A DNA stretch of 64,000 nucleotides from Bacteroidales bacterium (GTDB taxonomy: Bacteria > Bacteroidota > Bacteroidia > Bacteroidales > VadinHA17): assembly GCA_046329875.1 (NCBI GenBank), contig JAXLTT010000018.1, positions 933 through 64,932 on the forward strand. The letters are read 5' to 3'. Positions 1 through 64,000 of this stretch are shown here, in pieces. Numbering within the stretch: the stretch's first letter is position 1; each line of letters opens with the position of its first letter. The notes under the pieces are model-generated. The model was given only the letters and a program-made list of their open reading frames with translations, ran no database searches and had not been told where the DNA came from. Made by a program: the position numbers and the translations under genes.

Positions 1-486
1 TATCTGCCTTTCACCACCGCTGAAGATATTTACATAATCTATATAATCATCGCTCGCCTCGGTCACCGACACGCTGTTCCATCCCGATTTCTTTGATACG
101 ATGAAAACGATACCGACAATTATAAAGATAGATGGCCAGAACATGTTATACATGTGGAAAGTTTCGCTGAATATTATAGGGATAAGGAAAAATGCACCTA
201 CTGCCATTATTATGATCCCCGAAGTCTTGCTTCCCGAAGAGCCTATTGTAATAACGAGACCGATTACAACAAGAAGCATCGGCCAGCTGAAAATAACGCT
301 GTCGATGAAGCCCGAGAAGATCCCGGTGTTCCTCAGTACAAGGAACAGTCCGGCGAGAACAAGTATTATACCTATTATCCCCCTGTTACTGTTAAGATGC
401 CTGTGCTCCCTCATTTCATTTTTCAGGTTACGGCGCTCCTCCCTCATCCGGTGGCGCTCATCTCTGTAGTTATCATTAGTTTCCAT
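1..486 (-). CDS. LiaF-like multi-pass membrane protein (3' end truncated by window edge)
   Basis: My own minus-strand translation from ATG at 486 (METNDNYRDERHRM...) stays open to position 1 and shows several hydrophobic helices. The overlapping plus-strand ORFs 101-469 and 154-513 look like shadows of it. Confidence 0.55.
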   Translation of the reverse strand, partial: METNDNYRDERHRMREERRNLKNEMREHRHLNSNRGIIGIILVLAGLFLVLRNTGIFSGFIDSVIFSWPMLLVVIGLVITIGSSGSKTSGIIIMAVGAFFLIPIIFSETFHMYNMFWPSIFIIVGIVFIVSKKSGWNSVSVTEASDDYIDYVNIFSGGERQI

Positions 487-509
487 AGCGGTAAATTTAT
501 TGTTTTTAT

Positions 510-857
510 TTAATTAATCTCCTTTTTTCCCCTGCGTATGAGCGAGGAAACTATAAATGACAGGCCAATCAGGATAATAACACCCGGCCAGTAGAGTGTT
601 TTTACATACTGTGGCAGGTCGTAGTAAACCTGGTCGAGAAGGAACCATGTTCCTCCTGCTATGCACAGGATTCCTCCTGTAAAATTCAGATTAACGAGCA
701 GCAGTACACCAACAAAGATCAGTATGGTCTGCCATGTAAAATAGTTATGAAAGCTTCCAAGGTGAAAAAAGTCGTTTGTTGCTGCCAGAAGTGCCAGGCC
801 AAGAACAATGAAGAAAAGTCCTATGCCTACTCGTGGATGATGTTCTCTGCGTCTCAT
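510..857 (-). CDS. small membrane protein (LiaI/LiaF-type TM region-like)
   Basis: 115 aa with 3-4 hydrophobic helices, in tandem with the previous membrane ORF. Confidence 0.5.
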   Translation of the reverse strand: MRRREHHPRVGIGLFFIVLGLALLAATNDFFHLGSFHNYFTWQTILIFVGVLLLVNLNFTGGILCIAGGTWFLLDQVYYDLPQYVKTLYWPGVIILIGLSFIVSSLIRRGKKEIN

Positions 858-1011
858 TTCTTTTCGTTTTTACCTGCAGCAAAAATATGTTTGAACAATA
901 GCGTGTGGTGAGTCCTTTTCGGCGAACGGCGGGTAAATGCCGGTAAATGACGTTTTGAAGCAAGTCGTGTTACTTTTTTGTTCATAATTTTTTTAATTGG
1001 CGAAGGATTTA

Positions 1012-1019
1012 TATTTTTG
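1012..1019 (+). promoter_or_regulatory. candidate Bacteroidota -7 box (TATTTTTG, fits TAnnTTTG)
   Basis: The motif lies about 20 nt upstream of the yceD-like start. Confidence 0.35.
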
Positions 1020-1036
1020 CAGACCAAAATTTTAAA

Positions 1037-1555
1037 ATGATGGCCGGTTTATATGTTATACCGTTAAGCGGTTTAAAGGATGGTCGGCACACTTATAATT
1101 TTGAAATAGGGGAATCGTTCTTTGCTCAGTTTGAAGATTCAGAGATTTCAAAGGGGGATCTTACGGCAATAGTGGAGCTTGACAAACACTCCACGCATCT
1201 CGACCTGAGGTTTCATATCACAGGATATGTTGAAACAGGTTGCGACAGGTGCCTTGAGATTTACAGGCAGCCGGTTGAAAGTGATAACAGGCTTCTCGTG
1301 AAGATTGGAAGCAAGTGGGATGATGAAGATCCGGAAATGATTACGATCCCGACTGATGAACATGAACTCGATTTAATACAGTATCTTTATGAGTTCATTT
1401 CGCTTTCGCTTCCGATTCAGCGTATACATCCCGATGACGCGGAAGGCAACAGCACCTGCGACCCCGAGATGATCAGGAAACTGAACGAGCATGCTGCGCC
1501 GGGAGACAATGACCCCAGGTGGGATGAATTGAAAAAGTTGATGAATAAAAATTAA
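1037..1555 (+). CDS. YceD/DUF177 family protein
   Basis: 172 aa acidic protein with a CxxC (CDRC), immediately upstream of rpmF, which is the canonical yceD-rpmF-plsX-fabH arrangement. Confidence 0.8.
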   Translation: MMAGLYVIPLSGLKDGRHTYNFEIGESFFAQFEDSEISKGDLTAIVELDKHSTHLDLRFHITGYVETGCDRCLEIYRQPVESDNRLLVKIGSKWDDEDPEMITIPTDEHELDLIQYLYEFISLSLPIQRIHPDDAEGNSTCDPEMIRKLNEHAAPGDNDPRWDELKKLMNKN

Positions 1556-1567
1556 ATAAGAAGAGAA

Positions 1568-1753
1568 ATGGCACATCCGAAACATAAACACTCGAAGACC
1601 AGGAGAGACAAGAGGAGAACTCATTACAAGGCAACTGCTCCTACAACAGCTTCCTGCTCAAACTGCGGATCTCCCGTTCAGTATCACAGGGTATGTCCGG
1701 AATGCGGATATTACAGGGGAAAACCTGCTATAGAGAAAAAAGTTTCAGCATAG
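1568..1753 (+). CDS. rpmF: 50S ribosomal protein L32
   Basis: MAHPKHKHSKTRRDKRR N-terminus, CxxC...CxxC zinc ribbon, 61 aa. Confidence 0.95.
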   Translation: MAHPKHKHSKTRRDKRRTHYKATAPTTASCSNCGSPVQYHRVCPECGYYRGKPAIEKKVSA

Positions 1754-1777
1754 ATCCGTTTAACTAAACGGTAAGAG

Positions 1778-2716
1778 ATGAGAATAGGTCTCGACGTAAT
1801 GGGCGGCGATTTTGCTCCCGATGCAGTAATTGAGGGAGCTGCCGATTCGCTTTCACACCTTGGAAAGGATGAAAAACTTGTTCTTATCGGAAATGAACAG
1901 CATATCCTCGACAAACTCAGGGGTATGTCTGTTGATCCTTCCCGTTTCGAAATAGTAAATACCACACAGGTTATCGAGATGGGCGACCATCCGGCCAAGG
2001 CATTCTCACAGAAAAAGAATTCAAGCATTGCCGTTGGATATGGTATGCTTAAAAGCGGGCTGATCGACGGATTTTGCAGCGCCGGCAATACAGGCGCCAT
2101 GCTCGTCGGAGCCAGTTATACAGTAAATGTGATACCTGGTGTTCTCCGCCCCGCACTCGCCACACTGATACCCTCTGTATCAGGCAAGGCATCAGTGATT
2201 CTCGATGTTGGCCTTAACCCCGATACCAAACCCGATGTCCTTCTCCAGTATGGCATACTCGGAAGGATTTTTGCACAGGACGTGCTCGAAATAAGCAATC
2301 CCACTGTAGGGCTTCTGAACATCGGTGAAGAGGAAACTAAGGGAACACCTGCAATAAAGTCAGCCTATGAGCTGATGAAAGACAATCCTGCTCTCAATTT
2401 CACAGGGAATATTGAGGGTAACCACCTCTATTCCGACAAGATGCCCGATGTAATAGTTTGCGACGGCTTTGTTGGAAATGTAGTACTCAAACAGACCGAA
2501 GCATTCCACCATGTCTGCGCTCTCAAGAATATAAGCGATCCGTTCTTCGACCAGCTCGATTTCGAGAATATCGGCGGAACGCCTGTAATCGGGATAAACG
2601 CAAACGTTGTTATCGGTCATGGAATATCGAAGCGAAAAGCTATAATGAATATGGTTCTCCAGACAAAGGCAGTTGTTCATGCTGACCTCGCCCAGAGAAT
2701 CAAAGAAGCTATTTAA
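1778..2716 (+). CDS. plsX: phosphate acyltransferase PlsX
   Basis: 312 aa with [14 protein letters not shown] start, in rpmF-plsX-fabH synteny. Confidence 0.93.
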
Positions 2717-2721
2717 CAATT

Positions 2722-3720
2722 ATGGGAAAACTGAGGGCTGCTGTTACCGGGATCAATGCCTGGGTCCCTGAATACAGATTAACCAACCATGAACTGTCTA
2801 CCCTCGTCGATACTTCCGACGAGTGGATAATGCAGAGGGTGGGCATCAAGGAAAGAAGAATTCTTAAAGGAGAAGGTCTCGGAACTTCCGATCTTGGCTA
2901 CAAAGCCGTCCTTGGACTCCTTGAAAAGACAAACACTTCACCCGACGAGGTGGATCTCCTTGTCTGCGCCACAGTCACTCCCGACATGCTTTTCCCCGCC
3001 ACGGCAAACATTATCTGTGACAAAGCCGGGATAAAAAACGCATTCAGCTTCGACCTAGGAGCAGCCTGCTCGGGATTTCTGTTTTCCCTGCAGACAGCTG
3101 CAACCTATGTTGAATCAGGAAGATATAAGAAAGTTATTGTTGTAGGTGCCGACAAAATGTCATCTATAACTGACTATACAGACCGTACAACATGCCCGCT
3201 TTTTGGTGATGCTGCCGCAGCCGTCCTTCTCGAACCAACTACTGATGAGTATGGCATTATGGACCATATCTTCCATGTTGATGGTTCGGGCAGGAAATTC
3301 CTTCATCTCAAAGCCGGAGGCTCAGTGAAACCTGCTTCGCATGCAACAGTCGATGCAAGGGAACATTATGTTTACCAGGAAGGACAGGCAGTTTTCAAAT
3401 TTGCCGTTACCAATATGGCTGATGTTGCAGTCCAGATTATGGAGAAAAATAACCTTACAGCAGATGATGTTGCATGGCTCGTTCCTCACCAGGCCAACCT
3501 CAGGATAATCGATGCCACGGGAAGGAGAATGGGTATCTCTCCGGATAAGGTTATGATAAACATTGAAAAGTACGGGAATACAACTGCAGCAACAATTCCA
3601 CTTGTGCTTTCAGAGTTTGAGCCAAAACTGAAAAAAGGGGACAATCTTATCCTTGCAGCTTTCGGAGGAGGATTCACCTGGGGTTCGATATGGCTCCGCT
3701 GGGCTTACGACCAGAAATAA
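2722..3720 (+). CDS. fabH: 3-oxoacyl-ACP synthase III
   Basis: Active-site Cys context GAACSGF, HQAN and GNT motifs, 332 aa. Confidence 0.93.
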
Positions 3721-3781
3721 TTCCACCCTTTACCGGATTCAACAAAAAAACGTGCAGGTACATTTTATCTGCAATAGTTTT

Positions 3782-3789
3782 TATATTTG
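3782..3789 (+). promoter_or_regulatory. candidate -7 box TATATTTG
   Basis: TAnnTTTG match 36 nt upstream of the bactofilin/atp cluster start. Confidence 0.35.
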
Positions 3790-3824
3790 TGAGTTATTAT
3801 TTCTAAGATTTAACTCCGACAGCC

Positions 3825-4232
3825 ATGGCAAAGTACAATGAGACAGAAAATCCTACAATAAACCTCATAAGTAACGGAACCGATATTACCGGCGATATAA
3901 AATCAAACGGCGATATCCGTATCGATGGAACCCTTACAGGTAACCTGAGCACAAAAGGCAAGGTTGTAATTGGTCCGACAGGAAGAATCAAAGGAGAGGT
4001 AATCTGCAAAAACTCTGAAGTATCCGGCGTCATCGAGGGTAAAATAAGTGTCGGACAGCTTCTGAATCTTAAAGCCTCGTCAAAAATACTTGGAGACATT
4101 GTCACATCGAAGCTTGCAATTGAACCGGGTGCACGTTTTACAGGAAATTGCAATATGACCGATTCAGAAGAAAATGGAGGATCCGTCAATTCAAAAGGAC
4201 CAGAAAAACCAGGAGAAAAAGCAGGAAAATAA
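3825..4232 (+). CDS. bactofilin (polymer-forming cytoskeletal protein)
   Basis: Repetitive beta-helix pattern (DITGDIKSNGDIRIDGTLTGNL...IKGEV...VSGVIEGKI) typical of DUF583/bactofilin. Confidence 0.8.
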   Translation: MAKYNETENPTINLISNGTDITGDIKSNGDIRIDGTLTGNLSTKGKVVIGPTGRIKGEVICKNSEVSGVIEGKISVGQLLNLKASSKILGDIVTSKLAIEPGARFTGNCNMTDSEENGGSVNSKGPEKPGEKAGK

Positions 4233-4422
4233 CGGACTCAGGAATTTTGCCCGTTATTCCGGCCTTGGCATCCAGATGGGTGTGATAATCTTCATTACCG
4301 TCTGGGGCGGTATGAAACTCGATCACCTCCTTCTGCTTAAAACACCAGTCTTTACTATAGTACTGTCATTGCTTGGCGTGTTTGCTGCAATCTATACTGC
4401 CATCAGGGATTTTATAAGGTAA
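4174..4422 (+). CDS. AtpZ/AtpI-like small membrane protein of the F-ATPase operon
   Basis: NFARYSGLGIQMGVIIF...GMKLD motif and two TM helices. The start is uncertain because the ORF overlaps the bactofilin 3' end by 59 nt. Confidence 0.6.
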   Translation: MEDPSIQKDQKNQEKKQENNGLRNFARYSGLGIQMGVIIFITVWGGMKLDHLLLLKTPVFTIVLSLLGVFAAIYTAIRDFIR

Positions 4423-4808
4423 TGAATGATACGCTGAAATACCTTGCCCTTACCCTGGTTCTCCTGCTGATTATCCTTACTGCAGGAGCCATCCTTGTAA
4501 AAAACAGCAGTACCGATTTCACATTCAGCGAATACTTCCTCCTTTCATTTTCAATGGCTTCCATAGCCGCTGCAGTTATTTTAATCTTCATGCGCGGTCA
4601 GCATCGCGAAGCAAAGGAAGAAGTAATGTTCACATTTACCGCGATAGGATTGAAATTCGTCCTCGAACTGTTTCTCGCAATGGCATGGTTTCTCATCGCT
4701 AAAAAAAGCTCCATCCAATGTGTGATATTGTTTTTTGTACTATATTTAACGTTCTCGATCTTTACGGTCGTTTGTATATTAAAAAGATTGAAAAAGAAAT
4801 CTTTATAA
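4422..4808 (+). CDS. hypothetical 4-TM membrane protein in the atp operon
   Basis: 128 aa, hydrophobic, TAATG overlap with the preceding ORF. Confidence 0.55.
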   Translation: MNDTLKYLALTLVLLLIILTAGAILVKNSSTDFTFSEYFLLSFSMASIAAAVILIFMRGQHREAKEEVMFTFTAIGLKFVLELFLAMAWFLIAKKSSIQCVILFFVLYLTFSIFTVVCILKRLKKKSL

Positions 4809-4821
4809 AGAGATTAAGGAT

Positions 4822-5913
4822 TTGAAAACAATTAAGCTTCTCGGAATTCTTCTGCTCCTTGCCGCTGTATCTGCTTTCAGCACGGTTTCGGCACAGGAAG
4901 AGCACCAGGCAGAAAAGAAGGATTCCCTTTCAAAGGAGACCAAGGAGGCAGAATTCGTTCCAAGTGAATTCATTATAGAACATGTATCCGATTCCCACGA
5001 ATGGCATATTCTTACAAAAAAGAACGGGGAACCTGTTGCTCTTTACCTCCCTGTTATACTCTTCGAGAAAGATAAAGGCATAACATGTTTTTCTTCAAGG
5101 AAACTCGCCCATGGTAAGGTTTATAAAGGGTATAAACTCATTGAGGAAGGTGACCTTAAAGGGAAAATTGCCACAGTGAATGCTGCCGGAGAAGCTGATG
5201 AGAAAAACCTTCCGCTCGACTTCTCGATTACAAAGGCGATTGTTGGTATGCTCGGGGCAGTTATTATCGGCCTCTTCCTCTTTATTTCAATGGCAAGATC
5301 ATATAAGAAAACAGGGATAAGCGCACCAAAAGGCATCCAGAGTTTTCTCGAACCTGTAATACTGTTTGTACGTGATGATATAGCAGTTGCAAACCTCGGG
5401 GAGCATAAGGCTGAGAAATACATGCCCTACCTCCTTACGGTTTTCTTCTTCATCCTTATAAACAACCTGATGGGACTCATTCCCTTCCCTCCGCCTTTCG
5501 GAGCCAGCGTGACAGGCAACGTGAATGTGACCTTTGTACTTGCCCTCTTCACCTTCCTTATTGTTCAGTTCAGCGGAAACAGGGCTTACTGGAAACATGT
5601 ATTTGCCACACCCGGAGTACCTTACTGGTTGCTTCCCATAATGATAGTCGTTGAGATCATCGGTCTTTTCTCAAAGCCATTCGCCCTCATGATCCGACTT
5701 TTTGCAAACATTACTGCAGGGCATATTATAGTACTCAGCCTTGTGTGCCTGATCTTTATTTTCAAATCACTGGCTGTGGCACCGGTTTCAATAGCTTTCG
5801 TACTGTTCATGGATTGCCTCGAACTTCTTGTGGCCTTCCTGCAGGCATATATTTTCACACTCCTTACATCGCTGTTCATAAGCATGGCGATGCCGGAGGA
5901 ACATCATCATTAG
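4822..5913 (+). CDS. atpB: F0F1 ATP synthase subunit a
   Basis: C-terminal LMIRLFANITAGH motif with the conserved Arg. It has a long N-terminal extension and an apparent TTG start. Confidence 0.9.
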   Translation: MKTIKLLGILLLLAAVSAFSTVSAQEEHQAEKKDSLSKETKEAEFVPSEFIIEHVSDSHEWHILTKKNGEPVALYLPVILFEKDKGITCFSSRKLAHGKVYKGYKLIEEGDLKGKIATVNAAGEADEKNLPLDFSITKAIVGMLGAVIIGLFLFISMARSYKKTGISAPKGIQSFLEPVILFVRDDIAVANLGEHKAEKYMPYLLTVFFFILINNLMGLIPFPPPFGASVTGNVNVTFVLALFTFLIVQFSGNRAYWKHVFATPGVPYWLLPIMIVVEIIGLFSKPFALMIRLFANITAGHIIVLSLVCLIFIFKSLAVAPVSIAFVLFMDCLELLVAFLQAYIFTLLTSLFISMAMPEEHHH

Positions 5914-5945
5914 ACCTTTTATGTATAACTAAATATATTTCAATT

Positions 5946-6155
5946 ATGACAGGAGCAACATTTGCAGCAATAGGAGCAGGACTCGCAGTTATCGGGGCAG
6001 GTCTTGGTATCGGTCGTATCGGTGGTTCAGCAATGGAAGCCATTGCACGCCAGCCCGAAGCAACCAACAAGATACAGCTTGCCATGATCATCGCAGCCGC
6101 TCTTATAGAAGGAGCAGCACTGTTCGCTATCGTTGTGGCAATGATAGCCAAGTAA
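5946..6155 (+). CDS. atpE: F0F1 ATP synthase subunit c
   Basis: 69 aa hairpin with GxGxGxG and the ARQPE loop. ATG at 5946 was chosen over the 5745 in-frame extension. Confidence 0.9.
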   Translation: MTGATFAAIGAGLAVIGAGLGIGRIGGSAMEAIARQPEATNKIQLAMIIAAALIEGAALFAIVVAMIAK

Positions 6156-6225
6156 AGATTAACGGGGCGCACACGGCGGTTGGCCGCGGCGCCTCATTTT
6201 TAAGAAAAACCATAAAAGACAAAAT

Positions 6226-6738
6226 ATGATTCTTGCAAACAGTCTTGCATCCCCCGCCATCGGGACAGTGTTCTGGACAACACTGATCTTCGTTCTTTTC
6301 TTTCTCATGCTTTCAAAATTCGCATGGAAACCTATCCTGAAGGCAGTAAAGGCAAGGGATGAGATAATAAAAGGATCCCTCGAATCGGCTGAGAAAGCCC
6401 GCGAGGATATGAAACGCATGCAGGCCGATAACGAAGCTATCCTTAAAAAGGCACGCGAGGAGAGGGAAAACATCCTCAGGGATGCCAGGGATGTACGCGA
6501 CAAGCTTATAAATGAGGCGAAGGGAAAAGCCACTGAAGAGGCTGAAAAACTCATTGAAAAAGCCCGTGAAACAATAGAGAGGGAAAAGAACAAAGCCCTG
6601 TCTGAAATACACGAGCAGGTAGCCTACCTTTCAATAGAAGTTGCCTCGAAGATTCTCGGGGAGAAGCTGCAGCAGTCAGACCAGCAGAACAAGCTTATTG
6701 AAGGGTACCTTAAAGACCTTGAAAAGAACAAAAACTAG
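6226..6738 (+). CDS. atpF: F0F1 ATP synthase subunit b
   Basis: One N-terminal TM helix followed by a long charged helix; operon position. Confidence 0.88.
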   Translation: MILANSLASPAIGTVFWTTLIFVLFFLMLSKFAWKPILKAVKARDEIIKGSLESAEKAREDMKRMQADNEAILKKAREERENILRDARDVRDKLINEAKGKATEEAEKLIEKARETIEREKNKALSEIHEQVAYLSIEVASKILGEKLQQSDQQNKLIEGYLKDLEKNKN

Positions 6739-6750
6739 GAAACTTTTTAA

Positions 6751-7302
6751 ATGAACGACAGCAAGATATCCGTCAGGTACGCCAGGGCTCTGTTCCAGTC
6801 GGCTGTTGAGAAAAAAATCCTCGACAAGGTCTTACAGGATATGATCTTTATTTCCAGCCTCTGCGAAATGGAAGAGGTAAAAGAGGTACTTGTCAGCCCC
6901 ATAATAGTTCCTTCAAAGAAAAAATCAATTCTCTCGGGTATCCTTGAAAAGAATGTCGAGAAAATAACACTTTCTCTTGTCGACCTGCTTATCCAGAATG
7001 GAAGGGAAGATCACCTGCCGGCCGTGGCAAGAGTGTTCAGGGATGAGACACGCAGGCACATGGGTATTACAGAAACCACTCTTGTTACCGCAGTGCCGGT
7101 AAATGACAAAATAAGAAAGGAAATAACTGACCTTGTTACCTCTGTTTTCAAAACTAAAGTTGAACTGAAAGAATCTGTTGATAAAGAGATAATAGGGGGA
7201 TTTATCCTGAGGGTGAATGATAACTATATCGACGCCAGCGTTAAGAACAAACTCAGGATGATTAAGAAAAACCTGTCAGTAAAACCCGCAACAAAAGAAT
7301 AA
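6751..7302 (+). CDS. atpH: F0F1 ATP synthase subunit delta
   Basis: 183 aa, SVRYARALF start typical of OSCP/delta; operon position. Confidence 0.88.
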   Translation: MNDSKISVRYARALFQSAVEKKILDKVLQDMIFISSLCEMEEVKEVLVSPIIVPSKKKSILSGILEKNVEKITLSLVDLLIQNGREDHLPAVARVFRDETRRHMGITETTLVTAVPVNDKIRKEITDLVTSVFKTKVELKESVDKEIIGGFILRVNDNYIDASVKNKLRMIKKNLSVKPATKE

Positions 7303-7324
7303 CAAAAACAATTTGTATTGAAAT

Positions 7325-8902
7325 ATGGCAAACATTAAACCAGCAGAAGTCTCAAAGATCCTTAAGCAGCAGCTTGAAGGAGTTCAGACTGGCGTGCAAC
7401 TGGAAGAGGTTGGCACCGTTCTCCAGGTAGGAGACGGTATCGCCCGTATTTATGGCCTTTCCAATGCCCAGTCAAATGAGCTCATCGAGTTTGAGAACGG
7501 GATGGAAGCTATTGTGCTTAACCTCGAGGAAGATAACATCGGCGCCGTATTGCTCGGACCAACCGAAGAGATCAAGGAAGGTGACATAGTAAAAAGAACA
7601 GGTCGTATCGCCTCAATAAAGGTTGGCGAAGGACTGCTCGGAAGGGTTATCACCCCAACCGGCCAGCCTGTTGACGGAAAAGGACCCGTAACAGGTGAAC
7701 TTTATGAAATGCCCTTCGAAAGAAAAGCTCCCGGTGTGATATTCCGCCAGCCTGTTAAACAGCCGCTCCAGACGGGTATCAAATCGATAGACGCGATGAT
7801 ACCAATCGGAAGAGGCCAGAGGGAACTTATAATCGGCGACCGCCAGACTGGTAAGACTGCCATCGCCATCGATACAATTATAAACCAGAGAAGCAACTTC
7901 GAGAAGGGCAAACCAGTATATTGCATATATGTTGCCGTTGGCCAGAAAGGATCAACCGTAGCAAACATAGCTTCAATACTCGAATCACACGGCGCCCTCG
8001 AATATACTGTAATCGTTGTTGCAACAGCATCCGACCCTGCCGCATCACAGTTCTATGCTCCTTTTGCAGGCGCTGCGATAGGTGAATTTTTCCGCGACAC
8101 CGGAAGGGATGCACTCATAATCTACGACGACCTTTCGAAACAGGCCGTTTCTTACAGGGAAGTCTCACTTCTGCTCCGTCGTCCTCCCGGGCGCGAAGCA
8201 TACCCCGGTGACGTTTTCTACCTGCACTCACGACTGCTTGAAAGAGCTGCTAAAGTGATTGAATCAGATGAGGTTGCAAAACAGATGAACGATCTTCCCG
8301 CATCAATAAAACATCTTGTAAAAGGTGGCGGATCACTTACTGCACTCCCAATTATCGAAACCCAGGCGGGTGACGTATCGGCATATATCCCTACTAACGT
8401 TATTTCAATTACCGACGGTCAGATCTTCCTTGAGTCAGGTTTGTTTAACTCTGGTGTTCGCCCGGCAGTAAACGTTGGTATCTCCGTTTCAAGGGTTGGT
8501 GGTAATGCCCAGATCAAGGCAATGAAGAAAATCGCCGGTACCCTAAAGGTCGACCAGGCCCAGTACAGGGAACTTGAAGCATTTGCGAAATTCGGATCTG
8601 ACCTCGACGCAGCTACCCTTGCAATTCTCGATAAAGGATCAAAGAACGTTGAGATCCTTAAACAGGGACAGTATTCTCCTGTTGCCGTCGAGAAACAGGT
8701 CGCTATAATCTATTGCGGTACAAAAGGCCTTCTCAGGGATGTTCCCCTCCATAAGGTAAGGGAATTTGAAAAGGACTTTATTGAATATCTCGAGATGAAG
8801 CACAGGAATGTACTGGACACACTCCGCGATGGTAACATTACACAGGAGGTTACCGATACACTCGAGAGAGTTGCGGCAGAAACATCATTGAAATACAGGT
8901 AG
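7325..8902 (+). CDS. atpA: F0F1 ATP synthase subunit alpha
   Basis: Walker A GDRQTGKT, 525 aa. Confidence 0.97.
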
Positions 8903-8934
8903 TAACTGGCAGGAATATAGCTCGTTAATATATA

Positions 8935-9819
8935 ATGGCTAATCTAAAGGCAATACGGACAAGGATCAGCTCCGTCAAATCAACAAGGCAGATAACCTCG
9001 GCCATGAAAATGGTGTCGGCTGCCAAGTTGAGAAAGGCACAGGACAGGATTGTAAGGCTGCGGCCATATGCCGACAAGCTGCATGAGATACTTGTCGGGC
9101 TGACATCAAGCATGACCGAGTCCGAGGATGAAAACATATACGGACGCATCTCGGAACCTGAAAAAGTTCTTATCGTCGTCATAACCTCAAACAGGGGATT
9201 CTGCGGAGGTTTTAACGCCAACGTTATAAGAATGACAAGGAGGATGATGGCCGAGAAGTACCATGCACAGCAAAGCAGGGGTAACCTCTGGTTCATCGCC
9301 ATAGGGAAAAAGGGATATGACTTCCTCAAGAGCCAGAAAGTGAACATCCTCGAGGAAAACAACCACATCTTTAATGCTCTCACATTCGAGAATGTGTCAC
9401 TTGTTGCATCGAGGATTATGGAGGCTTTTGCAGAAGGTAAGTTTGACAGGGTTGAACTTGTTTATAACCAGTTCAAGAACGCTGCAGTACAGAACCTTAT
9501 GACTGAAGTCTTCCTTCCTGTTGAGAATGAGGAAGAGACAAATTCCGGCAACGCGCTTGCAGATTATATCTACGAACCTACAAGGGAGGAGATTGTTAAG
9601 GATCTTATCCCCAAATCACTTAAGATACAGTTCTACAAGGCAGTGCTCGATTCCTTTGTCGCAGAACATGGTGCAAGGATGACTGCAATGCATAAGGCTA
9701 CCGATAATGCGACACAGCTTATCAGGGACCTGACACTCCAGTATAATAAAGCAAGACAGGCTTCTATCACGAACCAGATTCTCGAGGTAGTAAGCGGTGC
9801 TGAAGCGCTCAAGGGATAA
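8935..9819 (+). CDS. atpG: F0F1 ATP synthase subunit gamma
   Basis: MANLKAIRTRISSVKSTRQITSAMKMVSAAKLRKAQ start, 294 aa. Confidence 0.95.
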   Translation: MANLKAIRTRISSVKSTRQITSAMKMVSAAKLRKAQDRIVRLRPYADKLHEILVGLTSSMTESEDENIYGRISEPEKVLIVVITSNRGFCGGFNANVIRMTRRMMAEKYHAQQSRGNLWFIAIGKKGYDFLKSQKVNILEENNHIFNALTFENVSLVASRIMEAFAEGKFDRVELVYNQFKNAAVQNLMTEVFLPVENEEETNSGNALADYIYEPTREEIVKDLIPKSLKIQFYKAVLDSFVAEHGARMTAMHKATDNATQLIRDLTLQYNKARQASITNQILEVVSGAEALKG

Positions 9820-9825
9820 CTACAT

Positions 9826-10800
9826 ATGTACAGTCAGTCTGAGCTAAAGGATTTAGTCGATAAGGCTATTGTAAATCTTTCGCTTTCATCGGAAGCTGAG
9901 AGACTTACAGATCCCGTTAAATATATTCTTTCAATAGGCGGCAAGAGGCTCAGGCCTGTTCTTGCCCTTATGGCCTGCAACCTGTTCCGCGACAAGATCG
10001 ATGAGGCAATAATGCCCGCAACCGGGCTGGAGGTTTTTCATAATTTCACCCTCGTTCACGACGACATAATGGACCAGGCCCCGATAAGGAGAGGCCTTGC
10101 AACTGTCCATATGAAATGGAATGTTAACCAGGCAATTCTCTCAGGCGATGTTATGGCCTTCGTTGCAAACGAATGTTTTCTCCAGGCCCCACAGGCGTCA
10201 CTCTCAAAGGTATTCAGGACCTACAATAAAGCGGCAATAGAGGTCTGCATAGGCCAGCAGCTTGATATGGACTTCGAAAAACTCGCAAGGGTGTCTCTTG
10301 ACGAATACATAAGGATGATAGAGCTTAAAACTGCAGTCCTGCTTGCAGCCTCTGCAAGGATTGGCGCACAGATAGCCGAAGCCCCCGACAGGGATGCCGA
10401 CCACCTTTATGAGTTTGGAAGAAACCTCGGACTTGCCTTCCAGGTGCAGGACGATCTCCTTGATGCCTACGGTGAAACTGGTGTTTTTGGCAAGACATCG
10501 GGAGGAGATATAGTGATAAATAAGAAAACTTTCCTCCTTGTTAAAGCTCTTGAAATGGCAACAGGAAATACACTTAAGTCACTGAACCACCTTCTTGCCC
10601 AGAAGGATTTTGACCCTGAGGAAAAAGTGCTGAAGGTAAAGGAGATATACGATTCACTTAATATAAGGCCTGCAACGGAAAAGCTCGCTTCGGATTATAT
10701 AGAACAGGCACTTGTTAACCTTGAAAAGACAGAGGCTGATCCAAAAAGAAAAAGGGAGCTCACCTCCCTGGCAAACTCCCTTCTCGGCCGGAATAAATAA
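9826..10800 (+). CDS. polyprenyl diphosphate synthase (trans-IPPS family)
   Basis: Two Asp-rich motifs, LVHDDIMD and QVQDDLLD. Confidence 0.88.
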   Translation: MYSQSELKDLVDKAIVNLSLSSEAERLTDPVKYILSIGGKRLRPVLALMACNLFRDKIDEAIMPATGLEVFHNFTLVHDDIMDQAPIRRGLATVHMKWNVNQAILSGDVMAFVANECFLQAPQASLSKVFRTYNKAAIEVCIGQQLDMDFEKLARVSLDEYIRMIELKTAVLLAASARIGAQIAEAPDRDADHLYEFGRNLGLAFQVQDDLLDAYGETGVFGKTSGGDIVINKKTFLLVKALEMATGNTLKSLNHLLAQKDFDPEEKVLKVKEIYDSLNIRPATEKLASDYIEQALVNLEKTEADPKRKRELTSLANSLLGRNK

Positions 10801-11406
10801 TCAGATAGGTTCTTTACTGTGCCTGATAATGTACTGGAAATTAACAAGTACACCGGCACTTAGCATAAACTGGCTGTAGTGGCTCACAAGGTATTTTGCC
10901 TCAATGTTGAGATCAACCTGGTTCGTTAATTTCATGTAAGTACCCAGGCCAAGGTTCAGTCCGAGTGAATTATCCTTCTCCTTATAGGTCTGTGTTATCG
11001 GTGCTGTACTTCCGATAGTCTGTACATCTTTCTTCCAGGCCAGGAGGATATCCAATCCGCCCAGACCGTAAAGCTCAAACCTGTCGAGGGAGTTGAATAC
11101 AAAATGGCCGTTAAGATCAACCATCAGCGTTTTAACTGATACCTTCTGGTCCATGTTTATATCACTCTGTTTCCAGACATGAGGCATGAAGAATGTGACT
11201 GAGGGAGCAAGATGGATAGGGAGCTTCAGTTCATATATCCCTTTCAGGAAGATATTGAAATTTCCGCTCTTGTTGTAGTCATAATCCATTTTATGGAAAT
11301 GATAACCGGTTGTAAATCCGAGTCCTCCGCCAACCTTTGTCAGCTGGGCATTGACTGATGCTGTTGCGATAAGCATCACAAGTGTAAGTAATAGAACTTT
11401 TTTCAT
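10801..11406 (-). CDS. outer-membrane beta-barrel protein (porin-family-like)
   Basis: Signal peptide MKKVLLLTLVMLIATASVNAQ and alternating beta-strand pattern. ATG at 11406 was preferred over 11436. Confidence 0.65.
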   Translation of the reverse strand: MKKVLLLTLVMLIATASVNAQLTKVGGGLGFTTGYHFHKMDYDYNKSGNFNIFLKGIYELKLPIHLAPSVTFFMPHVWKQSDINMDQKVSVKTLMVDLNGHFVFNSLDRFELYGLGGLDILLAWKKDVQTIGSTAPITQTYKEKDNSLGLNLGLGTYMKLTNQVDLNIEAKYLVSHYSQFMLSAGVLVNFQYIIRHSKEPI

Positions 11407-11573
11407 ATTTAAGGGTTTTTGTGAATTGTCGCTCATTGAGATAATAAAGATAAAAAATACATTCTGAACCTGAGCCCCTGTTTGATAAAGAGAGCTAAAA
11501 AGATGATGAGGAAATATAATTCTGCCACAAACAGAAAAAACCCAATTGATGAGCCGGGGAAATCAAAATTTAT

Positions 11574-11581
11574 TAAATTTG
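11574..11581 (+). promoter_or_regulatory. candidate -7 box TAAATTTG
   Basis: TAnnTTTG match 38 nt upstream of atpD. Confidence 0.35.
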
Positions 11582-11603
11582 TATCTTGTCAAAAAATAAT
11601 TAA

Positions 11604-13127
<1,524 letters not shown>

Positions 13128-13133
13128 TTGAGA

Positions 13134-13388
13134 ATGAAAATAGAGATTATAACTCCGGACGAAAAGATTTTCGAGGGTGAAATAAAATCGGTAAGGGTCC
13201 CTGGTCAGAAAGGGTCTTTCCAGGTTTTAAAAGACCACGCACCAATCGTTTCAACGCTCGAGAACGGTCCTGTAATTCTCATCGATCCTGCAGGCGCAGA
13301 AAAACGCTTCATTATTAACGGTGGCGTTGTGGAGGTAAAAGCCAACAGGATAATACTCCTCGCCGAGTCGGTCCGTCAAAACACCTGA
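13134..13388 (+). CDS. atpC: F0F1 ATP synthase subunit epsilon (short form, N-terminal beta-sandwich only)
   Basis: Follows atpD; about 84 aa with no C-terminal helical hairpin. An alternative TTG start exists at 13128. Confidence 0.85.
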   Translation: MKIEIITPDEKIFEGEIKSVRVPGQKGSFQVLKDHAPIVSTLENGPVILIDPAGAEKRFIINGGVVEVKANRIILLAESVRQNT

Positions 13389-13389
13389 A

Positions 13390-14802
13390 ATGAAACCGGA
13401 TGAATTCAGGAAACATGCCCATGCCCTCGTCGACTGGATGGCGGATTACATGGAGCATGTTGAATCCTATCCTGTAAAATCCCAGGTTGCCCCCGGTGAT
13501 ATCTTCAGTAAACTGCCGGACAACCCGCCCCTTGAAGCTGAATCATTCGAAGCTTTTTTTGAGGATTTTGAGAAGATAATAATGCCGGGGATCACCCACT
13601 GGCAAAGCCCTAACTTCTTCGCTTATTTCCCTGCAAACACAAGCCCGCCTTCGGTACTTGCAGAGATGCTCACATCAACGCTCGCAGCACAATGCATGAT
13701 ATGGGAGACCTCACCGGCCGCAGCCGAACTCGAGGAAAAAGTGATGAACTGGCTGCGCGATGCTACCGGTCTGCCAGCAGCATTTGAAGGGGTGATACAG
13801 GATACCGCCTCAACTGCAACCCTTAGCGCCCTGCTCACGGCAAGAGAAAAAACAACTGGTTTCAGGATAAACGAGGAAGGAGCTTTTAAAAGCAGGATCC
13901 TGCGGGTTTATTGCTCTGAACAGACCCATTCATCAGTTGAAAAGGCTGTAAAAATTGCCGGTCTCGGGAGGAAGAATCTTGTTAAGATCCCTGTTCTTGA
14001 AGACTATTCTATGGACACCAGAGCATTAGAAAAAGCTGTTGAAGACGACCTTTCAAACGGATACCTCCCCTGCTTTGCAGTCGCATCACTCGGAACCACC
14101 GGCACAACATCCATTGATCCGCTGAGCACCATTGGAGAGATCTGCAAAAAGCATAATATATGGCTTCATGTTGATGCCGCCCTCGGCGGAACAGCACTCC
14201 TCCTTCCTGAATTAAGGTGGATGATAAAAGGGATTAAAAATGCCGACAGCCTTGTCTTCAACCCCCACAAGTGGATGTTTACAAACTTTGACTGTACTGC
14301 ATATTTTGTAAAGGATGCAGCAACACTCATACGCACATTTGAAATCCTTCCGGAATACCTTAAAACAAGATCAAGGGGAAAGGTGAATGATTACCGCGAC
14401 TGGGGCATACCGCTTGGGAGACGCTTCAGGGCGCTGAAACTATGGTGTGTCATAAGGATGTACGGGCTGAACGGCCTCAGGGAAAAGATAAGACTGCACC
14501 TTTCACTTGCAAGGTGGCTTGAGACAAGGATAAGGGAAGATAAAGACTTCGAGCTGATGGCCCCTGTAACCCTAAATACAGTTTGTTTCAGGTATCATCC
14601 CGCCGGCTGCAGCAATGATGATGCAAACACCCTTAATGAGAAGCTGAATCATATCCTTAATGATTCCGGGAATATCTACCTGACCCATACAAAACTCAGG
14701 GGCTGCTATACGCTAAGAATGGTAACTGCCCAGACAAATGTGGAACTGAGGCACGTTGAAAAAGCATGGGAACAAATTAAGGACACAGCCGCGGAATTAT
14801 AA
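13390..14802 (+). CDS. group II PLP-dependent (aromatic-L-amino-acid/tyrosine-type) decarboxylase
   Basis: NPHKW PLP-lysine motif, 470 aa. The start lies 1 nt after the atpC stop. Confidence 0.85.
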   Translation: MKPDEFRKHAHALVDWMADYMEHVESYPVKSQVAPGDIFSKLPDNPPLEAESFEAFFEDFEKIIMPGITHWQSPNFFAYFPANTSPPSVLAEMLTSTLAAQCMIWETSPAAAELEEKVMNWLRDATGLPAAFEGVIQDTASTATLSALLTAREKTTGFRINEEGAFKSRILRVYCSEQTHSSVEKAVKIAGLGRKNLVKIPVLEDYSMDTRALEKAVEDDLSNGYLPCFAVASLGTTGTTSIDPLSTIGEICKKHNIWLHVDAALGGTALLLPELRWMIKGIKNADSLVFNPHKWMFTNFDCTAYFVKDAATLIRTFEILPEYLKTRSRGKVNDYRDWGIPLGRRFRALKLWCVIRMYGLNGLREKIRLHLSLARWLETRIREDKDFELMAPVTLNTVCFRYHPAGCSNDDANTLNEKLNHILNDSGNIYLTHTKLRGCYTLRMVTAQTNVELRHVEKAWEQIKDTAAEL

Positions 14803-17670
14803 CCTGTGCCCGATCTTCATACCGAATACATCCACACGGAAAAGAAGTTTTAATGCCGGCGCACTTCCCGGGTCCTTCCATGAAGCCTGGACTCCGCTGC
14901 TTATCATGAATGGCATCCTGAACAGATAAAAATCAGCCAGGAGTTCAGCCCCGAAAGACCTGAATGATTCATTGTAATCATGAAAATTATTTGTTTTCTC
15001 AAGGAAATAGAGATTTCCCTTTCCCTCCGCATAATCAAAAAACATTGTTCCCCTTATCCGTTTCAGGTACACAAGCATTGGAACCGACAAATCGGGATAA
15101 ACTATCGGGAAGCTGTAATCAGCTGAAAGCATCCTGTAATTGAGAGAAATTATATGTTCATATCCCCTGGGGAGGTCAGATATATTGTAATGAACAAGCA
15201 TAACCTTCCCCTGGTCCTCATAGTTGAGTCTCAGCCTCAGCCCGTTGTTCCTGAGTATCCCCGGGAGATAAAAGGTAGTTCTCAGAGAAACTATCGAACC
15301 ATAAATATTCCTGTCAAAAGGATAGGTCATAAATGAAAAATCGAGAACCTGGCCGAACTTTGGCCAGATATCCCTTTCTGAACGTACCAGGGCATTATAC
15401 AGGTAGATTCGTGGCATCAATTGGAGTTGCCCGTAATCATAGGACTGACTTCCTGATATATAGACGTAGTTATTCTGGTAGGTCGCAGACAGGGATGCCC
15501 ATACAAACTGGGAATATTTTCCTGTCGAGAAACTCAATGGCAGCGAAACCGAGTTTGTAAAAGCCAGTCCCGGATTAATATATGCCGGGTCTGAAGGTGC
15601 CTTATCCCTGTTGTAAATTACTGGTGCGGCACCGTAATCAAGTCTTGACTCGAATACCGGGTACCAGCCCTTCCAGGTAAGCTTGTAGTGCAGGTTGTTC
15701 CTCCCCCCTGAATATTCATACCCAGCCTGTGAGATAAGTGAACTGAGGCTGTTCTGTGATAAAAGTGTAAAGCCGGGGCGGATTGAAGTCGGATCAGACT
15801 GCACCTGGTCAATGTCGGCATAAACAGGCATCCAGCTGTGCAACCTGAAAAGATGCTCCCATTTCCTGTATCGGCTTACTTCATATTCCTTCTCTTTTCC
15901 ACCTGGCGTGCTCAAACCTGTCGTATCCATCCTGTTTACTAGGAGTGTGTTCTTTACGATGGCCGGGTTTTTATTTACGGCATCCTTTGGGTCGCTGCTG
16001 CAGATCCGGTACCCCGATGCTGTATAGTCAGAGAAAAGAACAGATTTACCTGCCGGTGAAGGGTCGTAAGCCCCGAATAAGGAATTGGTTACCATGGCGG
16101 TGGTGCCATCCTTTAATCTCATCATAATATTATCTGTACCACTCTCCGACGATCCGTAAAACAGTGTGTCACCCTCCATAATAGCTGAACCCAGGTCAGC
16201 ACGACCCTCGGGAAGCAGAACCTTCCATTCTGAACTCCTCGTATCAAGCTGAATTATACCTTCGCCGCCAGTACCCAATGAGACGAAAGTTATCCTTTCA
16301 CAATCTCCTGACCACGAAGGCCTCTGGGCAAAAACATTGCCGGGAGTATCATAATATCTTTCAACCTCACCGGTTGAAGAGTTTATTATAACAAGCCTGT
16401 TCCTGTTTTCAACGCTGATCTCAGCCGCCACAACCTTTTTCCCGTCGGGAGAGAGAGATGCGGCGAGATACCTCTGCCTGTGACTCAGCATCCTTGCAAT
16501 TCCGCTTTTTATATCGAGTATCCTTATGTCAGAAAATGTCCTGTTTTCCCACCTTGGGTCAGGTCTGTCTTCAACCCACACAATTTTGCCTTTCGCGACC
16601 GAAATAAAATACGGCCATGTGGAGCCAGGGGTGAATATATGTTCCTCGCTCCCCCTTGCAGTATTTATAAGTACAAACTCAGGTGGCTTAACCTGGGATG
16701 TCTTGATCGCAACGACACTGTCAGCACCAGCCTGAACTGGCGAATAATAACTAACATAGCCTTTTGTGGCAGGAGAATACAGCGGTTTGCCCGGCCTCGA
16801 TGCAGATACTGCGAGATCTTTCTTCCATGCGGTTCCCAGCGAGTCAAATGCCTGTGAGAATACACCGGCTTTAGTAAGGCCTGTGGTTTTGTTAAGGCTG
16901 AAAAGAAACGGATCGATCGTGAAAGGGAGCCTTGCTGTATAACTGAGAGCCCTGTTCCATACATCGTGGCCGTACTTCACTGAAGCCCATGCAGCCACCT
17001 GGTAGCCCGACTGGTAGTAGTCAGGTACATGGTCCCTGTATGAACCGAAAATCATCTTGTCGTAGCTGTAAATGCCTTTCCCTGAAGTTGACAGTGCTTT
17101 CATTTCCTTCTGGAATGCAGGCGTCCTTCCCCTGCCTGATTGGGAAAGGAACGATTCGGCAAATACCGCATCACCCTCCATGAACCATAATGGTACGAAA
17201 ATAGCTGCTGCCCCTGTCACCTGTTCTCCGCCGGCAAATGAGAGAATCTTTATTAACCCCTTCCTCAGAGAATACATCTGCATTACATGGGTTGTCTCAT
17301 GTACAGTAAGCTGTTCCACAGGATCAAGCGGGATTGTATTCTGTTCAGGTGTCGGAAAGATCTCCATACGCCTGGGGGCCCACGACACGTAGCCGTTGGA
17401 GAAAGTTGTGTAATTATGGATGATGACCGGGAGTTTAATCTTTATGCCCGGGTATATTGCAGAAAGCCTGTCTGTGGAATTATCAAGGGAGTTAGCAAAC
17501 TTCTGTGCCTGCGACCTGTAACTTTCAGGAAAGACTAAAGTGAACCGTGGTGTTTTTATTGAAAACCATTTCAATGAGGCGGGATCAGTTCCTGTATCAT
17601 AATACTGTGCTTTTGATACGGTCAATGTGAGCAGAGAAAACAGGATAGCAGCCCCGCAACGCAGTCTCAT
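14797..17670 (-). CDS. large secreted protein with an HExxH motif and TolB/WD40-like beta-propeller region
   Basis: Signal peptide, HETTH at about aa 124, repeated propeller-like segments, 957 aa. I recognise no precise family. Confidence 0.5.
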   Translation of the reverse strand: MRLRCGAAILFSLLTLTVSKAQYYDTGTDPASLKWFSIKTPRFTLVFPESYRSQAQKFANSLDNSTDRLSAIYPGIKIKLPVIIHNYTTFSNGYVSWAPRRMEIFPTPEQNTIPLDPVEQLTVHETTHVMQMYSLRKGLIKILSFAGGEQVTGAAAIFVPLWFMEGDAVFAESFLSQSGRGRTPAFQKEMKALSTSGKGIYSYDKMIFGSYRDHVPDYYQSGYQVAAWASVKYGHDVWNRALSYTARLPFTIDPFLFSLNKTTGLTKAGVFSQAFDSLGTAWKKDLAVSASRPGKPLYSPATKGYVSYYSPVQAGADSVVAIKTSQVKPPEFVLINTARGSEEHIFTPGSTWPYFISVAKGKIVWVEDRPDPRWENRTFSDIRILDIKSGIARMLSHRQRYLAASLSPDGKKVVAAEISVENRNRLVIINSSTGEVERYYDTPGNVFAQRPSWSGDCERITFVSLGTGGEGIIQLDTRSSEWKVLLPEGRADLGSAIMEGDTLFYGSSESGTDNIMMRLKDGTTAMVTNSLFGAYDPSPAGKSVLFSDYTASGYRICSSDPKDAVNKNPAIVKNTLLVNRMDTTGLSTPGGKEKEYEVSRYRKWEHLFRLHSWMPVYADIDQVQSDPTSIRPGFTLLSQNSLSSLISQAGYEYSGGRNNLHYKLTWKGWYPVFESRLDYGAAPVIYNRDKAPSDPAYINPGLAFTNSVSLPLSFSTGKYSQFVWASLSATYQNNYVYISGSQSYDYGQLQLMPRIYLYNALVRSERDIWPKFGQVLDFSFMTYPFDRNIYGSIVSLRTTFYLPGILRNNGLRLRLNYEDQGKVMLVHYNISDLPRGYEHIISLNYRMLSADYSFPIVYPDLSVPMLVYLKRIRGTMFFDYAEGKGNLYFLEKTNNFHDYNESFRSFGAELLADFYLFRMPFMISSGVQASWKDPGSAPALKLLFRVDVFGMKIGHRL

Positions 17671-17853
17671 CGGTTTTTAATTTGTCAAATTTAACAATAT
17701 TAGGGCTTATCACTTCCAAATGTAATTATATACATCACCGCTCACCCCGGACATCATTAACTCCGTTGTCCCCTTTTATATTGCGGGAACGAAAAAATAA
17801 GTATTTTCGTCAGCTGAACGGGAAGGTCCCTTCAGCTTCAAAAATTGAGTGTT

Positions 17854-20800
17854 ATGAAAAATTACAGGCTGCTGAATAATATCACCGGCTGGGGAGTATT
17901 TCTCTTTTCAGCAGTGATATACCTGCTTACGATAGAGCCAACCGCGAGTCTCTGGGACTGCGGCGAATTCATTGCTTCAGGATACAAGCTTGAGATAGGT
18001 CACCCCCCGGGAAACCCTGTTTTTATGCTTATGGCAAATTTCTTCACCCACTTTGCATTCGGGAATGTAACTAAGGTGCCTGTGATGGTGAACTCAATGT
18101 CGGCCCTTGCCAGTGCATTTACAATACTTTTTCTTTTCTGGACTATAACTCATCTTGCAAAAAGGATATTGATAAAGTCCGACGAGGAATTCACGCCAGG
18201 CAGGATCACTGCTGTTATTGCCGCTGGAGTTGTGGGGGCCCTGGCCTACGCCGTTTCTGACTCATTCTGGTTTTCGGCTGTCGAAGGAGAGGTGTATGCA
18301 AGCTCTTCATTCTTTACTGCTATAGTCGTATGGGCCATGCTTAAATGGGAGGAGGTTTCAGATGAGGCATACAGCGACCGCTGGATAGTGCTCATTGCAT
18401 TCCTTACAGGTCTTTCGATAGGTGTTCATCTTCTTAACCTGCTTACAATACCTGCCCTGGCCCTTGTTTATTATTTTAAAAAATACGAGTTCACCTGGAA
18501 GGGATTTATTATTTCAACAATAGTTTCATTTGTCATTCTTGGTTTTGTCCTCTTTGGACTTATCCCGGGAATTGTAAGATTCTCTTCAGGGTTTGACATG
18601 TTTTTCGTGAACAGCCTCGGGCTGCCGGTCAACAGCGGTGCGATATTCCATATACTCATTGTTGTGGCATTTTTTGTGCTTGCACTCAGGGCTTCGGTTA
18701 GGGATGCAAAACAAAACCTGACTGCATTGTTCGCCATACTGGCATTGTTCTTTTCAGGAATATGGATTCTCTCGGATTCGGTATTCCTTAATATACTGAT
18801 ACTCGCAGGCGTGGTTTTTGCAACCTGGTATATTACATCCAGGGACAGGTATGTGCTTAATATAGGTCTTACTTCACTTGCAGTAATTCTCATAGGCTTT
18901 TCAGCCAACGCAATTATTTTCATACGGTCGTCGGCTAATACACCGCTAAACGAAAACAACCCATCCAATCCAAATAACTTCCTTTATTTCATAAACAGGG
19001 AACAGTACGGGCAAAGGCCGCTGTTCAAGGGCCCTTACTTCAATGCCCCGGTTATAGAGTATAAGGATGGAAAAGCACGCTACAGCCTTGTTAACGGTAA
19101 ATACAAGATCACAAGTCATGATGTTGAGAGGGTTTATGATGAGAGGTTTGTAACGATATTCCCGAGGATGTGGAGTGATCAGAGCGATCACCAGCAGGCT
19201 TACAAGGATTGGTCGGGTATGAAAGGGGTGCCGGTCCAGGTTACGGATCAGAACGGCCAGAAGAAGATAGTGAGGAAACCAACCTTCTTTGAGAACCTTA
19301 AGTTCATGTTCTTCTACCAGATCGATTTCATGTATTTCCGCTATTTCATGTGGAACTTCTCGGGAAGGCAGAATGACATCCAGGGTGCCGGAAGCGCTTT
19401 CAGCGGAAACTGGATAACAGGGTTGAATTTCATTGATGCAAAACGTGTGGGAACGTCCGACATGCCGGCTGAAATGAAAAATGATCCTTCTAGGAACGTA
19501 TACTACCTGTTGCCTTTCATTCTTGGTATAGCCGGACTTTCATACCAGTATGCCCGCGATAAGAAGAACTGGTGGATTGTTATGCTTCTTTTCCTTATGA
19601 CAGGACTTGCAATTATATTCTATCTCAACCAGTATCCAAACCAGCCAAGGGAAAGGGATTATGCTTTCGCAGGCTCATTCTATTTCTTTGCTATCTGGAT
19701 AGGTCTTGGCGTCCTCCTTCTCTTTGAACTTTTTACAAGGTTCCTTAGTGAAAAAATTGCCGCCCCTGTTGCAGGAGTGATATGCATAGCTGCTGTTCCG
19801 CTTATTATGGGTACCCAGAATTATCACGACCACGACCGGTCTGGCAGGTACCTTGCAAGGGATGTGGCAGCCAACTACCTTAATTCATGTGCCCAGAACG
19901 CGATACTTTTTACCAACGGGGACAACGATACCTTCCCTTTATGGTACGCTCAGGAAGTTGAAAATGTGAGGACCGACATCAGGGTTTGTAACCTTATGCT
20001 CCTGAATACTGACTGGTATATCGACCAGATGAAGAGGAAGACCTATACTTCGGACCCGCTTCCTGTAACTCTCCCTGCAAGTAAATACTGGGACGGTGTG
20101 AACAACCAGGTGTTTATTGTAGAGAAAACAAAAGAACCGGTAGATATCAAGACTGTACTCGAATGGATCAACAGCGCCAATCCTGCAACCAAGGTTCAGA
20201 TCTCAACAAATGAGCTGCTTGATGTTGTCCCGACAAGGACAATAAGGATCCCTGTTGATAAGGAGAAGGTACTGGCGTCAGGCACCGTTAAACCCGAAGA
20301 GGCTGATAAAATTGTCCCGTATATCGATATTAAACTCAAGGGGAGTTCAATTATGAAAAGCTCTCTAATAATACTTGATATACTTGCAAACAACGACTGG
20401 AAACGGCCTATATATTTTATTACAGGTTACCACAGCGATGCAATGGGTCTCGAGGAGTACTTCCAGCTTGAAGGGATTGCCTACAGGCTTATCCCGATAA
20501 AATCCTCAAATAACAGCTGGATAGACTATGGCCGTGTCGATACTGAAATTCTCTACAATAACATGCTGAAGAAGTTTCAGTGGAGAGGTGCAAAGGAAAA
20601 GGGCGTGGATATCGATTATAATCACTCCAGGACACTTTTGGTCGTAAAGGCAAGGTACAACTATGCCAGGCTTGCAAAAGCCCTTGTAAACGAAGGAAAG
20701 AACGAAAAAGCCCTTGAGGTGCTTAATTATTGCATGGAAACTTTTCCGCTTGACAAAATACCGTTCGACATGTACGTCCCGGAACTGATAGATGCCTATG

Positions 20801-21066
20801 TGCTTGCCGGGGCTATCGATAAGGCCACTGACCTGTCGAAGAAACTTGTTGATTATTATTCTGCAAGGCTTGATTATTACTTGCGCCAGGAGCCTTCATT
20901 AATTGCTTCGGCTGACTATGAGATTCAGACTGCTTTACAGTTTATTTCAAGGACTGCCAACGCGATGAAGGAGGGCAAAATGGATCAGCTTTCGACAGAG
21001 TATAATGCAAAAGTCGAAAAGTATTATACAGAATATCTAAGGAAAAGCGGCAAAGGGGGAAGCTAG
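17854..21066 (+). CDS. DUF2723 domain membrane glycosyltransferase-like protein
   Basis: N-terminus LTIEPTASLWDCGEFIASGYKLEIGHPPGNP is the DUF2723 signature. It has many TM helices. ATG at 17854 was preferred over TTG at 17845. Confidence 0.85.
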   Translation: MKNYRLLNNITGWGVFLFSAVIYLLTIEPTASLWDCGEFIASGYKLEIGHPPGNPVFMLMANFFTHFAFGNVTKVPVMVNSMSALASAFTILFLFWTITHLAKRILIKSDEEFTPGRITAVIAAGVVGALAYAVSDSFWFSAVEGEVYASSSFFTAIVVWAMLKWEEVSDEAYSDRWIVLIAFLTGLSIGVHLLNLLTIPALALVYYFKKYEFTWKGFIISTIVSFVILGFVLFGLIPGIVRFSSGFDMFFVNSLGLPVNSGAIFHILIVVAFFVLALRASVRDAKQNLTALFAILALFFSGIWILSDSVFLNILILAGVVFATWYITSRDRYVLNIGLTSLAVILIGFSANAIIFIRSSANTPLNENNPSNPNNFLYFINREQYGQRPLFKGPYFNAPVIEYKDGKARYSLVNGKYKITSHDVERVYDERFVTIFPRMWSDQSDHQQAYKDWSGMKGVPVQVTDQNGQKKIVRKPTFFENLKFMFFYQIDFMYFRYFMWNFSGRQNDIQGAGSAFSGNWITGLNFIDAKRVGTSDMPAEMKNDPSRNVYYLLPFILGIAGLSYQYARDKKNWWIVMLLFLMTGLAIIFYLNQYPNQPRERDYAFAGSFYFFAIWIGLGVLLLFELFTRFLSEKIAAPVAGVICIAAVPLIMGTQNYHDHDRSGRYLARDVAANYLNSCAQNAILFTNGDNDTFPLWYAQEVENVRTDIRVCNLMLLNTDWYIDQMKRKTYTSDPLPVTLPASKYWDGVNNQVFIVEKTKEPVDIKTVLEWINSANPATKVQISTNELLDVVPTRTIRIPVDKEKVLASGTVKPEEADKIVPYIDIKLKGSSIMKSSLIILDILANNDWKRPIYFITGYHSDAMGLEEYFQLEGIAYRLIPIKSSNNSWIDYGRVDTEILYNNMLKKFQWRGAKEKGVDIDYNHSRTLLVVKARYNYARLAKALVNEGKNEKALEVLNYCMETFPLDKIPFDMYVPELIDAYVLAGAIDKATDLSKKLVDYYSARLDYYLRQEPSLIASADYEIQTALQFISRTANAMKEGKMDQLSTEYNAKVEKYYTEYLRKSGKGGS

Positions 21067-21485
21067 GAACGGTAAAGGAATCCGGCTTCCTGCCTGAGGT
21101 ATTTTTCAAGAACACAGTATAGCTTTTCAGGGTATACCGGCTTGAGCACATATTCATTACAACCGGCAATGAGTGCTTCATTCCTTGTCTGCTCGGAGAA
21201 ATATGCAGTTACCATTATAACCGGGGTCTTTTTCCTTTCGCGGCGGAAGAACCTTACACATTCAATGCCGTTTATAAAAGGAATCAGAAAATCGATTATT
21301 ACAAGGTCGATCTTTTCATTCGTCGATTCAAGATAACCTATGAAATCCTTGCCATTGTTGAAAATGCGAAGCTTAGCACCGGAGTTTATAAGTAAAGTCT
21401 CATAATACCTGACAGATGGAATATCGTCCTCGATGATGATGATGGTTTTTGACTGAAGCTCTAAGTTGTTGAAGCTCAAACTCAT
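21063..21485 (-). CDS. stand-alone response-regulator receiver protein
   Basis: CheY-like, with DD near the N-terminus, phospho-acceptor context DLVIIDFLIP and a conserved K. Confidence 0.85.
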   Translation of the reverse strand: MSLSFNNLELQSKTIIIIEDDIPSVRYYETLLINSGAKLRIFNNGKDFIGYLESTNEKIDLVIIDFLIPFINGIECVRFFRRERKKTPVIMVTAYFSEQTRNEALIAGCNEYVLKPVYPEKLYCVLEKYLRQEAGFLYRS

Positions 21486-21652
21486 TAAGGTGTACGGTTG
21501 GGTTTATGTAAATTTACGATAAGATGGTGATGTGCCCGGTGACCATTGTTGCAGTTATTAACAATTTATCAACATAAAATTAAAGACAGTCGTGTCTTAA
21601 TTTGTTTTCCTTGATTTTTATTTGCAAATTCGTGATATCTAACCGTAATCAA

Positions 21653-23545
21653 ATGTCAGGGAAAATTAATCCATTAAAGGCGTTCCTTATGGCCGGGCTG
21701 ATGGTTTTAGCCTTAGCGTCATCCAGGGCACAGACAGGTTTCGATAATCCTACAAGGGCTCTTTATATTTTCGACCTTGCGAAGTATGTCGATTTCGGAC
21801 CGGGCTTCGCCGACTCTTCATCTTTTAAAGTCGGTATGCTGGTTGGAGATTACGACCTCATAAATGAAATGGCAAAGCTTGCGAGAACCCGTACACGCAT
21901 CCAGGATAAACCTGTTTCCGTTGTAGGATTCAGAAATCTTGACAATATGACGCATGTCCAGGTCCTTTATGTGAACAAGGAGGCTGGCTTTAACCTTGCA
22001 AAAGTCAAGGCTAAGATTGCAGGGCAGCATACAATGCTTATTACGGAAGGATATGAATTCCGTGAAGCAATGATGAACTTCATAGTTGTAAATGGCAAGC
22101 CCAGGTTTGATGTGAATGAAGATTACCTGAAGCAGGAAGGACTGTCAGTTCCCCAGACACTTCTATTTACAGCGGTTAAAACCAAGGAGGACTGGCAGAA
22201 TCTTTTCGATATAGCAAGCAAGGAAATTGAAGTCCAGAAAGAGACAATCAGACAGCAGCTCGAAACCATAGAGGTGCAGAAACAGGAGATTCTTAAACAA
22301 AAGGCACTGCTCGACAGCCTCGACAGGCAGATTGCAGAAAAGGAAAAAGCTCTCGGTGAAAAACAAAAGGTACTTAATTACCAGGTTGCCCAGATCTCTA
22401 AACAGCGCGGTGAGATAACAATACAGAAACAGACAATAGAATCGCAGCAGAAAGCTGTACAGGTACAGCAGGACACGCTGGCTGCACAGAAATCCAAGAT
22501 CGATTTGCAGCTTGCAATGATCGGCGACCAGCTAAAGAAGATAGGGGAACAGGAAGGGAAAATAAAGATCCAGCTGGCGACTCTCGAGAAGCAGAAGATC
22601 ATAATCTATTTTGTCATTTTCGCCCTTGTCCTTGCAAGCTTCCTCGCATACTATATCTACAGGGGATACAGGATCAAGAAAGAAGCAAACATAAAGCTCG
22701 AGGAGAAGAACCGTACTATTTCAGCCCAGAAGGATGAAATTGAAAAACAAAGGGATATTGCGGCAGCACAACGCGACCAAATAGCCTACCAGAAAAAGCA
22801 TATCGAGGATTCGATAATGTATGCCAAAAGGATACAAACAGCACTTATACCTTCCCTTGAGCTCTTCGACGACAAGCTCGAGCATTTCGTCCTGTATAAA
22901 CCACTTGCAATTGTAAGCGGTGACTTTTACTGGGTGACATCAAAGAATAATTACCAGGTGATCATTGCTGCCGACTGTACGGGTCATGGCGTTCCCGGGG
23001 CATTCATGAGCATGCTTGGCGTGTCAATGCTTAACGAGATTGTTAACGAAAAGGATATTGTGATGCCAGACCAGATTGCTGAAAGCCTCCGGCAGGGTGT
23101 CATTAAATCACTAAAACAGGTTCTTGATGAGGACACCGTGAAGGATGGAATGGACATAGCCGTCTGCACAATAGATTTCTCTAAAAACCTTCTGTACTAC
23201 GCCGGCGGTAACAACCCGCTGTATCTTGTAAGGGGAGGCGAGCTCACCCATTACAGGCCCGACAAGATGCCGGTTGCAATTCACTATAAGATGCAGCCTT
23301 TCACCCTCAATACAATTGAACTGCAGAAAGGCGATGCATTCTATGTATTCTCAGATGGATACTGCGACCAGTTCGGAGGCCCTAATGAGAAGAAATTCAT
23401 GACTGCCAAACTGAAGGACACACTCGTTCAGATAGCCGGAATGCCAATGATAGAGCAGGGTAAAATGCTCGACAAGGTATTTGAAGACTGGAGAGGAAAG
23501 AATCCCCAGGTAGATGATGTGACCCTTATTGGTGTAAGGTATTAG
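21653..23545 (+). CDS. YfiR/DUF4154-like periplasmic domain, coiled coil, TM helix and PP2C/SpoIIE phosphatase
   Basis: Signal peptide; long Q/K/E-rich coiled coil; TM helix IIIYFVIFALVLASFLAYYIY. PP2C motifs SGDFYWV, ADCTGHGVPGAFMS and SDGYCDQFGG. Confidence 0.8.
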   Translation: MSGKINPLKAFLMAGLMVLALASSRAQTGFDNPTRALYIFDLAKYVDFGPGFADSSSFKVGMLVGDYDLINEMAKLARTRTRIQDKPVSVVGFRNLDNMTHVQVLYVNKEAGFNLAKVKAKIAGQHTMLITEGYEFREAMMNFIVVNGKPRFDVNEDYLKQEGLSVPQTLLFTAVKTKEDWQNLFDIASKEIEVQKETIRQQLETIEVQKQEILKQKALLDSLDRQIAEKEKALGEKQKVLNYQVAQISKQRGEITIQKQTIESQQKAVQVQQDTLAAQKSKIDLQLAMIGDQLKKIGEQEGKIKIQLATLEKQKIIIYFVIFALVLASFLAYYIYRGYRIKKEANIKLEEKNRTISAQKDEIEKQRDIAAAQRDQIAYQKKHIEDSIMYAKRIQTALIPSLELFDDKLEHFVLYKPLAIVSGDFYWVTSKNNYQVIIAADCTGHGVPGAFMSMLGVSMLNEIVNEKDIVMPDQIAESLRQGVIKSLKQVLDEDTVKDGMDIAVCTIDFSKNLLYYAGGNNPLYLVRGGELTHYRPDKMPVAIHYKMQPFTLNTIELQKGDAFYVFSDGYCDQFGGPNEKKFMTAKLKDTLVQIAGMPMIEQGKMLDKVFEDWRGKNPQVDDVTLIGVRY

Positions 23546-23769
23546 TTACACTCAACTTTCGTTGTAACTGACCCTACTGTTACGTCAGGTATTGCCTCCT
23601 GTTTTACAAGGTCAGTACCGCAATATTCAGCAGCGCCGGTCTCGCTTACGTATGACCCGTTATCATAGGTGACATATTTGCAGGTCTTGCAGTTCTGAAG
23701 AAGGCTGCAGGCGTTAAACGATACAGCGAAGATCACAAAGGCGGCAGCAATAATGAGTTTCTTTTTCAT
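23542..23769 (-). CDS. small Cys-rich lipoprotein
   Basis: MKKKLIIAAAFVIFAVSFNAC lipobox, 75 aa. The listed 172-aa ORF is an upstream extension through the GC-rich repeats. Confidence 0.6.
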   Translation of the reverse strand: MKKKLIIAAAFVIFAVSFNACSLLQNCKTCKYVTYDNGSYVSETGAAEYCGTDLVKQEAIPDVTVGSVTTKVECN

Positions 23770-23900
23770 ACGGGTTATATTACATTGCAAATATAATAAT
23801 TCTATTAATTCGTTCCCTGGCATATTACAGACACAACATTTATTCAGAAGGTTGCATCGGACCTTTTTCACCATTTGAATCGAATTTATCTCATTGATTT

Positions 23901-24022
23901 CAGCCCCCTCCAGGGGGCGGCCCCGGTTCACCGGGGCGGGGGTCGTTGAATCAACTGGCCAGAATTCTTGTAATGTTCTCAGCCCCCTCCAGGGGGCGGC
24001 CCCGGTCCACCGGGGCGGGGGT
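23901..24022 (+). repeat. two copies (79-bp spacing) of a 43-bp GC-rich double-hairpin element
   Basis: CAGCCCCCTCCAGGGGGCGGCCCCGGTTCACCGGGGCGGGGGT at 23901-23943 and 23980-24022. Hairpins are GCCCCCT/AGGGGGC and GCCCCGG/CCGGGGC. Confidence 0.9.
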
Positions 24023-24090
24023 TGGTGAATTGGTACCGTAAACAATTTCTCTACATGCATTTTGCACCCCTGCCATTCGCCTTGCTCATG

Positions 24091-24114
24091 GCTGCCCCCT
24101 GGAGGGGGCTGAGA
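24091..24114 (-). repeat. inverted partial copy (hairpin 1 only) of the GC-rich element
   Basis: GCTGCCCCCTGGAGGGGGCTGAGA is nearly the reverse complement of 24535-24558. Confidence 0.85.
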
Positions 24115-24166
24115 ATGAAGAATAAAGAAAGATTTGTAATTTTGATATGAGCTGCACTTCGAAGTA

Positions 24167-24586
24167 ATGAAAACCGGAAATATGTTTTTTGGTGCCAGTG
24201 CTCAAATATTTGAGACTGCAAATTATTTAAGGAACCATATGACTCATGCAGAACTTGTACTATGGTCCAGGCTTAAAAATCGAAACATTATCAATCAAAA
24301 GTTCAGAAGACAACATCCAATTGGCAACTACATCGTGGATTTTTATTGTCATAAACTTAAGCTGATTATCGAAGTCGATGGAGAAATCCATCATGATGAA
24401 TTGCAAAGAAAATATGATCTTAAACGATCCTCTGAGCTTAATAATCTCGGTCTGATAATTATGAGATTTAATAATAACGAAATCCTGTATAATCTTAGCG
24501 AAGTTGTAAAACAGATTCAACTTAAAATTAAAGATCTCAGCCCCCTCCAGGGGGCGGCCCCGGTTCACCGGGGCGGGGGTCGATAA
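24167..24586 (+). CDS. DUF559 (Vsr-like) endonuclease domain protein
   Basis: LRNHMTHAELVLWSRLKNR...KFRRQHPIGNYIVDFYC...LIIEVDGEIH pattern. The last 16 or so codons and the stop are supplied by the GC-rich repeat. Confidence 0.8.
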   Translation: MKTGNMFFGASAQIFETANYLRNHMTHAELVLWSRLKNRNIINQKFRRQHPIGNYIVDFYCHKLKLIIEVDGEIHHDELQRKYDLKRSSELNNLGLIIMRFNNNEILYNLSEVVKQIQLKIKDLSPLQGAAPVHRGGGR

Positions 24587-24892
24587 AGCACTGCCCAAAA
24601 TTAATACATGGACTTCAGCCCCCTACAGGGGGCGGCCCCGGTCCACCGGGTCGGGGGTCGATAAAGCACTGCCCAAAATTAATACATGGACCTCAGCCCC
24701 CTCCAGGGGGCGGCCCCGGTTCTCCAGGGCGGGGGTCGATAAAGCACTGCCCAAAATTAATACATGGACTTCAGCCCCCTACAGGGGGCGGCCCCGGTTC
24801 ACCGGGGCAGGGGTCGATAAAGCACTGCCCAAAATTAATACATAGACTTCAGCCCCCTCCAGGGGGCGGCCCCGGTTCACCGGGGCGGGGGT
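24538..24892 (+). repeat. 78-bp tandem repeat array (5 hairpin cores, 4 identical AT-rich linkers)
   Basis: Cores start at 24538, 24616, 24694, 24772 and 24850. The linker is CGATAAAGCACTGCCCAAAATTAATACATGGAC, and the cores carry point differences. Confidence 0.95.
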
Positions 24893-25019
24893 CATAAATC
24901 CTGTTAATTATGTAAAATCCCATATATTTACTAAATTTCTTTCCCGTGATGCAGCACTGCAATAAAAAGGCAGTCATTTGGTCAGGAATGAAAAAATAGA
25001 AACATAAAAATTAAACGTC

Positions 25020-25397
25020 ATGGAAGAGTCATTAAGAATGAAAAATCACGTTAAGACCGTGGCAATAATTCAGATTATAAGGAGCTCACTCTGGATCCTG
25101 GCTTCAGCAGCCTTAATCATTGTCTTCGGCTTCTTGCTGGGTACAGTGAACGATCCCACAGCAGAAACTGTCTTCAGGATTCTGATCATAACATTGCCTG
25201 GTTTCTTCGGACTATTTTCAATTCTTGGCCTTGTTAGCGGGATCGGATTGCTTTCGCATAAGAATTGGGCGAGAATTATTACAATTATAACAACAGGGAT
25301 GGGTTGTCTTAGTATACCAATAGGAACTCTTGTTGGAGTTTATTCAATATGGGTTCTGATGCAGGATGAAACCATTAAACTCTTCAACAATCAATAA
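25020..25397 (+). CDS. hypothetical 4-TM membrane protein
   Basis: 125 aa, hydrophobic, followed by a clear terminator. Confidence 0.6.
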   Translation: MEESLRMKNHVKTVAIIQIIRSSLWILASAALIIVFGFLLGTVNDPTAETVFRILIITLPGFFGLFSILGLVSGIGLLSHKNWARIITIITTGMGCLSIPIGTLVGVYSIWVLMQDETIKLFNNQ

Positions 25398-25418
25398 TCA
25401 GATTTTAGTTTTAATTTT

Positions 25419-25451
25419 GAAGGTGTCTCAAAAGGACACCTTCTTTGTTTT
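25419..25451 (+). terminator. rho-independent terminator
   Basis: GAAGGTGTC-tcaaaag-GACACCTTC followed by TTTGTTTT. Confidence 0.75.
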
Positions 25452-25456
25452 AAATA

Positions 25457-25568
25457 ATGAACTCATCCCCCGTCCCCTTCTCTCCGCCTGCTGGCGGAAA
25501 GAAGGGGTGAGTCGAAAAGCTTAAAAGCCGCTCTTTGCAACGCAGAGAGGGGTATGGGGTGAGTTCAT
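25457..25568. repeat. 112-bp palindromic intergenic element
   Basis: 13-bp terminal inverted repeat ATGAACTCATCCCC / GGGGTGAGTTCAT. Internal hairpin CCCCTTCTCTCCGCCtgctGGCGGAAAGAAGGGG. Confidence 0.7.
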
Positions 25569-25625
25569 GGCCCGGTGTCTAAAACAGGAGAGTTTATATA
25601 TAAATAACAACATAACAGGCTATAT

Positions 25626-27311
25626 ATGGCAGACGACAACAAGATCATCTTTTCGATGTACAGGGTAAGCAAAGTCTTCCCTCCCCACCGGCAGGTAATC
25701 AAAGACATTTCATTATCATTCTTCCTTGGCGCCAAAATAGGCATCATCGGACTTAACGGATCCGGCAAATCGACACTTCTTAAAATTATTGCCGGGGTTG
25801 AAAAGGAATTCCAGGGAGAGGTTGTTTTCAGCCCGGGCTACAGCGTTGGCCTGCTTCCCCAGGATCCTCTTATTGACGACACCCGCACTGTACGCGAGAT
25901 TGTAGAAGAGGGGGTTAAGGAAACCATGGACATCATAAAAGAATACGAGACAATTAACAACAGTTTCGGGGACCCGGAAGTCTATGAGAATCCTGACAAG
26001 ATGGCGACCCTCATGGAACGCCAGGCCGTGCTCCAGGAAAAGATCGACTACCACGACGGGTGGAACATCGAACATAAGCTTGAGATGGCAATGGATGCCT
26101 TACGCTGTCCCGATCCAGGTGCAAAGGTGAGCATCCTCTCCGGTGGAGAACGCCGACGTGTAGCTCTATGCCGCCTGCTGCTCCAGGAACCCGACATTCT
26201 GCTCCTGGATGAGCCCACAAACCACCTCGATGCCGAATCGGTACAATGGCTTGAGACCCACCTGAAACAGTATAAGGGAACTGTAATCTGTATTACACAC
26301 GACAGGTACTTCCTCGATAATGTTGCCGGTTGGATACTTGAACTCGACAGGGGCGAAGGGATACCATGGAAAGGGAACTATTCATCCTGGCTTGAGCAGA
26401 AGGCAAAAAGACTTGAAGCCGAGGAAAAAGGAAACGTCAAAAGAAGAAAAATACTCGAGCGCGAACTCGAATGGGTACGCATGTCACCCAAAGCCCGACA
26501 TGCAAAATCAAAAGCCAGACTTGGTGCGTATGAGAACCTCCTTAACCAGGATGTGAAACAGAAGGAGGAAAAGCTCGAGATCTTCATCCCTAACGGACCA
26601 CGACTTGGTGATAAGGTCATAAATGCCGTGAAAGTGGCAAAATCCTTCGATGAGAAGCTTCTTTTCGATGAACTGGACTTCACCCTCCCCCCGAACGGGA
26701 TAGTAGGTGTAATAGGGCCAAACGGAGCTGGAAAGACCACCCTTTTCAGGATGGTAATGAAACAGGAGACACCTACAAAGGGAAGTTTCGAGATAGGCGA
26801 AACAGTCGCACTCGGCTATGTTGATCAGTCTCATGCAGATATCGACCCGGCCAAAACAGTATACGAGGTAATCTCAGGCGGACAGCCCGACATCATGGTT
26901 GGAAACAGGCTCGTTAATGCAAGAGCTTACGTTGCACGTTTCAATTTCACCGGTGCCGACCAGGAGAAAAAATGCGGCGTGCTTTCAGGTGGAGAAAGAA
27001 ACAGGCTTCACCTTGCCCTCACACTTAAATCCGGGGCCAATGTCCTTCTGCTCGACGAACCAACGAACGATATCGACGTCAACACACTTCGCGCGCTCGA
27101 GGAAGGTCTTGAGAACTTTGCAGGGTGTGCCGTGATAATTTCACACGACCGCTGGTTCCTCGACAGGGTTGCAACCCATATCCTCGCGTTCGAAGGCGAT
27201 TCAAAGGTTGTATGGTTTGAGGGTACCTATTCCGACTATGAGGAAAACTATAAGAAAAGAGTAAGCAGCTCAACCCCTGTAAGAATAAAATACAGGAAGC
27301 TTACAAAATAG
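25626..27311 (+). CDS. ettA: ABC-F translational throttle protein EttA
   Basis: Two ABC cassettes (GLNGSGKST/LSGGERRR and GPNGAGKTT/LSGGERNR), no TM helices, 561 aa. Confidence 0.9.
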   Translation: MADDNKIIFSMYRVSKVFPPHRQVIKDISLSFFLGAKIGIIGLNGSGKSTLLKIIAGVEKEFQGEVVFSPGYSVGLLPQDPLIDDTRTVREIVEEGVKETMDIIKEYETINNSFGDPEVYENPDKMATLMERQAVLQEKIDYHDGWNIEHKLEMAMDALRCPDPGAKVSILSGGERRRVALCRLLLQEPDILLLDEPTNHLDAESVQWLETHLKQYKGTVICITHDRYFLDNVAGWILELDRGEGIPWKGNYSSWLEQKAKRLEAEEKGNVKRRKILERELEWVRMSPKARHAKSKARLGAYENLLNQDVKQKEEKLEIFIPNGPRLGDKVINAVKVAKSFDEKLLFDELDFTLPPNGIVGVIGPNGAGKTTLFRMVMKQETPTKGSFEIGETVALGYVDQSHADIDPAKTVYEVISGGQPDIMVGNRLVNARAYVARFNFTGADQEKKCGVLSGGERNRLHLALTLKSGANVLLLDEPTNDIDVNTLRALEEGLENFAGCAVIISHDRWFLDRVATHILAFEGDSKVVWFEGTYSDYEENYKKRVSSSTPVRIKYRKLTK

Positions 27312-27377
27312 TCTTAACTTTGATATTCTTCTGAATTATTATATCTGAAATATTACACAACCTAACATTAAAAAGCC

Positions 27378-28361
27378 ATGGGAATAGCCAGATTATTAGC
27401 CTGGTTGCTGCTGCTTTACGGTATAGCAGGACTTGCAATCATGTATCTTTATCCTTCGGGTGATCCCGAAAGAGGAAAAAAAGTCTTCCGACTGCCCTTC
27501 TTCAGACCTATATTACTTATCGGCCTGTTCTTTGTTGTCATGTTAAGCCTTATAATTATGATCTCTGCCCAGGAGGTAGGAGTTGTTGTGACTCCGAAAG
27601 GTGTCAGGCAGTCTGCACTACATACAGGCTGGCATGTACTTATGCCCTGGAACAATGTTTACAGGATGGACAAAACCGTATGGGTTTATACCTGTGCCCA
27701 CGCAACAGGGGAAGGTGCCAAACCCAATGCTGATGCCGTATGGGCTCCTACCAAAGATGGTATAAAGATGGGCTTCGATGTATCAGTTTCCTGGCGCATC
27801 GATGCCGATATGGCAAGCTGGATCTACAGTAACGTAAGTGAGAACGACGGGGGCGATGAGGGACGCTACCTCTGGCTCGAGGAAAATGTAATCCGCCCGA
27901 AGCTCAAATCTGCCCTTGCATTAACAGTCTCAAACTTTACTCCTATTGAAGTTTACAGTACAAAAAGGCAGGATATCCAGGATGAAGTTGCAAAAAGGAT
28001 AAAAACCGAAATCGGCGCCTTTAAACTGATACTCGAACAGGTCGACCTCAGGGAGGTTTATTACAATTCCGAGTACGAAACCGCTATAAACAATAAGAAG
28101 CTTGCCGAGCAGGAAGCACTAAGGCTTATCGAAGTTACAAAACAGCAGGAAGAGCTTAAGAAGCAGGAAGCCATAAAGAAAGATATTGCAATCCTGAAAG
28201 CTGAAGGCGAATCAAAAGCCCTCCAGATCAAGGGTCAGTCAATATCAAATAATCCGAAGATCATTGATCTCGAGTGGATCAATAAATGGAACGGGCAGCT
28301 GCCAACCTATATGATGGGAAACGGGCAGGGAGTGATTCTCAATCTCCCTACGAAGCAATAA
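27378..28361 (+). CDS. SPFH/band-7 (prohibitin-like) membrane protein
   Basis: N-terminal TM helices, SPFH-like core, C-terminal coiled coil. Confidence 0.75.
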   Translation: MGIARLLAWLLLLYGIAGLAIMYLYPSGDPERGKKVFRLPFFRPILLIGLFFVVMLSLIIMISAQEVGVVVTPKGVRQSALHTGWHVLMPWNNVYRMDKTVWVYTCAHATGEGAKPNADAVWAPTKDGIKMGFDVSVSWRIDADMASWIYSNVSENDGGDEGRYLWLEENVIRPKLKSALALTVSNFTPIEVYSTKRQDIQDEVAKRIKTEIGAFKLILEQVDLREVYYNSEYETAINNKKLAEQEALRLIEVTKQQEELKKQEAIKKDIAILKAEGESKALQIKGQSISNNPKIIDLEWINKWNGQLPTYMMGNGQGVILNLPTKQ

Positions 28362-29226
28362 CATCAGACTTTAAATATTCGTGTATAAGATCGCATACCT
28401 CACGGCTATGCGATCTTGTGTTTGTAACAAGGTCGATGTGGCTCGATTTTTCAATAAGTTTTGCAATGTCGACAGCATCATCATGACTGTGAAAAGTGTC
28501 ATTCGAGGCACCAATTACAAGGACAGACACGTCAATCTTCTTAGTGGCTTCATTTACGGAATACCCCTGCATTGCAAGAAGGGTTTTTGCCACCCTCCGC
28601 GGATGCGTTGCATCCAAGGATCTTGAACTGATCATGTACATCTCGTGATCCTTGTCAGTATCAACCATCGATTTCCTCATATAGAGTTTGAGCAAGGGCT
28701 TTATTACAGGGAACAGGGGGTAGAAATATCTTGCAAGCGGCCTGGTAAACCATGGCATCCTGAACTCGGCTGCCGGCTGTATAAGGACAAGCAATGCGGG
28801 TTTCTTTTCAAGTCCTGAGGAGAAAAGTTCGATTGATATAGTTGCAGAAAGGGAATATGAAACCAAGATATATTTACCATCCTCAAATTCAATGGCTTTA
28901 ATCACCCCCGCAATATCAGCAGCCATATCCCTTACTGTAAAACCAGCTTTCGGTGGCAGAACGGCTGATGCCTTCTCCCTTGTTTCAACATAATGCACTA
29001 TATGACCTTCGCTGAGGTGATATACAACATCGGAAAATGTCTCTATCACTGATGCCAGCCCGGGAAGGAAAAGGACGGGTAAATCATATTTCACTGAAGC
29101 CGGCGTGATCACGACATCTTCAAGTTCAGCCCCGTTCTCAAGCTTAACATGGGAAATGCTTATTGAAGCATCCGCAGGGCAGTGCTTCCTGAATCTTTCA
29201 AGCCGGTCTTCCTTAACTTTTCCCAA
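28348..29226 (-). CDS. alpha/beta-fold hydrolase
   Basis: 292 aa with nucleophile-elbow-like VSYSLS and the overall pattern; the exact family is unknown. Confidence 0.6.
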   Translation of the reverse strand: MGKVKEDRLERFRKHCPADASISISHVKLENGAELEDVVITPASVKYDLPVLFLPGLASVIETFSDVVYHLSEGHIVHYVETREKASAVLPPKAGFTVRDMAADIAGVIKAIEFEDGKYILVSYSLSATISIELFSSGLEKKPALLVLIQPAAEFRMPWFTRPLARYFYPLFPVIKPLLKLYMRKSMVDTDKDHEMYMISSRSLDATHPRRVAKTLLAMQGYSVNEATKKIDVSVLVIGASNDTFHSHDDAVDIAKLIEKSSHIDLVTNTRSHSREVCDLIHEYLKSDVIAS

Positions 29227-29350
29227 TGATCGGGTATTTATTTCAGCCCCTCAAATTGGATGGGGCCAGGCTCAAATATACGATAACCGGCATTTAAAAC
29301 AATTCTTAACTTTAACCTGCATTCAGTAATCCGGTCCTTAAAATATTGAT

Positions 29351-29448
29351 CTTTGTGTTACTTCGTGCGTACTTTGTGTCCCTTTGTGGTAAAACAAAAG
29401 CCTTAACCACAAAGGATCACTAAGGTCAGCACAAAGGATCACAAAGGG
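29351..29448. repeat. imperfect palindrome built from CTTTGTG / CACAAAG heptamer units
   Basis: Three CTT(T/C)GTG units face three CACAAAG units around CCCTTTGTGGT...ACCACAAAGG. Confidence 0.8.
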
Positions 29449-29485
29449 ATTGAATTAGTTTACGATAATTCTAAAACCAGGCAAT

Positions 29486-32400
29486 ATGTCCCAGATAAAA
29501 AGCTTTGTGTTTGTTATGCTTATCTCCGCTGCTCTGCCAGATCTCCTTTCCCAGTCAGTTGAAACCGTAGTGCAGACCGGTCATTATGCCCCCGTAACTG
29601 CAGTTGCCTACAGTCCCGACGGTAAGTTTATTGCCACAGGTAGCGAAGACAAGACAGTTAAGCTCTGGCGCAGGACAGACGGTAAGGAAATACGAACCTT
29701 CCAGGGAAACATCTCCGCAATTTCATCAGTGGAGATAAACAGGCAGGGGAGCTTAATCCTTTCCGTAACAAATAATGGCACACTGACTGTGTGGGACCTG
29801 AATACCGGGAAACTGGTCCGCCAGTTCAAACCCGCTGACGACAGGTTCACCTGTGCATCGTTTCACCCCGACGGAGCAAAGATTATTACAGGGACAAGGA
29901 AATCTTACATATCGCTATGGGATATCGCATCAGGCACTAAGATTTCAGATATCAAAGCAATTTCAAGGGACCTGAATTACCAGAAGAATTTTGACTACGA
30001 GGAGACCGGAAGCATAGCTTATAGTAGCGACGGTAAATATATAATAGCAGGTGTCGCAGATTATACTGCAATACTCTTTGATGCCGCAACAGGTAAGGAG
30101 ATAAGGAAATACAAGAATGCAAATTCAGAATGCACATCATGTGTAATAAATGCCGTCCTCTCACCCGATAACCGCAATATTTACATTGGCTCGGGCGATT
30201 CTGTTAAAGTATTCGATGTGCAATCGGGGAAACTTGTTAAAGCACTGTACGGGCAGGGCGGTACCGCGGAGTCACTTTGTATAAGCGGTGACGGCAAATA
30301 CCTCGCAGGAGTTGAATATGGTGTCGCCGAACTTTGGGATACCGGTCTCTGGAAAAGAACCCTCGTTAAGGGCGATTATTCTGACCGCAAAGTTCTTTCG
30401 GTTGCCCTCAGTCCCGACGGGAAAGAGATGATAGCCGGCAATGAGAAACGCACTGCCGACATTTTTACCACAGCCAAGGGATCTCCTGTTCTGACCTTAA
30501 AAGGGTATCTCAACCAGGTTGATGAAAGGATCCTTACCGATTCATACATGTACTGGGCTGCAATGGTGAATGAAGCCAGGCTCAGCCCCGACGGGAAATA
30601 TATTGCTGTCGGCCGCACGGGGAACAATGCAAAGATCATTGATTTCAAAACAGGCAAGGTCTTCAGGACCCTCAGGGGACATAAAAGCATGGTGATTAGC
30701 CTCTCATTCAGCAACGACGGAAGATTTCTAGCCACAGGAGGTCTCGACGGACAGGTTTTTATCTGGGATATTGAAACCGGGAAAGCGGTCCAGGCCTTCA
30801 GCTTTCCAGACGAGAAAGAGGCAATCTATTCACTCGACTTCAGTTCTGACGGCAAGATGCTCGCTGCAGCTATCTGGGGAGGATATATTATCATCTGGGA
30901 TACCTCCACCGGGGAAAGGATAAGGGCGCTCTCACCTCACGACGGCAGAGGCTGCTACCGGGTGAAATTCACGAAAAACGGACTTTATGTTATTACAGTA
31001 GGACTTGACATGAAACTGAAGATGACCGAGATCGACACAGGAGATGAGGTCAGGTCATTTATCGGTCATACAGGTGAATCGCTTATTAATTCTGTTAACC
31101 TCAACCAGCAGGGCGACAGGTTCATCACCTCCGGTCAGGATGGAACGATCCGTACCTGGGACATTGCGTCCGGACTACAGGTGAGCAGGATAAAGGCCCA
31201 CCCGGGCGGCGCATACTGTGCGGCTTTCGATCCTTCAGGAAAGTACATTATCTCCGGCGGAGATGATTTTCTCGTGAAGCTCTGGGACGCATCAACGGGG
31301 AATCTCGTTTCGGAATATGCAGGGCACAGGGGTGGTGTTGGTGATGTGAATATCACGTCAGATCTTAAATACCTTATCTCGGGGAGTCGTGATGGCTCAA
31401 TACGAATATGGAATACAGACACTAGAAAAGAGATAGTATCGCTTGTTTTCATTAATGAAAACGACTGGTTCATAAAGAACCCCGAAGGTTATTTTGATGC
31501 AACGGAAGGAGCTTACAATTCGATCTCCTTCGTTAAAGGAACCGAGGTTTATAACATCGGGCAGTTCTTTAATGAATTTTATCGTCCCGGTCTTTACGGT
31601 GAAGCATTCGGTAATAATCCCTCATTCAGGCAGAATCTAGTCCAGACAGTCGAGAAATTCCCTCCCCCGACAGTGGAGATCGTTCTTCCCGAGGCCGCTG
31701 AACCAACTGAAAATGCTTTTACAACAGTGATGGTTAAAGTGACTAACAACGGCGGTGGTGTGAAGGAATTCAAGGTTATGCAGAACGGGAAACGCCAGGA
31801 GGTCGATTATTCCGATCTCAAAAGGATGTCGAAGGCAGGACAGTATGCGATGAAGACCTTTGATGTGAATCTTGTACCCGGTAATAACCAGATCTCAGTA
31901 TCAGCATTCAGTGAAGGTGACATAGAGTCGTCGGCTGCAACAATCGACATTGTCTATAAAGGTCTGCAAAAGAGCTCCGATTGTTATGTACTGAGTATTG
32001 GAATTAATAAGTACGATAACGAGGCAATGACCCTCACTTATGCGCGGCCCGATGCACAGGCCTTTGCCGATCTTATGAATTCGAAGACTTCAAAGCTTTT
32101 CAATAAGGTACATATTTACACACTCCTCGACAGGGATGCAACAAAGGCAAAGATCCTTTCCACTCTCGATGAGATTACAAAGCTTATGAAGAAGGAAGAT
32201 GTCTTTGTATGGTTCTATGCCGGGCATGGCAGCATGGTCGATAATGCATTTTATTTCATTACACCTGAAGTTACGGGGATGTACCAGCAGGATAAATTAA
32301 AGAATGCACTTTACGTTAAGGATCTGCAGGATAAATTCCGGCTGCTTCCTGCCCTGAAACAGGTTGTATTTATCGACGCCTGCCAGTCGGGGAGTTCAGT

Positions 32401-32728
32401 CGAGGCTCTGGCAATGCGTGGCGGCGCGGAGGAAAAGGCCCTTGCCCAGCTTTCGAGAAGCTCAGGAATACATGTAATGGCATCATCTGAGAGCCAGCAG
32501 CAATCTGCCGAAATTAAAAGCCTGAATCACGGGGTGTTCACATATGTGCTCCTCGAGGCTCTGAATGGAAAAGCCGACGGAGCCCCGGCCGATTCAAAAG
32601 TTACTGTATATGAAATTAAATCCTATATCGACGACCAGGTTCCCGACATTTCATATAAACTCATAAGGCACAAACAGTTCCCGAGCACATTCTCAATAGG
32701 ACACGATTTTCCGCTGGTTATGGAATAG
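29486..32728 (+). CDS. secreted WD40-repeat protein with C-terminal caspase (peptidase C14) domain
   Basis: Signal peptide; at least 12 WD repeats (VKLWRR, LTVWDL, ISLWDI, VFIWDI, IRTWDI, VKLWDA, IRIWNT...). Caspase His/Cys dyad contexts are YAGHG and FIDACQSG. Confidence 0.85.
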   Translation: MSQIKSFVFVMLISAALPDLLSQSVETVVQTGHYAPVTAVAYSPDGKFIATGSEDKTVKLWRRTDGKEIRTFQGNISAISSVEINRQGSLILSVTNNGTLTVWDLNTGKLVRQFKPADDRFTCASFHPDGAKIITGTRKSYISLWDIASGTKISDIKAISRDLNYQKNFDYEETGSIAYSSDGKYIIAGVADYTAILFDAATGKEIRKYKNANSECTSCVINAVLSPDNRNIYIGSGDSVKVFDVQSGKLVKALYGQGGTAESLCISGDGKYLAGVEYGVAELWDTGLWKRTLVKGDYSDRKVLSVALSPDGKEMIAGNEKRTADIFTTAKGSPVLTLKGYLNQVDERILTDSYMYWAAMVNEARLSPDGKYIAVGRTGNNAKIIDFKTGKVFRTLRGHKSMVISLSFSNDGRFLATGGLDGQVFIWDIETGKAVQAFSFPDEKEAIYSLDFSSDGKMLAAAIWGGYIIIWDTSTGERIRALSPHDGRGCYRVKFTKNGLYVITVGLDMKLKMTEIDTGDEVRSFIGHTGESLINSVNLNQQGDRFITSGQDGTIRTWDIASGLQVSRIKAHPGGAYCAAFDPSGKYIISGGDDFLVKLWDASTGNLVSEYAGHRGGVGDVNITSDLKYLISGSRDGSIRIWNTDTRKEIVSLVFINENDWFIKNPEGYFDATEGAYNSISFVKGTEVYNIGQFFNEFYRPGLYGEAFGNNPSFRQNLVQTVEKFPPPTVEIVLPEAAEPTENAFTTVMVKVTNNGGGVKEFKVMQNGKRQEVDYSDLKRMSKAGQYAMKTFDVNLVPGNNQISVSAFSEGDIESSAATIDIVYKGLQKSSDCYVLSIGINKYDNEAMTLTYARPDAQAFADLMNSKTSKLFNKVHIYTLLDRDATKAKILSTLDEITKLMKKEDVFVWFYAGHGSMVDNAFYFITPEVTGMYQQDKLKNALYVKDLQDKFRLLPALKQVVFIDACQSGSSVEALAMRGGAEEKALAQLSRSSGIHVMASSESQQQSAEIKSLNHGVFTYVLLEALNGKADGAPADSKVTVYEIKSYIDDQVPDISYKLIRHKQFPSTFSIGHDFPLVME

Positions 32729-32781
32729 TTTAAGTTAGTATTTATTAACTTTGATATAAGTCAAAGAAAGTCAAGGTCTGT

Positions 32782-33948
32782 ATGAGGATTCTTTTTTTTA
32801 TGCTGGTTTGCTTCCTGACTGTTAACTGCCTGTCTCAGGATGTTATTGAACCTCTTAACGCAAAAACACATTCTTATTACACTACCGACAGTATCGTCAG
32901 AAGGGGAGTTAAGATTATCGATCAGGGACTGAAATTAAACTCCTTGGGCTGTAAGATTATGGAAAATGGGAAGGAAAAATTGTATACTCCGCAGCAGGTT
33001 CTGGAATATGGATTTGGAGTTAAGACAGTTTATGTATCAAGGAAAATAACGATTGACAATATTCAACATTCTGTATTCCTCGAACGTATGTACAAAGGTA
33101 ATTCTCTGAATTTATACAGGCTGACTACAGAAAATGAAAAGATATTTGTCGTGGAAAAGGATCCGGAAAATAATGTTGTGATCATGAAGTCCGGGAGTGA
33201 GACGAAAGATTTTAAGCAAACATTGAAAGACCTTGCGGTTAGTTGCCCTAAAGTCATTGGTTTTATCGATTTACTGGCATATAATAAATGGGATATGGTT
33301 GAATTTTTTAAAAGGGTTGATAATTGCAGCGACGATCCGATTCCACATCCCGAATTCAGGGTTGTTATGGGTTTCAGCCTTTTAAACCTCGTTCCACCCA
33401 AAACAAATCTCTGGAAATTTTTATATGAAGAAGATTTAAAATCTATAATAACGGGTTCATTAGGGATATCTTATGATTATCCCATTGCTGCAGGCAGTTT
33501 CTCTTTTCATCCGGAATTAATCTTTTCGTATTTCAGAAAAAAAACTATAAGCACATTTACGGGGGACACATATAAAGCAAAACTTAAAATGGGCTACATA
33601 AGTATCCCTATGCTGATACGTTATTACTTCCCTTCCAGCAATCGAGATTATTTTATTAATACAGGATATGTCCAGGTGATTAATATTTCAGATAATCAGA
33701 CCTATGATCAATTTGGTCTGACTGGATCGTCAGGACAGACAGTCGTTTTGAAAAAGTCAGGGATTATCGGAATAAAGCAGTTTATAGGTGGGCTGTCTTT
33801 GGGGGCCGGCAGGAAAATAATCCTTTCCGGCGGTTTTGATCTGTCCCTCGAGATCAGGGGGAACCTGTATTTTCACAGATGGGTTTCCGAATCATATGAT
33901 GCTTCTCAGATCGGGATTCACTCAGCATTATCTGTAAAATGGAATTAG
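32782..33948 (+). CDS. hypothetical secreted protein, paralog 1 (C-terminal beta-barrel-like)
   Basis: Signal peptide. Shares YTPxxxxxxxF and FLExxxxGxxNLYxL...EKxFVxEK segments with the next ORF. Confidence 0.55.
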   Translation: MRILFFMLVCFLTVNCLSQDVIEPLNAKTHSYYTTDSIVRRGVKIIDQGLKLNSLGCKIMENGKEKLYTPQQVLEYGFGVKTVYVSRKITIDNIQHSVFLERMYKGNSLNLYRLTTENEKIFVVEKDPENNVVIMKSGSETKDFKQTLKDLAVSCPKVIGFIDLLAYNKWDMVEFFKRVDNCSDDPIPHPEFRVVMGFSLLNLVPPKTNLWKFLYEEDLKSIITGSLGISYDYPIAAGSFSFHPELIFSYFRKKTISTFTGDTYKAKLKMGYISIPMLIRYYFPSSNRDYFINTGYVQVINISDNQTYDQFGLTGSSGQTVVLKKSGIIGIKQFIGGLSLGAGRKIILSGGFDLSLEIRGNLYFHRWVSESYDASQIGIHSALSVKWN

Positions 33949-33977
33949 TCAGATACTATATATATCGATTACTGGAT

Positions 33978-35216
33978 ATGAAGAAGGCATTTCTTATCTT
34001 CTTCCTGTGTTTCCTAATATTTATTGAGCTTCCAGGTCAGAAAGGCTACCGCCCGGGAATTATTGTTACAAATGATTTTGACACTCTTGTCTGTTTTATT
34101 AAAGAACAACAGAATTACCTGAATGCCAGGAGCTGTATTGCAATGAAGCTAGGACAGGATAAACCTGTTGTTTATACGCCATCGGACCTTGTTGCATTCA
34201 GGTTTGAGCCAGGGAAATACTATGTTTCAAAAGATGTTACAATTGGGAATGTAACCCAGAAGTTATTCCTTGAATACCTCGTAAATGGGATTGTCAATCT
34301 TTATTATCTCCGGGATGAAGCCAATGAAAAGTTCTTCGTTGAGAAGAACGGGCAGCTTACCGAACTTAACAATGATGGGAAGAATATTACTGTAATTGAG
34401 AATGAGAACAAGGCTGACGAAAAGATTGTGACCTATTTTAAACCTTCATTTCAGTATATGAGGATGATGACAATACTTTTCCAGGACAGCCCTGAGATTC
34501 TTAAAAGGATCAACACTACTCCTTTCAGTTATAAATCTATGATTAACCTTACTGTCGATTACCATAATTCTGTTTGCAAGGACAAAACATGCATAAACTA
34601 CACCAAAACAACGCGGCAGCATTTTTTCATTGAACCCTGGATCGGATACAGCTTTGAAAAATATTTTATGAAGCAGTCAACAGGGAGTATCGTAAGCACA
34701 ACCCCGGCAATAGGATTAAATATGAGAATAATGCCTTTTAAGGGATATCTTAACTGGAACTTTCTTTTTGGGTTTAGCTATTTGAAAAGCAGTTTTGATG
34801 GAAGTGTTGATGGCAATTTCATTGGCTATTCCGGTCTGTCGAGTATTTGTACCTACAGGATAGAACTGAAATATTCTGCTATCAAAGTCCCTGTTGCAGC
34901 GGAATACGTGTTTCCGGTGAAAAAATTCAGACCCTTCATTTCAGTAGGGATTGTCAATATATATATTCCGGACGCCAAACCATATGCGCAGAATCTCGAT
35001 CACAATGTAGGACCGGAAGATCCGCATTTTACACATTACCATTTTGGAGTTTCAGCGGGGCTTGGAGTAAGATGGGAACTTGAAAACGGGTCATACCTAT
35101 TCCTGAAAAATGACTTTGAATATAACAGACCCGGGTCAAAATTTGGCTGGTTCTTCGATTTTTCAAGAACATTCTTATCCACCGCCAGCCTTGGTTATGG
35201 AATTAAGTTCAGGTAA
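33978..35216 (+). CDS. hypothetical secreted protein, paralog 2 (C-terminal beta-barrel-like)
   Basis: MKKAFLIFFLCFLIF signal peptide, with ATG at 33978 preferred over 33939. Alternating-strand C-terminus ending ..YGIKFR. Confidence 0.55.
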   Translation: MKKAFLIFFLCFLIFIELPGQKGYRPGIIVTNDFDTLVCFIKEQQNYLNARSCIAMKLGQDKPVVYTPSDLVAFRFEPGKYYVSKDVTIGNVTQKLFLEYLVNGIVNLYYLRDEANEKFFVEKNGQLTELNNDGKNITVIENENKADEKIVTYFKPSFQYMRMMTILFQDSPEILKRINTTPFSYKSMINLTVDYHNSVCKDKTCINYTKTTRQHFFIEPWIGYSFEKYFMKQSTGSIVSTTPAIGLNMRIMPFKGYLNWNFLFGFSYLKSSFDGSVDGNFIGYSGLSSICTYRIELKYSAIKVPVAAEYVFPVKKFRPFISVGIVNIYIPDAKPYAQNLDHNVGPEDPHFTHYHFGVSAGLGVRWELENGSYLFLKNDFEYNRPGSKFGWFFDFSRTFLSTASLGYGIKFR

Positions 35217-35347
35217 CTAAGTAACTTTATCAGTTTTTAGAAACAACAGAAGTTCAAGGCTGAAGGATATTAAAATGTGAATATCCTTCAAAATTATTTT
35301 TTGCCAATTCCAACCATTTTTCTTCTCTTTCGTCTTTATCCCGGATA

Positions 35348-35899
35348 ATGAACATGGACATCTACGATATCAACAGTCAGATCATCCAAAAATGTATGGA
35401 TGGTGACATAAAGGCCCAGTTCATGCTTTACAGGAACTTTTCAACGGCTATGTACAATATCGCGGTAAGGATAACTGGAAATAAGATGGATGCAGAAGAT
35501 GTACTGCAGGATTCTTTTGTCACAGCTTTCGAGAAGCTTGGAGAACTGGAAAATCCATCATCATTCCCTTCATGGATAAAAAGGATTGTGATAAACAATT
35601 CGATATCCCTTATAAGGAAGAGAAAACTTGTGTTCGAGGATCTTGATGTTAATAATGGGGGGATTGAAAACCCTTCTCCTGAAATAGATGAGGAAATTGA
35701 CCCGGCAATTGTACATGAGGCTATAAAAATACTTCCCGATGGCGGGAGAACCATACTTGTGCTTTATGCCCTCGAGGGGTACAAACACCGTGAGATATCG
35801 GGGATGCTGGGGATAAGTGAATCGACAAGCAAGAGCCAGTACAGCAGGGCGCTCAGCCTGCTCCATAATCACCTTAAAGACAAAGTGTATGAAGATTGA
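35348..35899 (+). CDS. ECF-type RNA polymerase sigma-70 factor
   Basis: Region 2 (DAEDVLQDSFV) and region 4 HTH (GYKHREISGMLGISESTSKSQYSRA). Confidence 0.88.
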   Translation: MNMDIYDINSQIIQKCMDGDIKAQFMLYRNFSTAMYNIAVRITGNKMDAEDVLQDSFVTAFEKLGELENPSSFPSWIKRIVINNSISLIRKRKLVFEDLDVNNGGIENPSPEIDEEIDPAIVHEAIKILPDGGRTILVLYALEGYKHREISGMLGISESTSKSQYSRALSLLHNHLKDKVYED

Positions 35900-36446
35900 G
35901 CTTGAAAAATACCTCGAGAAGAAACGCCCCCTCCTCGATACTGAAACACCCGACAATGAGGCTATATGGGCCGGGATAAAGGGTGGGATGACACGTTCAT
36001 CGCGTACAGTAAAGCCATCACGAAACATCAGGATGAGGATTATCACCATCGCTGCTTCCGTGTTAATTCTCTTCTCACTGGGTTACCTTACAAAAGACAT
36101 TGTTGACACAATAGGCAGGAACAAAACTGTAACCCTCAGTGATATCAGTACCGCACTGGGGCAAAAGGAAAACTCCTACAGGTTGCAGGTGTCACTTAAG
36201 ACGCAGGAGGTTAACAGCCTGACCGGAACTGATAACATGGTTATCAAAGAGCTCTTCGAAGAGATTAATCGTCTCGATGTGGTTTACGATCAGTCGCTTA
36301 AAGACCTTAAAGAACTTGGCTACAACGAGAAAATAGTAAATACGATCTTCGACACTTACGAAAAGAAAATACACCTTCTTGAACTGATAATTCTTGAATC
36401 AAATAAATCTGTTAGTCATGAAAACAATGGGAAAATCAATCTTTAA
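35889..36446 (+). CDS. putative anti-sigma factor (single TM helix)
   Basis: ATGA overlap with the sigma stop; one TM helix (IITIAASVLILFSLGYL). Confidence 0.6.
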   Translation: MKIELEKYLEKKRPLLDTETPDNEAIWAGIKGGMTRSSRTVKPSRNIRMRIITIAASVLILFSLGYLTKDIVDTIGRNKTVTLSDISTALGQKENSYRLQVSLKTQEVNSLTGTDNMVIKELFEEINRLDVVYDQSLKDLKELGYNEKIVNTIFDTYEKKIHLLELIILESNKSVSHENNGKINL

Positions 36447-37740
36447 GTTTCTACCGGTACTCTTCCTTTTCGTTGCCTGGACAGCAACTGCAAAAGGAGC
36501 CCAGATCGAGAAGACCTTCTCGTGGAAGTACCCGGTTACAAAGGCCACCAAAGTGGCATTCAACAACTACAATTGCGACGTGGTGATACATGTCTGGTAC
36601 AAGCCTGAGACAGAATACCACCTGACTGTTGAGGCAACAGGCAAAACCACCGATGATGAGACACGTTTACTGAAGTATCTCGAAAATATGAACTTCAGTC
36701 ACACCGATAACCTTGTAAGTTTCAGGAACAATTTCTGGAAGAATCGCAGGAGCATTAACGGTAAGACCACCCTTGAAATCGAAGGGGAAAAGGACATTCA
36801 GCTTACCGATTTCAATATGAGCGGCGAACTCTGGATACCGGCAGATAATTTCCTTGAACTGAGCTCGAAATATTCGAGGGTCGACATGGAGAGCTTCAGG
36901 GGACAGGCACGCATTGATCTTTACAACGACAACCTGTTTGCAAAGAACATCGAGTCGCCGGTTGAGATCACGGCAAAGTATTCAAATCTTGAGTTTGGTG
37001 AACTGAAGGATATTAAAGCTGACCTGTATAACACAGACCTACAGGCTGCAGGAACCGGGAATATCACAATTGTTTCAAAATATTCAAAGTTCGAGGCTGA
37101 AAGAGGTGGAAAGCTCGATGCCGACAGTTATAACGACAAGTATTCAATAAACAAAGCCGGGGATGTAAACTTCAATGCAAAGTATTCCGACCTGAGGACA
37201 GAAACAGCCGGCAATCTTGTAATGACATGCTATAACGGCGATTTTGAACTGGGCGATATCAAAGATCTGAAACTCGACTCCAAATATGCAAGCTACACTT
37301 TTAACACGGCCGTAAACGTCACAATAGCAAGCTCGTATAACGATAAGTTCAGGTTTGAAAAAGTAAATGACATGAAGATCAACGAGTCGAAATACTCAAA
37401 CTACGAGGCTGGTGAGATTACAGGTGATTTTAAGGAACTTGACGGTTATAATGATAACCTGAGTTTTGAAAGTATTGACCCTGGCTTCAAGGAGTTTTCG
37501 ATAAACGGAAAATATATGGACATTACAATGGGCTTACCTGAAAAAGGAGAATTTCGTCTCAAGGCAAATATCAAGTATCCCGAGATCGAATTCAACGAGG
37601 AGGCACTGAAGACGAAGATAAAGATCCAGGAAAACTCTGAACTTCAGTATGAGGGGATTAAGGGAACCGAGAAAGACGATATGCCGTTGATAACTGTAAA
37701 CGGTTACAACATAAAGCTCACGCTGAATAATATAGAATAG
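36418..37740 (+). CDS. secreted repetitive beta-helix/adhesin-like protein (DUF4097-like)
   Basis: Signal peptide and repeated KYS(x)(L/F)E... units; third gene of the ECF triad. Confidence 0.5.
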   Translation: MKTMGKSIFKFLPVLFLFVAWTATAKGAQIEKTFSWKYPVTKATKVAFNNYNCDVVIHVWYKPETEYHLTVEATGKTTDDETRLLKYLENMNFSHTDNLVSFRNNFWKNRRSINGKTTLEIEGEKDIQLTDFNMSGELWIPADNFLELSSKYSRVDMESFRGQARIDLYNDNLFAKNIESPVEITAKYSNLEFGELKDIKADLYNTDLQAAGTGNITIVSKYSKFEAERGGKLDADSYNDKYSINKAGDVNFNAKYSDLRTETAGNLVMTCYNGDFELGDIKDLKLDSKYASYTFNTAVNVTIASSYNDKFRFEKVNDMKINESKYSNYEAGEITGDFKELDGYNDNLSFESIDPGFKEFSINGKYMDITMGLPEKGEFRLKANIKYPEIEFNEEALKTKIKIQENSELQYEGIKGTEKDDMPLITVNGYNIKLTLNNIE

Positions 37741-37882
37741 TTTTTCATTCCTCTTTCCCGCTGTGTCCGTTACGGTAAATTTAAGCCTGGCGGAACAGCG
37801 GGAAATTTCATTTTTGACAGGGCCATATTTCAGTAATGCCTTCGTTTGGAGCAAATAACTATTTTTGCCTTTTCGGAATTGT

Positions 37883-39139
37883 ATGAAGAACCCATTTGCC
37901 GGAGAGGCAACCGCAGTACTTAAAGTAAAGAATTTCAGGTATTTCCTCTTTTTCAGGATCTGCCTTACAATGGGATCACTGATGATGTCTGTTATCGTCG
38001 GGTGGCAGGTTTACGAGATCACAAAGGATGTACTCTGGCTAGGCATGATAGGCCTTTTTGAAGTTATTCCACAGATAAGCATCTCCCTTTTTGCAGGTCC
38101 GTTTATTGATCTGTGGGACAGGAGAAAGATAATCAGGCGTACTATCCTGCTGCTTGTTCTGAGTGCAACAATCCTGCTCGTGTACAGTATCTACATCGGT
38201 AAACTCTCTGCCTGGCTTGGTGCTTACCCTATCTTTATAACGATAGTTCTTACCGGCCTTGCGCGTGGAATTATAGCGCCATCGCTCGTAGCCCTTCTTG
38301 GTCAGATGGTACCCAGGGAACTCTACACAAATGCCGCAACATGGAACAGTGCAACCTGGCAGGCTTCTGCAGTACTGGGCCCTGCAATAGGAGGTATGGT
38401 ATATGGATTTCTTGGGATTATCCCGGCCTATTCTCTTGTTCTTGCCCTGTTTATCTTGGCATTCTTCATGATAACCTTAGTGAAGACAGAAAAGCATGTT
38501 GTTGCTTCCAGTGCAGCCAGGGAAGGAATCTTCCTGAGGATCAGCAGCGGGTTCAGGTTTGTATTTGCAACCCCTGAACTTTTAGGTGCCTTTTCACTCG
38601 ATATGTTCGCCGTCCTCTTTGGTGGGGCTGTTGCTATGTTACCTGTCTTTGCATCTGATATACTTCATGTAGGTCCCCAGGGACTTGGCATCCTCAGGGC
38701 ATGCCCCTCGATAGGAGCAACAGTAATGGCCTTTCTTCTTATGTTCAGACCGCCAACAAGGGAAACGGGAAAGATCCTGTTTATAGCAGTTACCGGTTTC
38801 GGCCTCTGTATGATAGCCTTTGCACTTTCAAAGAACTTCTTCCTTTCTGCTGCAATTCTAATACTCAGTGGAGGTTTCGATAACGTTAGCGTTGTCATCC
38901 GCGGAACCATCCTCCAGCTCTTCACCCCCGACGAAATGCGCGGCAGGGTGGCATCTGTAAACAGTATCTTCATTGGCTCATCAAATGAACTGGGGGCGTT
39001 TGAATCGGGGGTTGCCGCAAGGATAATGGGTCTGGTACCTTCAGTGATTTTCGGCGGTGTGATGACACTTCTGATAGTGGGTGTTACGGCAAAATTCAAT
39101 AAGACTTTAAGAAGTCTTTCACTGAAGGATAAAACGTAG
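37883..39139 (+). CDS. MFS transporter
   Basis: About 12 TM helices and a D-RxxRR-like loop (DLWDRRKIIRR). Confidence 0.8.
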   Translation: MKNPFAGEATAVLKVKNFRYFLFFRICLTMGSLMMSVIVGWQVYEITKDVLWLGMIGLFEVIPQISISLFAGPFIDLWDRRKIIRRTILLLVLSATILLVYSIYIGKLSAWLGAYPIFITIVLTGLARGIIAPSLVALLGQMVPRELYTNAATWNSATWQASAVLGPAIGGMVYGFLGIIPAYSLVLALFILAFFMITLVKTEKHVVASSAAREGIFLRISSGFRFVFATPELLGAFSLDMFAVLFGGAVAMLPVFASDILHVGPQGLGILRACPSIGATVMAFLLMFRPPTRETGKILFIAVTGFGLCMIAFALSKNFFLSAAILILSGGFDNVSVVIRGTILQLFTPDEMRGRVASVNSIFIGSSNELGAFESGVAARIMGLVPSVIFGGVMTLLIVGVTAKFNKTLRSLSLKDKT

Positions 39140-39178
39140 TTCTCCTTTTAAACTATCTTTGTTTTAAGCATTTTAAAG

Positions 39179-39664
39179 ATGGAACTTAAAGTAAGGGAGG
39201 TCAGGAGATCAGATAACGAGGTCCTGGCAAAAATAATCCGCGCAGCGTTTTATGAACATAATGCCCCTCAGCAGGGTACTGTATTTTCCGATCCGACAAC
39301 TGATAACCTTTATGAGCTCTTCAGGGCTGAAGGAGCCTTCCTTCTTGTTGCGGAAACAGACGGTATCATTGATGGCTGCTGCGGGATCTATCCGACACAC
39401 GGACTCGATAAAGACTGTGCCGAGCTTGTAAAGTTTTACCTGAGGAAAGAATCACGCGGTAAAGGAGTCGGGAGAGAGCTTATGAACCGGTGCCTTGATG
39501 AGGCGGGGAAAATGGGGTATAAGAAGATTTATCTCGAGAGCCTTCCCGAATTCGACAGGGCCGTTACAATGTATGAGAAACTAGGATTTAAACGGCTCGA
39601 TAAGCCAATGGGTGTTTCAGGTCATTGTACCTGCAATATATGGATGCTGAAAGAACTGGATTAA
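39179..39664 (+). CDS. GNAT family N-acetyltransferase
   Basis: RGKGVGRELM acetyl-CoA motif, 161 aa. Confidence 0.85.
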   Translation: MELKVREVRRSDNEVLAKIIRAAFYEHNAPQQGTVFSDPTTDNLYELFRAEGAFLLVAETDGIIDGCCGIYPTHGLDKDCAELVKFYLRKESRGKGVGRELMNRCLDEAGKMGYKKIYLESLPEFDRAVTMYEKLGFKRLDKPMGVSGHCTCNIWMLKELD

Positions 39665-39677
39665 GATACCCCTCTCT

Positions 39678-40166
39678 ATGAATAAACTCAATTTCCTCGG
39701 AATCGGACCAAAGATCGCAATCGTACTGTTACCATGGCTGACTGTTTCAATATTCCTGTCGGTTAAATATAAGGCTGTTTTTACTTTCTGCCAGCCGTCG
39801 TGCAGCAGCCTTTATTACACAGGTGTTGCTTTGCTGGTACTGGGAATCATTATGTACTTCTCAACAGTGCCTCTTCTCCTGAAAGGACTAAAGGAAACAA
39901 GACTTGTGACTACCGGTGCCTACTACCTGTGCTGCAATCCACTCTATGCCGCAATAATCCTGTTTATTATACCCGGGGTCGCATTAATGTTGAATTCCTG
40001 GCTCATCCTTACAACAACTCCTGCGGGTTATATAATCTTCAAACTCACAATCAGTAAGGAATATACTGAGATGATATCTTTCTTCGGGGAGGCATACCGT
40101 AAATACAGGAATGAAACCCCGGAGTTCTTCCCTTTCCCTGTAAAAAAAATATTCAGTAAGAAATAG
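39678..40166 (+). CDS. ICMT/PEMT-like membrane methyltransferase family protein
   Basis: 4-5 TM helices and a C-terminal E..M...FGE.Y..Y...TP.F pattern. Confidence 0.6.
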   Translation: MNKLNFLGIGPKIAIVLLPWLTVSIFLSVKYKAVFTFCQPSCSSLYYTGVALLVLGIIMYFSTVPLLLKGLKETRLVTTGAYYLCCNPLYAAIILFIIPGVALMLNSWLILTTTPAGYIIFKLTISKEYTEMISFFGEAYRKYRNETPEFFPFPVKKIFSKK

Positions 40167-40183
40167 TTCATCCCGAAACAATA

Positions 40184-41095
40184 ATGAATTTCATAGGAAA
40201 CACACCGCTTGTGAGGCTTACCCGTATTTCCGAACCGGGTTGTGCTGATATTTATATTAAGTATGAAGGGACTAATCCGACAGGAAGTATGAAGGACCGG
40301 ATGGCTTTATCAATGATTGAAGGAGCTGAAAAAAGAGGAGATCTGAAACCTGGAGGGACCGTTGTAGAATACACAGGGGGAAGCACCGGCAGTTCACTTG
40401 CAATGGTCTGTGCCGTAAAAGGTTACAGGTCAGTTTTTGTTTCCTCTGATGCGTTTTCACAGGAAAAGCTGCAGACAATGAGGGCCTTCGGCGCAACACT
40501 CGAGATCTTCCCCAGCCAGGGTGGAAAAATAACCGCAGCACTTATCGATTCGATGATAGAGAGGGCTAATGAAATTGCAGCGCAACCTGGTTGTTACAGA
40601 CCCGACCAGTTTAATAACACCGACAACCGGAATGCCTATCACGCAATGGCTAAAGAAACAATCAGCGTTCTGGGTACAGGGATAGACGAGTTCATAATGG
40701 GAGTTGGCACAGGGGGTTGTTTTTCAGGTAATGCTGAAGTGTTTAAATCAATGGTCCCTGGGATAAAATGCTTCGCCATAGAGCCGGAAAACGTCCGGAC
40801 TCTTTCAGGAGGAAATACTGGTGGCTCGCATCGCCTTGAAGGCATAGGGGCCGGCTTTATTCCGTCAATTTGCCGGCTCGACCTCGCCGATGGCATAATC
40901 CAGGTTTCTGATGAGGATGCAATAGAAACAGCAAGGAGACTTGCAAGGATTGAAGGAATATTCGGAGGCACCACATCAGGTGCAAATGTATGGGCAGCAC
41001 TACAGAGAGCCAGGGTAATCGGAAGCGGGAAGAAAATAGTGACCGTGATTTGCGATTCAGGACTCAAATACCTTAACGGAGAACTTTACAGGTGA
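40184..41095 (+). CDS. PLP-dependent cysteine synthase family protein
   Basis: NPTGSMKDR PLP-lysine motif and GVGTGG loop, 303 aa. Confidence 0.85.
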   Translation: MNFIGNTPLVRLTRISEPGCADIYIKYEGTNPTGSMKDRMALSMIEGAEKRGDLKPGGTVVEYTGGSTGSSLAMVCAVKGYRSVFVSSDAFSQEKLQTMRAFGATLEIFPSQGGKITAALIDSMIERANEIAAQPGCYRPDQFNNTDNRNAYHAMAKETISVLGTGIDEFIMGVGTGGCFSGNAEVFKSMVPGIKCFAIEPENVRTLSGGNTGGSHRLEGIGAGFIPSICRLDLADGIIQVSDEDAIETARRLARIEGIFGGTTSGANVWAALQRARVIGSGKKIVTVICDSGLKYLNGELYR

Positions 41096-41112
41096 GTCTT
41101 TGTTATAACTGA

Positions 41113-41568
41113 ATGGAAAATTCACGACTTGAAGTTAAAGCTGCACTGCAGGTTCAAAAAACTCCACGGGAGGTCTTTGAAGCAATTGTCGATCCCGCTA
41201 AAATGTCAAATTATTTTATCTCGAATGGAAGCGGGAGGCTTGAAGAGGGAAAGGAGATAAAATGGCGTTTCCCCGAATTCGACATGGAATTCCCTGTTAA
41301 TGTCGGGAAGATAAGAAATAACGAATACGTTTCTTATACCTGGGATGTTGATGGGCAGAAGCTGCTTGTTGAAATGACCCTGAAAGAGATGAAAAACGGT
41401 TCGACACTTGTGACTGTCACCGAAAAGGGGATGGACAACACTGAAGCCGGATTAAAGTGGCTGAAGGGTAATACTGAAGGATGGGCAAATTTCCTTGCCT
41501 GCCTGAAAGCCTATCTGGAATATGGGATCAACCTGCGGAAGGGAGCCTTCGATTTCCTCGCCGGGTAA
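41113..41568 (+). CDS. SRPBCC (AHSA1-like) family protein
   Basis: 151 aa; pattern resembles the Activator-of-Hsp90-ATPase homolog/START-like fold. Confidence 0.55.
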   Translation: MENSRLEVKAALQVQKTPREVFEAIVDPAKMSNYFISNGSGRLEEGKEIKWRFPEFDMEFPVNVGKIRNNEYVSYTWDVDGQKLLVEMTLKEMKNGSTLVTVTEKGMDNTEAGLKWLKGNTEGWANFLACLKAYLEYGINLRKGAFDFLAG

Positions 41569-41574
41569 AAACCG

Positions 41575-41853
41575 ATGAGCACCACAATACAATACAGGAT
41601 TACAGTAAAGGGCCGTGTCCAGGGTGTTGGATACCGGTACAGCGCGTTGCGTGAGGCAAAGCTCCTGGGTATAAAAGGTATTGTAAAAAACCTCTCCGAC
41701 GGGAGCGTTTATATTGAAGCTGAAGGGACCAAGGAGATACTTGATTTATTTACAGCCTGGTGCCGCAAAGGCCCGGGTCTCGGACATGTATCCTCGGTAA
41801 ATGTTTCTGAGTATCCGGTTGCGGGATATTCAGATTTTCAAATCGTCAGATAA
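41575..41853 (+). CDS. acyP: acylphosphatase
   Basis: VKGRVQGVGYR signature, 92 aa. Confidence 0.88.
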   Translation: MSTTIQYRITVKGRVQGVGYRYSALREAKLLGIKGIVKNLSDGSVYIEAEGTKEILDLFTAWCRKGPGLGHVSSVNVSEYPVAGYSDFQIVR

Positions 41854-41898
41854 TAAATGGCCTTGCAGTTCCTCTGTGTCCCTCTGTGAAACTTCTTC

Positions 41899-44526
41899 TT
41901 AATCTAATAAAATAGCATTAAACAGCATCTTGTATGTCACCGGTACAGAAGCCCTGAAGATCGGGTCGAGTCCGAAAACAACAAGCTGGCCCTTTCCCTT
42001 TTTAACCCACACTGCCGCAGGGTGGTTCGAAAGTTTTTCCTCTTTCTCAATATACCCGCTCAGGAGTATATCAGTCTCAGGGAAGCTTGCTATAACCCTC
42101 CTGTCGGTATCGAATATCGGCTGGGATGTACTGAAGACCGAGTTCCCGACAAAGAAGCCCGCCGATTTTTCATTCATGCCGGCGTTCAGCAGATTTACTG
42201 GCGACAAATTTATTGCAAGCAATGAACCCGGGCAGAAAAGCCCTTCCTTTCCAAGGGTTTCAGCAACATTTTTAAACGGAAGCTGGAACTCTTCTGTCTC
42301 TGTCTCACTCAGCTTCATTGAAAGCTGCCCTGTGAACAGGTCAACAGAGCCTCCCCAGCATATTATCTTACCGCCATTGTTCAGGAACTTAAGAATACCT
42401 TCAAAACCATCCTTCCCTATTCCTTTTGTAAGCTCGGGAGGATAATCAGTAGGATAGTAATCGGCACCGGCCTTATACTTCCCTTCCATTAGCACCGATT
42501 TAGAGTTGTCGGGGAAGATCAGCAGGTCAAATTTATCCGATGGCTTCAGCTTTGCAAAGTCTCCCGGATGAACAACAGTGAAAGGTATCGAGTAAGTGTC
42601 AAAAATAAACCTGGTCCAGCCTGCATCCATGTCGTGCATGTTGGTTTCAATAAGCCCTATTCTTGGCATTGCAACAGGTTTTGAAGCTACCTTCACTTCA
42701 CCTGCAGCTGCTATCGGATCTACTGTCAGTTTATTAATCAGGTCCGCCATTTTTGGTCCCGGCTGAATAATAAAACTTCCTGCAGGGAGGAGCTTATCGC
42801 CGATGCTTATAGCTTCGGTTGTCCGGCTGACCTTTAGTCCCATTGCAACTGCACTGAAGGCAGCAAGGTAGCTTTCGTTGTTGTTTGCTGTGAAATACAA
42901 AGGGGATGATGAATCTGCCTTCTTTTCCCTTAAGCTGAATGGGAATATCACCGGTTCCAGCACAGTTGCAGGGTCCTGCGAATGGCTGTTTATTTCTAAA
43001 CATTCAAGGCCCTTCTGCATTGGCAGCGACCACGATGCCACATCATAAGGTTTTATTACTTCACCGTTGGGAACATAACGTCTTGCAGGATAAACCTGTT
43101 TTTCCATCACCTCTTTTATGAAAGCCCTGAAAGGCTGGGCAAGTGGCACGACAATATCCCCTTTCCTGTATAACCTGTTCTCAATATTCCTGTCTTCAGC
43201 CAGGCGGAAAACCTTTATCCCGTGTTCATCGAGAAGGTTCACAAGGTTTACTAGTTCACCTTTATCGTGCTGTTCTGCCGGCAGGATATAGTAGTAAGGC
43301 GGCTGGTTCTTACCGGCACTGACCTCCCGCCTGCATGCATCATTCCTGTTTTTGAGTATCTCACTTTTCTTCTGCGATGAGGTCCTTATTAGCGAATAAG
43401 TCGACACTATTTCATACTGAACGATATCGGAAAGCTTCCACCATCCTCCCATCCACGGGTCGGTCATGTTGATGCTTTTCTTATAGTCACCGATACCCTT
43501 TCCTATCACATTAAGCTCGCTGAATTCTGTGTATACCGGTGTTGCTGTTCCGCATGAAGCACATTCTGTAAGAAGTGCGATAACATTCTTCCAGATGCAG
43601 GTCTCCGTTGATCCTGGCCAGTACATGTCGAACAGGTATTCCTGGCTCACACCCTTCAGACCTGCATTAAGCATGTCTTTTGCCATTCCTGAACCAAAGA
43701 TCCAGGTCCAGTTCCAGAGTTCCGGGTCAACATTTTCAGAAACAGGGTCGTGTGAAGGCGGGACATAATACCTTGGTCCGTCGGATCCCATCTGGTGTTT
43801 TTCGCACATAACCTGCGGAAACCATGTTTTGGCAAATAAAGACTCGATTGCCTTTGTGTCCTGCTGGGAGAGTGTAACAAAATCGCGGTTGTTATCGTGA
43901 CCGACATATTTGTGATACACTGCGGGCAGGCTGCCACCTTCATATTTAGTTCCCTTGTACTTCTGGTAGTTGTTTACAACCATGTCCATGCCGTCGGGAT
44001 TATGATTTGGTACGATCATAACAACCACGTCATTCAGCCAGCCGGTCTTCTCAGGGTCTGTCGTTGTAACAAGGTCGTAAGCTGTGAGGGGGGAAGCCTG
44101 TGACGGGCCAACCTCATCGGAATGCATTGACAGGGTAAGAAGCAGGAATACCTTTCCTTTCCTTATCATCTCCTCCCGTTCGGCAGGTTTGATATCGGGA
44201 TTCAGGGCAAGCTGTTCGTTGATTTTCCTGAGGGCATCAAGGTTATTTATGTTCTCCTCGGATGATATAAAAACCGAGTACATCTTCTTACCCATGGGAG
44301 AGGTCCCGATCTCAATCATTTTAACTTTCGGGGAAGTTTCATCGAGCTTCTGGAAATATGAAATCAGTTTTTCATAATCGAAAAGCTGCCTGTCGGAACC
44401 CGGTTTAAACCCGAAAAAGGATTCAGGGTCTGGTATGGCCTGTGCAGCCAGCCTTGTCTGAAATAAGAGGAAAAGCCCGGTCAGCAGTATAACTGTTCCG
44501 AGGAGCTTTGAATTTCTTGTTTCCAT
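41899..44526 (-). CDS. large secreted M14-family zinc carboxypeptidase-like protein
   Basis: Signal peptide, HSDE (HxxE) zinc motif, NHNPDG. Confidence 0.7.
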   Translation of the reverse strand: METRNSKLLGTVILLTGLFLLFQTRLAAQAIPDPESFFGFKPGSDRQLFDYEKLISYFQKLDETSPKVKMIEIGTSPMGKKMYSVFISSEENINNLDALRKINEQLALNPDIKPAEREEMIRKGKVFLLLTLSMHSDEVGPSQASPLTAYDLVTTTDPEKTGWLNDVVVMIVPNHNPDGMDMVVNNYQKYKGTKYEGGSLPAVYHKYVGHDNNRDFVTLSQQDTKAIESLFAKTWFPQVMCEKHQMGSDGPRYYVPPSHDPVSENVDPELWNWTWIFGSGMAKDMLNAGLKGVSQEYLFDMYWPGSTETCIWKNVIALLTECASCGTATPVYTEFSELNVIGKGIGDYKKSINMTDPWMGGWWKLSDIVQYEIVSTYSLIRTSSQKKSEILKNRNDACRREVSAGKNQPPYYYILPAEQHDKGELVNLVNLLDEHGIKVFRLAEDRNIENRLYRKGDIVVPLAQPFRAFIKEVMEKQVYPARRYVPNGEVIKPYDVASWSLPMQKGLECLEINSHSQDPATVLEPVIFPFSLREKKADSSSPLYFTANNNESYLAAFSAVAMGLKVSRTTEAISIGDKLLPAGSFIIQPGPKMADLINKLTVDPIAAAGEVKVASKPVAMPRIGLIETNMHDMDAGWTRFIFDTYSIPFTVVHPGDFAKLKPSDKFDLLIFPDNSKSVLMEGKYKAGADYYPTDYPPELTKGIGKDGFEGILKFLNNGGKIICWGGSVDLFTGQLSMKLSETETEEFQLPFKNVAETLGKEGLFCPGSLLAINLSPVNLLNAGMNEKSAGFFVGNSVFSTSQPIFDTDRRVIASFPETDILLSGYIEKEEKLSNHPAAVWVKKGKGQLVVFGLDPIFRASVPVTYKMLFNAILLD

Positions 44527-44567
44527 ATGGGTTTGTTCAATAGTAAATAACCTGTGGAGTTTCTTAT

Positions 44568-45242
44568 TTAATTTTCAGGGTCATATAATTTCTGCCATTC
44601 CTGTTTTGCCCAGTCGATCACATCTCCCGTTTTCTGGGTATACACACCCTTGCTGTCGATCCAGCCTTCCCAGTACCTGTATACAGGGTCTTTCCCCTGG
44701 ACCTGCTTATCTACTACAGAATGGCCCCGCATTGCTATCCTTCCATCGGCGAGTGCCCTTATATACGATACAGTAGGGTTGTTCATCAGGGTATAGTTTC
44801 CAAGGGTTTTATCCCATAGTATTTTCCCTTTTTTGTCAATGCAGACAACTCTCTCGCTTCCCCCGCGGTATCTTTTCTCGTCATATGAGAGAAGAAATAC
44901 GAAGAAGTTTCCGTTTTTATCCTCGACTATACTCTGTGTTTCAATTTCATTGTACTGTGGTCTTATTGCAAGTGACCACTCTTCCATAAGTGTCTTGTCG
45001 AGTTTCACTGCCTGCCCGAAGCTGCCAAGGCTGTCGCCGCTCCCTCCGAAAAATGCAACTCCACCGTCTGAGGTAAGGATATACGGGGCACCGTACCCGG
45101 TATGCCCGATGAACTTTTCGTGGTAGCTGTATGATCCTACCTTATAGGCACGGAATGCTTTCTCCGCTTCTTTTATGTTTAGCTGTGAAAAGGCGGCAAA
45201 ACATATAAAAATCAATACAAGGGAAATGACTGTCTTTTTCAT
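44568..45242 (-). CDS. hypothetical secreted protein
   Basis: Signal peptide, 224 aa, no recognised family. Confidence 0.55.
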   Translation of the reverse strand: MKKTVISLVLIFICFAAFSQLNIKEAEKAFRAYKVGSYSYHEKFIGHTGYGAPYILTSDGGVAFFGGSGDSLGSFGQAVKLDKTLMEEWSLAIRPQYNEIETQSIVEDKNGNFFVFLLSYDEKRYRGGSERVVCIDKKGKILWDKTLGNYTLMNNPTVSYIRALADGRIAMRGHSVVDKQVQGKDPVYRYWEGWIDSKGVYTQKTGDVIDWAKQEWQKLYDPEN

Positions 45243-45289
45243 GGTATTATCGATATCACTTCAAACTTACTAATTATATTGGAAAGTTC

Positions 45290-45562
45290 TCACAGGCAGG
45301 AAGTCACATGTACGATGATGGGGATGAGAAGGGGGATGGGGAGAATGGGAGAATGGGAGAAAAGGAGAACAGGAGAAAATGGGATGAAGGGAGTATGGGA
45401 ATAGGAGAATGGGAGAAGTTAGAATTTAGTTTAAGAAGCTACACAGAGTTACACTGAGAAGGCACAGAGGTACACAGAGGTGATTAACCCCAAGCCCCAC
45501 ACCTCATACCTCACAACATTTCCCGAATTCTCTGCTTCCCCGTTTCTCTGCTTCTCCTTTTC
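45290..45562. repeat. composite low-complexity block
   Basis: A polypurine tract of GGGAGAA-like units (about 45300-45425). Then four CACAGAG-type units (45440-45483). Then a polypyrimidine tract (45484-45562). Confidence 0.8.
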
Positions 45563-45622
45563 TTAATTCTGGCGGCAGGAAATGAAAATATCGTACTCGA
45601 AACCGGGAATAATGCTGGACAT
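45563..45622 (-). pseudogene. 19-codon remnant of a second TIR-gene 5' end
   Basis: Minus strand reads ATG TCC AGC ATT ATT CCC GGT TTC GAG TAC GAT ATT TTC ATT TCC TGC CGC CAG AAT TAA. This is MSSIIPGFEYDIFISCRQN*, and 52 of 54 nt match 47981-48034. Confidence 0.75.
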
Positions 45623-48034
45623 TTATTGAGGAGTATATCTATTTATTAACTCTAAAAATTCAGGCATTTTTCTGAGTTTGGTCCATTTGGGATCCAGTTC
45701 AAGTGTTTTTACTGAGATAACCCCTGGGATAGAAAGGAGATAATTAATCTTATCCAGAGCTTCTTTATTTCTATTGCTCATTACATATACCTCGGCAAGG
45801 TTTTCCTCGAAATATACCCCTTTCCAGGCCTCTTTACTGACAGGCATTATTTCTAAAGCTTTATTACTTGCCCATAAGGCTTTGTCAGCTAATCCAAGAC
45901 CGCCATATGCAATGCCTAGTGAACTATACAGGCGAGGATCATCTCCAGCTTCAGATAGTTTATTCTCAATATAAACCTTTGCTGAATCGTAATATATAGT
46001 TGCCATTCGACGATCATTCATCAAATCATAAATAAATGCATAATAAAGGTACTTTGGCCTGAAATAATATTGAGTTTGAAAAACTTTCGCTTTATAATTT
46101 GCTAATGTTTTCAGGGCTTTCTCATAGTTGCCTTCGTAAAGGCTGATTCTTAAATCTGTTTCAATCAATAGGGAATCTGAGCCAGTACTTTTATTAAGAT
46201 TTATTGCACCTTCAATTATCTTTCTTGCTTTCATCAGGTCGCCCTTCCATCTGATGTACATCAGGGCTAATTCGTGATAAGGATAGACCCAATCGGGCTG
46301 AACCATTAAGGTTTTGTTATAATATAGTTCAGCTTTTTCATAATCACGAAGAAGATCAAAAGTTTCACCGGTATTGAAAGAAATTCTTGAGGACATGGGA
46401 TCAATTTCCATACCTTTTAAGAAAAACTCCTTTGCTTTTAACCAGTTACCCTGTCGCCTGTAAACTGAAGCTGCGATATAAATGGCATCAAGGTTTCCAG
46501 GCTGGAGTTTAAGTGCAAGATCAATCTGCTTAAGTGCTTCTTCATAATTTAGGTGTCCCACATAATAATATGAGGCATATGCAACGTAAACATCAGGCAG
46601 ATCCGGATCAATCTTAAATGCTTTGTCTATTGTTTCTTTGCTTCTTTTAATAATCTGTTCATCACGGATTTCGTAGAACCAGTATTGATAAAGCAGGCAT
46701 ATCGCAATCCTTGTATATGCCATTGCAAATTCAGGGTCTGCCTCAACTGCTTTTTCATATAATTTAATTGCTGTTTCATAATCTTGTGAAGCATAACTTT
46801 TTGAATAATAGAAGTTGCCGCGGAGGTAAAAGTTGTAAGCCTCGATGTTTTTTGTTGGTTTCTTTTCTATTTCCTTTACCTCTTTTGTCGGGATTATTGT
46901 ATTTAACTCAACCGCAATTTCTTTTGCTATTTCGCTCTGAAGAGCAAATATCTGGTCAATTGTCATTTCCTTGAGAAATTCATTTGACCATTTTTGTCTG
47001 TCATTTTTAACGTCTATAAGTTGAACCCATATTTTTCTTTTATTCCCCACCTTGGCAACACTGCCCTGTATAAGATAGTTTGCATTAAGTTCTTTGCCAA
47101 TAGTGTAAATAGACTTCTTCGAATCTCTGTACTGCTCGCATGATGTTCTGGACCTTACAGCGAAGCTTTTAACCTTTTGAAGGTTGTTCAGAAGTTCTTC
47201 CATAAAGCCGTCGACGAAATGGGTAGTGTCATTACTCAAATCACGAAAAGGTAGAACCGCGATTGTTTTTTCTGGCTGATCTTTTGATTTAAAAAATCGG
47301 GGTATGATAAAAATACTCAAAGCAATTACCAGAAAATAAAGTAGTGAAACCTTAAAGGTTGACTTGATTTTCTTCTTTTTGAATACCTTATCATGTTCAA
47401 CAGGGTTCTCATTAACATTCAGATGACTTGTGGGATTAAGTTTCAATCCTGAGATTATTTCCTTTATCGCGATAGCAACCTTGTTAATCTGGTTTTTATA
47501 CCTGGTTCCATTCATGTTCTTTCTTTCGTCTTCCCCTGGCGTTAATGGCCGGTTTACTCCTGCTTCTTTATAAATGAATTCTACCCCCCTGATAAATCCT
47601 CCAAGTTCTTTTTCTAGCAGCTTTTTATCCTCCGGATCAAGATCATGTATCTGCACAGGGAGAACTCGTGATGCAACGTTTCCCCCTGGTAGTTTTACTT
47701 TCAATCCAAACTGGTCTTCTGATGCAAGCTTTATAAATGCCTTAAATTCATGTTCCCATGCAAATGATTTTGGATCACAATAAGTCCGGGATATGATTGG
47801 AATGAATATCAGGCATTTTAGTTTTTCTTTCAGGGAGGCATCCACGTCATGGGTCTCAAGAAGGCCGTCATGAGGATTGCTGTCGAAATAAACACTTATT
47901 TCTTCTTTGAATGTTGACTCGAGTTCACCTTTGAGGTTATTCACGAATTCAGTAACCCAGCCGTCATGTTTATTGTCTTTCTGGCGGTAGGAAATGAAAA
48001 TATCGTACTCGAAACCGGGGATAATGCTGGACAT
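45623..48034 (-). CDS. TIR domain, TM helix, periplasmic TolB-N-like module and TPR-repeat protein
   Basis: N-terminus FEYDIFISYRQKDN...IFIPIISRTY...WEHEF (TIR_2 pattern). TM helix at LLYFLVIALSIFIIP, then IAVLPFRDLSND, then many TPR-like helices. ATG at 48034 was preferred over the 48106 extension. Confidence 0.8.
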   Translation of the reverse strand: MSSIIPGFEYDIFISYRQKDNKHDGWVTEFVNNLKGELESTFKEEISVYFDSNPHDGLLETHDVDASLKEKLKCLIFIPIISRTYCDPKSFAWEHEFKAFIKLASEDQFGLKVKLPGGNVASRVLPVQIHDLDPEDKKLLEKELGGFIRGVEFIYKEAGVNRPLTPGEDERKNMNGTRYKNQINKVAIAIKEIISGLKLNPTSHLNVNENPVEHDKVFKKKKIKSTFKVSLLYFLVIALSIFIIPRFFKSKDQPEKTIAVLPFRDLSNDTTHFVDGFMEELLNNLQKVKSFAVRSRTSCEQYRDSKKSIYTIGKELNANYLIQGSVAKVGNKRKIWVQLIDVKNDRQKWSNEFLKEMTIDQIFALQSEIAKEIAVELNTIIPTKEVKEIEKKPTKNIEAYNFYLRGNFYYSKSYASQDYETAIKLYEKAVEADPEFAMAYTRIAICLLYQYWFYEIRDEQIIKRSKETIDKAFKIDPDLPDVYVAYASYYYVGHLNYEEALKQIDLALKLQPGNLDAIYIAASVYRRQGNWLKAKEFFLKGMEIDPMSSRISFNTGETFDLLRDYEKAELYYNKTLMVQPDWVYPYHELALMYIRWKGDLMKARKIIEGAINLNKSTGSDSLLIETDLRISLYEGNYEKALKTLANYKAKVFQTQYYFRPKYLYYAFIYDLMNDRRMATIYYDSAKVYIENKLSEAGDDPRLYSSLGIAYGGLGLADKALWASNKALEIMPVSKEAWKGVYFEENLAEVYVMSNRNKEALDKINYLLSIPGVISVKTLELDPKWTKLRKMPEFLELINRYTPQ

Positions 48035-48152
48035 CAGGAGGCTTTGTTTTGATAAAGTTAGGAAAGTATTGGATGCTAGGCAAATAAAAATGAGTAGAGG
48101 AGTCACTCCCCCCGCATGCCAATCTTTAAAGATGCCTTACAGTAAGTTTGGT

Positions 48153-48270
48153 GCGATTGCTTCGTCTCCGCCATCTGGCGGATACTCGCAATGACAATAA
48201 CTAAAGTATCTGGGTTGTACTGGTCATTGCGATCCCGACATCGTCGGGAGAAGCAATCGCTAAAAACTAT
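48153..48270. repeat. inverted pair of REP-like units
   Basis: GCGATTGCTTC-hairpin-TCGCAATGAC (48153-48195) and GTCATTGCGA-hairpin-GAAGCAATCGC (48233-48270). The inner hairpins differ: TCCGCCatctGGCGGA versus TCCCGACatcGTCGGGA. Confidence 0.8.
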
Positions 48271-48324
48271 CCTGGATGTTGTTTTGAAAAAGTCCTGCAG
48301 TCTTACATTTCCCCGCTTCCTTTT

Positions 48325-48675
48325 TCAATTGACCACAACCGTCGCCTTCATCGAAGAATGAAAACTACACACATAAGGATAGGTGCCCTTGGCTGTGAAC
48401 TGGTAGCTGAAAGTTCCGTTAGGTGCAATCGAACCGCTGTTGAACACACTTGTCACACTCGTTGCAGTATGTGCCATGCCGTCAAAATTTGTCCATGTTA
48501 CAGTGGTTCCTACCGGTACTGTGATAGTTAATGGAGAAAAATTCATCCCCTGGATCCATACATCATTCGGCCCCTGTGTATGAGGCGTTGAGCAGCCTGT
48601 GGATGTTATAAAAAGAATAATAGCAGGTAATATTGCAATTGACGCAATTTTGGGTAAAGAGCTTTTCTTTTTCAT
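48325..48675 (-). CDS. cupredoxin (plastocyanin/amicyanin-like blue copper lipoprotein)
   Basis: Lipobox ..STGCS; Cu ligand pattern H...C-x2-H-x2-M (YVCSFHSSM). Confidence 0.75.
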   Translation of the reverse strand: MKKKSSLPKIASIAILPAIILFITSTGCSTPHTQGPNDVWIQGMNFSPLTITVPVGTTVTWTNFDGMAHTATSVTSVFNSGSIAPNGTFSYQFTAKGTYPYVCSFHSSMKATVVVN

Positions 48676-48804
48676 GATGATTTGATTTAGACTGATTGTA
48701 TGTAATAAACACCATGCAAAGATTTTAGTTCGGAAATTCGCTGTTTACTGTCTGTTCATTTTTGTTTAATTTTATTGTCAGTTCTTTTCTGCAAATCACA
48801 TATT

Positions 48805-49548
48805 ATGACTTTAACTGAACACGATTTTGAAAATGTATATTCCGACCACGAGCGGGCCGAATCGTACGCCAAACTTGAATTCCCGAACACCTATTACCTT
48901 GCATACCGCGATCTGCATGAGATAACCGAGCGGCATGTTAACGGGAAAAATGCAATTGATTTTGGCTGCGGCACCGGGCGCTCGACAAGGTTCCTGAAAC
49001 AGCTCGGATTCGAAGTAACAGGGATAGATATTTCTGCGGATATGCTCGAGATAGCAAGGAGCCTCGACAAAACAGGCAGCTACCTGCAGGTCAGGAATGG
49101 TGAATACGAGCGTTTAGGCACGGGTAAATATGACCTTGTTCAGTCGATTTTTACTTTCGATAATATAGCAGGATGGGAAACCCGGACTTCAATCCTGAAA
49201 GGGCTTAAAACCCTTCTGAATACTGGTGGAAAAATGATCCTTCTCGATTCTACCCCCGAGTTGTATGTAAATGAATGGGCATCCTTCTCCACTGCTGATT
49301 TCCCCGAAAACCGGTCAGCGAAAACAGGCGACATAGTGAAGGATATTATGCTTGATGTCGACGACAGGCGTCCGGTTGAAGATATCTACTGGTCGCTTGA
49401 CGACTACCACAGGCTGTTTGATATGGCCGGGCTTAATATTGAGGCTTTCTATAAACCTCTTGGAAAAGAGGATGAACCATTTCAGTGGGTATCGGAAACT
49501 ACAATTGCACCATGGATGATCTTTGTTCTTGGGAAAAAGACCGATTGA
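48805..49548 (+). CDS. class I SAM-dependent methyltransferase
   Basis: Motif I IDFGCGTGR. ATG at 48805 was preferred over 48775. Confidence 0.8.
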   Translation: MTLTEHDFENVYSDHERAESYAKLEFPNTYYLAYRDLHEITERHVNGKNAIDFGCGTGRSTRFLKQLGFEVTGIDISADMLEIARSLDKTGSYLQVRNGEYERLGTGKYDLVQSIFTFDNIAGWETRTSILKGLKTLLNTGGKMILLDSTPELYVNEWASFSTADFPENRSAKTGDIVKDIMLDVDDRRPVEDIYWSLDDYHRLFDMAGLNIEAFYKPLGKEDEPFQWVSETTIAPWMIFVLGKKTD

Positions 49549-49562
49549 TCAAAACTTGATAC

Positions 49563-49949
49563 ATGAAAAGATTAAATGTTTCATCAGGATCAGCCTATGA
49601 AAAGCCGATAGGCTTCTCGAGGGCTGTTCGGATCGGCGATATAATCGCTGTTTCGGGAACCGCACCGCTCGACGCAATGGGAAACACCTGTTGCCCGGGT
49701 GACCTATACAACCAGACAAAACGCTGCATTGAAATAATCAGGAAAGCAATCGAGGACTCGGGAGGGCAGATGAAGGATGTGATCCGGACAAGGATCTTCC
49801 TGAAAGATATAAGCCGCTGGGAAGAGGCAGCAAGGGCTCATGGGGAATTTTTCTCCGAAATAAGGCCGGCCTGCACCTTTGTTGAGATCAAAGCCCTTAT
49901 AAAGGATGACTGGCTTGTCGAGATGGAAGCAGATTGTGTTGTAAGCTGA
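49563..49949 (+). CDS. RidA/YjgF family protein
   Basis: 128 aa, YjgF-like pattern (..VSGT..D..G... R.FL.D). Confidence 0.7.
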   Translation: MKRLNVSSGSAYEKPIGFSRAVRIGDIIAVSGTAPLDAMGNTCCPGDLYNQTKRCIEIIRKAIEDSGGQMKDVIRTRIFLKDISRWEEAARAHGEFFSEIRPACTFVEIKALIKDDWLVEMEADCVVS

Positions 49950-49961
49950 AAAACAGGAGAT

Positions 49962-50441
49962 ATGGACCTGAGGAATCTCTCAACAGCCCTGTTTGTAAAA
50001 GACATAGAGGCTTCCAAAAGCTTTTACTCCGGTATCCTCGGATTGAAGATAACCCTCGATTTTGGCAAAAACGTGATCTACTCCGGGGGGCTCACCACCT
50101 GGGAGATCCGGGAGAAGCATATTATCCCTTCAAAGCTTGGGAGGGAGAATATCTCTGATACAGGGACCAACCGTTTCGAGATCTACTTCGAAACTGAAAA
50201 TCTTGATGAGGATTTTGAGAACCTTAAGAAGAATGGGGTTAAGTTTTTACACGGGCTTCACGAAGAGCCATGGGGGCAGAGGACAATAAGGTTCTTCGAC
50301 CCTGATAATCATCTTATAGAGATTGGTGAATCGATGAAAATATTTGTCGGAAGGTTCTATAACGAAGGGTTGTCAGTTGATGAAATAGAAAAGCGCACCT
50401 CCGTACCACGCAATGAAATCATAAGATTACTGGAGCTATAA
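49962..50441 (+). CDS. VOC (glyoxalase/bleomycin-resistance fold) family protein
   Basis: 159 aa; FYSGILGLK... and PWGQRTIRFFDPDNHLIEIGE are typical of the VOC fold. Confidence 0.7.
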   Translation: MDLRNLSTALFVKDIEASKSFYSGILGLKITLDFGKNVIYSGGLTTWEIREKHIIPSKLGRENISDTGTNRFEIYFETENLDEDFENLKKNGVKFLHGLHEEPWGQRTIRFFDPDNHLIEIGESMKIFVGRFYNEGLSVDEIEKRTSVPRNEIIRLLEL

Positions 50442-50465
50442 AATAAAAAGAGCGAGTTCCTCGCA

Positions 50466-50503
<38 letters not shown>

Positions 50504-50514
50504 TTTTTAGTCTT

Positions 50515-50565
50515 CCCTGTCCGCCCCCTGGCGAAAGCTTATTGATTATACCGGCCGTGTCAGGG
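50515..50565 (-). repeat. attC-like site a (terminal, degenerate, about 51 bp)
   Basis: CCCTGTC...CCGGCCGTGTCAGGG with internal CGCCccctGGCG hairpin. Confidence 0.5.
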
Positions 50566-50585
50566 GCATTAAGATTTTTTATTAG

Positions 50586-50780
50586 TTAAGAATCCAATTC
50601 CTTAATCAATGCTTTGATCTCCTCGTATGATTCTTTTACTTTCTGTGGAAGGGAGTAGTTTACAAGATTTGATTTAAGACTTGAACCGTTTTTGGATGGT
50701 TCAATCCATGCAATGTGCATTACATTAAAAAAGATTTTTTCACCATCAGTATTTGTCAGTTCAATGAAGAGGTTTTTCAT
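50586..50780 (-). CDS. cassette ORFan, 64 aa
   Basis: MKNLFIELTNTDGEKIFFNV...; ATG at 50780 preferred. Only a vague resemblance to small FlbD-like proteins. Confidence 0.45.
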   Translation of the reverse strand: MKNLFIELTNTDGEKIFFNVMHIAWIEPSKNGSSLKSNLVNYSLPQKVKESYEEIKALIKELDS

Positions 50781-50831
50781 ATGTTGTCTGTTTTTCAGGT
50801 TACAGGAACTTATTTTTCGCAGCACTTATTG

Positions 50832-50942
50832 CCCCTCACAGCACTACGGGTGCGAGTGGCAAACAAGAGGGCCGATCCGCAAGTAGAAGGACAGGTACAC
50901 CCATGGCTGAAGCTTTTTAAACATACCAACCGTGTCAGCCGG
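50832..50942 (-). repeat. attC-like site b (about 111 bp)
   Basis: Left CCCCTCAC, right ACCAACCGTGTCAGCCGG. Confidence 0.6.
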
Positions 50943-50966
50943 AGAATTTAAACAGGTTCAGATTTA

Positions 50967-51347
50967 TCATTTTGCCCTGATATAAAGGCTTGTATATCCA
51001 TCGTTTGGTACGATGGTCAGGGAGTCGCCACTTTGGTATATTCCAACATAGGCATATTTTACACCTGGAAATAAAGAATCAAAATCTAACTCCAGGAAAT
51101 TCTCATTTTGTGCGATAATCCTGATCTTCCCTTTTTTGTCGCTGTTATATTGAAATAACCCATATTTTATAAACTTAATTGTATGATAATTGCTAGTGTC
51201 AAATCCAGTATGAGTTACCGTGTAAACATAATTCCAGGTTCCATAAATGTTTTGATACTGCTCTGTAAAGATCTCGTCCTTGTAGCCTTTTTCACAACCA
51301 CTTATGAAAATTGCCAGTAAAAAACCAATTATTATTCTTGCTTTCAT
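50967..51347 (-). CDS. cassette lipoprotein ORFan, 126 aa
   Basis: MKARIIIGFLLAIFISGC lipobox. Confidence 0.6.
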   Translation of the reverse strand: MKARIIIGFLLAIFISGCEKGYKDEIFTEQYQNIYGTWNYVYTVTHTGFDTSNYHTIKFIKYGLFQYNSDKKGKIRIIAQNENFLELDFDSLFPGVKYAYVGIYQSGDSLTIVPNDGYTSLYIRAK

Positions 51348-51442
51348 ATGATTGAACTGACAGTTATACAAGTTACAGAGATTTTGGCTATTTCTAAAAA
51401 AAATCAATTGACCAGATTGCTATTGTTTCGTGAGGAATACTA

Positions 51443-51636
51443 CGACTAACGACGCGGCGAGTGTGCGCCAGGGCACAAGGCGAAAGTTTAAAGAGGGCCG
51501 AGCGTAAAGAAATTGCCTTAATGGCAATTTTAGCGAGGAGCCAGCTTGCAGGGATGTAGTATGTGATCCGTCCACTGGCGGAACCAGTTCGCACGCTGGC
51601 GGAAACAACTTACCCATATTGTCCGTGTTAGCCATA
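51443..51636 (-). repeat. attC-like site c (about 194 bp)
   Basis: Left CGACTAACGACGCGGC, right TATTGTCCGTGTTAGCCATA. Confidence 0.7.
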
Positions 51637-51657
51637 GGTTGGATTCGATATCCTTTT

Positions 51658-52554
51658 TTAATAAAGAGATCCCTTTTCTTGTTTCTTAATCTCCCTGGAA
51701 GTCATCTCTTTTTGCATAATGCTTTTCAAATATACTACCTTTGTTTTTCTAATCTCGCTTGCAGGCAAAAGGCTTCCATCCTGGCCTGAGTATTTAATTT
51801 GTAGGCTTTCCGCTCTCCCATTTTCTTTAGGTGCAACAACGTATAGTGTCAATGTTTCAGCAGCACTAATTATACCAATTGGTTCACCGGGATAAACTAC
51901 CTGTCCAAGTTTAAGAAATGTGACTTCAGGATTTAATCCCAGATAGATCGCAATAGTTCCGTCATTTTGCAAAATTTCAAGACTTGAAGACTTAATAAAT
52001 CTTTCAACTTCTGTTTTATTGTCTTGTAGTGCAATCACTGTCCCTTTCCGTATAGCGTATACGGTATCATTTATGGACATTTTGAATTTGTTGAGATTAT
52101 AAACGGTAGCCTCTCCTAGTTTTTCTTCCTTAAAACTTACAATTTTCCCTTCACCTATTGGGATGAAATAAGGAAATTCTAAATCGGCCTTATCCGCGGG
52201 CAATAGTTTAAAACTGATACCGTAACTGTAATTAATTGATTTAGATTTGTCTTGTACATCAAAGACACAAATACGATTTCTACCATGATAGACCTTTGTA
52301 TGATACTCAAAGATGTTGGGAGAGAGATTAAGAAGAGCACTAAAATGAATTGTGAAATCATACGTTAGGTAAGATTTATTTATAGCATCAAAAGTGACTC
52401 TAGAACTTGATTTCTCTACATCCATAGAGATGGGGGAATTAATTCTACCTCCCAGGGTCATTTCTTCAACTTTTGAATATTGCCCAATAAGCAATTGGTG
52501 AGAAATTATTAGAATTAGTAAAGTAGAAGCCGTTGGTAAATGTATTTTTTTCAT
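51658..52554 (-). CDS. cassette secreted protein with degenerate LytM/M23-like C-terminal domain
   Basis: Signal peptide MKKIHLPTASTLLILI. The GTVIAL...LEILQNDGTIAIYLGL...LKLGQVVYPGEPIGII pattern resembles M23 but lacks the His ligands. Confidence 0.5.
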   Translation of the reverse strand: MKKIHLPTASTLLILIISHQLLIGQYSKVEEMTLGGRINSPISMDVEKSSSRVTFDAINKSYLTYDFTIHFSALLNLSPNIFEYHTKVYHGRNRICVFDVQDKSKSINYSYGISFKLLPADKADLEFPYFIPIGEGKIVSFKEEKLGEATVYNLNKFKMSINDTVYAIRKGTVIALQDNKTEVERFIKSSSLEILQNDGTIAIYLGLNPEVTFLKLGQVVYPGEPIGIISAAETLTLYVVAPKENGRAESLQIKYSGQDGSLLPASEIRKTKVVYLKSIMQKEMTSREIKKQEKGSLY

Positions 52555-52578
52555 GTTTGTCATTATTTCGATTAAACT

Positions 52579-52755
52579 TATGGCTAGCGGCCTGGCGGGG
52601 TGCGTTTCACGCACAAGGAAAAAGTTAAAAGAGGGCCGCGCGTAAAGAAATTGCCTTAATGGCAATTTTAGCGAGGAGCCAGCTTGCAGGGGTTGTAGTA
52701 TGTGATCCGCCCACTGGCGGAGCCTACTAAACATACCGACCGTGTTACAGGCATT
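52579..52755 (-). repeat. attC-like site d (about 177 bp)
   Basis: Left TATGGCTAGCGGCCTGGC, right ACATACCGACCGTGTTACAGGC. Confidence 0.7.
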
Positions 52756-52769
52756 TATGTTAAACTTAA

Positions 52770-53384
52770 TTATGAAAGAGATTTTAATATTAAAGAGATG
52801 GTCAAAATTAAAAACATAATAGCTGCAACAAACCTATTAATCCTAATAGCCTCCTGAATTCGTAATTTACTTTGAGCTGAGAGTTCATCAATTAGTCTTA
52901 GCTTTTGATCGTTCAATCCTCTTCTTTCAAACTTAGTTAGAAGCTCTGTTTTTTTGTCTTCAAGGTTTTTGAATTTTTGAAATAGTTTTTTGTAGATATA
53001 GTTATCGAGTAACATTATAAAGACTACAATTGCAATACTCGCAATCCAAAAAATTGGCGGAAGGTCATTGAAATTGATGTTTTGAAGTTTCAATAACACA
53101 ACTATAAAGGTTATTAAGAGGGAAATAACTATTAAAGAAGTTTTCAAATTGAAATAGGGCCTTTTAGAGAGTTCAATACAGAGATTATCTAATTCCTCTT
53201 CAATATTTTCTAGTTTAAATGAATCCTTTAATGATTCAACATCAGTTAAGTTAAAGTGACGGTTCTCTAGTTCTAATCTGGCAAATGGAATAACTTCATC
53301 AGGGAGAAAAGAATTTCCAGAATAGATATCGTAAAGTTCCTTTGAGGTTTTTTCTTTTAATATTTCTGTCCAATTGTATTGCAT
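52770..53384 (-). CDS. cassette membrane ORFan, 204 aa (3 TM helices)
   Basis: Hydrophobic helices at about aa 83-105, 118-138 and 182-202. Confidence 0.6.
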   Translation of the reverse strand: MQYNWTEILKEKTSKELYDIYSGNSFLPDEVIPFARLELENRHFNLTDVESLKDSFKLENIEEELDNLCIELSKRPYFNLKTSLIVISLLITFIVVLLKLQNINFNDLPPIFWIASIAIVVFIMLLDNYIYKKLFQKFKNLEDKKTELLTKFERRGLNDQKLRLIDELSAQSKLRIQEAIRINRFVAAIMFLILTISLILKSLS

Positions 53385-53405
53385 TCGATTAGAAATTTCT
53401 GATTA

Positions 53406-53537
53406 ATTGCCTATAACGGCCCGGCTGGGTGTGTGTAGGGCAAAAGGCGAAAGTTTAAAGGCGAAAGTAAAGAAAACTTTATCCCCCAGTCCGCCTGCTG
53501 GCGGAGATTATTAATTATACCGTCCGTGTTAGGTAAT
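53406..53537 (-). repeat. attC-like site e (about 132 bp)
   Basis: Left ATTGCCTATAACGGCCCGGC, right ATACCGTCCGTGTTAGGTAAT. Confidence 0.75.
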
Positions 53538-53545
53538 GTGATTTG

Positions 53546-53917
53546 TTAATTTATCCTCATGGACTTATTTTTAAAGTCCTCTCTTGTACAATCTATAATT
53601 GCTCCGCTAAAAGTCTTTCTGTAGATATGGAATGAGTTTTTAATTTTAAATACTGAATCTCCAATCTCTATTCCGTTTTTCAGATCACTATAATAAACGC
53701 TTAAGTCTAGCCTTTCTCCATTACTAAATGTTATAATAGTACTTCCATGATTATCTGAATGTATTCTTTTCTCTATTACTTTACCTGAAAAGGATGACTT
53801 GTAGAATTCTAAGTTCGCTTTATGGTTGATATAAAAAGCATACCCAAAGAAACATACTACACTATTAATTATTAATGCAATACAACCATATTTGCGGTAT
53901 TTATAAGGTAATCCCAT
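53546..53917 (-). CDS. cassette ORFan with N-terminal TM anchor, 123 aa
   Basis: One TM helix (GCIALIINSVVCFFGYAFYI). Confidence 0.55.
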   Translation of the reverse strand: MGLPYKYRKYGCIALIINSVVCFFGYAFYINHKANLEFYKSSFSGKVIEKRIHSDNHGSTIITFSNGERLDLSVYYSDLKNGIEIGDSVFKIKNSFHIYRKTFSGAIIDCTREDFKNKSMRIN

Positions 53918-53954
53918 TTGTAATTTATCTCAGAACCTAAAGATTCTTTCGCAT

Positions 53955-54094
53955 ATTACCTAACGGTTGACGACACAGGGACGTGCGTGGATTTAGGGGC
54001 GAAAACCTATCAGATTACAATGTGTTTGTTTACGAGCTGCAACCGCCCAAAACCCGCCCTGTAACCCGCATGCCCGGGGTTGTTTGTTGCAGGG
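53955..54094 (-). repeat. attC-like site f (about 140 bp)
   Basis: Left ATTACCTAACGGTTG, right CCCGGGGTTGTTTGTTGCAGGG. Confidence 0.7.
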
Positions 54095-54200
54095 GGTAAT
54101 TTATTCTGCATCAATATTGAACTCAATATCAACAATTTCATAGATTACTTAATAGTCCGGTTAGCAACTCAAATGATATAATTTCCTGTTTTCATATAAT

Positions 54201-54234
54201 AAGAAGAGACGACTATAAGAGGTCGTCACTTCTT
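54201..54234 (-). terminator. hairpin downstream of cassette ORF 54254-55003
   Basis: AAGAAGAGACGAC-tataagag-GTCGTCACTTCTT; only a modest T-run follows on the sense strand. Confidence 0.4.
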
Positions 54235-54253
54235 ATAATTGAATAAACTCTTA

Positions 54254-55003
54254 TTATTTTTTATTATAATCTTCTACCATCCTGGTGAAAGCCTCTAAAG
54301 TATCCATGTGGAAGCTGGATTCAAAGACAGGTCCTTTTACAAAAAGATTTCTAAAACCATATTTGTTTTTAGCGTAATCGGTTAAAACGGTTTTATTATC
54401 GCCGAAAAGATTCTTTAAATTTATGGTAGACAAATTTTTCGCCTCCTCTCCTGCTTTTTGGGCAAGAATCTCAAAGTTATTTTCCTGCCATTTGACATAA
54501 TCAGCATCACTAACCTTCGTCCGGTCAGGTAAGTAGGAAGTAACGATACCCTGGGTATGGTGGTATTTTTTTAAAACGGTTATCTTTCCTTCCGTGGCAA
54601 CTTCCAGCATCATCTTTCTAGGTATCTGGTCTTGTTTTCTTTTCGCAAAAAGATTGACATATGTCTCCTGTTTGAATTTTTTACCATTTTCAAGTGTAAA
54701 ACTTTGCAGGTCGTCGGCATCATAAACCACAACCGAGCCTTTGTCTATTTCTTTCCCTGCTTTGTAGGCTTCATACGCTTTCTCGTCAATCAGGTAAACC
54801 TTTTTTTGAAAATCCTGGGGGTTCATCATATCAAAATATATGTATCCATTAACAGTATCCCCGTTTTTCATCGTTACCGTACCTTTTTCATATGTCCAAA
54901 CCGAACTGGGAGTTCTTAACTGAGCTTTAGCATGGTTACATGTCAGGCTAAAAAGCATTACCAGCATGAGTGTAATCGTTGAAATTCTGTTTGTTGCTTT
55001 CAT
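54254..55003 (-). CDS. cassette secreted ORFan, 249 aa
   Basis: Signal peptide ..LTCNHAKAQ. Confidence 0.6.
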   Translation of the reverse strand: MKATNRISTITLMLVMLFSLTCNHAKAQLRTPSSVWTYEKGTVTMKNGDTVNGYIYFDMMNPQDFQKKVYLIDEKAYEAYKAGKEIDKGSVVVYDADDLQSFTLENGKKFKQETYVNLFAKRKQDQIPRKMMLEVATEGKITVLKKYHHTQGIVTSYLPDRTKVSDADYVKWQENNFEILAQKAGEEAKNLSTINLKNLFGDNKTVLTDYAKNKYGFRNLFVKGPVFESSFHMDTLEAFTRMVEDYNKK

Positions 55004-55226
55004 AATTTTGATTTTATTAAAATTAGGGTTACTCTCTTAAAAAAATCTTTGCACCGAAGATTTGTAATTGTAGTTTGCAATAAATTTGGGTTGCTTTGCA
55101 TCTTTCAAGGTTTATTAGTAATATACAAAAAAGCATCTGATTTTCGTAATCAATCCTTATCTTTTTTATCCTTGAATGATTCTTTGTGAAAAAACAATTA
55201 TTGTACTTTCACTCTGTGGTTTTATG

Positions 55227-55418
55227 CCCTGCAACGGCCAGGCGGGGGTGCGCGGAGCGCACAAGGCGAAAGTTTAAAGGAGAAAGGCGAAAGTCAAAAG
55301 TAAAAAGTAAGAAAAGCAATTGGGCTGATAAATCACTTGCAGTTTCTGTCAAGGTGGCCTTTAGGTCCCCGGCAAAAAGTGTGACAAACAAATGAACTTT
55401 ATTGTCCATGTTAGCATT
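55227..55418 (-). repeat. attC-like site g (about 192 bp)
   Basis: Left CCCTGCAACGGCCAGGC, right TTATTGTCCATGTTAGCATT. Confidence 0.7.
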
Positions 55419-55426
55419 CGTTTATT

Positions 55427-56338
55427 TTAATGTAATGGTTCGATGGAATCTATAATTACTTTCCCAATGTTACCATTCACAAAATAATTTATTTGAATTT
55501 TTATTTTGTTTTGTTCTAATCTTGGATCATAATTTATCCAATCTAGTGGCATTTTGTAAATAATATCCTGCATTGTCTTGGCGAACGGAATACTACCATT
55601 GTAACTTATTCTCTGAATGTTTATTGAATCGTGGAAAGTTGTTAACTCAAATATTGCATTTGAATTCTGAACAAAAAATGGTTGGCTTTTAACTCTCTTT
55701 TCAAAAACTGATTTATAAAAGAGGGACTTAAACCTTTCTAAGCTTCCAAGTTGATCATAACTTTTTAAACCATTGTTATATATCATATTGTTATTTGTGA
55801 AATCATATTTACAGGCTATGGAGCCATTTTTAAAATAGTAATTCCATATACCTACTTTTTTGTTGTCAATATATTCTCCAACTGCTGCAGTCCGAATTCC
55901 ATTTGTGTCAAGAGAAATCTTAATTGGGTCATTTCCTTTCGGCAGGGTTGCTGTTGTATGTTTTTTACCTCCGAAAAGATTTACAATATTATCATTTTCT
56001 GAATCTGGAATGTAAAAATATACCCATTTACCAGTCTTCTTGTCATTTTTAAACTCTCCTATTGAAAGCAAAGGATTTGCGACATTCTCTGGATCACAGA
56101 ATATCCATCCTCCAGTTTTCTTATTATTATCATAGTTTCCGTAAGCTTCAATGGATTTATCGTACATATTCATAGATTCAAAATACTTCAGGTACTGCCC
56201 CTGTCTAACATTCTTATCACTCTTTAGTACATAATAAACCTCTCCAAATTGGTCATTCGACCTGATGATTTTTTTCAGTTCTTGAGCTTTCAAACTAGTC
56301 GAAATAATTAAGAAACAAAGTAGGATTTTGATTTTCAT
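55427..56338 (-). CDS. cassette MORN-repeat-variant (YwqK-like) secreted protein
   Basis: Signal peptide; repeated KKTGGW / KKTGKWVYFY / KKVGIWNYYFKNG units. Confidence 0.7.
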   Translation of the reverse strand: MKIKILLCFLIISTSLKAQELKKIIRSNDQFGEVYYVLKSDKNVRQGQYLKYFESMNMYDKSIEAYGNYDNNKKTGGWIFCDPENVANPLLSIGEFKNDKKTGKWVYFYIPDSENDNIVNLFGGKKHTTATLPKGNDPIKISLDTNGIRTAAVGEYIDNKKVGIWNYYFKNGSIACKYDFTNNNMIYNNGLKSYDQLGSLERFKSLFYKSVFEKRVKSQPFFVQNSNAIFELTTFHDSINIQRISYNGSIPFAKTMQDIIYKMPLDWINYDPRLEQNKIKIQINYFVNGNIGKVIIDSIEPLH

Positions 56339-56374
56339 ATTTTAAAAAGATTATGGCTTATACTAATATCTATT

Positions 56375-56794
56375 AATGCTAAAGGTCCGGCGAGGGCTGA
56401 GCGTTAATAAACAGCCCTGGCGGGCTGTTTTAGCGAAGAGCCGGTCTGCAGGGGCGGAGTAAGCGTAACCCGACGAAGCATCCGTGCACAATCCTGATAC
56501 CCCACGGTAGCGGGGCCACAAAACTGTCCCGGTGCGAGGAGGGTTTGGCATGTGTTTTTGCAGTCATGTTGTGAAGTGTCTTGCCTCTACGTGTATCGCG
56601 GTACAATGAGTCTTGGAGTTAGAAATTTGTCCTGGTGTAGATACTTAATTGAAATTACTTGAGGGGCGCCCTATGTCGGAGCGAAGCGGAGATTGGGGCG
56701 CGGGGCTCTGTCACGGTGTAGTATTAGTCATAGCAGCAGGAGCAAAAGCAAAAACCATGACAAGCTTATTAAACATACCGACCGTGTTAGCGGG
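56375..56794 (-). repeat. attC-like site h (about 420 bp, carries the module shared with site j)
   Basis: Left AATGCTAAAGGTCCGGCGAGGGCTGAGCG, right AACATACCGACCGTGTTAGCGGG. Confidence 0.65.
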
Positions 56795-56816
56795 TGACCC
56801 TGTTTAAGTTATAAGT

Positions 56817-57839
56817 TTAATGTTCGTTTTCAGTATTTGAGTCAGGATACTCATCATCAAATATGAATTTTACATTCTTAAATCTAACTATCAATTCTTT
56901 CTGCTCAGTAAGTTTTAACTTGTTATTGCCCATGATTATCTTGAGATTTCTAATTGAATCTAATGAATCTGGTAGTCTAATACCCACATTAGCTGTTAAA
57001 TTCAATTCTTGAAGATTTCTCAACTTAGAGAATGATTCAGGAATGTCCTTAATGTAATTTACTTCCAGATTTAGGATTTTAAGATTTTCTAGCGCTGAAA
57101 TCTCATCTGGGAGACTATGCAAGTTATTGGTGTTTAATTCGAGTTCCTCTAGTTTTGAAAGGTTGGAGATATAAGGTGGAATTTCGTTAATACGATTATA
57201 GGAGAGTTTCAGTTTCTTTAGTGAGGTCAAGGAAAAGATTTCTTTTTGTATCTCAGTCAGAGCATTTCTACCCAAGTCTAGGTATTCGAGATTTAGCAGA
57301 TTAGTAATTTCTGAGGGTAATTGCTTTGCTAAAGTTGTATCGGATTTACCTCTAGTATCCAATCCGCCAAACAATACCAGCATCGTCAGATTCTTTAATT
57401 TACCAATTGAGGAGGGAAGAAATATGTTCATTGTGCAACTGTTGCTATTATCGACAATCAGTTTCTCTAAATATCTGAGGGAGCCAATTTCAGGTGGAAG
57501 ATCTATTAGGTTTTCAAGACAGTGAATCTCAAGGATTGTCAAGTTCCTGAGTGTGCTAATTTCTGAGGGCAAATGTTTCAGGTTATAATACTTTGAAGTT
57601 TCAGTGCTAGGATTCCACTTTGGTGTAATAATAAGATGATAGATTCTGTCTGACAATAATAATGCTGAGTCTAGATCAGTGATTGTTAAAGTATCATCCC
57701 CAATCTCTCTGTTAATTGAGGGCTCAATTGCAGGAATAGAATCTATATTTATTACTCCTGACTTTGTTGATGGGGCCCTTGGTGTTTGACTACATCCGAT
57801 TATTACAACTAATGCAAAGGAATAAACGGCTGATTTCAT
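56817..57839 (-). CDS. cassette leucine-rich-repeat lipoprotein
   Basis: Lipobox VIIGCSQ; at least 9 LxxLxLxxNxL repeats (LKKLKLSYNRINEIP, LEELELNTNNLHSLP...). Confidence 0.85.
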   Translation of the reverse strand: MKSAVYSFALVVIIGCSQTPRAPSTKSGVINIDSIPAIEPSINREIGDDTLTITDLDSALLLSDRIYHLIITPKWNPSTETSKYYNLKHLPSEISTLRNLTILEIHCLENLIDLPPEIGSLRYLEKLIVDNSNSCTMNIFLPSSIGKLKNLTMLVLFGGLDTRGKSDTTLAKQLPSEITNLLNLEYLDLGRNALTEIQKEIFSLTSLKKLKLSYNRINEIPPYISNLSKLEELELNTNNLHSLPDEISALENLKILNLEVNYIKDIPESFSKLRNLQELNLTANVGIRLPDSLDSIRNLKIIMGNNKLKLTEQKELIVRFKNVKFIFDDEYPDSNTENEH

Positions 57840-57859
57840 AGTAGTTAGTTATGATTAAC

Positions 57860-58201
57860 CGCTAACGGCCCGGCGAGGGCTGAGCGTAAATAAATTGCCT
57901 GAATGGCAATTTTAGCGAGGAGCCAGCTTGCAGGGGTGGCAATATAAGGTAAAAGTTAAAAGTAAAAAGTCAAAAGTAAAAAGGCAAAAGTAAAAAGTAA
58001 GAAAAGCATTCGGGCTGCTAAACCACTTGGGGTATTTGCTCGGCTGGCGTTTACGTCACCGGGGAAAAACCATGACAACTGCGTAAGCCGAAGCTTTCTT
58101 GACCACCAAAGCTTTCTTGTCCACCGAAGCTTTAGCGGAGGTGGAAGCGTAGTCGGGGGCGAAGGCTTAGCTTATTAAACATACCGACCGTGTTATAGGC
58201 T
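57860..58201 (-). repeat. attC-like site i (about 342 bp)
   Basis: Left CCGCTAACGGCCCGGCGAGGGCTGAGCG, right AACATACCGACCGTGTTATAGGC. Contains an AAAAGT-rich tract. Confidence 0.7.
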
Positions 58202-58223
58202 GCTCTTTTATTTCATACCATTT

Positions 58224-59072
58224 TTACCAAAGTTTCCGTTTGCTCTTTATTGTCAATTCTTTAATCGTTTTCTTGGTCGTTGAACGTGGTTTTGTTTCTT
58301 CTGATTTTAACTGCTGGTCAACAATTTGTATTATCCAAATATCAAAGTCAGCAACGAAGCCATACATTGTATTTTTTATATCGAAATCAATTTGAACGTC
58401 AATTGTGTCAATCTTTTCAATTAAATGCGCTGTCAGTTTATGTCTGATTGGAAGATACCATTGAACCACTGGTTTATTGTCCCAACTTGCATAATTCAAA
58501 ACAAGAATTTCTGCATTTTCAAAGTCCGTTTTGTTCGGTTTGTTTGATTGGTTTATTCGAGTTGTTGCGATTAAATTATGTCCATATTCGTCATTTTTAA
58601 TTGCTTCTAAAACAACAGCTCCGCCGTAATTTCCGTTTTCAAGTTTAAAAGCCAAACAATCACCTTTTTCAAAAACTGGTTGTCTAATTAGTTTCTTTTT
58701 CCTTGATTTTACTTTAGGTATTTCTTTTTGTAAGTCAGCAAGAAAATTGTCAAGAGCTGTTTTACGTTTTTGGATGGTCTTTTCGTCAGCGTCAAGTTGT
58801 CTCCAGACTTCAAGGTCTGCGCCTGTTTCAATAACTTTTTTAACTCGGTCTAAAATATCTTTGTCCAATTGTTTACATTCCCATTGTGCTTTTGCCAAAG
58901 CAAACCAAAAGTTATTACAGTCTTCCGTATCATTAATTGTTTCTTGATTGTCTGCGATTAACTTTTTTGAAATTTCTCCAACATCAAGTCCACCATTATA
59001 CAAGTCAAAAAATATCCTGTAAGTATCAGAGTAAGTGTCGTTAGATGATATTGCTGTTCCCCAAGTTCCCAT
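58224..59072 (-). CDS. cassette DUF4259 domain protein
   Basis: MGTWGTAISSNDTYSDTY... start is characteristic of DUF4259. Confidence 0.65.
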   Translation of the reverse strand: MGTWGTAISSNDTYSDTYRIFFDLYNGGLDVGEISKKLIADNQETINDTEDCNNFWFALAKAQWECKQLDKDILDRVKKVIETGADLEVWRQLDADEKTIQKRKTALDNFLADLQKEIPKVKSRKKKLIRQPVFEKGDCLAFKLENGNYGGAVVLEAIKNDEYGHNLIATTRINQSNKPNKTDFENAEILVLNYASWDNKPVVQWYLPIRHKLTAHLIEKIDTIDVQIDFDIKNTMYGFVADFDIWIIQIVDQQLKSEETKPRSTTKKTIKELTIKSKRKLW

Positions 59073-59103
59073 ATATTTTGTATTGTCCTGTTTTTTTAGA
59101 GTT

Positions 59104-59660
59104 GCCCATAACGGCCCGGCGAGGGCTGAGCGTTAATAAACAGCCCTGGCGGGCTGTTTTAGCGAAGAGCCGGTCTGCAGGGGCGTAGTAAGCGTAACCC
59201 GACGCAAGCACCGGGCAGATCCTGGTTCTTCAGGCAGAAATTGTCCCTGTGCAAGCTTGCCTGCCGTCAGGCAGGGAGGGTTTGGCGTGCGTTTTTGCAG
59301 TCATGTTGTGAAGTGTCTTGCCTCTACGTGTATCGCGGTACAATGTTTTTTCGGAGCAGTGAACTTATCCCCATTTACAAAACTTGTTTCAGGCACTGGC
59401 GCAGTGTCGCGATGGAATGAATATTGGAGCCAGCAATTAGTCAAGGAGTAGGATCTTTATAGTGTGTAGCTGCGGGAGTCCGGGTGCAGTATTAATAAGG
59501 GAACATTAAAGCCAACCGTTATTTTGGAAAAGAAAAAAGGCTAAAAGAAAAAAGAAGGTTCGGGCTGCTAAACCGCGTGTGGTTTTTGTACGGCTGGCGT
59601 TTACGTCACCGGGCAAAAACCGTGACAAACAACTTACCTATATTGTCCGTGTTAGCAACA
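59104..59660 (-). repeat. attC-like site j (about 557 bp)
   Basis: Left GCCCATAACGGCCCGGCGAGGGCTGAGCG, right CTATATTGTCCGTGTTAGCAACA. Confidence 0.65.
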
Positions 59661-59680
59661 GGGCATTTTATTAGATTCTA

Positions 59681-60805
59681 TTATTGAAACAAATGAATGT
59701 AATTATCAAAAATGTAAATTCGCCCTCTCTGTCCACCCGTAATCTCCTTAAGAATTCCAAGTTTTTCAAGATCAACAATTAATTTATAGGCTGACGGTAA
59801 TGATATTTTTGCAATTTCACCAACCTTTTCAGCATTAACTGATGGTCTTTGATAAAGATAGTTTGTAACCTTTTGAGCATTAGCAGCCCTACTGCCAAGA
59901 TGCTGAATTTTAAGGTCAATTTGTTTTTGTAATTGCAGAATACTATCAAAAGTGGAAATTCCTTTTTTAGAAGTCTCTATGATTCCAACTAGGAAGAATT
60001 TGAACCATTGACTGATGTCATTTTTAATACGTACATTCATTAAATTCTCGTAATAGAGACGTCTGTGTGTTTCCAAGAAATCTGATAAATATAATATGGG
60101 TTTTTTAAGGATCCCTTTATTAACTAAGTATAAAGTGATCATTAGTCTTCCTACTCTCCCGTTACCGTCTAAAAATGGGTGAATAGTTTCAAAATGATAA
60201 TGAATTAGAGCTATTTTAAGAAGCTCTGGAAAGAAAATTTCCTCATTATGAACAAATTTTTCTAGATCCCCCATTAGTTCAGGTACAGACGTATGAACTG
60301 GTGGAATAAATGTTGCATCATTTATTGTTGCTCCCCCAATCCAGTTCTGACTTCTCCGAAATTCTCCAGGCTGTCTCTTTTCTCCTCTTACTCCTTGCAA
60401 TAGAATCTTGTGTGTATCCCTAATTAATCTTGATGAAAAAGGAAGTTCCTCTAAAGCTTTAATTGCAGATTCCATCGCTTGAATATAGTTCTGAACTTCT
60501 TCCCAATCATCCCTTTTGTCTAATGGAACATCTTCTTTCTCAAGAAGAGCCTCCTCAATATTGGTTTGTGTTCCTTCAATTTTACTACTTTGAGTTGCTT
60601 CTTTTAAAACATGCATACTTATAAACAAATCAATATTTGGGATATAGTTGGAATACATATCCAATCTACCAAGTTCTCGGTCTGCTTTGCTTAATAGTTG
60701 TAAAACCTCCATGTTGTCAATAGTCCATTGCCTATTAATGAGAGATGGTTGAAAGCTCTTATATGAGCCTTGATTTATATAAGATCCAGCATTGAAACTT
60801 TGCAT
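59681..60805 (-). CDS. cassette Fic family protein (AMPylase-type)
   Basis: HPFLDGNGRVGR Fic motif, Fic N-terminal region, C-terminal wHTH-like tail. ATG at 60805 was preferred because TTG at 60826 lies inside the -7 box. Confidence 0.88.
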   Translation of the reverse strand: MQSFNAGSYINQGSYKSFQPSLINRQWTIDNMEVLQLLSKADRELGRLDMYSNYIPNIDLFISMHVLKEATQSSKIEGTQTNIEEALLEKEDVPLDKRDDWEEVQNYIQAMESAIKALEELPFSSRLIRDTHKILLQGVRGEKRQPGEFRRSQNWIGGATINDATFIPPVHTSVPELMGDLEKFVHNEEIFFPELLKIALIHYHFETIHPFLDGNGRVGRLMITLYLVNKGILKKPILYLSDFLETHRRLYYENLMNVRIKNDISQWFKFFLVGIIETSKKGISTFDSILQLQKQIDLKIQHLGSRAANAQKVTNYLYQRPSVNAEKVGEIAKISLPSAYKLIVDLEKLGILKEITGGQRGRIYIFDNYIHLFQ

Positions 60806-60823
60806 GAGCCTGTATATTTTAAA

Positions 60824-60831
60824 CAAATATA
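60824..60831 (-). promoter_or_regulatory. candidate -7 box TATATTTG internal to the Fic cassette
   Basis: TAnnTTTG on the sense strand, about 19 nt upstream of ATG 60805. Confidence 0.4.
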
Positions 60832-60944
60832 TTCCTTATTTAAGAAAAAGCAAAATATATTAAATAAACAACGCGACTATTTAAGCTATTTAAATATTTC
60901 ATAAATAATTATTTGTCTATTTAAGGTAGAATCTAGAATCTCCT

Positions 60945-61280
60945 TGTTGCTAACGGCCCGGCAATATGGGGAGGTTGTGTTGGTTTGAGAATGGAAGCTG
61001 TGACCAGAAAGCTTTCTTTGAGGCAGGGTCCTGGCACACAGCTGGAATGAACAAACCATGGCGCACTTTTTGCGAGTCCGGGTACAAATTGGCTGAGTAA
61101 ACGCGTGCCGAGTTTCAAGGTTGAAAATTGACCACATGCTGTCGGTCATGCAGGTAATAGATCAAAGAAATAAGGAGCGTTCGGGCTGATAAATCACTTG
61201 CAGTTTTTGTTAAGGTGGCCTTTAGGTCCCCGGCAAAAAGTGTGACAAACAACTTACCCATATTGTCCGTGTTAGCAGAA
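60945..61280 (-). repeat. attC-like site k (about 336 bp)
   Basis: Left TGTTGCTAACGGCCCGGCAATATGGG, right CCCATATTGTCCGTGTTAGCAGAA. The right core abuts the stop codon at 61282. Confidence 0.75.
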
Positions 61281-61281
61281 G

Positions 61282-62148
61282 TTATTTTTTCAATTCATAT
61301 AATCCCTTTTTATCATTCCATACTAAATTATTTTGGTTTTCATTCCAGAAATTCAACCACCAATCAGCATTTTTAGTTCCATTAAATTTCAGATCCCCGA
61401 ATAATATTTGCAAGTATGCATAGGTATATGTGTCTGGATTACAGAAATTTGCTGGGGAATCCTTGTCTTTTGGCATTTCTTCTAGGTTATATACTTTCTT
61501 TAAACAGTTTTTTGTAATTCGTTCTTTAATAGGATTGTCTTGCAGAGAAATAATTAAAGCATGGATTGCACTTAAACTAGTGATTTCTGGAATTTTAGAA
61601 TTTTTAAATTCGATTGGTTGAAATTCTTCGACTGATTTGTTTGACAAATAGTCCACCCATTTGTTCTTTAGTACTTCAAGCTCCAATTCATTTGATTGAA
61701 TGGTGACATAACCAAAATTTTTGTTTGTTAAGTTCTGAAGAATTTGATTTGCTCTACCTCCAACTTTGAATAAATCGTTGTCAATTACCAAACCTTTTCC
61801 CTCAAATATTATATCACCACTTACTATTCTATCCCATATAATTAATCTACTAGTCCCCTCTAGCTTTGTCTCTTTTAGGTTAATTATCTGATTTGTAAGT
61901 TCTTTTAAATAGGTACTATCTTTTGAATAGTTATTTATTGAAGCATTCATGGTTAAAAAAACTGCACTCCAACTTTTGTCATTCAAGTTTTTGGATAAAA
62001 GTTCTGAGGGTGTAAGTTTTTGGGCTGCGTCATACATTTCTTTCGTGTAATTCTCTATATTTTGTTGACTCCAAGAAGTCAATAAACGTTGAGAATATGA
62101 ACAAAAGCAAATAGATGTAGTTAAAATAAAAAAGATTAATTTTTTCAT
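61282..62148 (-). CDS. cassette secreted ORFan, 288 aa
   Basis: MKKLIFFILTTSICFCSYSQ signal peptide. The 62277 extension runs through attC l. Confidence 0.6.
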   Translation of the reverse strand: MKKLIFFILTTSICFCSYSQRLLTSWSQQNIENYTKEMYDAAQKLTPSELLSKNLNDKSWSAVFLTMNASINNYSKDSTYLKELTNQIINLKETKLEGTSRLIIWDRIVSGDIIFEGKGLVIDNDLFKVGGRANQILQNLTNKNFGYVTIQSNELELEVLKNKWVDYLSNKSVEEFQPIEFKNSKIPEITSLSAIHALIISLQDNPIKERITKNCLKKVYNLEEMPKDKDSPANFCNPDTYTYAYLQILFGDLKFNGTKNADWWLNFWNENQNNLVWNDKKGLYELKK

Positions 62149-62163
62149 AGACTTAAATTTAAT

Positions 62164-62488
62164 TTCTGCTAACGGCCCGACAATAAAGTAAGTAAGTGTT
62201 GGCTGACGAAGGCATCCGGCAACGCGTCCAGGTGCTTTAGCCGGGAATCTATCCCGGTGACAAGGAAGCCACGGCACGCTTTTTGCAAATCCAGGCGCAA
62301 CTAAATTGAACAGGTTGAGTGTCGCGATACAAACTTTATAAGTGATTAGTTATTTCTCACGATACAGAAAACTGATAAGTGGGCGATGGCGCGGTCCGGG
62401 TTTATCACCAGTTACGAATCCTGATAGACGACTGAGAGTCACGCAAAAAGCGTGACGAGCTTATTTACTTTATTGTCCGTGTTGTGGG
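62164..62488 (-). repeat. attC-like site l (about 325 bp)
   Basis: Left TTCTGCTAACGGCCCGACAATAAAGTAAGTAAG, right CTTATTTACTTTATTGTCCGTGTTGTGGG. Confidence 0.75.
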
Positions 62489-62498
62489 TAGTGCTTTT

Positions 62499-63572
62499 TT
62501 ATAATTCCATATTCATTGCTTTTCTTACTTCTGTTAAAGTTTCAATAGCAACTTCTCTGGCTTGTTTAATACCGTTTCTTAAAATCTCTTTAACAAATGT
62601 TTTATCTTCTTCAAGTTGTTTCCTTCTTATCCTAATTTCCTTGAAATGGGAATTCAAGGCTTCAGAAGTGATTTGTTTTAATTTTCCAGCACCTTGATTT
62701 CCAATTTCTTTCGCAATATTTTCAGGAGATTGATTCAGGCAAAGGCTACAAAGTCTTAATAAATTAGCAACTTCTGGTCTATTAATTGGGTCATATTCGA
62801 TTAATCGTTCAGAATCTGTTTTTGCGGATTTAATTAATTTATTAGTCTCATCTTCGGTAGCCTTTATCATAATGCTATTATTTCGACTTTTGCTCATTTT
62901 CTGAGTGCCATCCAATCCTAAAATCACAGGGACTTCACTAAGTAATCCAATAGGTTCTCTAAAAACATTTGATTTGAATTTTTTATTAAATCGTTTTGCA
63001 ATTGTCCTTGTCATTTCTATATGAGGTAATTGGTCTTTACCAACAGGAACCACATTACTTTTACAAAACAATATATCAGCGGCTTGATGAACAGGATAAG
63101 TGTACATTCCTGCATTAATAATGTTTTGACATGACGCTGCTATTTCTTCTTTTATGGTTGGGTTTCTGCTAAGTTCTGCATTAGAAACCAAAGATAAAAA
63201 CGGAATCGTTAATTGATTCAGTTCAGGAATGTGACTATGAGGAAAAATAAATGTTTTGTTTTTTGAAGGGTCTAACCCACATGCTAAATAATCAATCGTA
63301 AGTTCAACCACATACTTTGAAATATCTGCAAAAACATCTCTATCAGTTAATACTTGATAATCCGCAATCAAGATATACGTTTCAACGCCAAGTTCTTGCA
63401 ACCGAACTCGATTCTGTAAAGAACCAAAATAATGTCCAATATGTAAATTCCCTGTTGGTCTATCTCCTGTAAGTACTCTGTGTTTATGTGGGTTTATTTT
63501 TAAATCTTTTTCTAACTCATCGCTTCTTTTAATTGAAATTTCATACGATGAATAATTAACGTCATCCTTCAT
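62499..63572 (-). CDS. trpS: cassette-borne tryptophan--tRNA ligase
   Basis: HIGH motif (TGNLHIGHY) and KMSKS motif; GDRPTG-type N-terminus; 357 aa. Confidence 0.88.
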   Translation of the reverse strand: MKDDVNYSSYEISIKRSDELEKDLKINPHKHRVLTGDRPTGNLHIGHYFGSLQNRVRLQELGVETYILIADYQVLTDRDVFADISKYVVELTIDYLACGLDPSKNKTFIFPHSHIPELNQLTIPFLSLVSNAELSRNPTIKEEIAASCQNIINAGMYTYPVHQAADILFCKSNVVPVGKDQLPHIEMTRTIAKRFNKKFKSNVFREPIGLLSEVPVILGLDGTQKMSKSRNNSIMIKATEDETNKLIKSAKTDSERLIEYDPINRPEVANLLRLCSLCLNQSPENIAKEIGNQGAGKLKQITSEALNSHFKEIRIRRKQLEEDKTFVKEILRNGIKQAREVAIETLTEVRKAMNMEL

Positions 63573-63593
63573 TATATCTGTTTTAATTTTTCA

Positions 63594-63601
63594 CAAAAGT
63601 A
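63594..63601 (-). promoter_or_regulatory. candidate -7 box TACTTTTG inside the trpS cassette
   Basis: TAnnTTTG on the sense strand, 22 nt upstream of ATG 63572. Confidence 0.4.
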
Positions 63602-63700
63602 AAATTTTAATTTGCACGAGCAGCAGATTCTTGCATTCTGTATAACGGCAAAATCGTTATCTTGATAATTTAACGGAAATCTCTCAGTAACAGAGGATTA

Positions 63701-64000
63701 CCCACAACGGCTCGGCAATAAAGTAAGTAAGTGTTGGCTGACGCAGGCATCCGGCAACGCGTCCAGGTACCCGCCGGTAGGCGGGCCGGGAAACTATTCT
63801 GTATAACGGCAAAATCGTTATCTTGATAATTTAACGGAAATCTCTCAGTAACAGAGGATTACCCACAACGGCCCCGCGGTATGTGCAGTTGACGGCAGCA
63901 TCGGGGTGGCGTGTTTTTTGCCAGGGCGTATAGAAAGTAGAAATGTTTATCGTTTTGAAAATCTTAATTGTTTTGCAAAAAACATGACACCATTTGGGCT
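63701..64000 (-). repeat. attC-like site(s) m (left half duplicated; right end beyond window)
   Basis: CCCACAACGGC occurs at 63701 and 63862. The segment 63635-63711 is repeated at 63796-63872. Confidence 0.6.

Follow-up and report, generated by a model that had tools for sequence, protein, structure and literature searches.

In integrons, each promoterless ORF carries a single attC site at its 3′ end; the Vibrio cholerae repeats of about 120-133 nt, from a sedentary chromosomal integron, are among the longer ones. These sites have inverted AAC/GTT core sites with crossover at a triplet, so that the outer bases of a site belong to the neighbouring cassette. Their L boxes covary, and a small spacer stays unpaired, as does one base in the 3′ arm of the strand that folds; the bottom strand is the stabler and more G-rich one, and sites are homogeneous within a lineage (PMC5027507). 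Of the tyrosine recombinases, those known for acting on folded single strands are Xer enzymes and IntI (PMC5027507). Bacteroidetes are almost integron-free in IntegronFinder surveys (PMC9024848). Here, we analysed a window of 64,000 nucleotides from an uncultured member of the Bacteroidales, in which GC-rich spacers of about 320-560 nt are probably oversized folded-DNA recombination sites of an integron-like array. All of the attC properties listed above recur in them. However, these giant sites measure about 310-600 nt as against 57-141 nt for attC, they hold a conserved three-way junction and oriented repeats of about 35 nt between the L boxes instead of a variable loop, and their associated recombinase does not have the extra domain of IntI. 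No description of such sites was found in Rfam or in the literature searched, and the family is apparently undescribed so far.

Organisation of the cassette array

The chromosomal cassette array covers 50.5-64 kb of the window, with its genes on the minus strand. No recombinase gene was found by searching the window, and the array continues past its right end. The features are as follows (stem 2 is the TTTTTGC/GCAAAAA stem).

50516-54097, plus strand: distal part of the array with sites a-f, short or degenerate, outside the interval treated in the earlier note
about 50516-50567, plus: site a, from sequence reading
about 50830-50942, plus: site b, from sequence reading
about 51444-51636, plus: site c, contains the M1 repeat
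about 52581-52753, plus: site d, contains M1
about 53410-53537, plus: site e, from sequence reading
about 53953-54097, plus: site f, from sequence reading
55227-55415, plus: site g, hybrid or degenerate; AAC end 55233-55235
55427-63572, minus: cassette ORFs, one per cassette, with start codons shortly after the AAC/GTT end of the preceding site
55427-56338, minus: cassette ORF
56378-56791, plus: site h, of family type with M1 (56386-56458) in the L'' arm; stem 2 56547-56561 with 56748-56761, one T bulged; L' 56762-56781; GTT end 56782-56791
56817-57839, minus: cassette ORF, LRR
57860-58197, plus: site i, mosaic; AAC end, M1 57868-57940, (AAAAGT)n tract, M3 block
58224-59072, minus: cassette ORF
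59106-59656, plus: site j, mosaic, about 550 nt; M1 59115-59187
59681-60826, minus: cassette ORF, Fic
60949-61276, plus: site k, intact giant site; R box GCTAAC 60949-60954, L'' 60960-60978, side hairpin about 60981-61058, stem-2 left half 61060-61073, interior 61074-61232, stem-2 right half 61233-61246, L' 61247-61266, CCGTGTTAGC 61267-61276
61282-62148, minus: cassette ORF, probable ATG at 62148 from sequence reading
62168-62486, plus: site l, intact giant site; AAC 62171-62173, L'' 62179-62197, side hairpin about 62198-62272, stem-2 left half 62273-62286, interior 62287-62442, stem-2 right half 62443-62456, L' 62457-62476, CCGTGTTG 62477-62484
62499-63572, minus: cassette ORF, class I Trp/Tyr-type tRNA synthetase
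63573-64000, plus: proximal window end, including the leader of the tRNA-synthetase cassette
63706-63768, plus: truncated l-like half site, 95% identical to 62171-62233
63796-63877, plus: 82-nt duplicate of the leader (63635-63716), creating an ORF-less pseudo-cassette
63908-63921 with 63975-63988, plus: stem 2 at the start of a further site, at the proximal end

Every intergenic spacer carries a single AAC end and a single GTT end, and the sequences CCGTGTT and AACGGC are confined to its outer ends. The 7 nt outside the AAC of a site are complementary to the 7 nt outside the GTT of the neighbouring site across the cassette, with 6-7 matches out of 7 in 118 of 139 pairs; the mean is 5.99 matches, compared with 3.05 inside a site and 2.76 in random pairs. 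This rule holds for all window cassettes checked (a/b, c/d, e/f and f/g by reading; d/e with 6/7). Complementarity across rather than within sites is an integron signature, so together with the single AAC and GTT ends it excludes the hidden R''/R' junctions that the earlier note had allowed for. Crossover at the AAC/GTT triplets of the outer ends makes each long spacer a single site, and the lengths first reported are roughly correct: the AAC-to-GTT distance is 328 nt in i, 541 in j, 319 in k and 310 in l.

Sites a-g are partly decayed, and short sites of about 110-145 nt (b, e and f) share the window with giant ones. Site g comprises a AAGGCGAAAGTTTAAAG block, an AAAAGT tract, an M3 block, the right half of stem 2 (55372-55385), an L' box and CCATGTTAGC; the left partner of its stem 2 is absent, and its L'' and L' are unpaired. 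The part of h that follows M1 looks like the side hairpins of the family in a by-eye comparison with the family alignment. Site i further has a degenerate stem-2 right half GGGAAAAACCATGAC, an extra insert of about 88 nt and an h-type L' with GTT end, and j shares its left 250 nt with h at 83% identity (M1, side hairpin, left half of stem 2 at 59284-59298) and continues with extra repeat units, an M3 block, the right half of stem 2 (59613-59626) and an L' of k type with GTT end.

M1 is a hairpin repeat of about 65 nt that occurs across Bacteroidota, also in copies outside arrays, and its insertion points within the L'' arm differ. Sites h, i, j, c and d contain it, along with local mosaic blocks that have no counterpart in 187 metagenomic sites, and breakpoints of identity fall at R boxes in 5 of 7 cases as against a background of 2.4%. 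These five sites are of the same kind as the others, secondarily inflated by M1 and scrambled by inter-site recombination. Like the elements that insert at attC (IS1111-attC insertion sequences and group IIC-attC introns), M1 and an IS91-family element sit inside or beside the sites, but M1 is only about 65 nt long, has no ORF and is also found far from arrays. The embedding of extra elements, one of two readings offered earlier, thus applies to h, i, j, c and d, which carry the foreign M1, and not to k and l, which do not have it.

Architecture and folding strand of the site family

Sites k and l, which align end to end with 58% identity and have their stems in common, belong to a large and abundant environmental family with a median site length of about 390 nt. 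Both fold better than shuffled sequences (z = -5.1 for k and -3.4 for l), and the two ends of k pair with each other in its minimum free energy fold. In the family layout, an attC-like R/L core at the site ends, formed by the AAC/GTT R box and a covarying L stem of 17-22 bp, with a small spacer and a T of the 3′ arm left unpaired and with a conserved G.A mismatch and G.T wobble, closes a three-way junction with a side hairpin of 72-84 nt and the 14-bp GGCGnnnTTTTTGC/GCAAAAAnnnTGAC stem, beyond which lies the repeat interior.

The ten strings quoted in the earlier note all stand exactly where it had placed them, and the pairings that it read from them are real: the L boxes are complementary at 9/9 positions in k and 16/17 in l, and stem 2 at 13/14 in l and 12/14 in k, while that of h pairs with one T bulged and not otherwise. 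The recurring blocks AAGGCGAAAGTTTAAAG and TTCGGGCTG(C/A)TAAA have three copies each, all in the array; TCCGCC-N4-GGCGGA has two exact array copies (d and e) and is not confined to the array, as a third exact match lies outside it at 48167. The covariation proposed for the stems proved far above chance once 187 related metagenome sites were included. In 27 related sites, 98.3% of the stem cells pair, where shuffles give 84.7% (0/500) and slid controls about 40%, and compensatory double changes occur in 20 of 41 pairs, both counts coming from alignments of sites pre-selected for pairing. A selection-free test, which avoids this bias but covers only stem 2 and the L box, gave perfect complementarity at three variable stem-2 positions in 104 of 118 sites, where permuted partners give 24, with nine distinct Watson-Crick triplets.

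The folding strand is the plus strand of the window, antisense to the ORFs, that is, the attC 'bottom' strand. G.T outnumbers A.C in the stems by 125 to 4 (71 to 4 when two dubious pairs are dropped), and G exceeds C on this strand in 91/91 sites. The strand-specific folding suggested earlier as a check found the plus strand more stable in 90/91 sites, by 10.6 kcal/mol on average and by 8-23 kcal/mol in window sites h-l. The same kind of strand bias is known for attC bottom strands (PMC5027507).

The interior is a degenerate tandem array of 3-8 direct repeat units of about 35 nt, each terminating in the oriented motif tGTCnnGGTrCAa, of which there are 281 copies on the plus strand and none on the minus strand (1.4 expected), with spacing peaks at 32-40, 67-76 and 102-108 nt. 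A covarying helix or other structure was looked for in the interior and none was resolved. The scaffold of side hairpin, stem 2 and direct repeats is kept in hundreds of environmental cassettes, and the interior is conserved in sequence, size class and oriented motif over 91 unique sites from many samples, as would not be expected of a neutral spacer. The earlier idea of a giant variable terminal structure is thus right for k and l as single sites with a very large interior, but this interior is a conserved scaffold and not variable.

The recombinase next to related arrays

Which enzyme could act on such sites? In related contigs, a XerA-like tyrosine recombinase of 388 residues precedes the arrays. 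It adjoins giant sites in L210 and L238, and among six further homologues, picked by the length of their contigs (L242-L248), such sites lie downstream in L242, L243 and L247, making five giant-site contigs with the gene upstream. L245 and L246, of a related lineage, have the recombinase with sites of about 135 nt; L244 ends after a stem-2-like match, and no site was found in L248 with the site patterns used. As these shorter sites and the short b, e and f indicate, the enzyme family does not require the giant interior. Apart from one cassette of 1121 nt, L245 and L246 have 99.93% identity. The insertion point of this cassette is precisely ...ATAACAA|GTTG..., 108 nt past the recombinase stop codon; attI lies about 90-110 nt beyond this codon in related contigs. 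The 388-residue protein would thus, from these contigs, be the cognate enzyme of the window array.

It shares the simple tyrosine recombinase make-up of IntI1, VchIntIA, XerA and XerC/D, namely a SAM-like and a catalytic domain, and is about 34% identical to both IntI1 and XerA. Among solved structures, archaeal XerA (4A8E and 5HXY) matches it best and aligns contiguously, while VchIntIA (2A3V) matches only in two stretches. Unlike IntI, it has no insertion at the IntI-specific position, where alignment with IntI1 leaves gaps of 31 and 10 residues, and it scores below the NCBIfam IntI cut-offs. Unlike both IntI and Xer, it has an extra beta-rich N-terminal domain of about 70 residues, with no Pfam family and only faint matches to HARP and DUF5710. 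From alignments and a model of moderate confidence (pLDDT 73.6), we regard the IntI-specific insertion as probably absent; the N-terminal domain is putatively new. The gene is also co-oriented with the cassettes and followed by attI at its 3′ end, unlike those of IntI1/VchIntIA and Xer. The 'inverted' integrons of Treponema and Chlorobi have a similar gene arrangement. Judged by its sequence, the recombinase beside this array family is not a classical integron integrase. The name attC given earlier fits how the sites work, but it is doubtful that they belong with classical integrons, since the enzyme encoded beside such arrays does not have the IntI-specific domain.

Alternative readings and a possible role of the repeats

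An ordinary integron, with a classical IntI past the window and normal attC sites whose terminal structure has drifted large without function, would account for site ends that satisfy the attC criteria and for short and giant sites in one array, and longer, branched terminal structures are known in chromosomal integrons (PMC5027507); nevertheless, we consider it unlikely, given the interior conservation, the XerA-like gene upstream of both giant and 135-nt sites, the absence of any IntI-type gene with the extra domain adjoining the giant sites seen, and the scarcity of integrons in Bacteroidetes (PMC9024848). It is likewise improbable that the interiors are structured ncRNAs nested in normal attC sites, either antisense transcripts of the plus strand or 3′-UTR elements of cassette mRNAs, with covariation reflecting RNA function. 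Invariant G.U-type pairs on the plus strand, strong interior conservation and a motif that could serve an RNA-binding protein speak for it; but the covarying stems are the attC-type L/R stems and a contiguous one, the arrangement of DNA hairpin sites, the interior yielded no covarying helix, and Rfam gave no match to the sites, group II introns included, even at E up to 5. The G.T bias also assigns folding to the strand opposite the coding one, and a sense RNA would have A.C mismatches at invariant positions.

Composites of ordinary-length attC sites and ORF-less cassettes find some precedent in the pseudo-cassette and half site at 63573-64000, and a hairpin of about 55 nt closed by AAC...GTT can arise from M1 and the left end of h or j. 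This reading is very improbable, as the motifs at outer ends only and the flank complementarity join whole spacers, k and l fold end to end without M1, and the occurrence of M1 in many genomes outside arrays, at varied points, makes its R-box pairing incidental. The spacers are modular and mosaic and M1 truly is a repeat of REP- or MITE-like kind, but that all of them are such an intergenic family, or terminators accumulated between genes, can hardly be credited: this passive-repeat reading is already contradicted by the complementarity of unique flanks across cassettes and by the cassette-sized insertion at attI, and the breakpoints at R boxes also stand against it.

Our preferred reading is that of oversized folded-DNA recombination sites, with which the array would function like an integron, each cassette consisting of one promoterless minus-strand ORF and one recombination site. 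The oriented motif copies of about 12 nt, regularly spaced beside a core crossover site, and a recombinase with an extra N-terminal domain resemble lambda-like attP arm-type sites or iterons. However, covariation of the flanking stems across 150-330 nt speaks for folding of a single strand and against the duplex of attP, and the 35-nt period is not a whole number of helical turns. Our guess is that the interior repeats are putative binding sites, possibly for the N-terminal domain of the recombinase. Bound in this way, they would give the 300-nt loop its shape beforehand, which would allow the far-apart L and R halves to pair on single-stranded DNA; they would also mark the correct strand.

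The cassette array and the ends of its sites

Between about 50.47 kb and the right end of the window, where the array is still running, the ORFs are AT-rich, mutually unrelated and all on the minus strand, among them an LRR protein, a Fic protein, a class I Trp/Tyr-type tRNA synthetase and several unknowns, and the spacers between them are GC-rich. The housekeeping genes atpA, atpD and ettA lie upstream, and the array is therefore chromosomal; AtpD of the window is 86-89% identical to proteins recorded under "MAG: Bacteroidales bacterium". At the distal boundary of the array is a hexanucleotide microsatellite, (CTCACT)n at 50462-50505, between the last site, a 51-nt remnant, and the conserved chromosomal genes. 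The tRNA synthetase homologue (62499-63572, minus strand; PF00579, E = 2e-57) is carried as cassette cargo with a 140-nt leader, and the tRNA-synthetase cassette pair is present as an identical copy in two public sequencing runs (SRR26348422 and SRR34691363). No integrase-like or recombinase gene was found within the window, and the contigs that match its last gene are 1.5-1.8 kb long and identical to the window, none of them reaching beyond 64000. The spacers are referred to by letter:

Recombination-site spacers of the window (plus-strand positions)
50516-54097, sites a-f
55227-55415, site g
56378-56791, site h
57860-58197, site i
59106-59656, site j
60949-61276, site k (intact)
62168-62486, site l (intact)

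An earlier note on this DNA had described the spacers at 55227-62488 as exceptionally long attC-like sites, and had raised the alternative that hidden R''/R' junctions divide them into attC sites of ordinary length and ORF-less cassettes. On the plus strand, each spacer has exactly one left end (...YTAAC/GGCCCGGC, the slash marking the junction) and one right end (...CCGTGTTAG), and neither motif occurs inside the spacers. The junctions were examined in the window and in at least 120 metagenomic contigs by comparing the 7 nt outside AAC with the 7 nt outside GTT. Across a cassette, that is, between the AAC end of one site and the GTT end of the preceding one, 118 of 139 pairs are complementary at 6-7 of the 7 positions (mean 5.99), whereas the mean is 3.05 when the two ends belong to one site and 2.76 when pairs are drawn at random. 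The rule is obeyed by the cassettes from site a to site m, though by b/c only weakly; an example is the end of site k, GTTAGCAGAA, and the start of site l, TTCTGCTAAC. This is the classical signature of integron cassettes: the core ends are inverted AAC/GTT, the crossover is at the triplet, the outer bases come from the neighbouring cassette, and every ORF together with its site once existed in circular form, joined at the triplet. Hidden junctions, as well as passive repeats, are thereby ruled out.

Stems, folding strand and interior of a site family

Metagenome contigs were scanned with the right-hand pattern GCAAAAAnnnTGAC-N20-CCGTGTT, which matched at least 120 contigs with at least 187 sites (the window's four included), as many as six per contig and at cassette spacing. 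Among the matches listed, the upstream partner GGCGnnnTTTTTGC is found at one of several discrete distances, about 115, 153, 190, 228, 257 or 314 nt, a side hairpin of 72-84 nt stands between the L'' box and this partner, and the length of complete sites ranges from about 260 to 600 nt with a median of about 390 nt; sites k and l fall, by alignment, in the 153-nt class. The six sites at 55227-62488 measure 190-550 nt, and h-l 320-550 nt. Canonical attC sites are 57-141 bp long with a variable terminal structure (PMC5027507). The sites described here exceed this length and their interior sequence is conserved across cassettes, so that of the proposal of "attC sites with giant variable terminal structures" the size holds and the variability does not. 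The default attC size limit of IntegronFinder, 200 bp, would exclude these giant sites.

Do the stems covary, as the same note had proposed? RNAalifold on 27 sites, k and l included, predicted 41 pairs, located in the outer R/L stem, at the base of the side hairpin and in stem 2, the 14-bp stem built on TTTTTGC/GCAAAAA; 20 of the 41 show compensatory double changes. Stem cells pair in 98.3% of cases, compared with 84.7% in shuffles (reached in 0 of 500) and about 40% with slid partners, and double-change cells number 157 as against 49.5. Because these 27 aligned sites had been selected for pairing, the test was repeated with partners located by their conserved flanks alone. The three variable positions of stem 2 were then perfectly complementary in 104 of 118 sites, as against 24 with permuted partners, and took nine distinct Watson-Crick combinations. 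Likewise, L boxes matched their own partner (at least 13 of 19 positions) in 104 of 132 sites, as against 24% when permuted, with 53 distinct 20-mers among the L' boxes; in the alignment, compensatory changes are seen in 12 of 22 outer-stem pairs. The L''/L' boxes are thus conserved in structure rather than in sequence, as in attC, and the covarying stems are borne out by both the alignment and the flank-located test. In the window, L''/L' are unpaired in sites c, d and g-j, all of them hybrids or carriers of the repeat M1 described below. All ten sequence strings that had been quoted are present at their coordinates, and the L-box complementarity is 9/9 in k and 16/17 in l; stem 2 pairs at 13/14 positions in l and 12/14 in k, and in h only if one bulged T is allowed.

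The stems also indicate which strand folds. Their pairs on the plus strand include 125 G.T against 4 A.C, several G.T positions and one G.A mismatch being invariant. When both strands were folded with DNA parameters, as had been suggested, the plus strand was the stabler in 90 of 91 sites; the mean difference is 10.6 kcal/mol, and in sites h-l of the window it is 8-23 kcal/mol. G exceeds C on this strand in 91 of 91. The plus strand is antisense to the ORFs and is therefore equivalent to the bottom strand of attC. Its 3' arm bears one unpaired T, and there is a C/T bubble beside the R box; the extrahelical bases of model attC sites sit on the 3' arm as well (PMC5027507), although these number two or three, compared with the one clearly extrahelical base here. 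An unpaired spacer, an extrahelical base on one arm and a favoured bottom strand are thus all found.

Inside stem 2, and in the side hairpin past its base, neither RNAalifold nor our own column-pair scan detected robust covarying helices. The interior is instead built of degenerate repeats in tandem. The motif tGTCnnGGTrCAa, always in the same orientation, has 281 copies on the plus strand of 91 sites and none on the minus strand (1.4 expected), with spacing peaks at 32-40, 67-76 and 102-108 nt and positions about 0, 35, 70, 107, 142 and 180 nt past stem 2. Two types of repeat unit alternate, and the lengths of the interior fall into classes that differ by multiples of about 38 nt; Tandem Repeats Finder did not detect the units of about 35 nt. 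A group II intron or another Rfam RNA embedded in the sites would be expected to match a curated covariance model, and no such match was obtained, either for the window at gathering score or for the sites (50400-64000) at E values up to 5. Speculatively, the repeats are putative binding sites, perhaps for the N-terminal domain of a recombinase; a bound protein might then draw the 300-nt interior together and let the far-apart halves of the L and R stems anneal on single-stranded DNA. Integron sites that have to be extruded from duplex DNA are known to recombine less when their terminal structure is long (PMC5027507). Since short sites coexist (b, e and f in the window; L245, a related locus), the interior is not required; one lineage of cassettes has elaborated it.

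M1, mosaic sites and decay

The note had also allowed that additional structured elements are embedded in the sites, and this proved right for M1, which is inserted in h, i and j at varied points of the L'' arm. It is a hairpin repeat of about 65 nt, of the form GGGCYGAGCGTWAARAAA-hairpin-TTTTAGCGARGAGCC..GCAGGG, with a 6-bp covarying stem and a GGTG-type loop; 5 of 12 pairs show compensatory changes.

M1 copies in the window
51486-51558, in site c
52624-52696, in site d
56386-56458, in site h
57868-57940, in site i
59115-59187, in site j

Outside the window, M1 is found in the loci L008, L021, L030, L060, L068, L082, L101, L113, L115 and others. A scan of genome contigs with a 15-mer of M1 gave 119 loci, mostly chance matches, of which about 25 are true copies; the hosts are Algoriphagus, Cyclobacteriaceae, Flavobacterium, Rikenellaceae and further Bacteroidales genomes. 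Frequently it lies outside arrays, beside a tRNA-like sequence (L030), in tandem (L068) or behind ordinary genes. It is not in Rfam; it may be a mobile repeat of small size or an element resembling a bidirectional terminator. Its insertion point in the L'' arm differs among h, i, j and three loci outside the window (L101, L043 and L072), and as a result of the insertion h, i and j no longer fold end to end.

Among the matches listed, none of M1, the AAGGCGAAAGTTTAAAG block, the TTCGGGCTGMTAAA block, the block shared by h and j and the AAAAGT tract occurs in the 120 metagenomic contigs; they are local additions. Sites c, d and g-j are mosaics whose halves come from different site types. The blocks noted earlier as recurring in different combinations are confined to the array, with no significant copies elsewhere in the window, except for the TCCGCC-N4-GGCGGA hairpin, which is also found outside it at 48160-48260 together with neighbouring GC-rich palindromes. 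As the same small hairpin occurs there and in sites c, d and e (with a degenerate copy in a), it gives the impression of a short repeat in its own right.

The array shows partial decay. At its right end, 63635-63716 and 63796-63877 are an 82-nt duplication, 98% identical, of the leader of the tRNA-synthetase cassette, and the duplicated leader flanks a GC hairpin and a truncated copy of the left portion of site l (63706-63768), in an ORF-less pseudo-cassette within 63573-64000.

Recombinase and attI in related loci

A tblastn search with an IntI1 query detected tyrosine recombinases in six contigs, of which five bear sites. Two of the six, L183 and L186, encode recombinases of about 300 aa that were considered as candidate integrases and rejected, since they belong to IS91-family pairs.

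IS91-family pairs (Y2_Tnp/Zn_Tnp_IS91 transposase and tyrosine recombinase of about 300 aa)
L183, 4234-6353
L186, 387-2434
L247, 12289-14351
L247, 17511-19459

Such a pair immediately adjoins the GTT-side end of giant sites in L186 and in both L247 copies, and in L183 it lies about 4 kb from the nearest recognised site, with four ORFs between; the IS91-family element may target giant sites.

Two further contigs, L210 and L238, encode a family of 388-aa recombinases, with 46% core identity and an N-terminal domain common to both. Six homologues, picked solely for their long contigs, were examined. The recombinase gene is followed by co-oriented cassettes with giant sites in L242, L243 and L247, and by cassettes with sites of about 135 nt and the same design in L245 and L246; L244 ends past a stem-2-like match, and L248 has no site by the patterns used. 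The protein scores below the NCBIfam cut-offs for integron integrase (TIGR02249 and NF011946), and its alignment with IntI1 has gaps of 31 and 10 residues at the IntI1 extra domain. With archaeal XerA (4A8E) it aligns contiguously (E = 5e-40), and with VchIntIA (2A3V) in two stretches; in a fold search with the whole model, which the catalytic core dominates, XerA is nearest and IntI4 follows. The AF2 model (pLDDT 73.6) has an N-terminal beta-beta-alpha-beta-beta-alpha-beta domain (residues 1-70), a disordered linker and the usual two domains. No Pfam family was found for the N-terminal domain, with faint hints of HARP (best E 0.13 in real members) and DUF5710. As judged from these related contigs, the window itself having no recombinase, the integron-specific additional domain of IntI is absent. 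We infer that the 388-aa recombinase is the enzyme of the window's array.

For the window's array, an attI of the form CTTTGGTAWACATATWAACA/GTT would be expected after such a recombinase gene. In the related loci, the first cassette starts 88 nt (L243) or 108 nt (L245) past the recombinase stop codon, at a junction conserved in both (...CATATWAACA/GTT). L245 and L246, from different samples, are 99.93% identical except for one cassette of 1121 nt (L245 11275 vs L246 11276-12395), which in L246 lies exactly at ATAACAA/GTTG, 108 nt past the stop codon, and contains an epimerase-like gene and an attC-like site of about 135 nt. This difference is a natural attI insertion polymorphism; an attI that lies beside the recombinase gene and receives new cassettes is thus present, in related loci only. 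Cassettes past the recombinase in L245 (12455-16606), L248 (11868-19133) and L243 (20388-20905) carry defence-like genes (HsdM-type methylase, SMODS, OLD-like TOPRIM ATPase, N6/N4 methylase and helicase) and a ParE toxin pair, a cargo similar to that of chromosomal integrons.

The analysis thus shows discrete cassettes joined at AAC/GTT, an attC-like core, a bottom-strand bias, a conserved three-way junction with a repeat array and, in a relative, the insertion of a cassette at attI. The logic is that of integrons, but the recombinase architecture is different and the sites are of another order in size and organisation. There is about an even chance that this is an unrecognised, environmentally abundant integron-like class of Bacteroidales, with a XerA-like enzyme in which a new N-terminal domain stands in place of the IntI extra domain, and with one major cassette lineage whose folded-DNA sites are multi-domain, 300-600 nt long and furnished with an internal iteron-like array read by the enzyme or a partner. 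No description of giant attC-like sites or of the 388-aa recombinase context was found in the full-text literature searched, most subscription journals lying outside its scope. By definition an integron has IntI and short attC hairpins, and surveys that apply this definition have found almost none in Bacteroidota. IntegronFinder surveys of Bacteroidetes report only In0 elements and a single complete integron (PMC9024848). Systems of the present kind would be invisible to such surveys, and this would account for the seeming scarcity of integrons in the phylum.

Provided that the arrays are functional, the capture of cassettes by folded single strands does not depend on the IntI-specific domain, and such recombination sites can be five times larger than thought and hold an array of repeats inside. 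Mobile cassettes, including Fic, LRR, toxin-antitoxin and defence-like genes, would then form a large pool that has been overlooked in Bacteroidales of sediments, wetlands and digesters, and the giant sites would offer a natural test case for how distant halves of a hairpin meet on single-stranded DNA.

What the first reader, a model, noticed from the sequence alone, without database searches (positions are those of the whole stretch)
62173..63707. A tryptophanyl-tRNA synthetase carried as an integron cassette
ORF 62499-63572 has class I HIGH and KMSKS motifs and a GDRPTGNLHIGHY TrpRS-type N-terminus. It sits in a unit bounded by matching cassette ends (CCCACAAC / GTTGTGGG). It has its own TAnnTTTG box (63594-63601) and a 129-nt leader containing the hairpin ATAACGgcaaaatCGTTAT.

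Established knowledge: auxiliary TrpRS paralogs can confer resistance to TrpRS-targeting antibiotics, for example indolmycin-resistant TrpRS copies in Streptomyces.

Inference: the cassette copy may be a mobile resistance or self-protection determinant rather than the housekeeping enzyme.
Basis: partly seen in the sequence, partly recalled or inferred. Interest (0 to 1): 0.65.

Follow-up and report, generated by a model that had tools for sequence, protein, structure and literature searches.

The report
Tryptophanyl-tRNA synthetase gene on integron cassette
A complete gene with its own promoter for an essential protein-synthesis enzyme (tryptophanyl-tRNA synthetase) sits on a genuine, widely travelling integron gene cassette in wastewater Bacteroidales, but it looks like an ordinary Bacteroidales-type enzyme that was captured, not a specialised antibiotic-resistance paralog.

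Summary
ORF 62499-63572 (-) is a full-length TrpRS: TIGR00233 at 255.6 bits, with HIGH and KMSKS motifs. The unit 62173-63707 is exactly one integron-type cassette, with a G|TT crossover at both ends. Its first 7 nt (TTGTGGG) complement its own inverse core (CCCACAA), and it carries a 316-nt attC. It lies in an array of at least 12 cassettes (about 50.5 kb to beyond 64 kb) in an uncultured Bacteroidales chromosome.

The same unit (98-100% nt) occurs in 45 other contigs. These show at least 12 different upstream junctions, cassette-precise presence or absence of neighbours, and one insertion inside a BKACE gene.

The enzyme is not a divergent paralog. It nests within chromosomal, syntenic, GC-adapted trpS genes of Bacteroidales/Marinilabiliales (92%, 88% and 77-80% aa). 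It also carries 73 nt of native upstream region.

The whole subfamily has Gln at the indolmycin contact His43 and at the chuangxinmycin contact Met129. Insensitivity is therefore plausible, but it is not cassette-specific and not tested.

No integrase was found, because the array runs off the window.

One extra result stands out. The same gene+R'' unit is joined to at least four unrelated attC bodies, and in some loci a group II intron sits exactly at that joint.

The parts
62173..63707 (-). trpS gene cassette (1,535 bp), from the first TT of TTGTGGG to the final G before the next cassette's TTAGC
   Evidence: G|TT junctions at both ends. The same unit is found at 99.4-99.9% nt with different neighbours in L010-L019, L200 and L201.
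62499..63572 (-). trpS ORF, 357 aa, class I tryptophanyl-tRNA synthetase
   Evidence: TIGR00233 at 255.6 bits against a cutoff of 176.75. PF00579. Best solved relatives are D. radiodurans TrpRS II 1YI8 (E 6e-64) and T. maritima 2G36 (E 2e-58). dN/dS between cassette forms A, B and C (L003) is 0.04-0.15; it is 0.26-0.66 for comparisons with the intron-bearing copies L021/L100.
63432..63443 (-). HIGH motif (aa 44-47), within GDRPTGNLHIGHY
62886..62900 (-). KMSKS motif (aa 225-229)
62173..62488 (-). attC of the trpS cassette (316 nt). Order: R'' CCCACAAC, spacer ACGGAC, L'' AATAAAGTAAATAAG, long variable centre, L' CTTACTTACTTTATT, spacer GTCGGGCC, final G
   Evidence: Sequence. The bottom strand folds with L boxes paired, z = -3.4. 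With its own 5' end joined, as in the excised circle, the R box also pairs; dG is -63.8 kcal/mol and z = -5.5.
62481..62488 (-). Inverse core R'' (CCCACAAC; reads GTTGTGGG on the + strand)
   Evidence: Shared by all forms of the unit.
63701..63707 (-). First 7 nt of the cassette (TTGTGGG), i.e. the cassette's share of the core site R'
   Evidence: Preceded by a different attC end plus G in at least 12 different contexts.
63573..63634 (-). Native trpS upstream region with the -7 box TACTTTTG (63594-63601). Together with 63697-63707 it forms the 73-nt region shared with chromosomal orthologs
   Evidence: 60 of 73 positions identical to the upstream region of L022, although dS of the genes is about 1.5. 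The box lies 22 nt before the ATG.
63635..63696 (-). 62-nt insert, polymorphic, flanked by AAT/AAT. It contains the hairpin ATAACGgcaaaatCGTTAT (63642-63660)
   Evidence: Absent from L003-L008, L020, L021, L200 and all form B, D and E copies. Fold is not exceptional.
63708..63868 (-). 161-nt mini-cassette with no ORF. It consists of the first 73 nt of a trpS cassette plus the last ~88 nt of its attC, and lacks R''/L''. It is an internal-deletion derivative
   Evidence: the repeat finder families D10 and D12; sequence. Present in some arrays and absent in L011, L014 and L016.
63869..64000 (-). 3' part of the attC of a further upstream cassette (a 196-aa ORF in L010). The array continues beyond the window
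   Evidence: The alignment with L010 (2400-4233) runs up to window position 64000, and L010 continues upstream with a GCTAAC R'' and three further ORFs.
60954..62172 (-). Next cassette downstream (287-aa ORF of unknown function plus a ~326-nt attC). Absent from L010-L015, where the Fic cassette follows trpS directly
   Evidence: No family hit.
50510..60953 (-). Rest of the cassette array. It includes a Fic/DOC cassette (59112-60953), a 282-aa ORF (57866-59111), an LRR protein (56384-57865), a 303-aa ORF (55236-56383) and more. attCs are 119-548 nt long

Best explanation
Window 62173-63707 is a mobile integron-type gene cassette whose cargo is a complete, functional, self-promoted trpS.

Shown:
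- The unit has the anatomy of a cassette. There is a G|TT crossover at each end. Its own first 7 nt complement its inverse core. The attC bottom strand folds into R and L boxes with an unpaired spacer.
- It sits in a chromosomal array of at least 12 like units in an uncultured wastewater Bacteroidales.
- It has moved as a discrete module into many arrays and into at least one secondary GTT site.

Shown by comparison:
- The gene and 73 nt of its upstream region were captured from a low-GC Bacteroidales-type chromosome, where this TrpRS type is vertically inherited.
- The cassette copies evolve under purifying selection.

Inferred:
- An integron integrase excises and inserts the unit through the folded bottom strand of the attC.
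- The gene is transcribed from its own Bacteroidota-type promoter (TACTTTTG, 22 nt before the ATG), whatever its distance from the array promoter.
- The product charges tRNA-Trp and so gives the recipient a second, transferable TrpRS.

The most likely selective value is to keep Trp-tRNA charging going when the resident enzyme is inhibited, for example by indolmycin- or chuangxinmycin-like TrpRS inhibitors. This subfamily has Gln in place of the contact residues His43 and Met129. That last step is untested, and I give it only about 0.3. The structural and mobility part I hold at about 0.85-0.9.
For: TrpRS identity and intact motifs.

Cassette anatomy: junctions and R''/own-start complementarity in 7 of 8 cassettes; attC sequences; folds at z = -3.4 and z = -5.5.

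Mobility:
- The unit is 99.4-99.9% identical in L010-L019, L200 and L201, with three or more different upstream cassettes and two different downstream cassettes.
- Homology breaks fall exactly at the junctions. For example, window 62167 jumps to 60966 in L010.
- 45 loci show at least 12 distinct 5' junctions, all at x|TTGT(G/A)GGTAAT.
- In L020 the cassette splits a BKACE gene at CATTG|TTATG. The rejoined ORF matches PF05853 continuously across the joint.
- The cassette is present in wastewater and activated-sludge runs from 10 studies.

Foreignness: trpS GC is 32% and GC3 21%, against 44% for the host core. The host is Bacteroidales by AtpD.

Origin:
- An NJ tree nests the cassette clade in Bacteroidales/Marinilabiliales.
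- The locus is syntenic in ~15 Carboxylicivirga/Saccharicrinis species.
- Gene GC tracks flank GC in those species.
- The 73-nt upstream region is 82% identical to L022 despite dS of about 1.5.

Function retained: dN/dS is 0.04-0.15 among forms A, B and C (L003). RNA-derived contigs cover the gene.

Inhibitor contacts: Bs H43 corresponds to Q73 and M129 to Q163, with D132, I133, V141, V143 and Q147 conserved. H43N confers indolmycin resistance (PMC4899734). M129A abolishes chuangxinmycin binding (PMC8814664).
Against: - No integron integrase, attI or Pc was found. The array runs off the window at 64000. tblastn with IntI1 found nothing at E<=1e-3 in the window and the first 179 loci, and nothing better than E=0.56 in all 201 loci plus the array part of the window. 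By what is visible, this is a cluster of attC sites that may or may not have an integrase next to it.
- The attC is 316 nt, well outside the usual 57-141 nt, and no recombination assay exists for such sites.
- The -7 box alone is not statistically significant. No transcription start was mapped. The RNA contigs run across the cassette borders and could be read-through or DNA carry-over.
- Nothing shows that the host has another trpS, and nothing shows that the enzyme resists any inhibitor.
- If the host's own enzyme belongs to the same subfamily, as is likely for a Bacteroidales, the His43/Met129 substitutions give it no advantage there.
Confidence: 0.8

Rival explanations
1. The cassette copy is a dedicated resistance or self-protection TrpRS, a divergent auxiliary paralog like the indolmycin-resistant TrpRS of Streptomyces, and not a housekeeping-type enzyme.
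For: - It is mobile, foreign in composition and has its own promoter.
- The best solved relative is the auxiliary TrpRS II of D. radiodurans.
- Gln replaces the indolmycin contact His43 and the chuangxinmycin contact Met129.
- Relatives at 49-58% identity are annotated on Streptomyces, Rhodococcus and Microbacterium plasmid records.
- A sister clade of this subfamily is scattered over many phyla at 62-70% identity, which suggests horizontal spread.
Against: - It is 92%, 88% and 77-80% identical to chromosomal trpS genes of Bacteroidales/Marinilabiliales that are syntenic across ~15 species and GC-adapted.
- All ten inhibitor- and substrate-contact positions examined are the same in the cassette copy and in those orthologs.
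- The subfamily also contains the only TrpRS of T. maritima (PMC2954223).
- No biosynthetic cluster or inducible leader is linked. Rfam finds no T-box or attenuator, and the 5' region does not fold unusually.
- Known producer-type resistant aaRS are described as only ~30% identical to the housekeeping copy (PMC9437257).
Confidence: 0.25
2. A recently captured housekeeping gene with no special function. Cassette formation happened to pick up a trpS with its promoter, and the cassette persists and spreads as a near-neutral or mildly useful spare copy (dosage or back-up) that hitch-hikes in arrays.
For: - The enzyme and its upstream region are of the native type.
- One lineage (L003-L008, L107) keeps it fixed at a single chromosomal site with its attC destroyed, as if it were domesticated.
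- Most integron cassettes have no demonstrated benefit (general knowledge).
Against: - Purifying selection acts between forms (dN/dS 0.04-0.15).
- The unit is present in runs of 10 studies (2018-2025) and in at least 12 contexts, with at least 4 attC bodies. This argues for sustained selection during repeated transfers.
- An extra, constitutively expressed aaRS is not obviously neutral.
Confidence: 0.3
3. Not a cassette at all. This is the host's ordinary trpS, which happens to lie between intergenic palindromic repeats (REP- or MITE-like elements).
For: - No integrase is seen.
- The palindromes are far longer than normal attCs.
- The enzyme is of the type expected for a Bacteroidales host.
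Against: - Exact module boundaries at G|TT, and own-start/R'' complementarity specific to each cassette.
- An identical unit in unrelated neighbourhoods, including a contig binned as Melioribacteraceae (Ignavibacteriota) where it interrupts a gene.
- GC3 of 21% in a 44% GC genome.
- A group II intron in the position and orientation typical of attC-targeting introns in related copies.
Confidence: 0.03

Closest known systems
Gene cassettes of sedentary chromosomal integrons, or clusters of attC sites lacking an integrase (CALINs)
   Same: - One ORF plus an attC.
- G|TT crossover, with the inverse core complementary to the cassette's own start.
- Co-oriented array of mostly unknown ORFs, here including Fic and LRR cassettes.
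- Cassette-wise presence or absence between strains, and secondary-site insertion.
- Integrons are already reported in Bacteroidota (PMC9668308).
   Different: - The cargo is an essential-type aminoacyl-tRNA synthetase with its native promoter. A full-text search for integron + gene cassette + tRNA synthetase returned 19 papers; none of the 15 listed, judged by title and abstract, concerns a synthetase cassette.
- attCs are 119-548 nt instead of 57-141 nt.
- No integrase is visible in the window.
Mobile or auxiliary antibiotic-insensitive aminoacyl-tRNA synthetases: plasmid IleRS2/mupA, and Streptomyces TrpRS1 (S. coelicolor) / SGR_3809 (S. griseus)
   Same: - An extra synthetase gene on or from a mobile element that could bypass inhibition of the resident enzyme.
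- Substitution at the indolmycin contact His43.
   Different: - Those enzymes are divergent from the host's housekeeping copy (about 30% identity, PMC9437257) and have measured resistance.
- This one is a near-orthologue of the chromosomal enzyme of the host's own order.
- No resistance has been measured.
- The vehicle is an integron cassette, not a plasmid or a producer's chromosome.
D. radiodurans TrpRS II (1YI8/2A4M) and T. maritima TrpRS (2G36)
   Same: - Same TrpRS subfamily: E 6e-64 and 2e-58.
- GDRPTG-x-LH-x-GH N-terminus.
- Gln at the Bs His43 and Met129 positions.
   Different: - Roughly 45% identity over the aligned region in the alignment with 1YI8.
- No NOS partner was noticed among the window ORFs that were scanned against family libraries.
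- It has two Cys (C-x2-C, in LCSLC) in the C-terminal region rather than the four-Cys C-x22-C-x6-C-x2-C motif of TmTrpRS. This was read from the sequence without aligning it to TmTrpRS.
- Membership of this subfamily does not imply auxiliary status.
Group IIC-attC introns (e.g. S.ma.I2), for the related loci L021 and L100
   Same: - Antisense to the cassette gene and inserted between the gene and the body of its attC (PMC3001079).
- D5-D6 match with a CGC triad and a maturase-domain ORF.
   Different: - Only the 3' ~600 nt is on the contigs.
- The Rfam score (37.8) is just under the gathering score (40).
- The class was not established by RT phylogeny.

Membership tests
Integron gene cassette | ORF followed by an attC: an imperfect inverted repeat with R''-L'' ... 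L'-R' boxes and an unpaired spacer, foldable as a single (bottom) strand | tested here: met
   R'' CCCACAAC / ACGGAC / L'' ... L' / GTCGGGCC / G. DNA folds give z = -3.4 in array form and z = -5.5 in circular form with the R box paired.
Integron gene cassette | Crossover at G|TT, so that the cassette's first bases (TTRRRY-like) complement its own inverse core rather than the neighbour's | tested here: met
   TTGTGGG against CCCACAA is 7/7. The neighbours start with TTAGC. The same rule holds in 7 of 8 cassettes of the array, each with a different 7-mer.
Integron gene cassette | Behaves as a discrete mobile module: the same unit in different arrays and positions, with homology ending at the junctions | tested here: met
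   (45 loci, at least 12 upstream junctions). Secondary-site insertion inside a BKACE gene.
Integron gene cassette | attC of typical size (about 57-141 nt) with defined extrahelical bases | tested here: not met
   316 nt here and 119-548 nt across the array. Extrahelical bases were not resolved from the MFE fold. Size is a typical property rather than a strictly defining one. Other forms of the same cassette carry attCs of ~130 nt.
Integron (complete platform) | Integron integrase gene (intI) with attI and promoter Pc next to the first cassette | tested here: inconclusive
   The array runs past window position 64000. There is no IntI1-like ORF at E<=1e-3 in the window and the first 179 loci, and nothing better than E=0.56 in all 201 loci. 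Chasing upstream cassettes gave only short contigs.
Integron gene cassette | Excision and integration catalysed by an integron integrase | not testable with these tools
   Needs a recombination assay.
Tryptophanyl-tRNA synthetase (class Ic) | Rossmann-fold class I core with HIGH and KMSKS; matches the trpS equivalog model above its cutoff | tested here: met
Tryptophanyl-tRNA synthetase (class Ic) | Trp-recognition residues of the specificity helix (Bs D132, I133, V141, V143, Q147) | tested here: met
   D166, I167, V175, V177 and Q181. The BsTrpRS reference sequence was verified as 100% identical to 1I6K.
Tryptophanyl-tRNA synthetase (class Ic) | Charges tRNA-Trp | not testable with these tools
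   Only indirect support: purifying selection.
Auxiliary inhibitor-resistant TrpRS (Streptomyces TrpRS1 / SGR_3809 type) | Second trpS in the same genome beside a sensitive housekeeping copy | not testable with these tools
Auxiliary inhibitor-resistant TrpRS (Streptomyces TrpRS1 / SGR_3809 type) | Evolutionarily distinct from the host lineage's housekeeping enzyme (low identity) | tested here: not met
   Nested in the Bacteroidales/Marinilabiliales chromosomal clade at 77-92% aa. The host is a Bacteroidales. The host's own copy was not seen, so this is by inference.
Auxiliary inhibitor-resistant TrpRS (Streptomyces TrpRS1 / SGR_3809 type) | Changed inhibitor-contact residues | tested here: met
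   H43 is Q and M129 is Q. This is invariant across the whole subfamily, chromosomal orthologs included.
Auxiliary inhibitor-resistant TrpRS (Streptomyces TrpRS1 / SGR_3809 type) | Raises the MIC, or has a high Ki, for indolmycin or chuangxinmycin | not testable with these tools
   Needs expression and enzymology.
Group IIC-attC intron (related loci L021, L100 only) | Group II ribozyme domains V-VI and an intron-encoded RT/maturase; inserted antisense at an attC | tested here: inconclusive
   RF00029 at 37.8 bits (gathering score 40), E 5e-4, full model, directly abutting CCCATAA. GIIM domain at 56 bits in the antisense ORF of L100. The rest of the intron and the attC beyond it are off the contigs.

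The most novel reading that the evidence does not exclude
The trpS cassette is a natural series that shows how cassettes acquire and exchange their attC.

Observations:
- One and the same gene unit runs from the native upstream region starting at TTGTGGG to the inverse core CCCACAA.
- That unit is joined to at least four unrelated attC bodies: A 316 nt, B ~135 nt, D ~128 nt, E. The switch point lies within a few bases of CCCACAA.
- In other copies a group II intron (antisense, IIC-attC-like) sits at exactly that joint (L021, L100), or has left a 5-nt relic (L003 type).
- The cassette's own core-site half (TTGTGGG) is homologous to native upstream sequence of a chromosomal ortholog (TTGTGAG in L022).

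This fits the Leon-Roy proposal (references 20 and 37 of PMC3001079) that attC-targeting introns recruit genes and join them to attC sites. Here the mechanism would be homologous recombination between intron copies in different attCs, followed by intron loss.

It would also be a rare example of a housekeeping gene caught soon after cassette formation.
Probability: 0.25. Interest if true: 0.8.

Novelty: new member of a known kind. Interest (0 to 1): 0.6.

Why it matters
Integron cassettes are known as carriers of accessory genes, and how they are built from chromosomal genes is an old open question.

Here an essential-type translation enzyme, still carrying its native promoter region, travels as a cassette through wastewater communities and across at least order-level, and possibly phylum-level, boundaries.

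This matters in three ways.
- It adds aminoacyl-tRNA synthetases to the cargo of integrons. That is relevant to the durability of synthetase-targeting antibiotics such as indolmycin and chuangxinmycin analogues, if this subfamily is indeed insensitive.
- It offers a donor-like ortholog and several cassette forms with different attCs, plus an attC-targeting intron at the joint. That makes models of cassette genesis and attC exchange directly testable.
- It shows arrays with attCs of 300-550 nt, which size-limited detection tools would miss.

Tried and rejected
- **RNA families in the window.** Rfam at gathering thresholds found nothing: no T-box, no attenuator, no intron in the window itself.
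- **The 'leader hairpin'.** The 135-nt 5' region folds no better than shuffles (z = -0.44). The hairpin lies in a 62-nt insert that other copies lack, so I dropped it as a regulatory element.
- **TAnnTTTG as statistical evidence.** The motif is not enriched (55 found, 57 expected). I kept it only for its position and conservation.
- **Integrase hunt.**
  - tblastn with IntI1 (sequence written from memory, not verified) found nothing against the window and all loci.
  - A homolog search with the most upstream cassette ORF of L010 gave only contigs shorter than 8 kb.
  - Look-ups of five near-identical proteins gave arrays or short contigs without an integrase.
- **L003-type locus as the pre-cassette source gene.** I rejected this for four reasons.
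  - It keeps the cassette's exact 5' start and R''.
  - It is followed by the 5-nt relic TCGAG of the intron end seen in L021/L100.
  - L007 has two bona fide cassettes inserted just upstream.
  - The unit occurs with the same ends in unrelated flanks.
- **L022 as the direct donor.** Rejected because dS is about 1.5. L022 is a relative of the donor lineage only.
- **Similarity upstream of the cassette boundary** between L022 and L003, L021 or L020: none beyond shuffles.
- **Link to the proven indolmycin-resistant Streptomyces enzymes.** This could not be made. Vecchione & Sello 2009 is not held, and I have no SCO3334 or SGR_3809 sequence.
- **Metatranscriptome contigs.** They show the gene in RNA libraries but give no transcription start, and they run over the cassette borders.
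- **Metagenome-collection scan.** It added only two near-identical loci.
Full report
**1. What is at the coordinates**

The ORF at 62499-63572 (minus strand, 357 aa) is a tryptophanyl-tRNA synthetase.
- It passes the NCBIfam trpS equivalog model (TIGR00233, 255.6 bits against a cutoff of 176.75) and Pfam tRNA-synt_1b.
- It has HIGH at aa 44-47 inside GDRPTGNLHIGHY, and KMSKS at aa 225-229.
- The best solved relatives are D. radiodurans TrpRS II (1YI8, E 6e-64) and T. maritima TrpRS (2G36, E 2e-58). Canonical E. coli and Bacillus enzymes follow at 1e-40 to 1e-49.

**2. It is a cassette in a cassette array**

From about 50.5 kb to the window's end, all ORFs are on the minus strand. They are separated by long imperfect palindromes.

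Read in the direction of the genes, each palindrome has this order:
- xxxxAAC (R'')
- a short unpaired spacer (mostly ACGGAC or ACGGTC)
- an L'' arm
- a variable centre
- an L' arm
- a spacer (GxCGGGCC)
- G|TTxxxx (R')

Its first seven bases, TTGTGGG, are the perfect complement of its own inverse core CCCACAA (62482-62488). The following cassette starts with TTAGCAG.

The same rule holds for 7 of 8 cassettes in the array, 6 of them at 7/7 and one at 6/7, each with its own 7-mer: TTAGCAG, TTAGCAA, TTATGGG (6/7), TTAGCGG, TTAGCAT, TTAGGTA. This is the classical footprint of excision as a circle and re-insertion at G|TT.

The + strand of the window is the cassettes' bottom strand. It folds with the L boxes paired (z = -3.4). 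When the cassette's own 5' end is joined to the attC, as in the excised circle, the R box pairs as well (dG -63.8 kcal/mol, z = -5.5, no shuffle as good).

**3. It moves as a module**

A protein differing from the window's by one residue (P0002, 99.7% identical) is encoded on contigs L010-L019. There the DNA is 99.4-99.9% identical to the window from the 5' junction to the 3' junction and not beyond.
- Upstream neighbours: the mini-cassette plus a 196-aa-ORF cassette (as in the window), a beta-lactamase-family cassette (L011, L014), or another attC (L016).
- Downstream neighbours: the window's 287-aa cassette (L001), or the Fic cassette directly (L010-L015). In the latter case homology jumps from window 62167 to 60966.

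Three more look-ups brought the total to 45 loci with trpS at 98% nt identity or more. These show at least 12 different 5' junctions, all at x|TTGT(G/A)GGTAAT.

In L020 (a contig binned as Melioribacteraceae) the cassette, with a different 135-nt attC, interrupts a gene at CATTG|TTATG. Removing the 1,283-bp cassette restores an ORF that matches the BKACE family (PF05853) without a break across the joint. That is a secondary-site insertion.

Word-index searches find the cassette in wastewater, activated-sludge and related runs from 10 studies, 2018-2025.

**4. Host and composition**

The window's core genes include F1-ATPase alpha and beta, a WD40 protein and others. AtpD is at best 94% identical to any database protein. 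Named hits at 86-89% are Bacteroidales MAGs.
- Core GC is 44%.
- The array is 36% GC.
- trpS is 32% GC, with GC3 at 21%.

**5. What kind of TrpRS**

A scan of one genome per species found this enzyme type at the following identities:
- 92% in a Bacteroidales MAG (L022)
- 88% in Saccharicrinis sp. 156
- 80% in the complete genome of Bacteroidales bacterium F22
- 77-78% in every Carboxylicivirga species listed

In about 15 Carboxylicivirga/Saccharicrinis species it lies in one conserved locus: PadR-PspC block, VTT-domain gene, trpS, ArsR-ArsC-ACR3. There the gene's GC follows the flanks, from 37% to 49%. This indicates long vertical residence, so it is most probably the housekeeping enzyme in those species.

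In an NJ tree the cassette copies form a tight cluster. Successive sister groups are L022, Saccharicrinis, F22 and Carboxylicivirga. A second clade of the subfamily mixes Bacillota, Fibrobacterota, Spirochaetota, Myxococcota (including Sorangium), Planctomycetota and some Bacteroidota at 62-70% identity. That pattern suggests frequent transfer.

The cassette's 73-nt upstream region, once the 62-nt insert is removed, is 82% identical (60/73) to that of L022, right up to the cassette's first base (TTGTGGG against TTGTGAG). Synonymous sites of the genes are saturated (dS about 1.5). Beyond the boundary there is no similarity above shuffles.

So the cassette took along a constrained native promoter region. 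L022 is a relative of the donor, not the donor itself.

Among cassette forms A, B and C (L003), dN/dS is 0.04-0.15. It is 0.26-0.66, on very few changes, for comparisons involving the intron-bearing copies L021/L100.

**6. The resistance idea**

I aligned the protein with B. stearothermophilus TrpRS. That sequence was written from memory and verified as 100% identical to 1I6K.

| BsTrpRS residue | Cassette enzyme |
|---|---|
| His43 | Gln73 |
| Met129 | Gln163 |
| Asp132 | conserved (D166) |
| Ile133 | conserved (I167) |
| Val141 | conserved (V175) |
| Val143 | conserved (V177) |
| Gln147 | conserved (Q181) |

His43, Asp132 and Gln147 are the indolmycin determinants, and H43N gives resistance (PMC4899734; bioRxiv 10.64898/2026.03.23.713518). 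M129A abolishes chuangxinmycin binding (PMC8814664).

All 41 subfamily members examined, chromosomal ones included, have the same residues at these positions. Reduced sensitivity is therefore a reasonable prediction for the whole subfamily. It is not a specialisation of the cassette copy, and it would give a Bacteroidales host with the same enzyme type nothing new.

It could matter in recipients with a His43/Met129-type enzyme. I could not place the proven resistant Streptomyces enzymes relative to this subfamily. Relatives at 49-58% identity occur on Streptomyces, Rhodococcus and Microbacterium plasmid records.

**7. Details of the 5' region**
- The -7 box TACTTTTG (63594-63601) lies 22 nt before the ATG, a spacing like that of other genes in the window. 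The motif count as a whole is at chance level.
The insert is missing in L200 (same attC) and in all other forms.
- The region's fold is unremarkable.
- Directly upstream, 63708-63868 is a 161-nt cassette without an ORF. It consists of the first 73 nt and the last ~88 nt of a trpS cassette, and is best read as an internal-deletion derivative of a duplicated copy.

**8. Several attCs for one gene, and an intron at the joint**

All copies share the stretch from TTGT(G/A)GG to CCCACAA. What follows differs.

| Form | What follows CCCACAA | Loci |
|---|---|---|
| A | 316-nt attC of the window | 15 |
| B | unrelated ~135-nt attC | 12 |
| D | ~128-nt attC; also the form found in four RNA-Seq libraries (three metatranscriptomes, one labelled metagenomic RNA-Seq) | 7 |
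| E | a further, different attC | 2 |

In L021 and L100, CCCATAA is followed at once, on the opposite strand, by the 3' end of a group II intron.
- Rfam Intron_gpII scores 37.8 bits (gathering score 40), E 5e-4, over the full model, with a CGC triad.
- An antisense ORF carries the maturase domain GIIM (56 bits).

This is the position and orientation described for group IIC-attC introns (PMC3001079).

In the L003-L008/L107 genomes only TCGAG of that intron end remains, and the attC is gone. There the gene sits fixed between an HU-like gene and an AraC-family gene.

This fits the proposal that such introns help to join genes and attC sites. The switch point cannot be told apart from recombination in the conserved AAC-AC bases, so I rank this as the novel reading (probability about 0.25) and not as the finding.

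**9. What is missing**

No integrase, attI or Pc was found. The array continues past position 64000, and 63869-64000 is the attC of a further cassette as in L010. No IntI-like ORF was found in the fetched DNA.

The attCs are unusually long: 119-548 nt, and 316 nt here.

A second trpS in the host, enzyme activity, inhibitor sensitivity, the transcription start and integrase-dependent recombination all remain to be tested.

**10. Verdict**

The 'resistance paralog' reading is only a possibility.

The cargo is a captured, ordinary Bacteroidales-type TrpRS gene with its native promoter. I found no earlier description of an aminoacyl-tRNA synthetase as integron cassette cargo. I therefore file it as a new member of a known kind, of above-average interest because of what it may reveal about how cassettes are made.

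Noticed in passing
window 50510-64000 (e.g. 59112-59659, 56384-56794, 62173-62488): The attC sites of this array are very long, 119-548 nt against the usual 57-141 nt. They share internal sequence modules with each other (repeat families D2, D3, D6, D8, D11). Size-limited attC finders would miss them.
   Followed up: partly
window 63708-63868: A 161-nt cassette without an ORF, made of the first 73 nt and the last ~88 nt of a trpS cassette, with no R''/L''. It is present in some arrays (L010, L012, L013, L015, L017-L019) and absent in others (L011, L014, L016).
   Followed up: partly
window 63635-63696: A 62-nt insert bounded by AAT/AAT in the cassette's 5' region, containing two small hairpins. 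It is polymorphic among otherwise identical cassettes (absent in L200). It could be a tiny mobile element or a deletion polymorphism.
   Followed up: partly
L021 7919-8198 and L100 7835-8434: A group II intron (D5-D6 match, CGC triad, maturase ORF) inserted antisense directly after the inverse core of the trpS cassette. A degenerate ~150-nt piece of the same end follows another cassette in L007 (about 2150-2290).
   Followed up: partly
L020 1636-2930: The trpS cassette, with a different 135-nt attC, is inserted inside a BKACE (PF05853) gene at CATTG|TTATG, in a contig binned as Melioribacteraceae (Ignavibacteriota).
   Followed up: yes
L003 9618-9922 and 14898-15273; L007 1-250 and 2290-2560: A ~300-nt intergenic region with four 21-nt tandem repeats (aaaatgatggtaaagatattt) lies upstream of trpS and occurs again 5 kb away. 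In L007 it is duplicated on either side of two inserted cassettes. Its nature is unexplained.
   Followed up: no
L181 4642-4780: The form-D attC is followed by G|TTGTG again, and the cassette is preceded by a D-like attC end. This is either tandem trpS cassettes or an assembled circular cassette.
   Followed up: no
window 24537-24898: A 78-nt tandem repeat, 4.7 copies, 93% matches. Each unit holds two G+C-rich palindromes and a TAATTTTG box.
   Followed up: no
window 50466-50503: A (CTCACT)6 microsatellite at the distal end of the cassette array, next to a glyoxalase-family gene (49962-50441).
   Followed up: no
window 59681-60826 and 56817-57839: Cassettes encoding a Fic/DOC-family protein (Fic_N + Fic) and a leucine-rich-repeat protein. 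Related arrays carry a SIR2_2 cassette in place of the LRR one (L010-L013). These could be defence- or effector-type cargo.
   Followed up: no
window 29486-32728: A 1,080-aa protein made largely of WD40 repeats, in the host core region.
   Followed up: no
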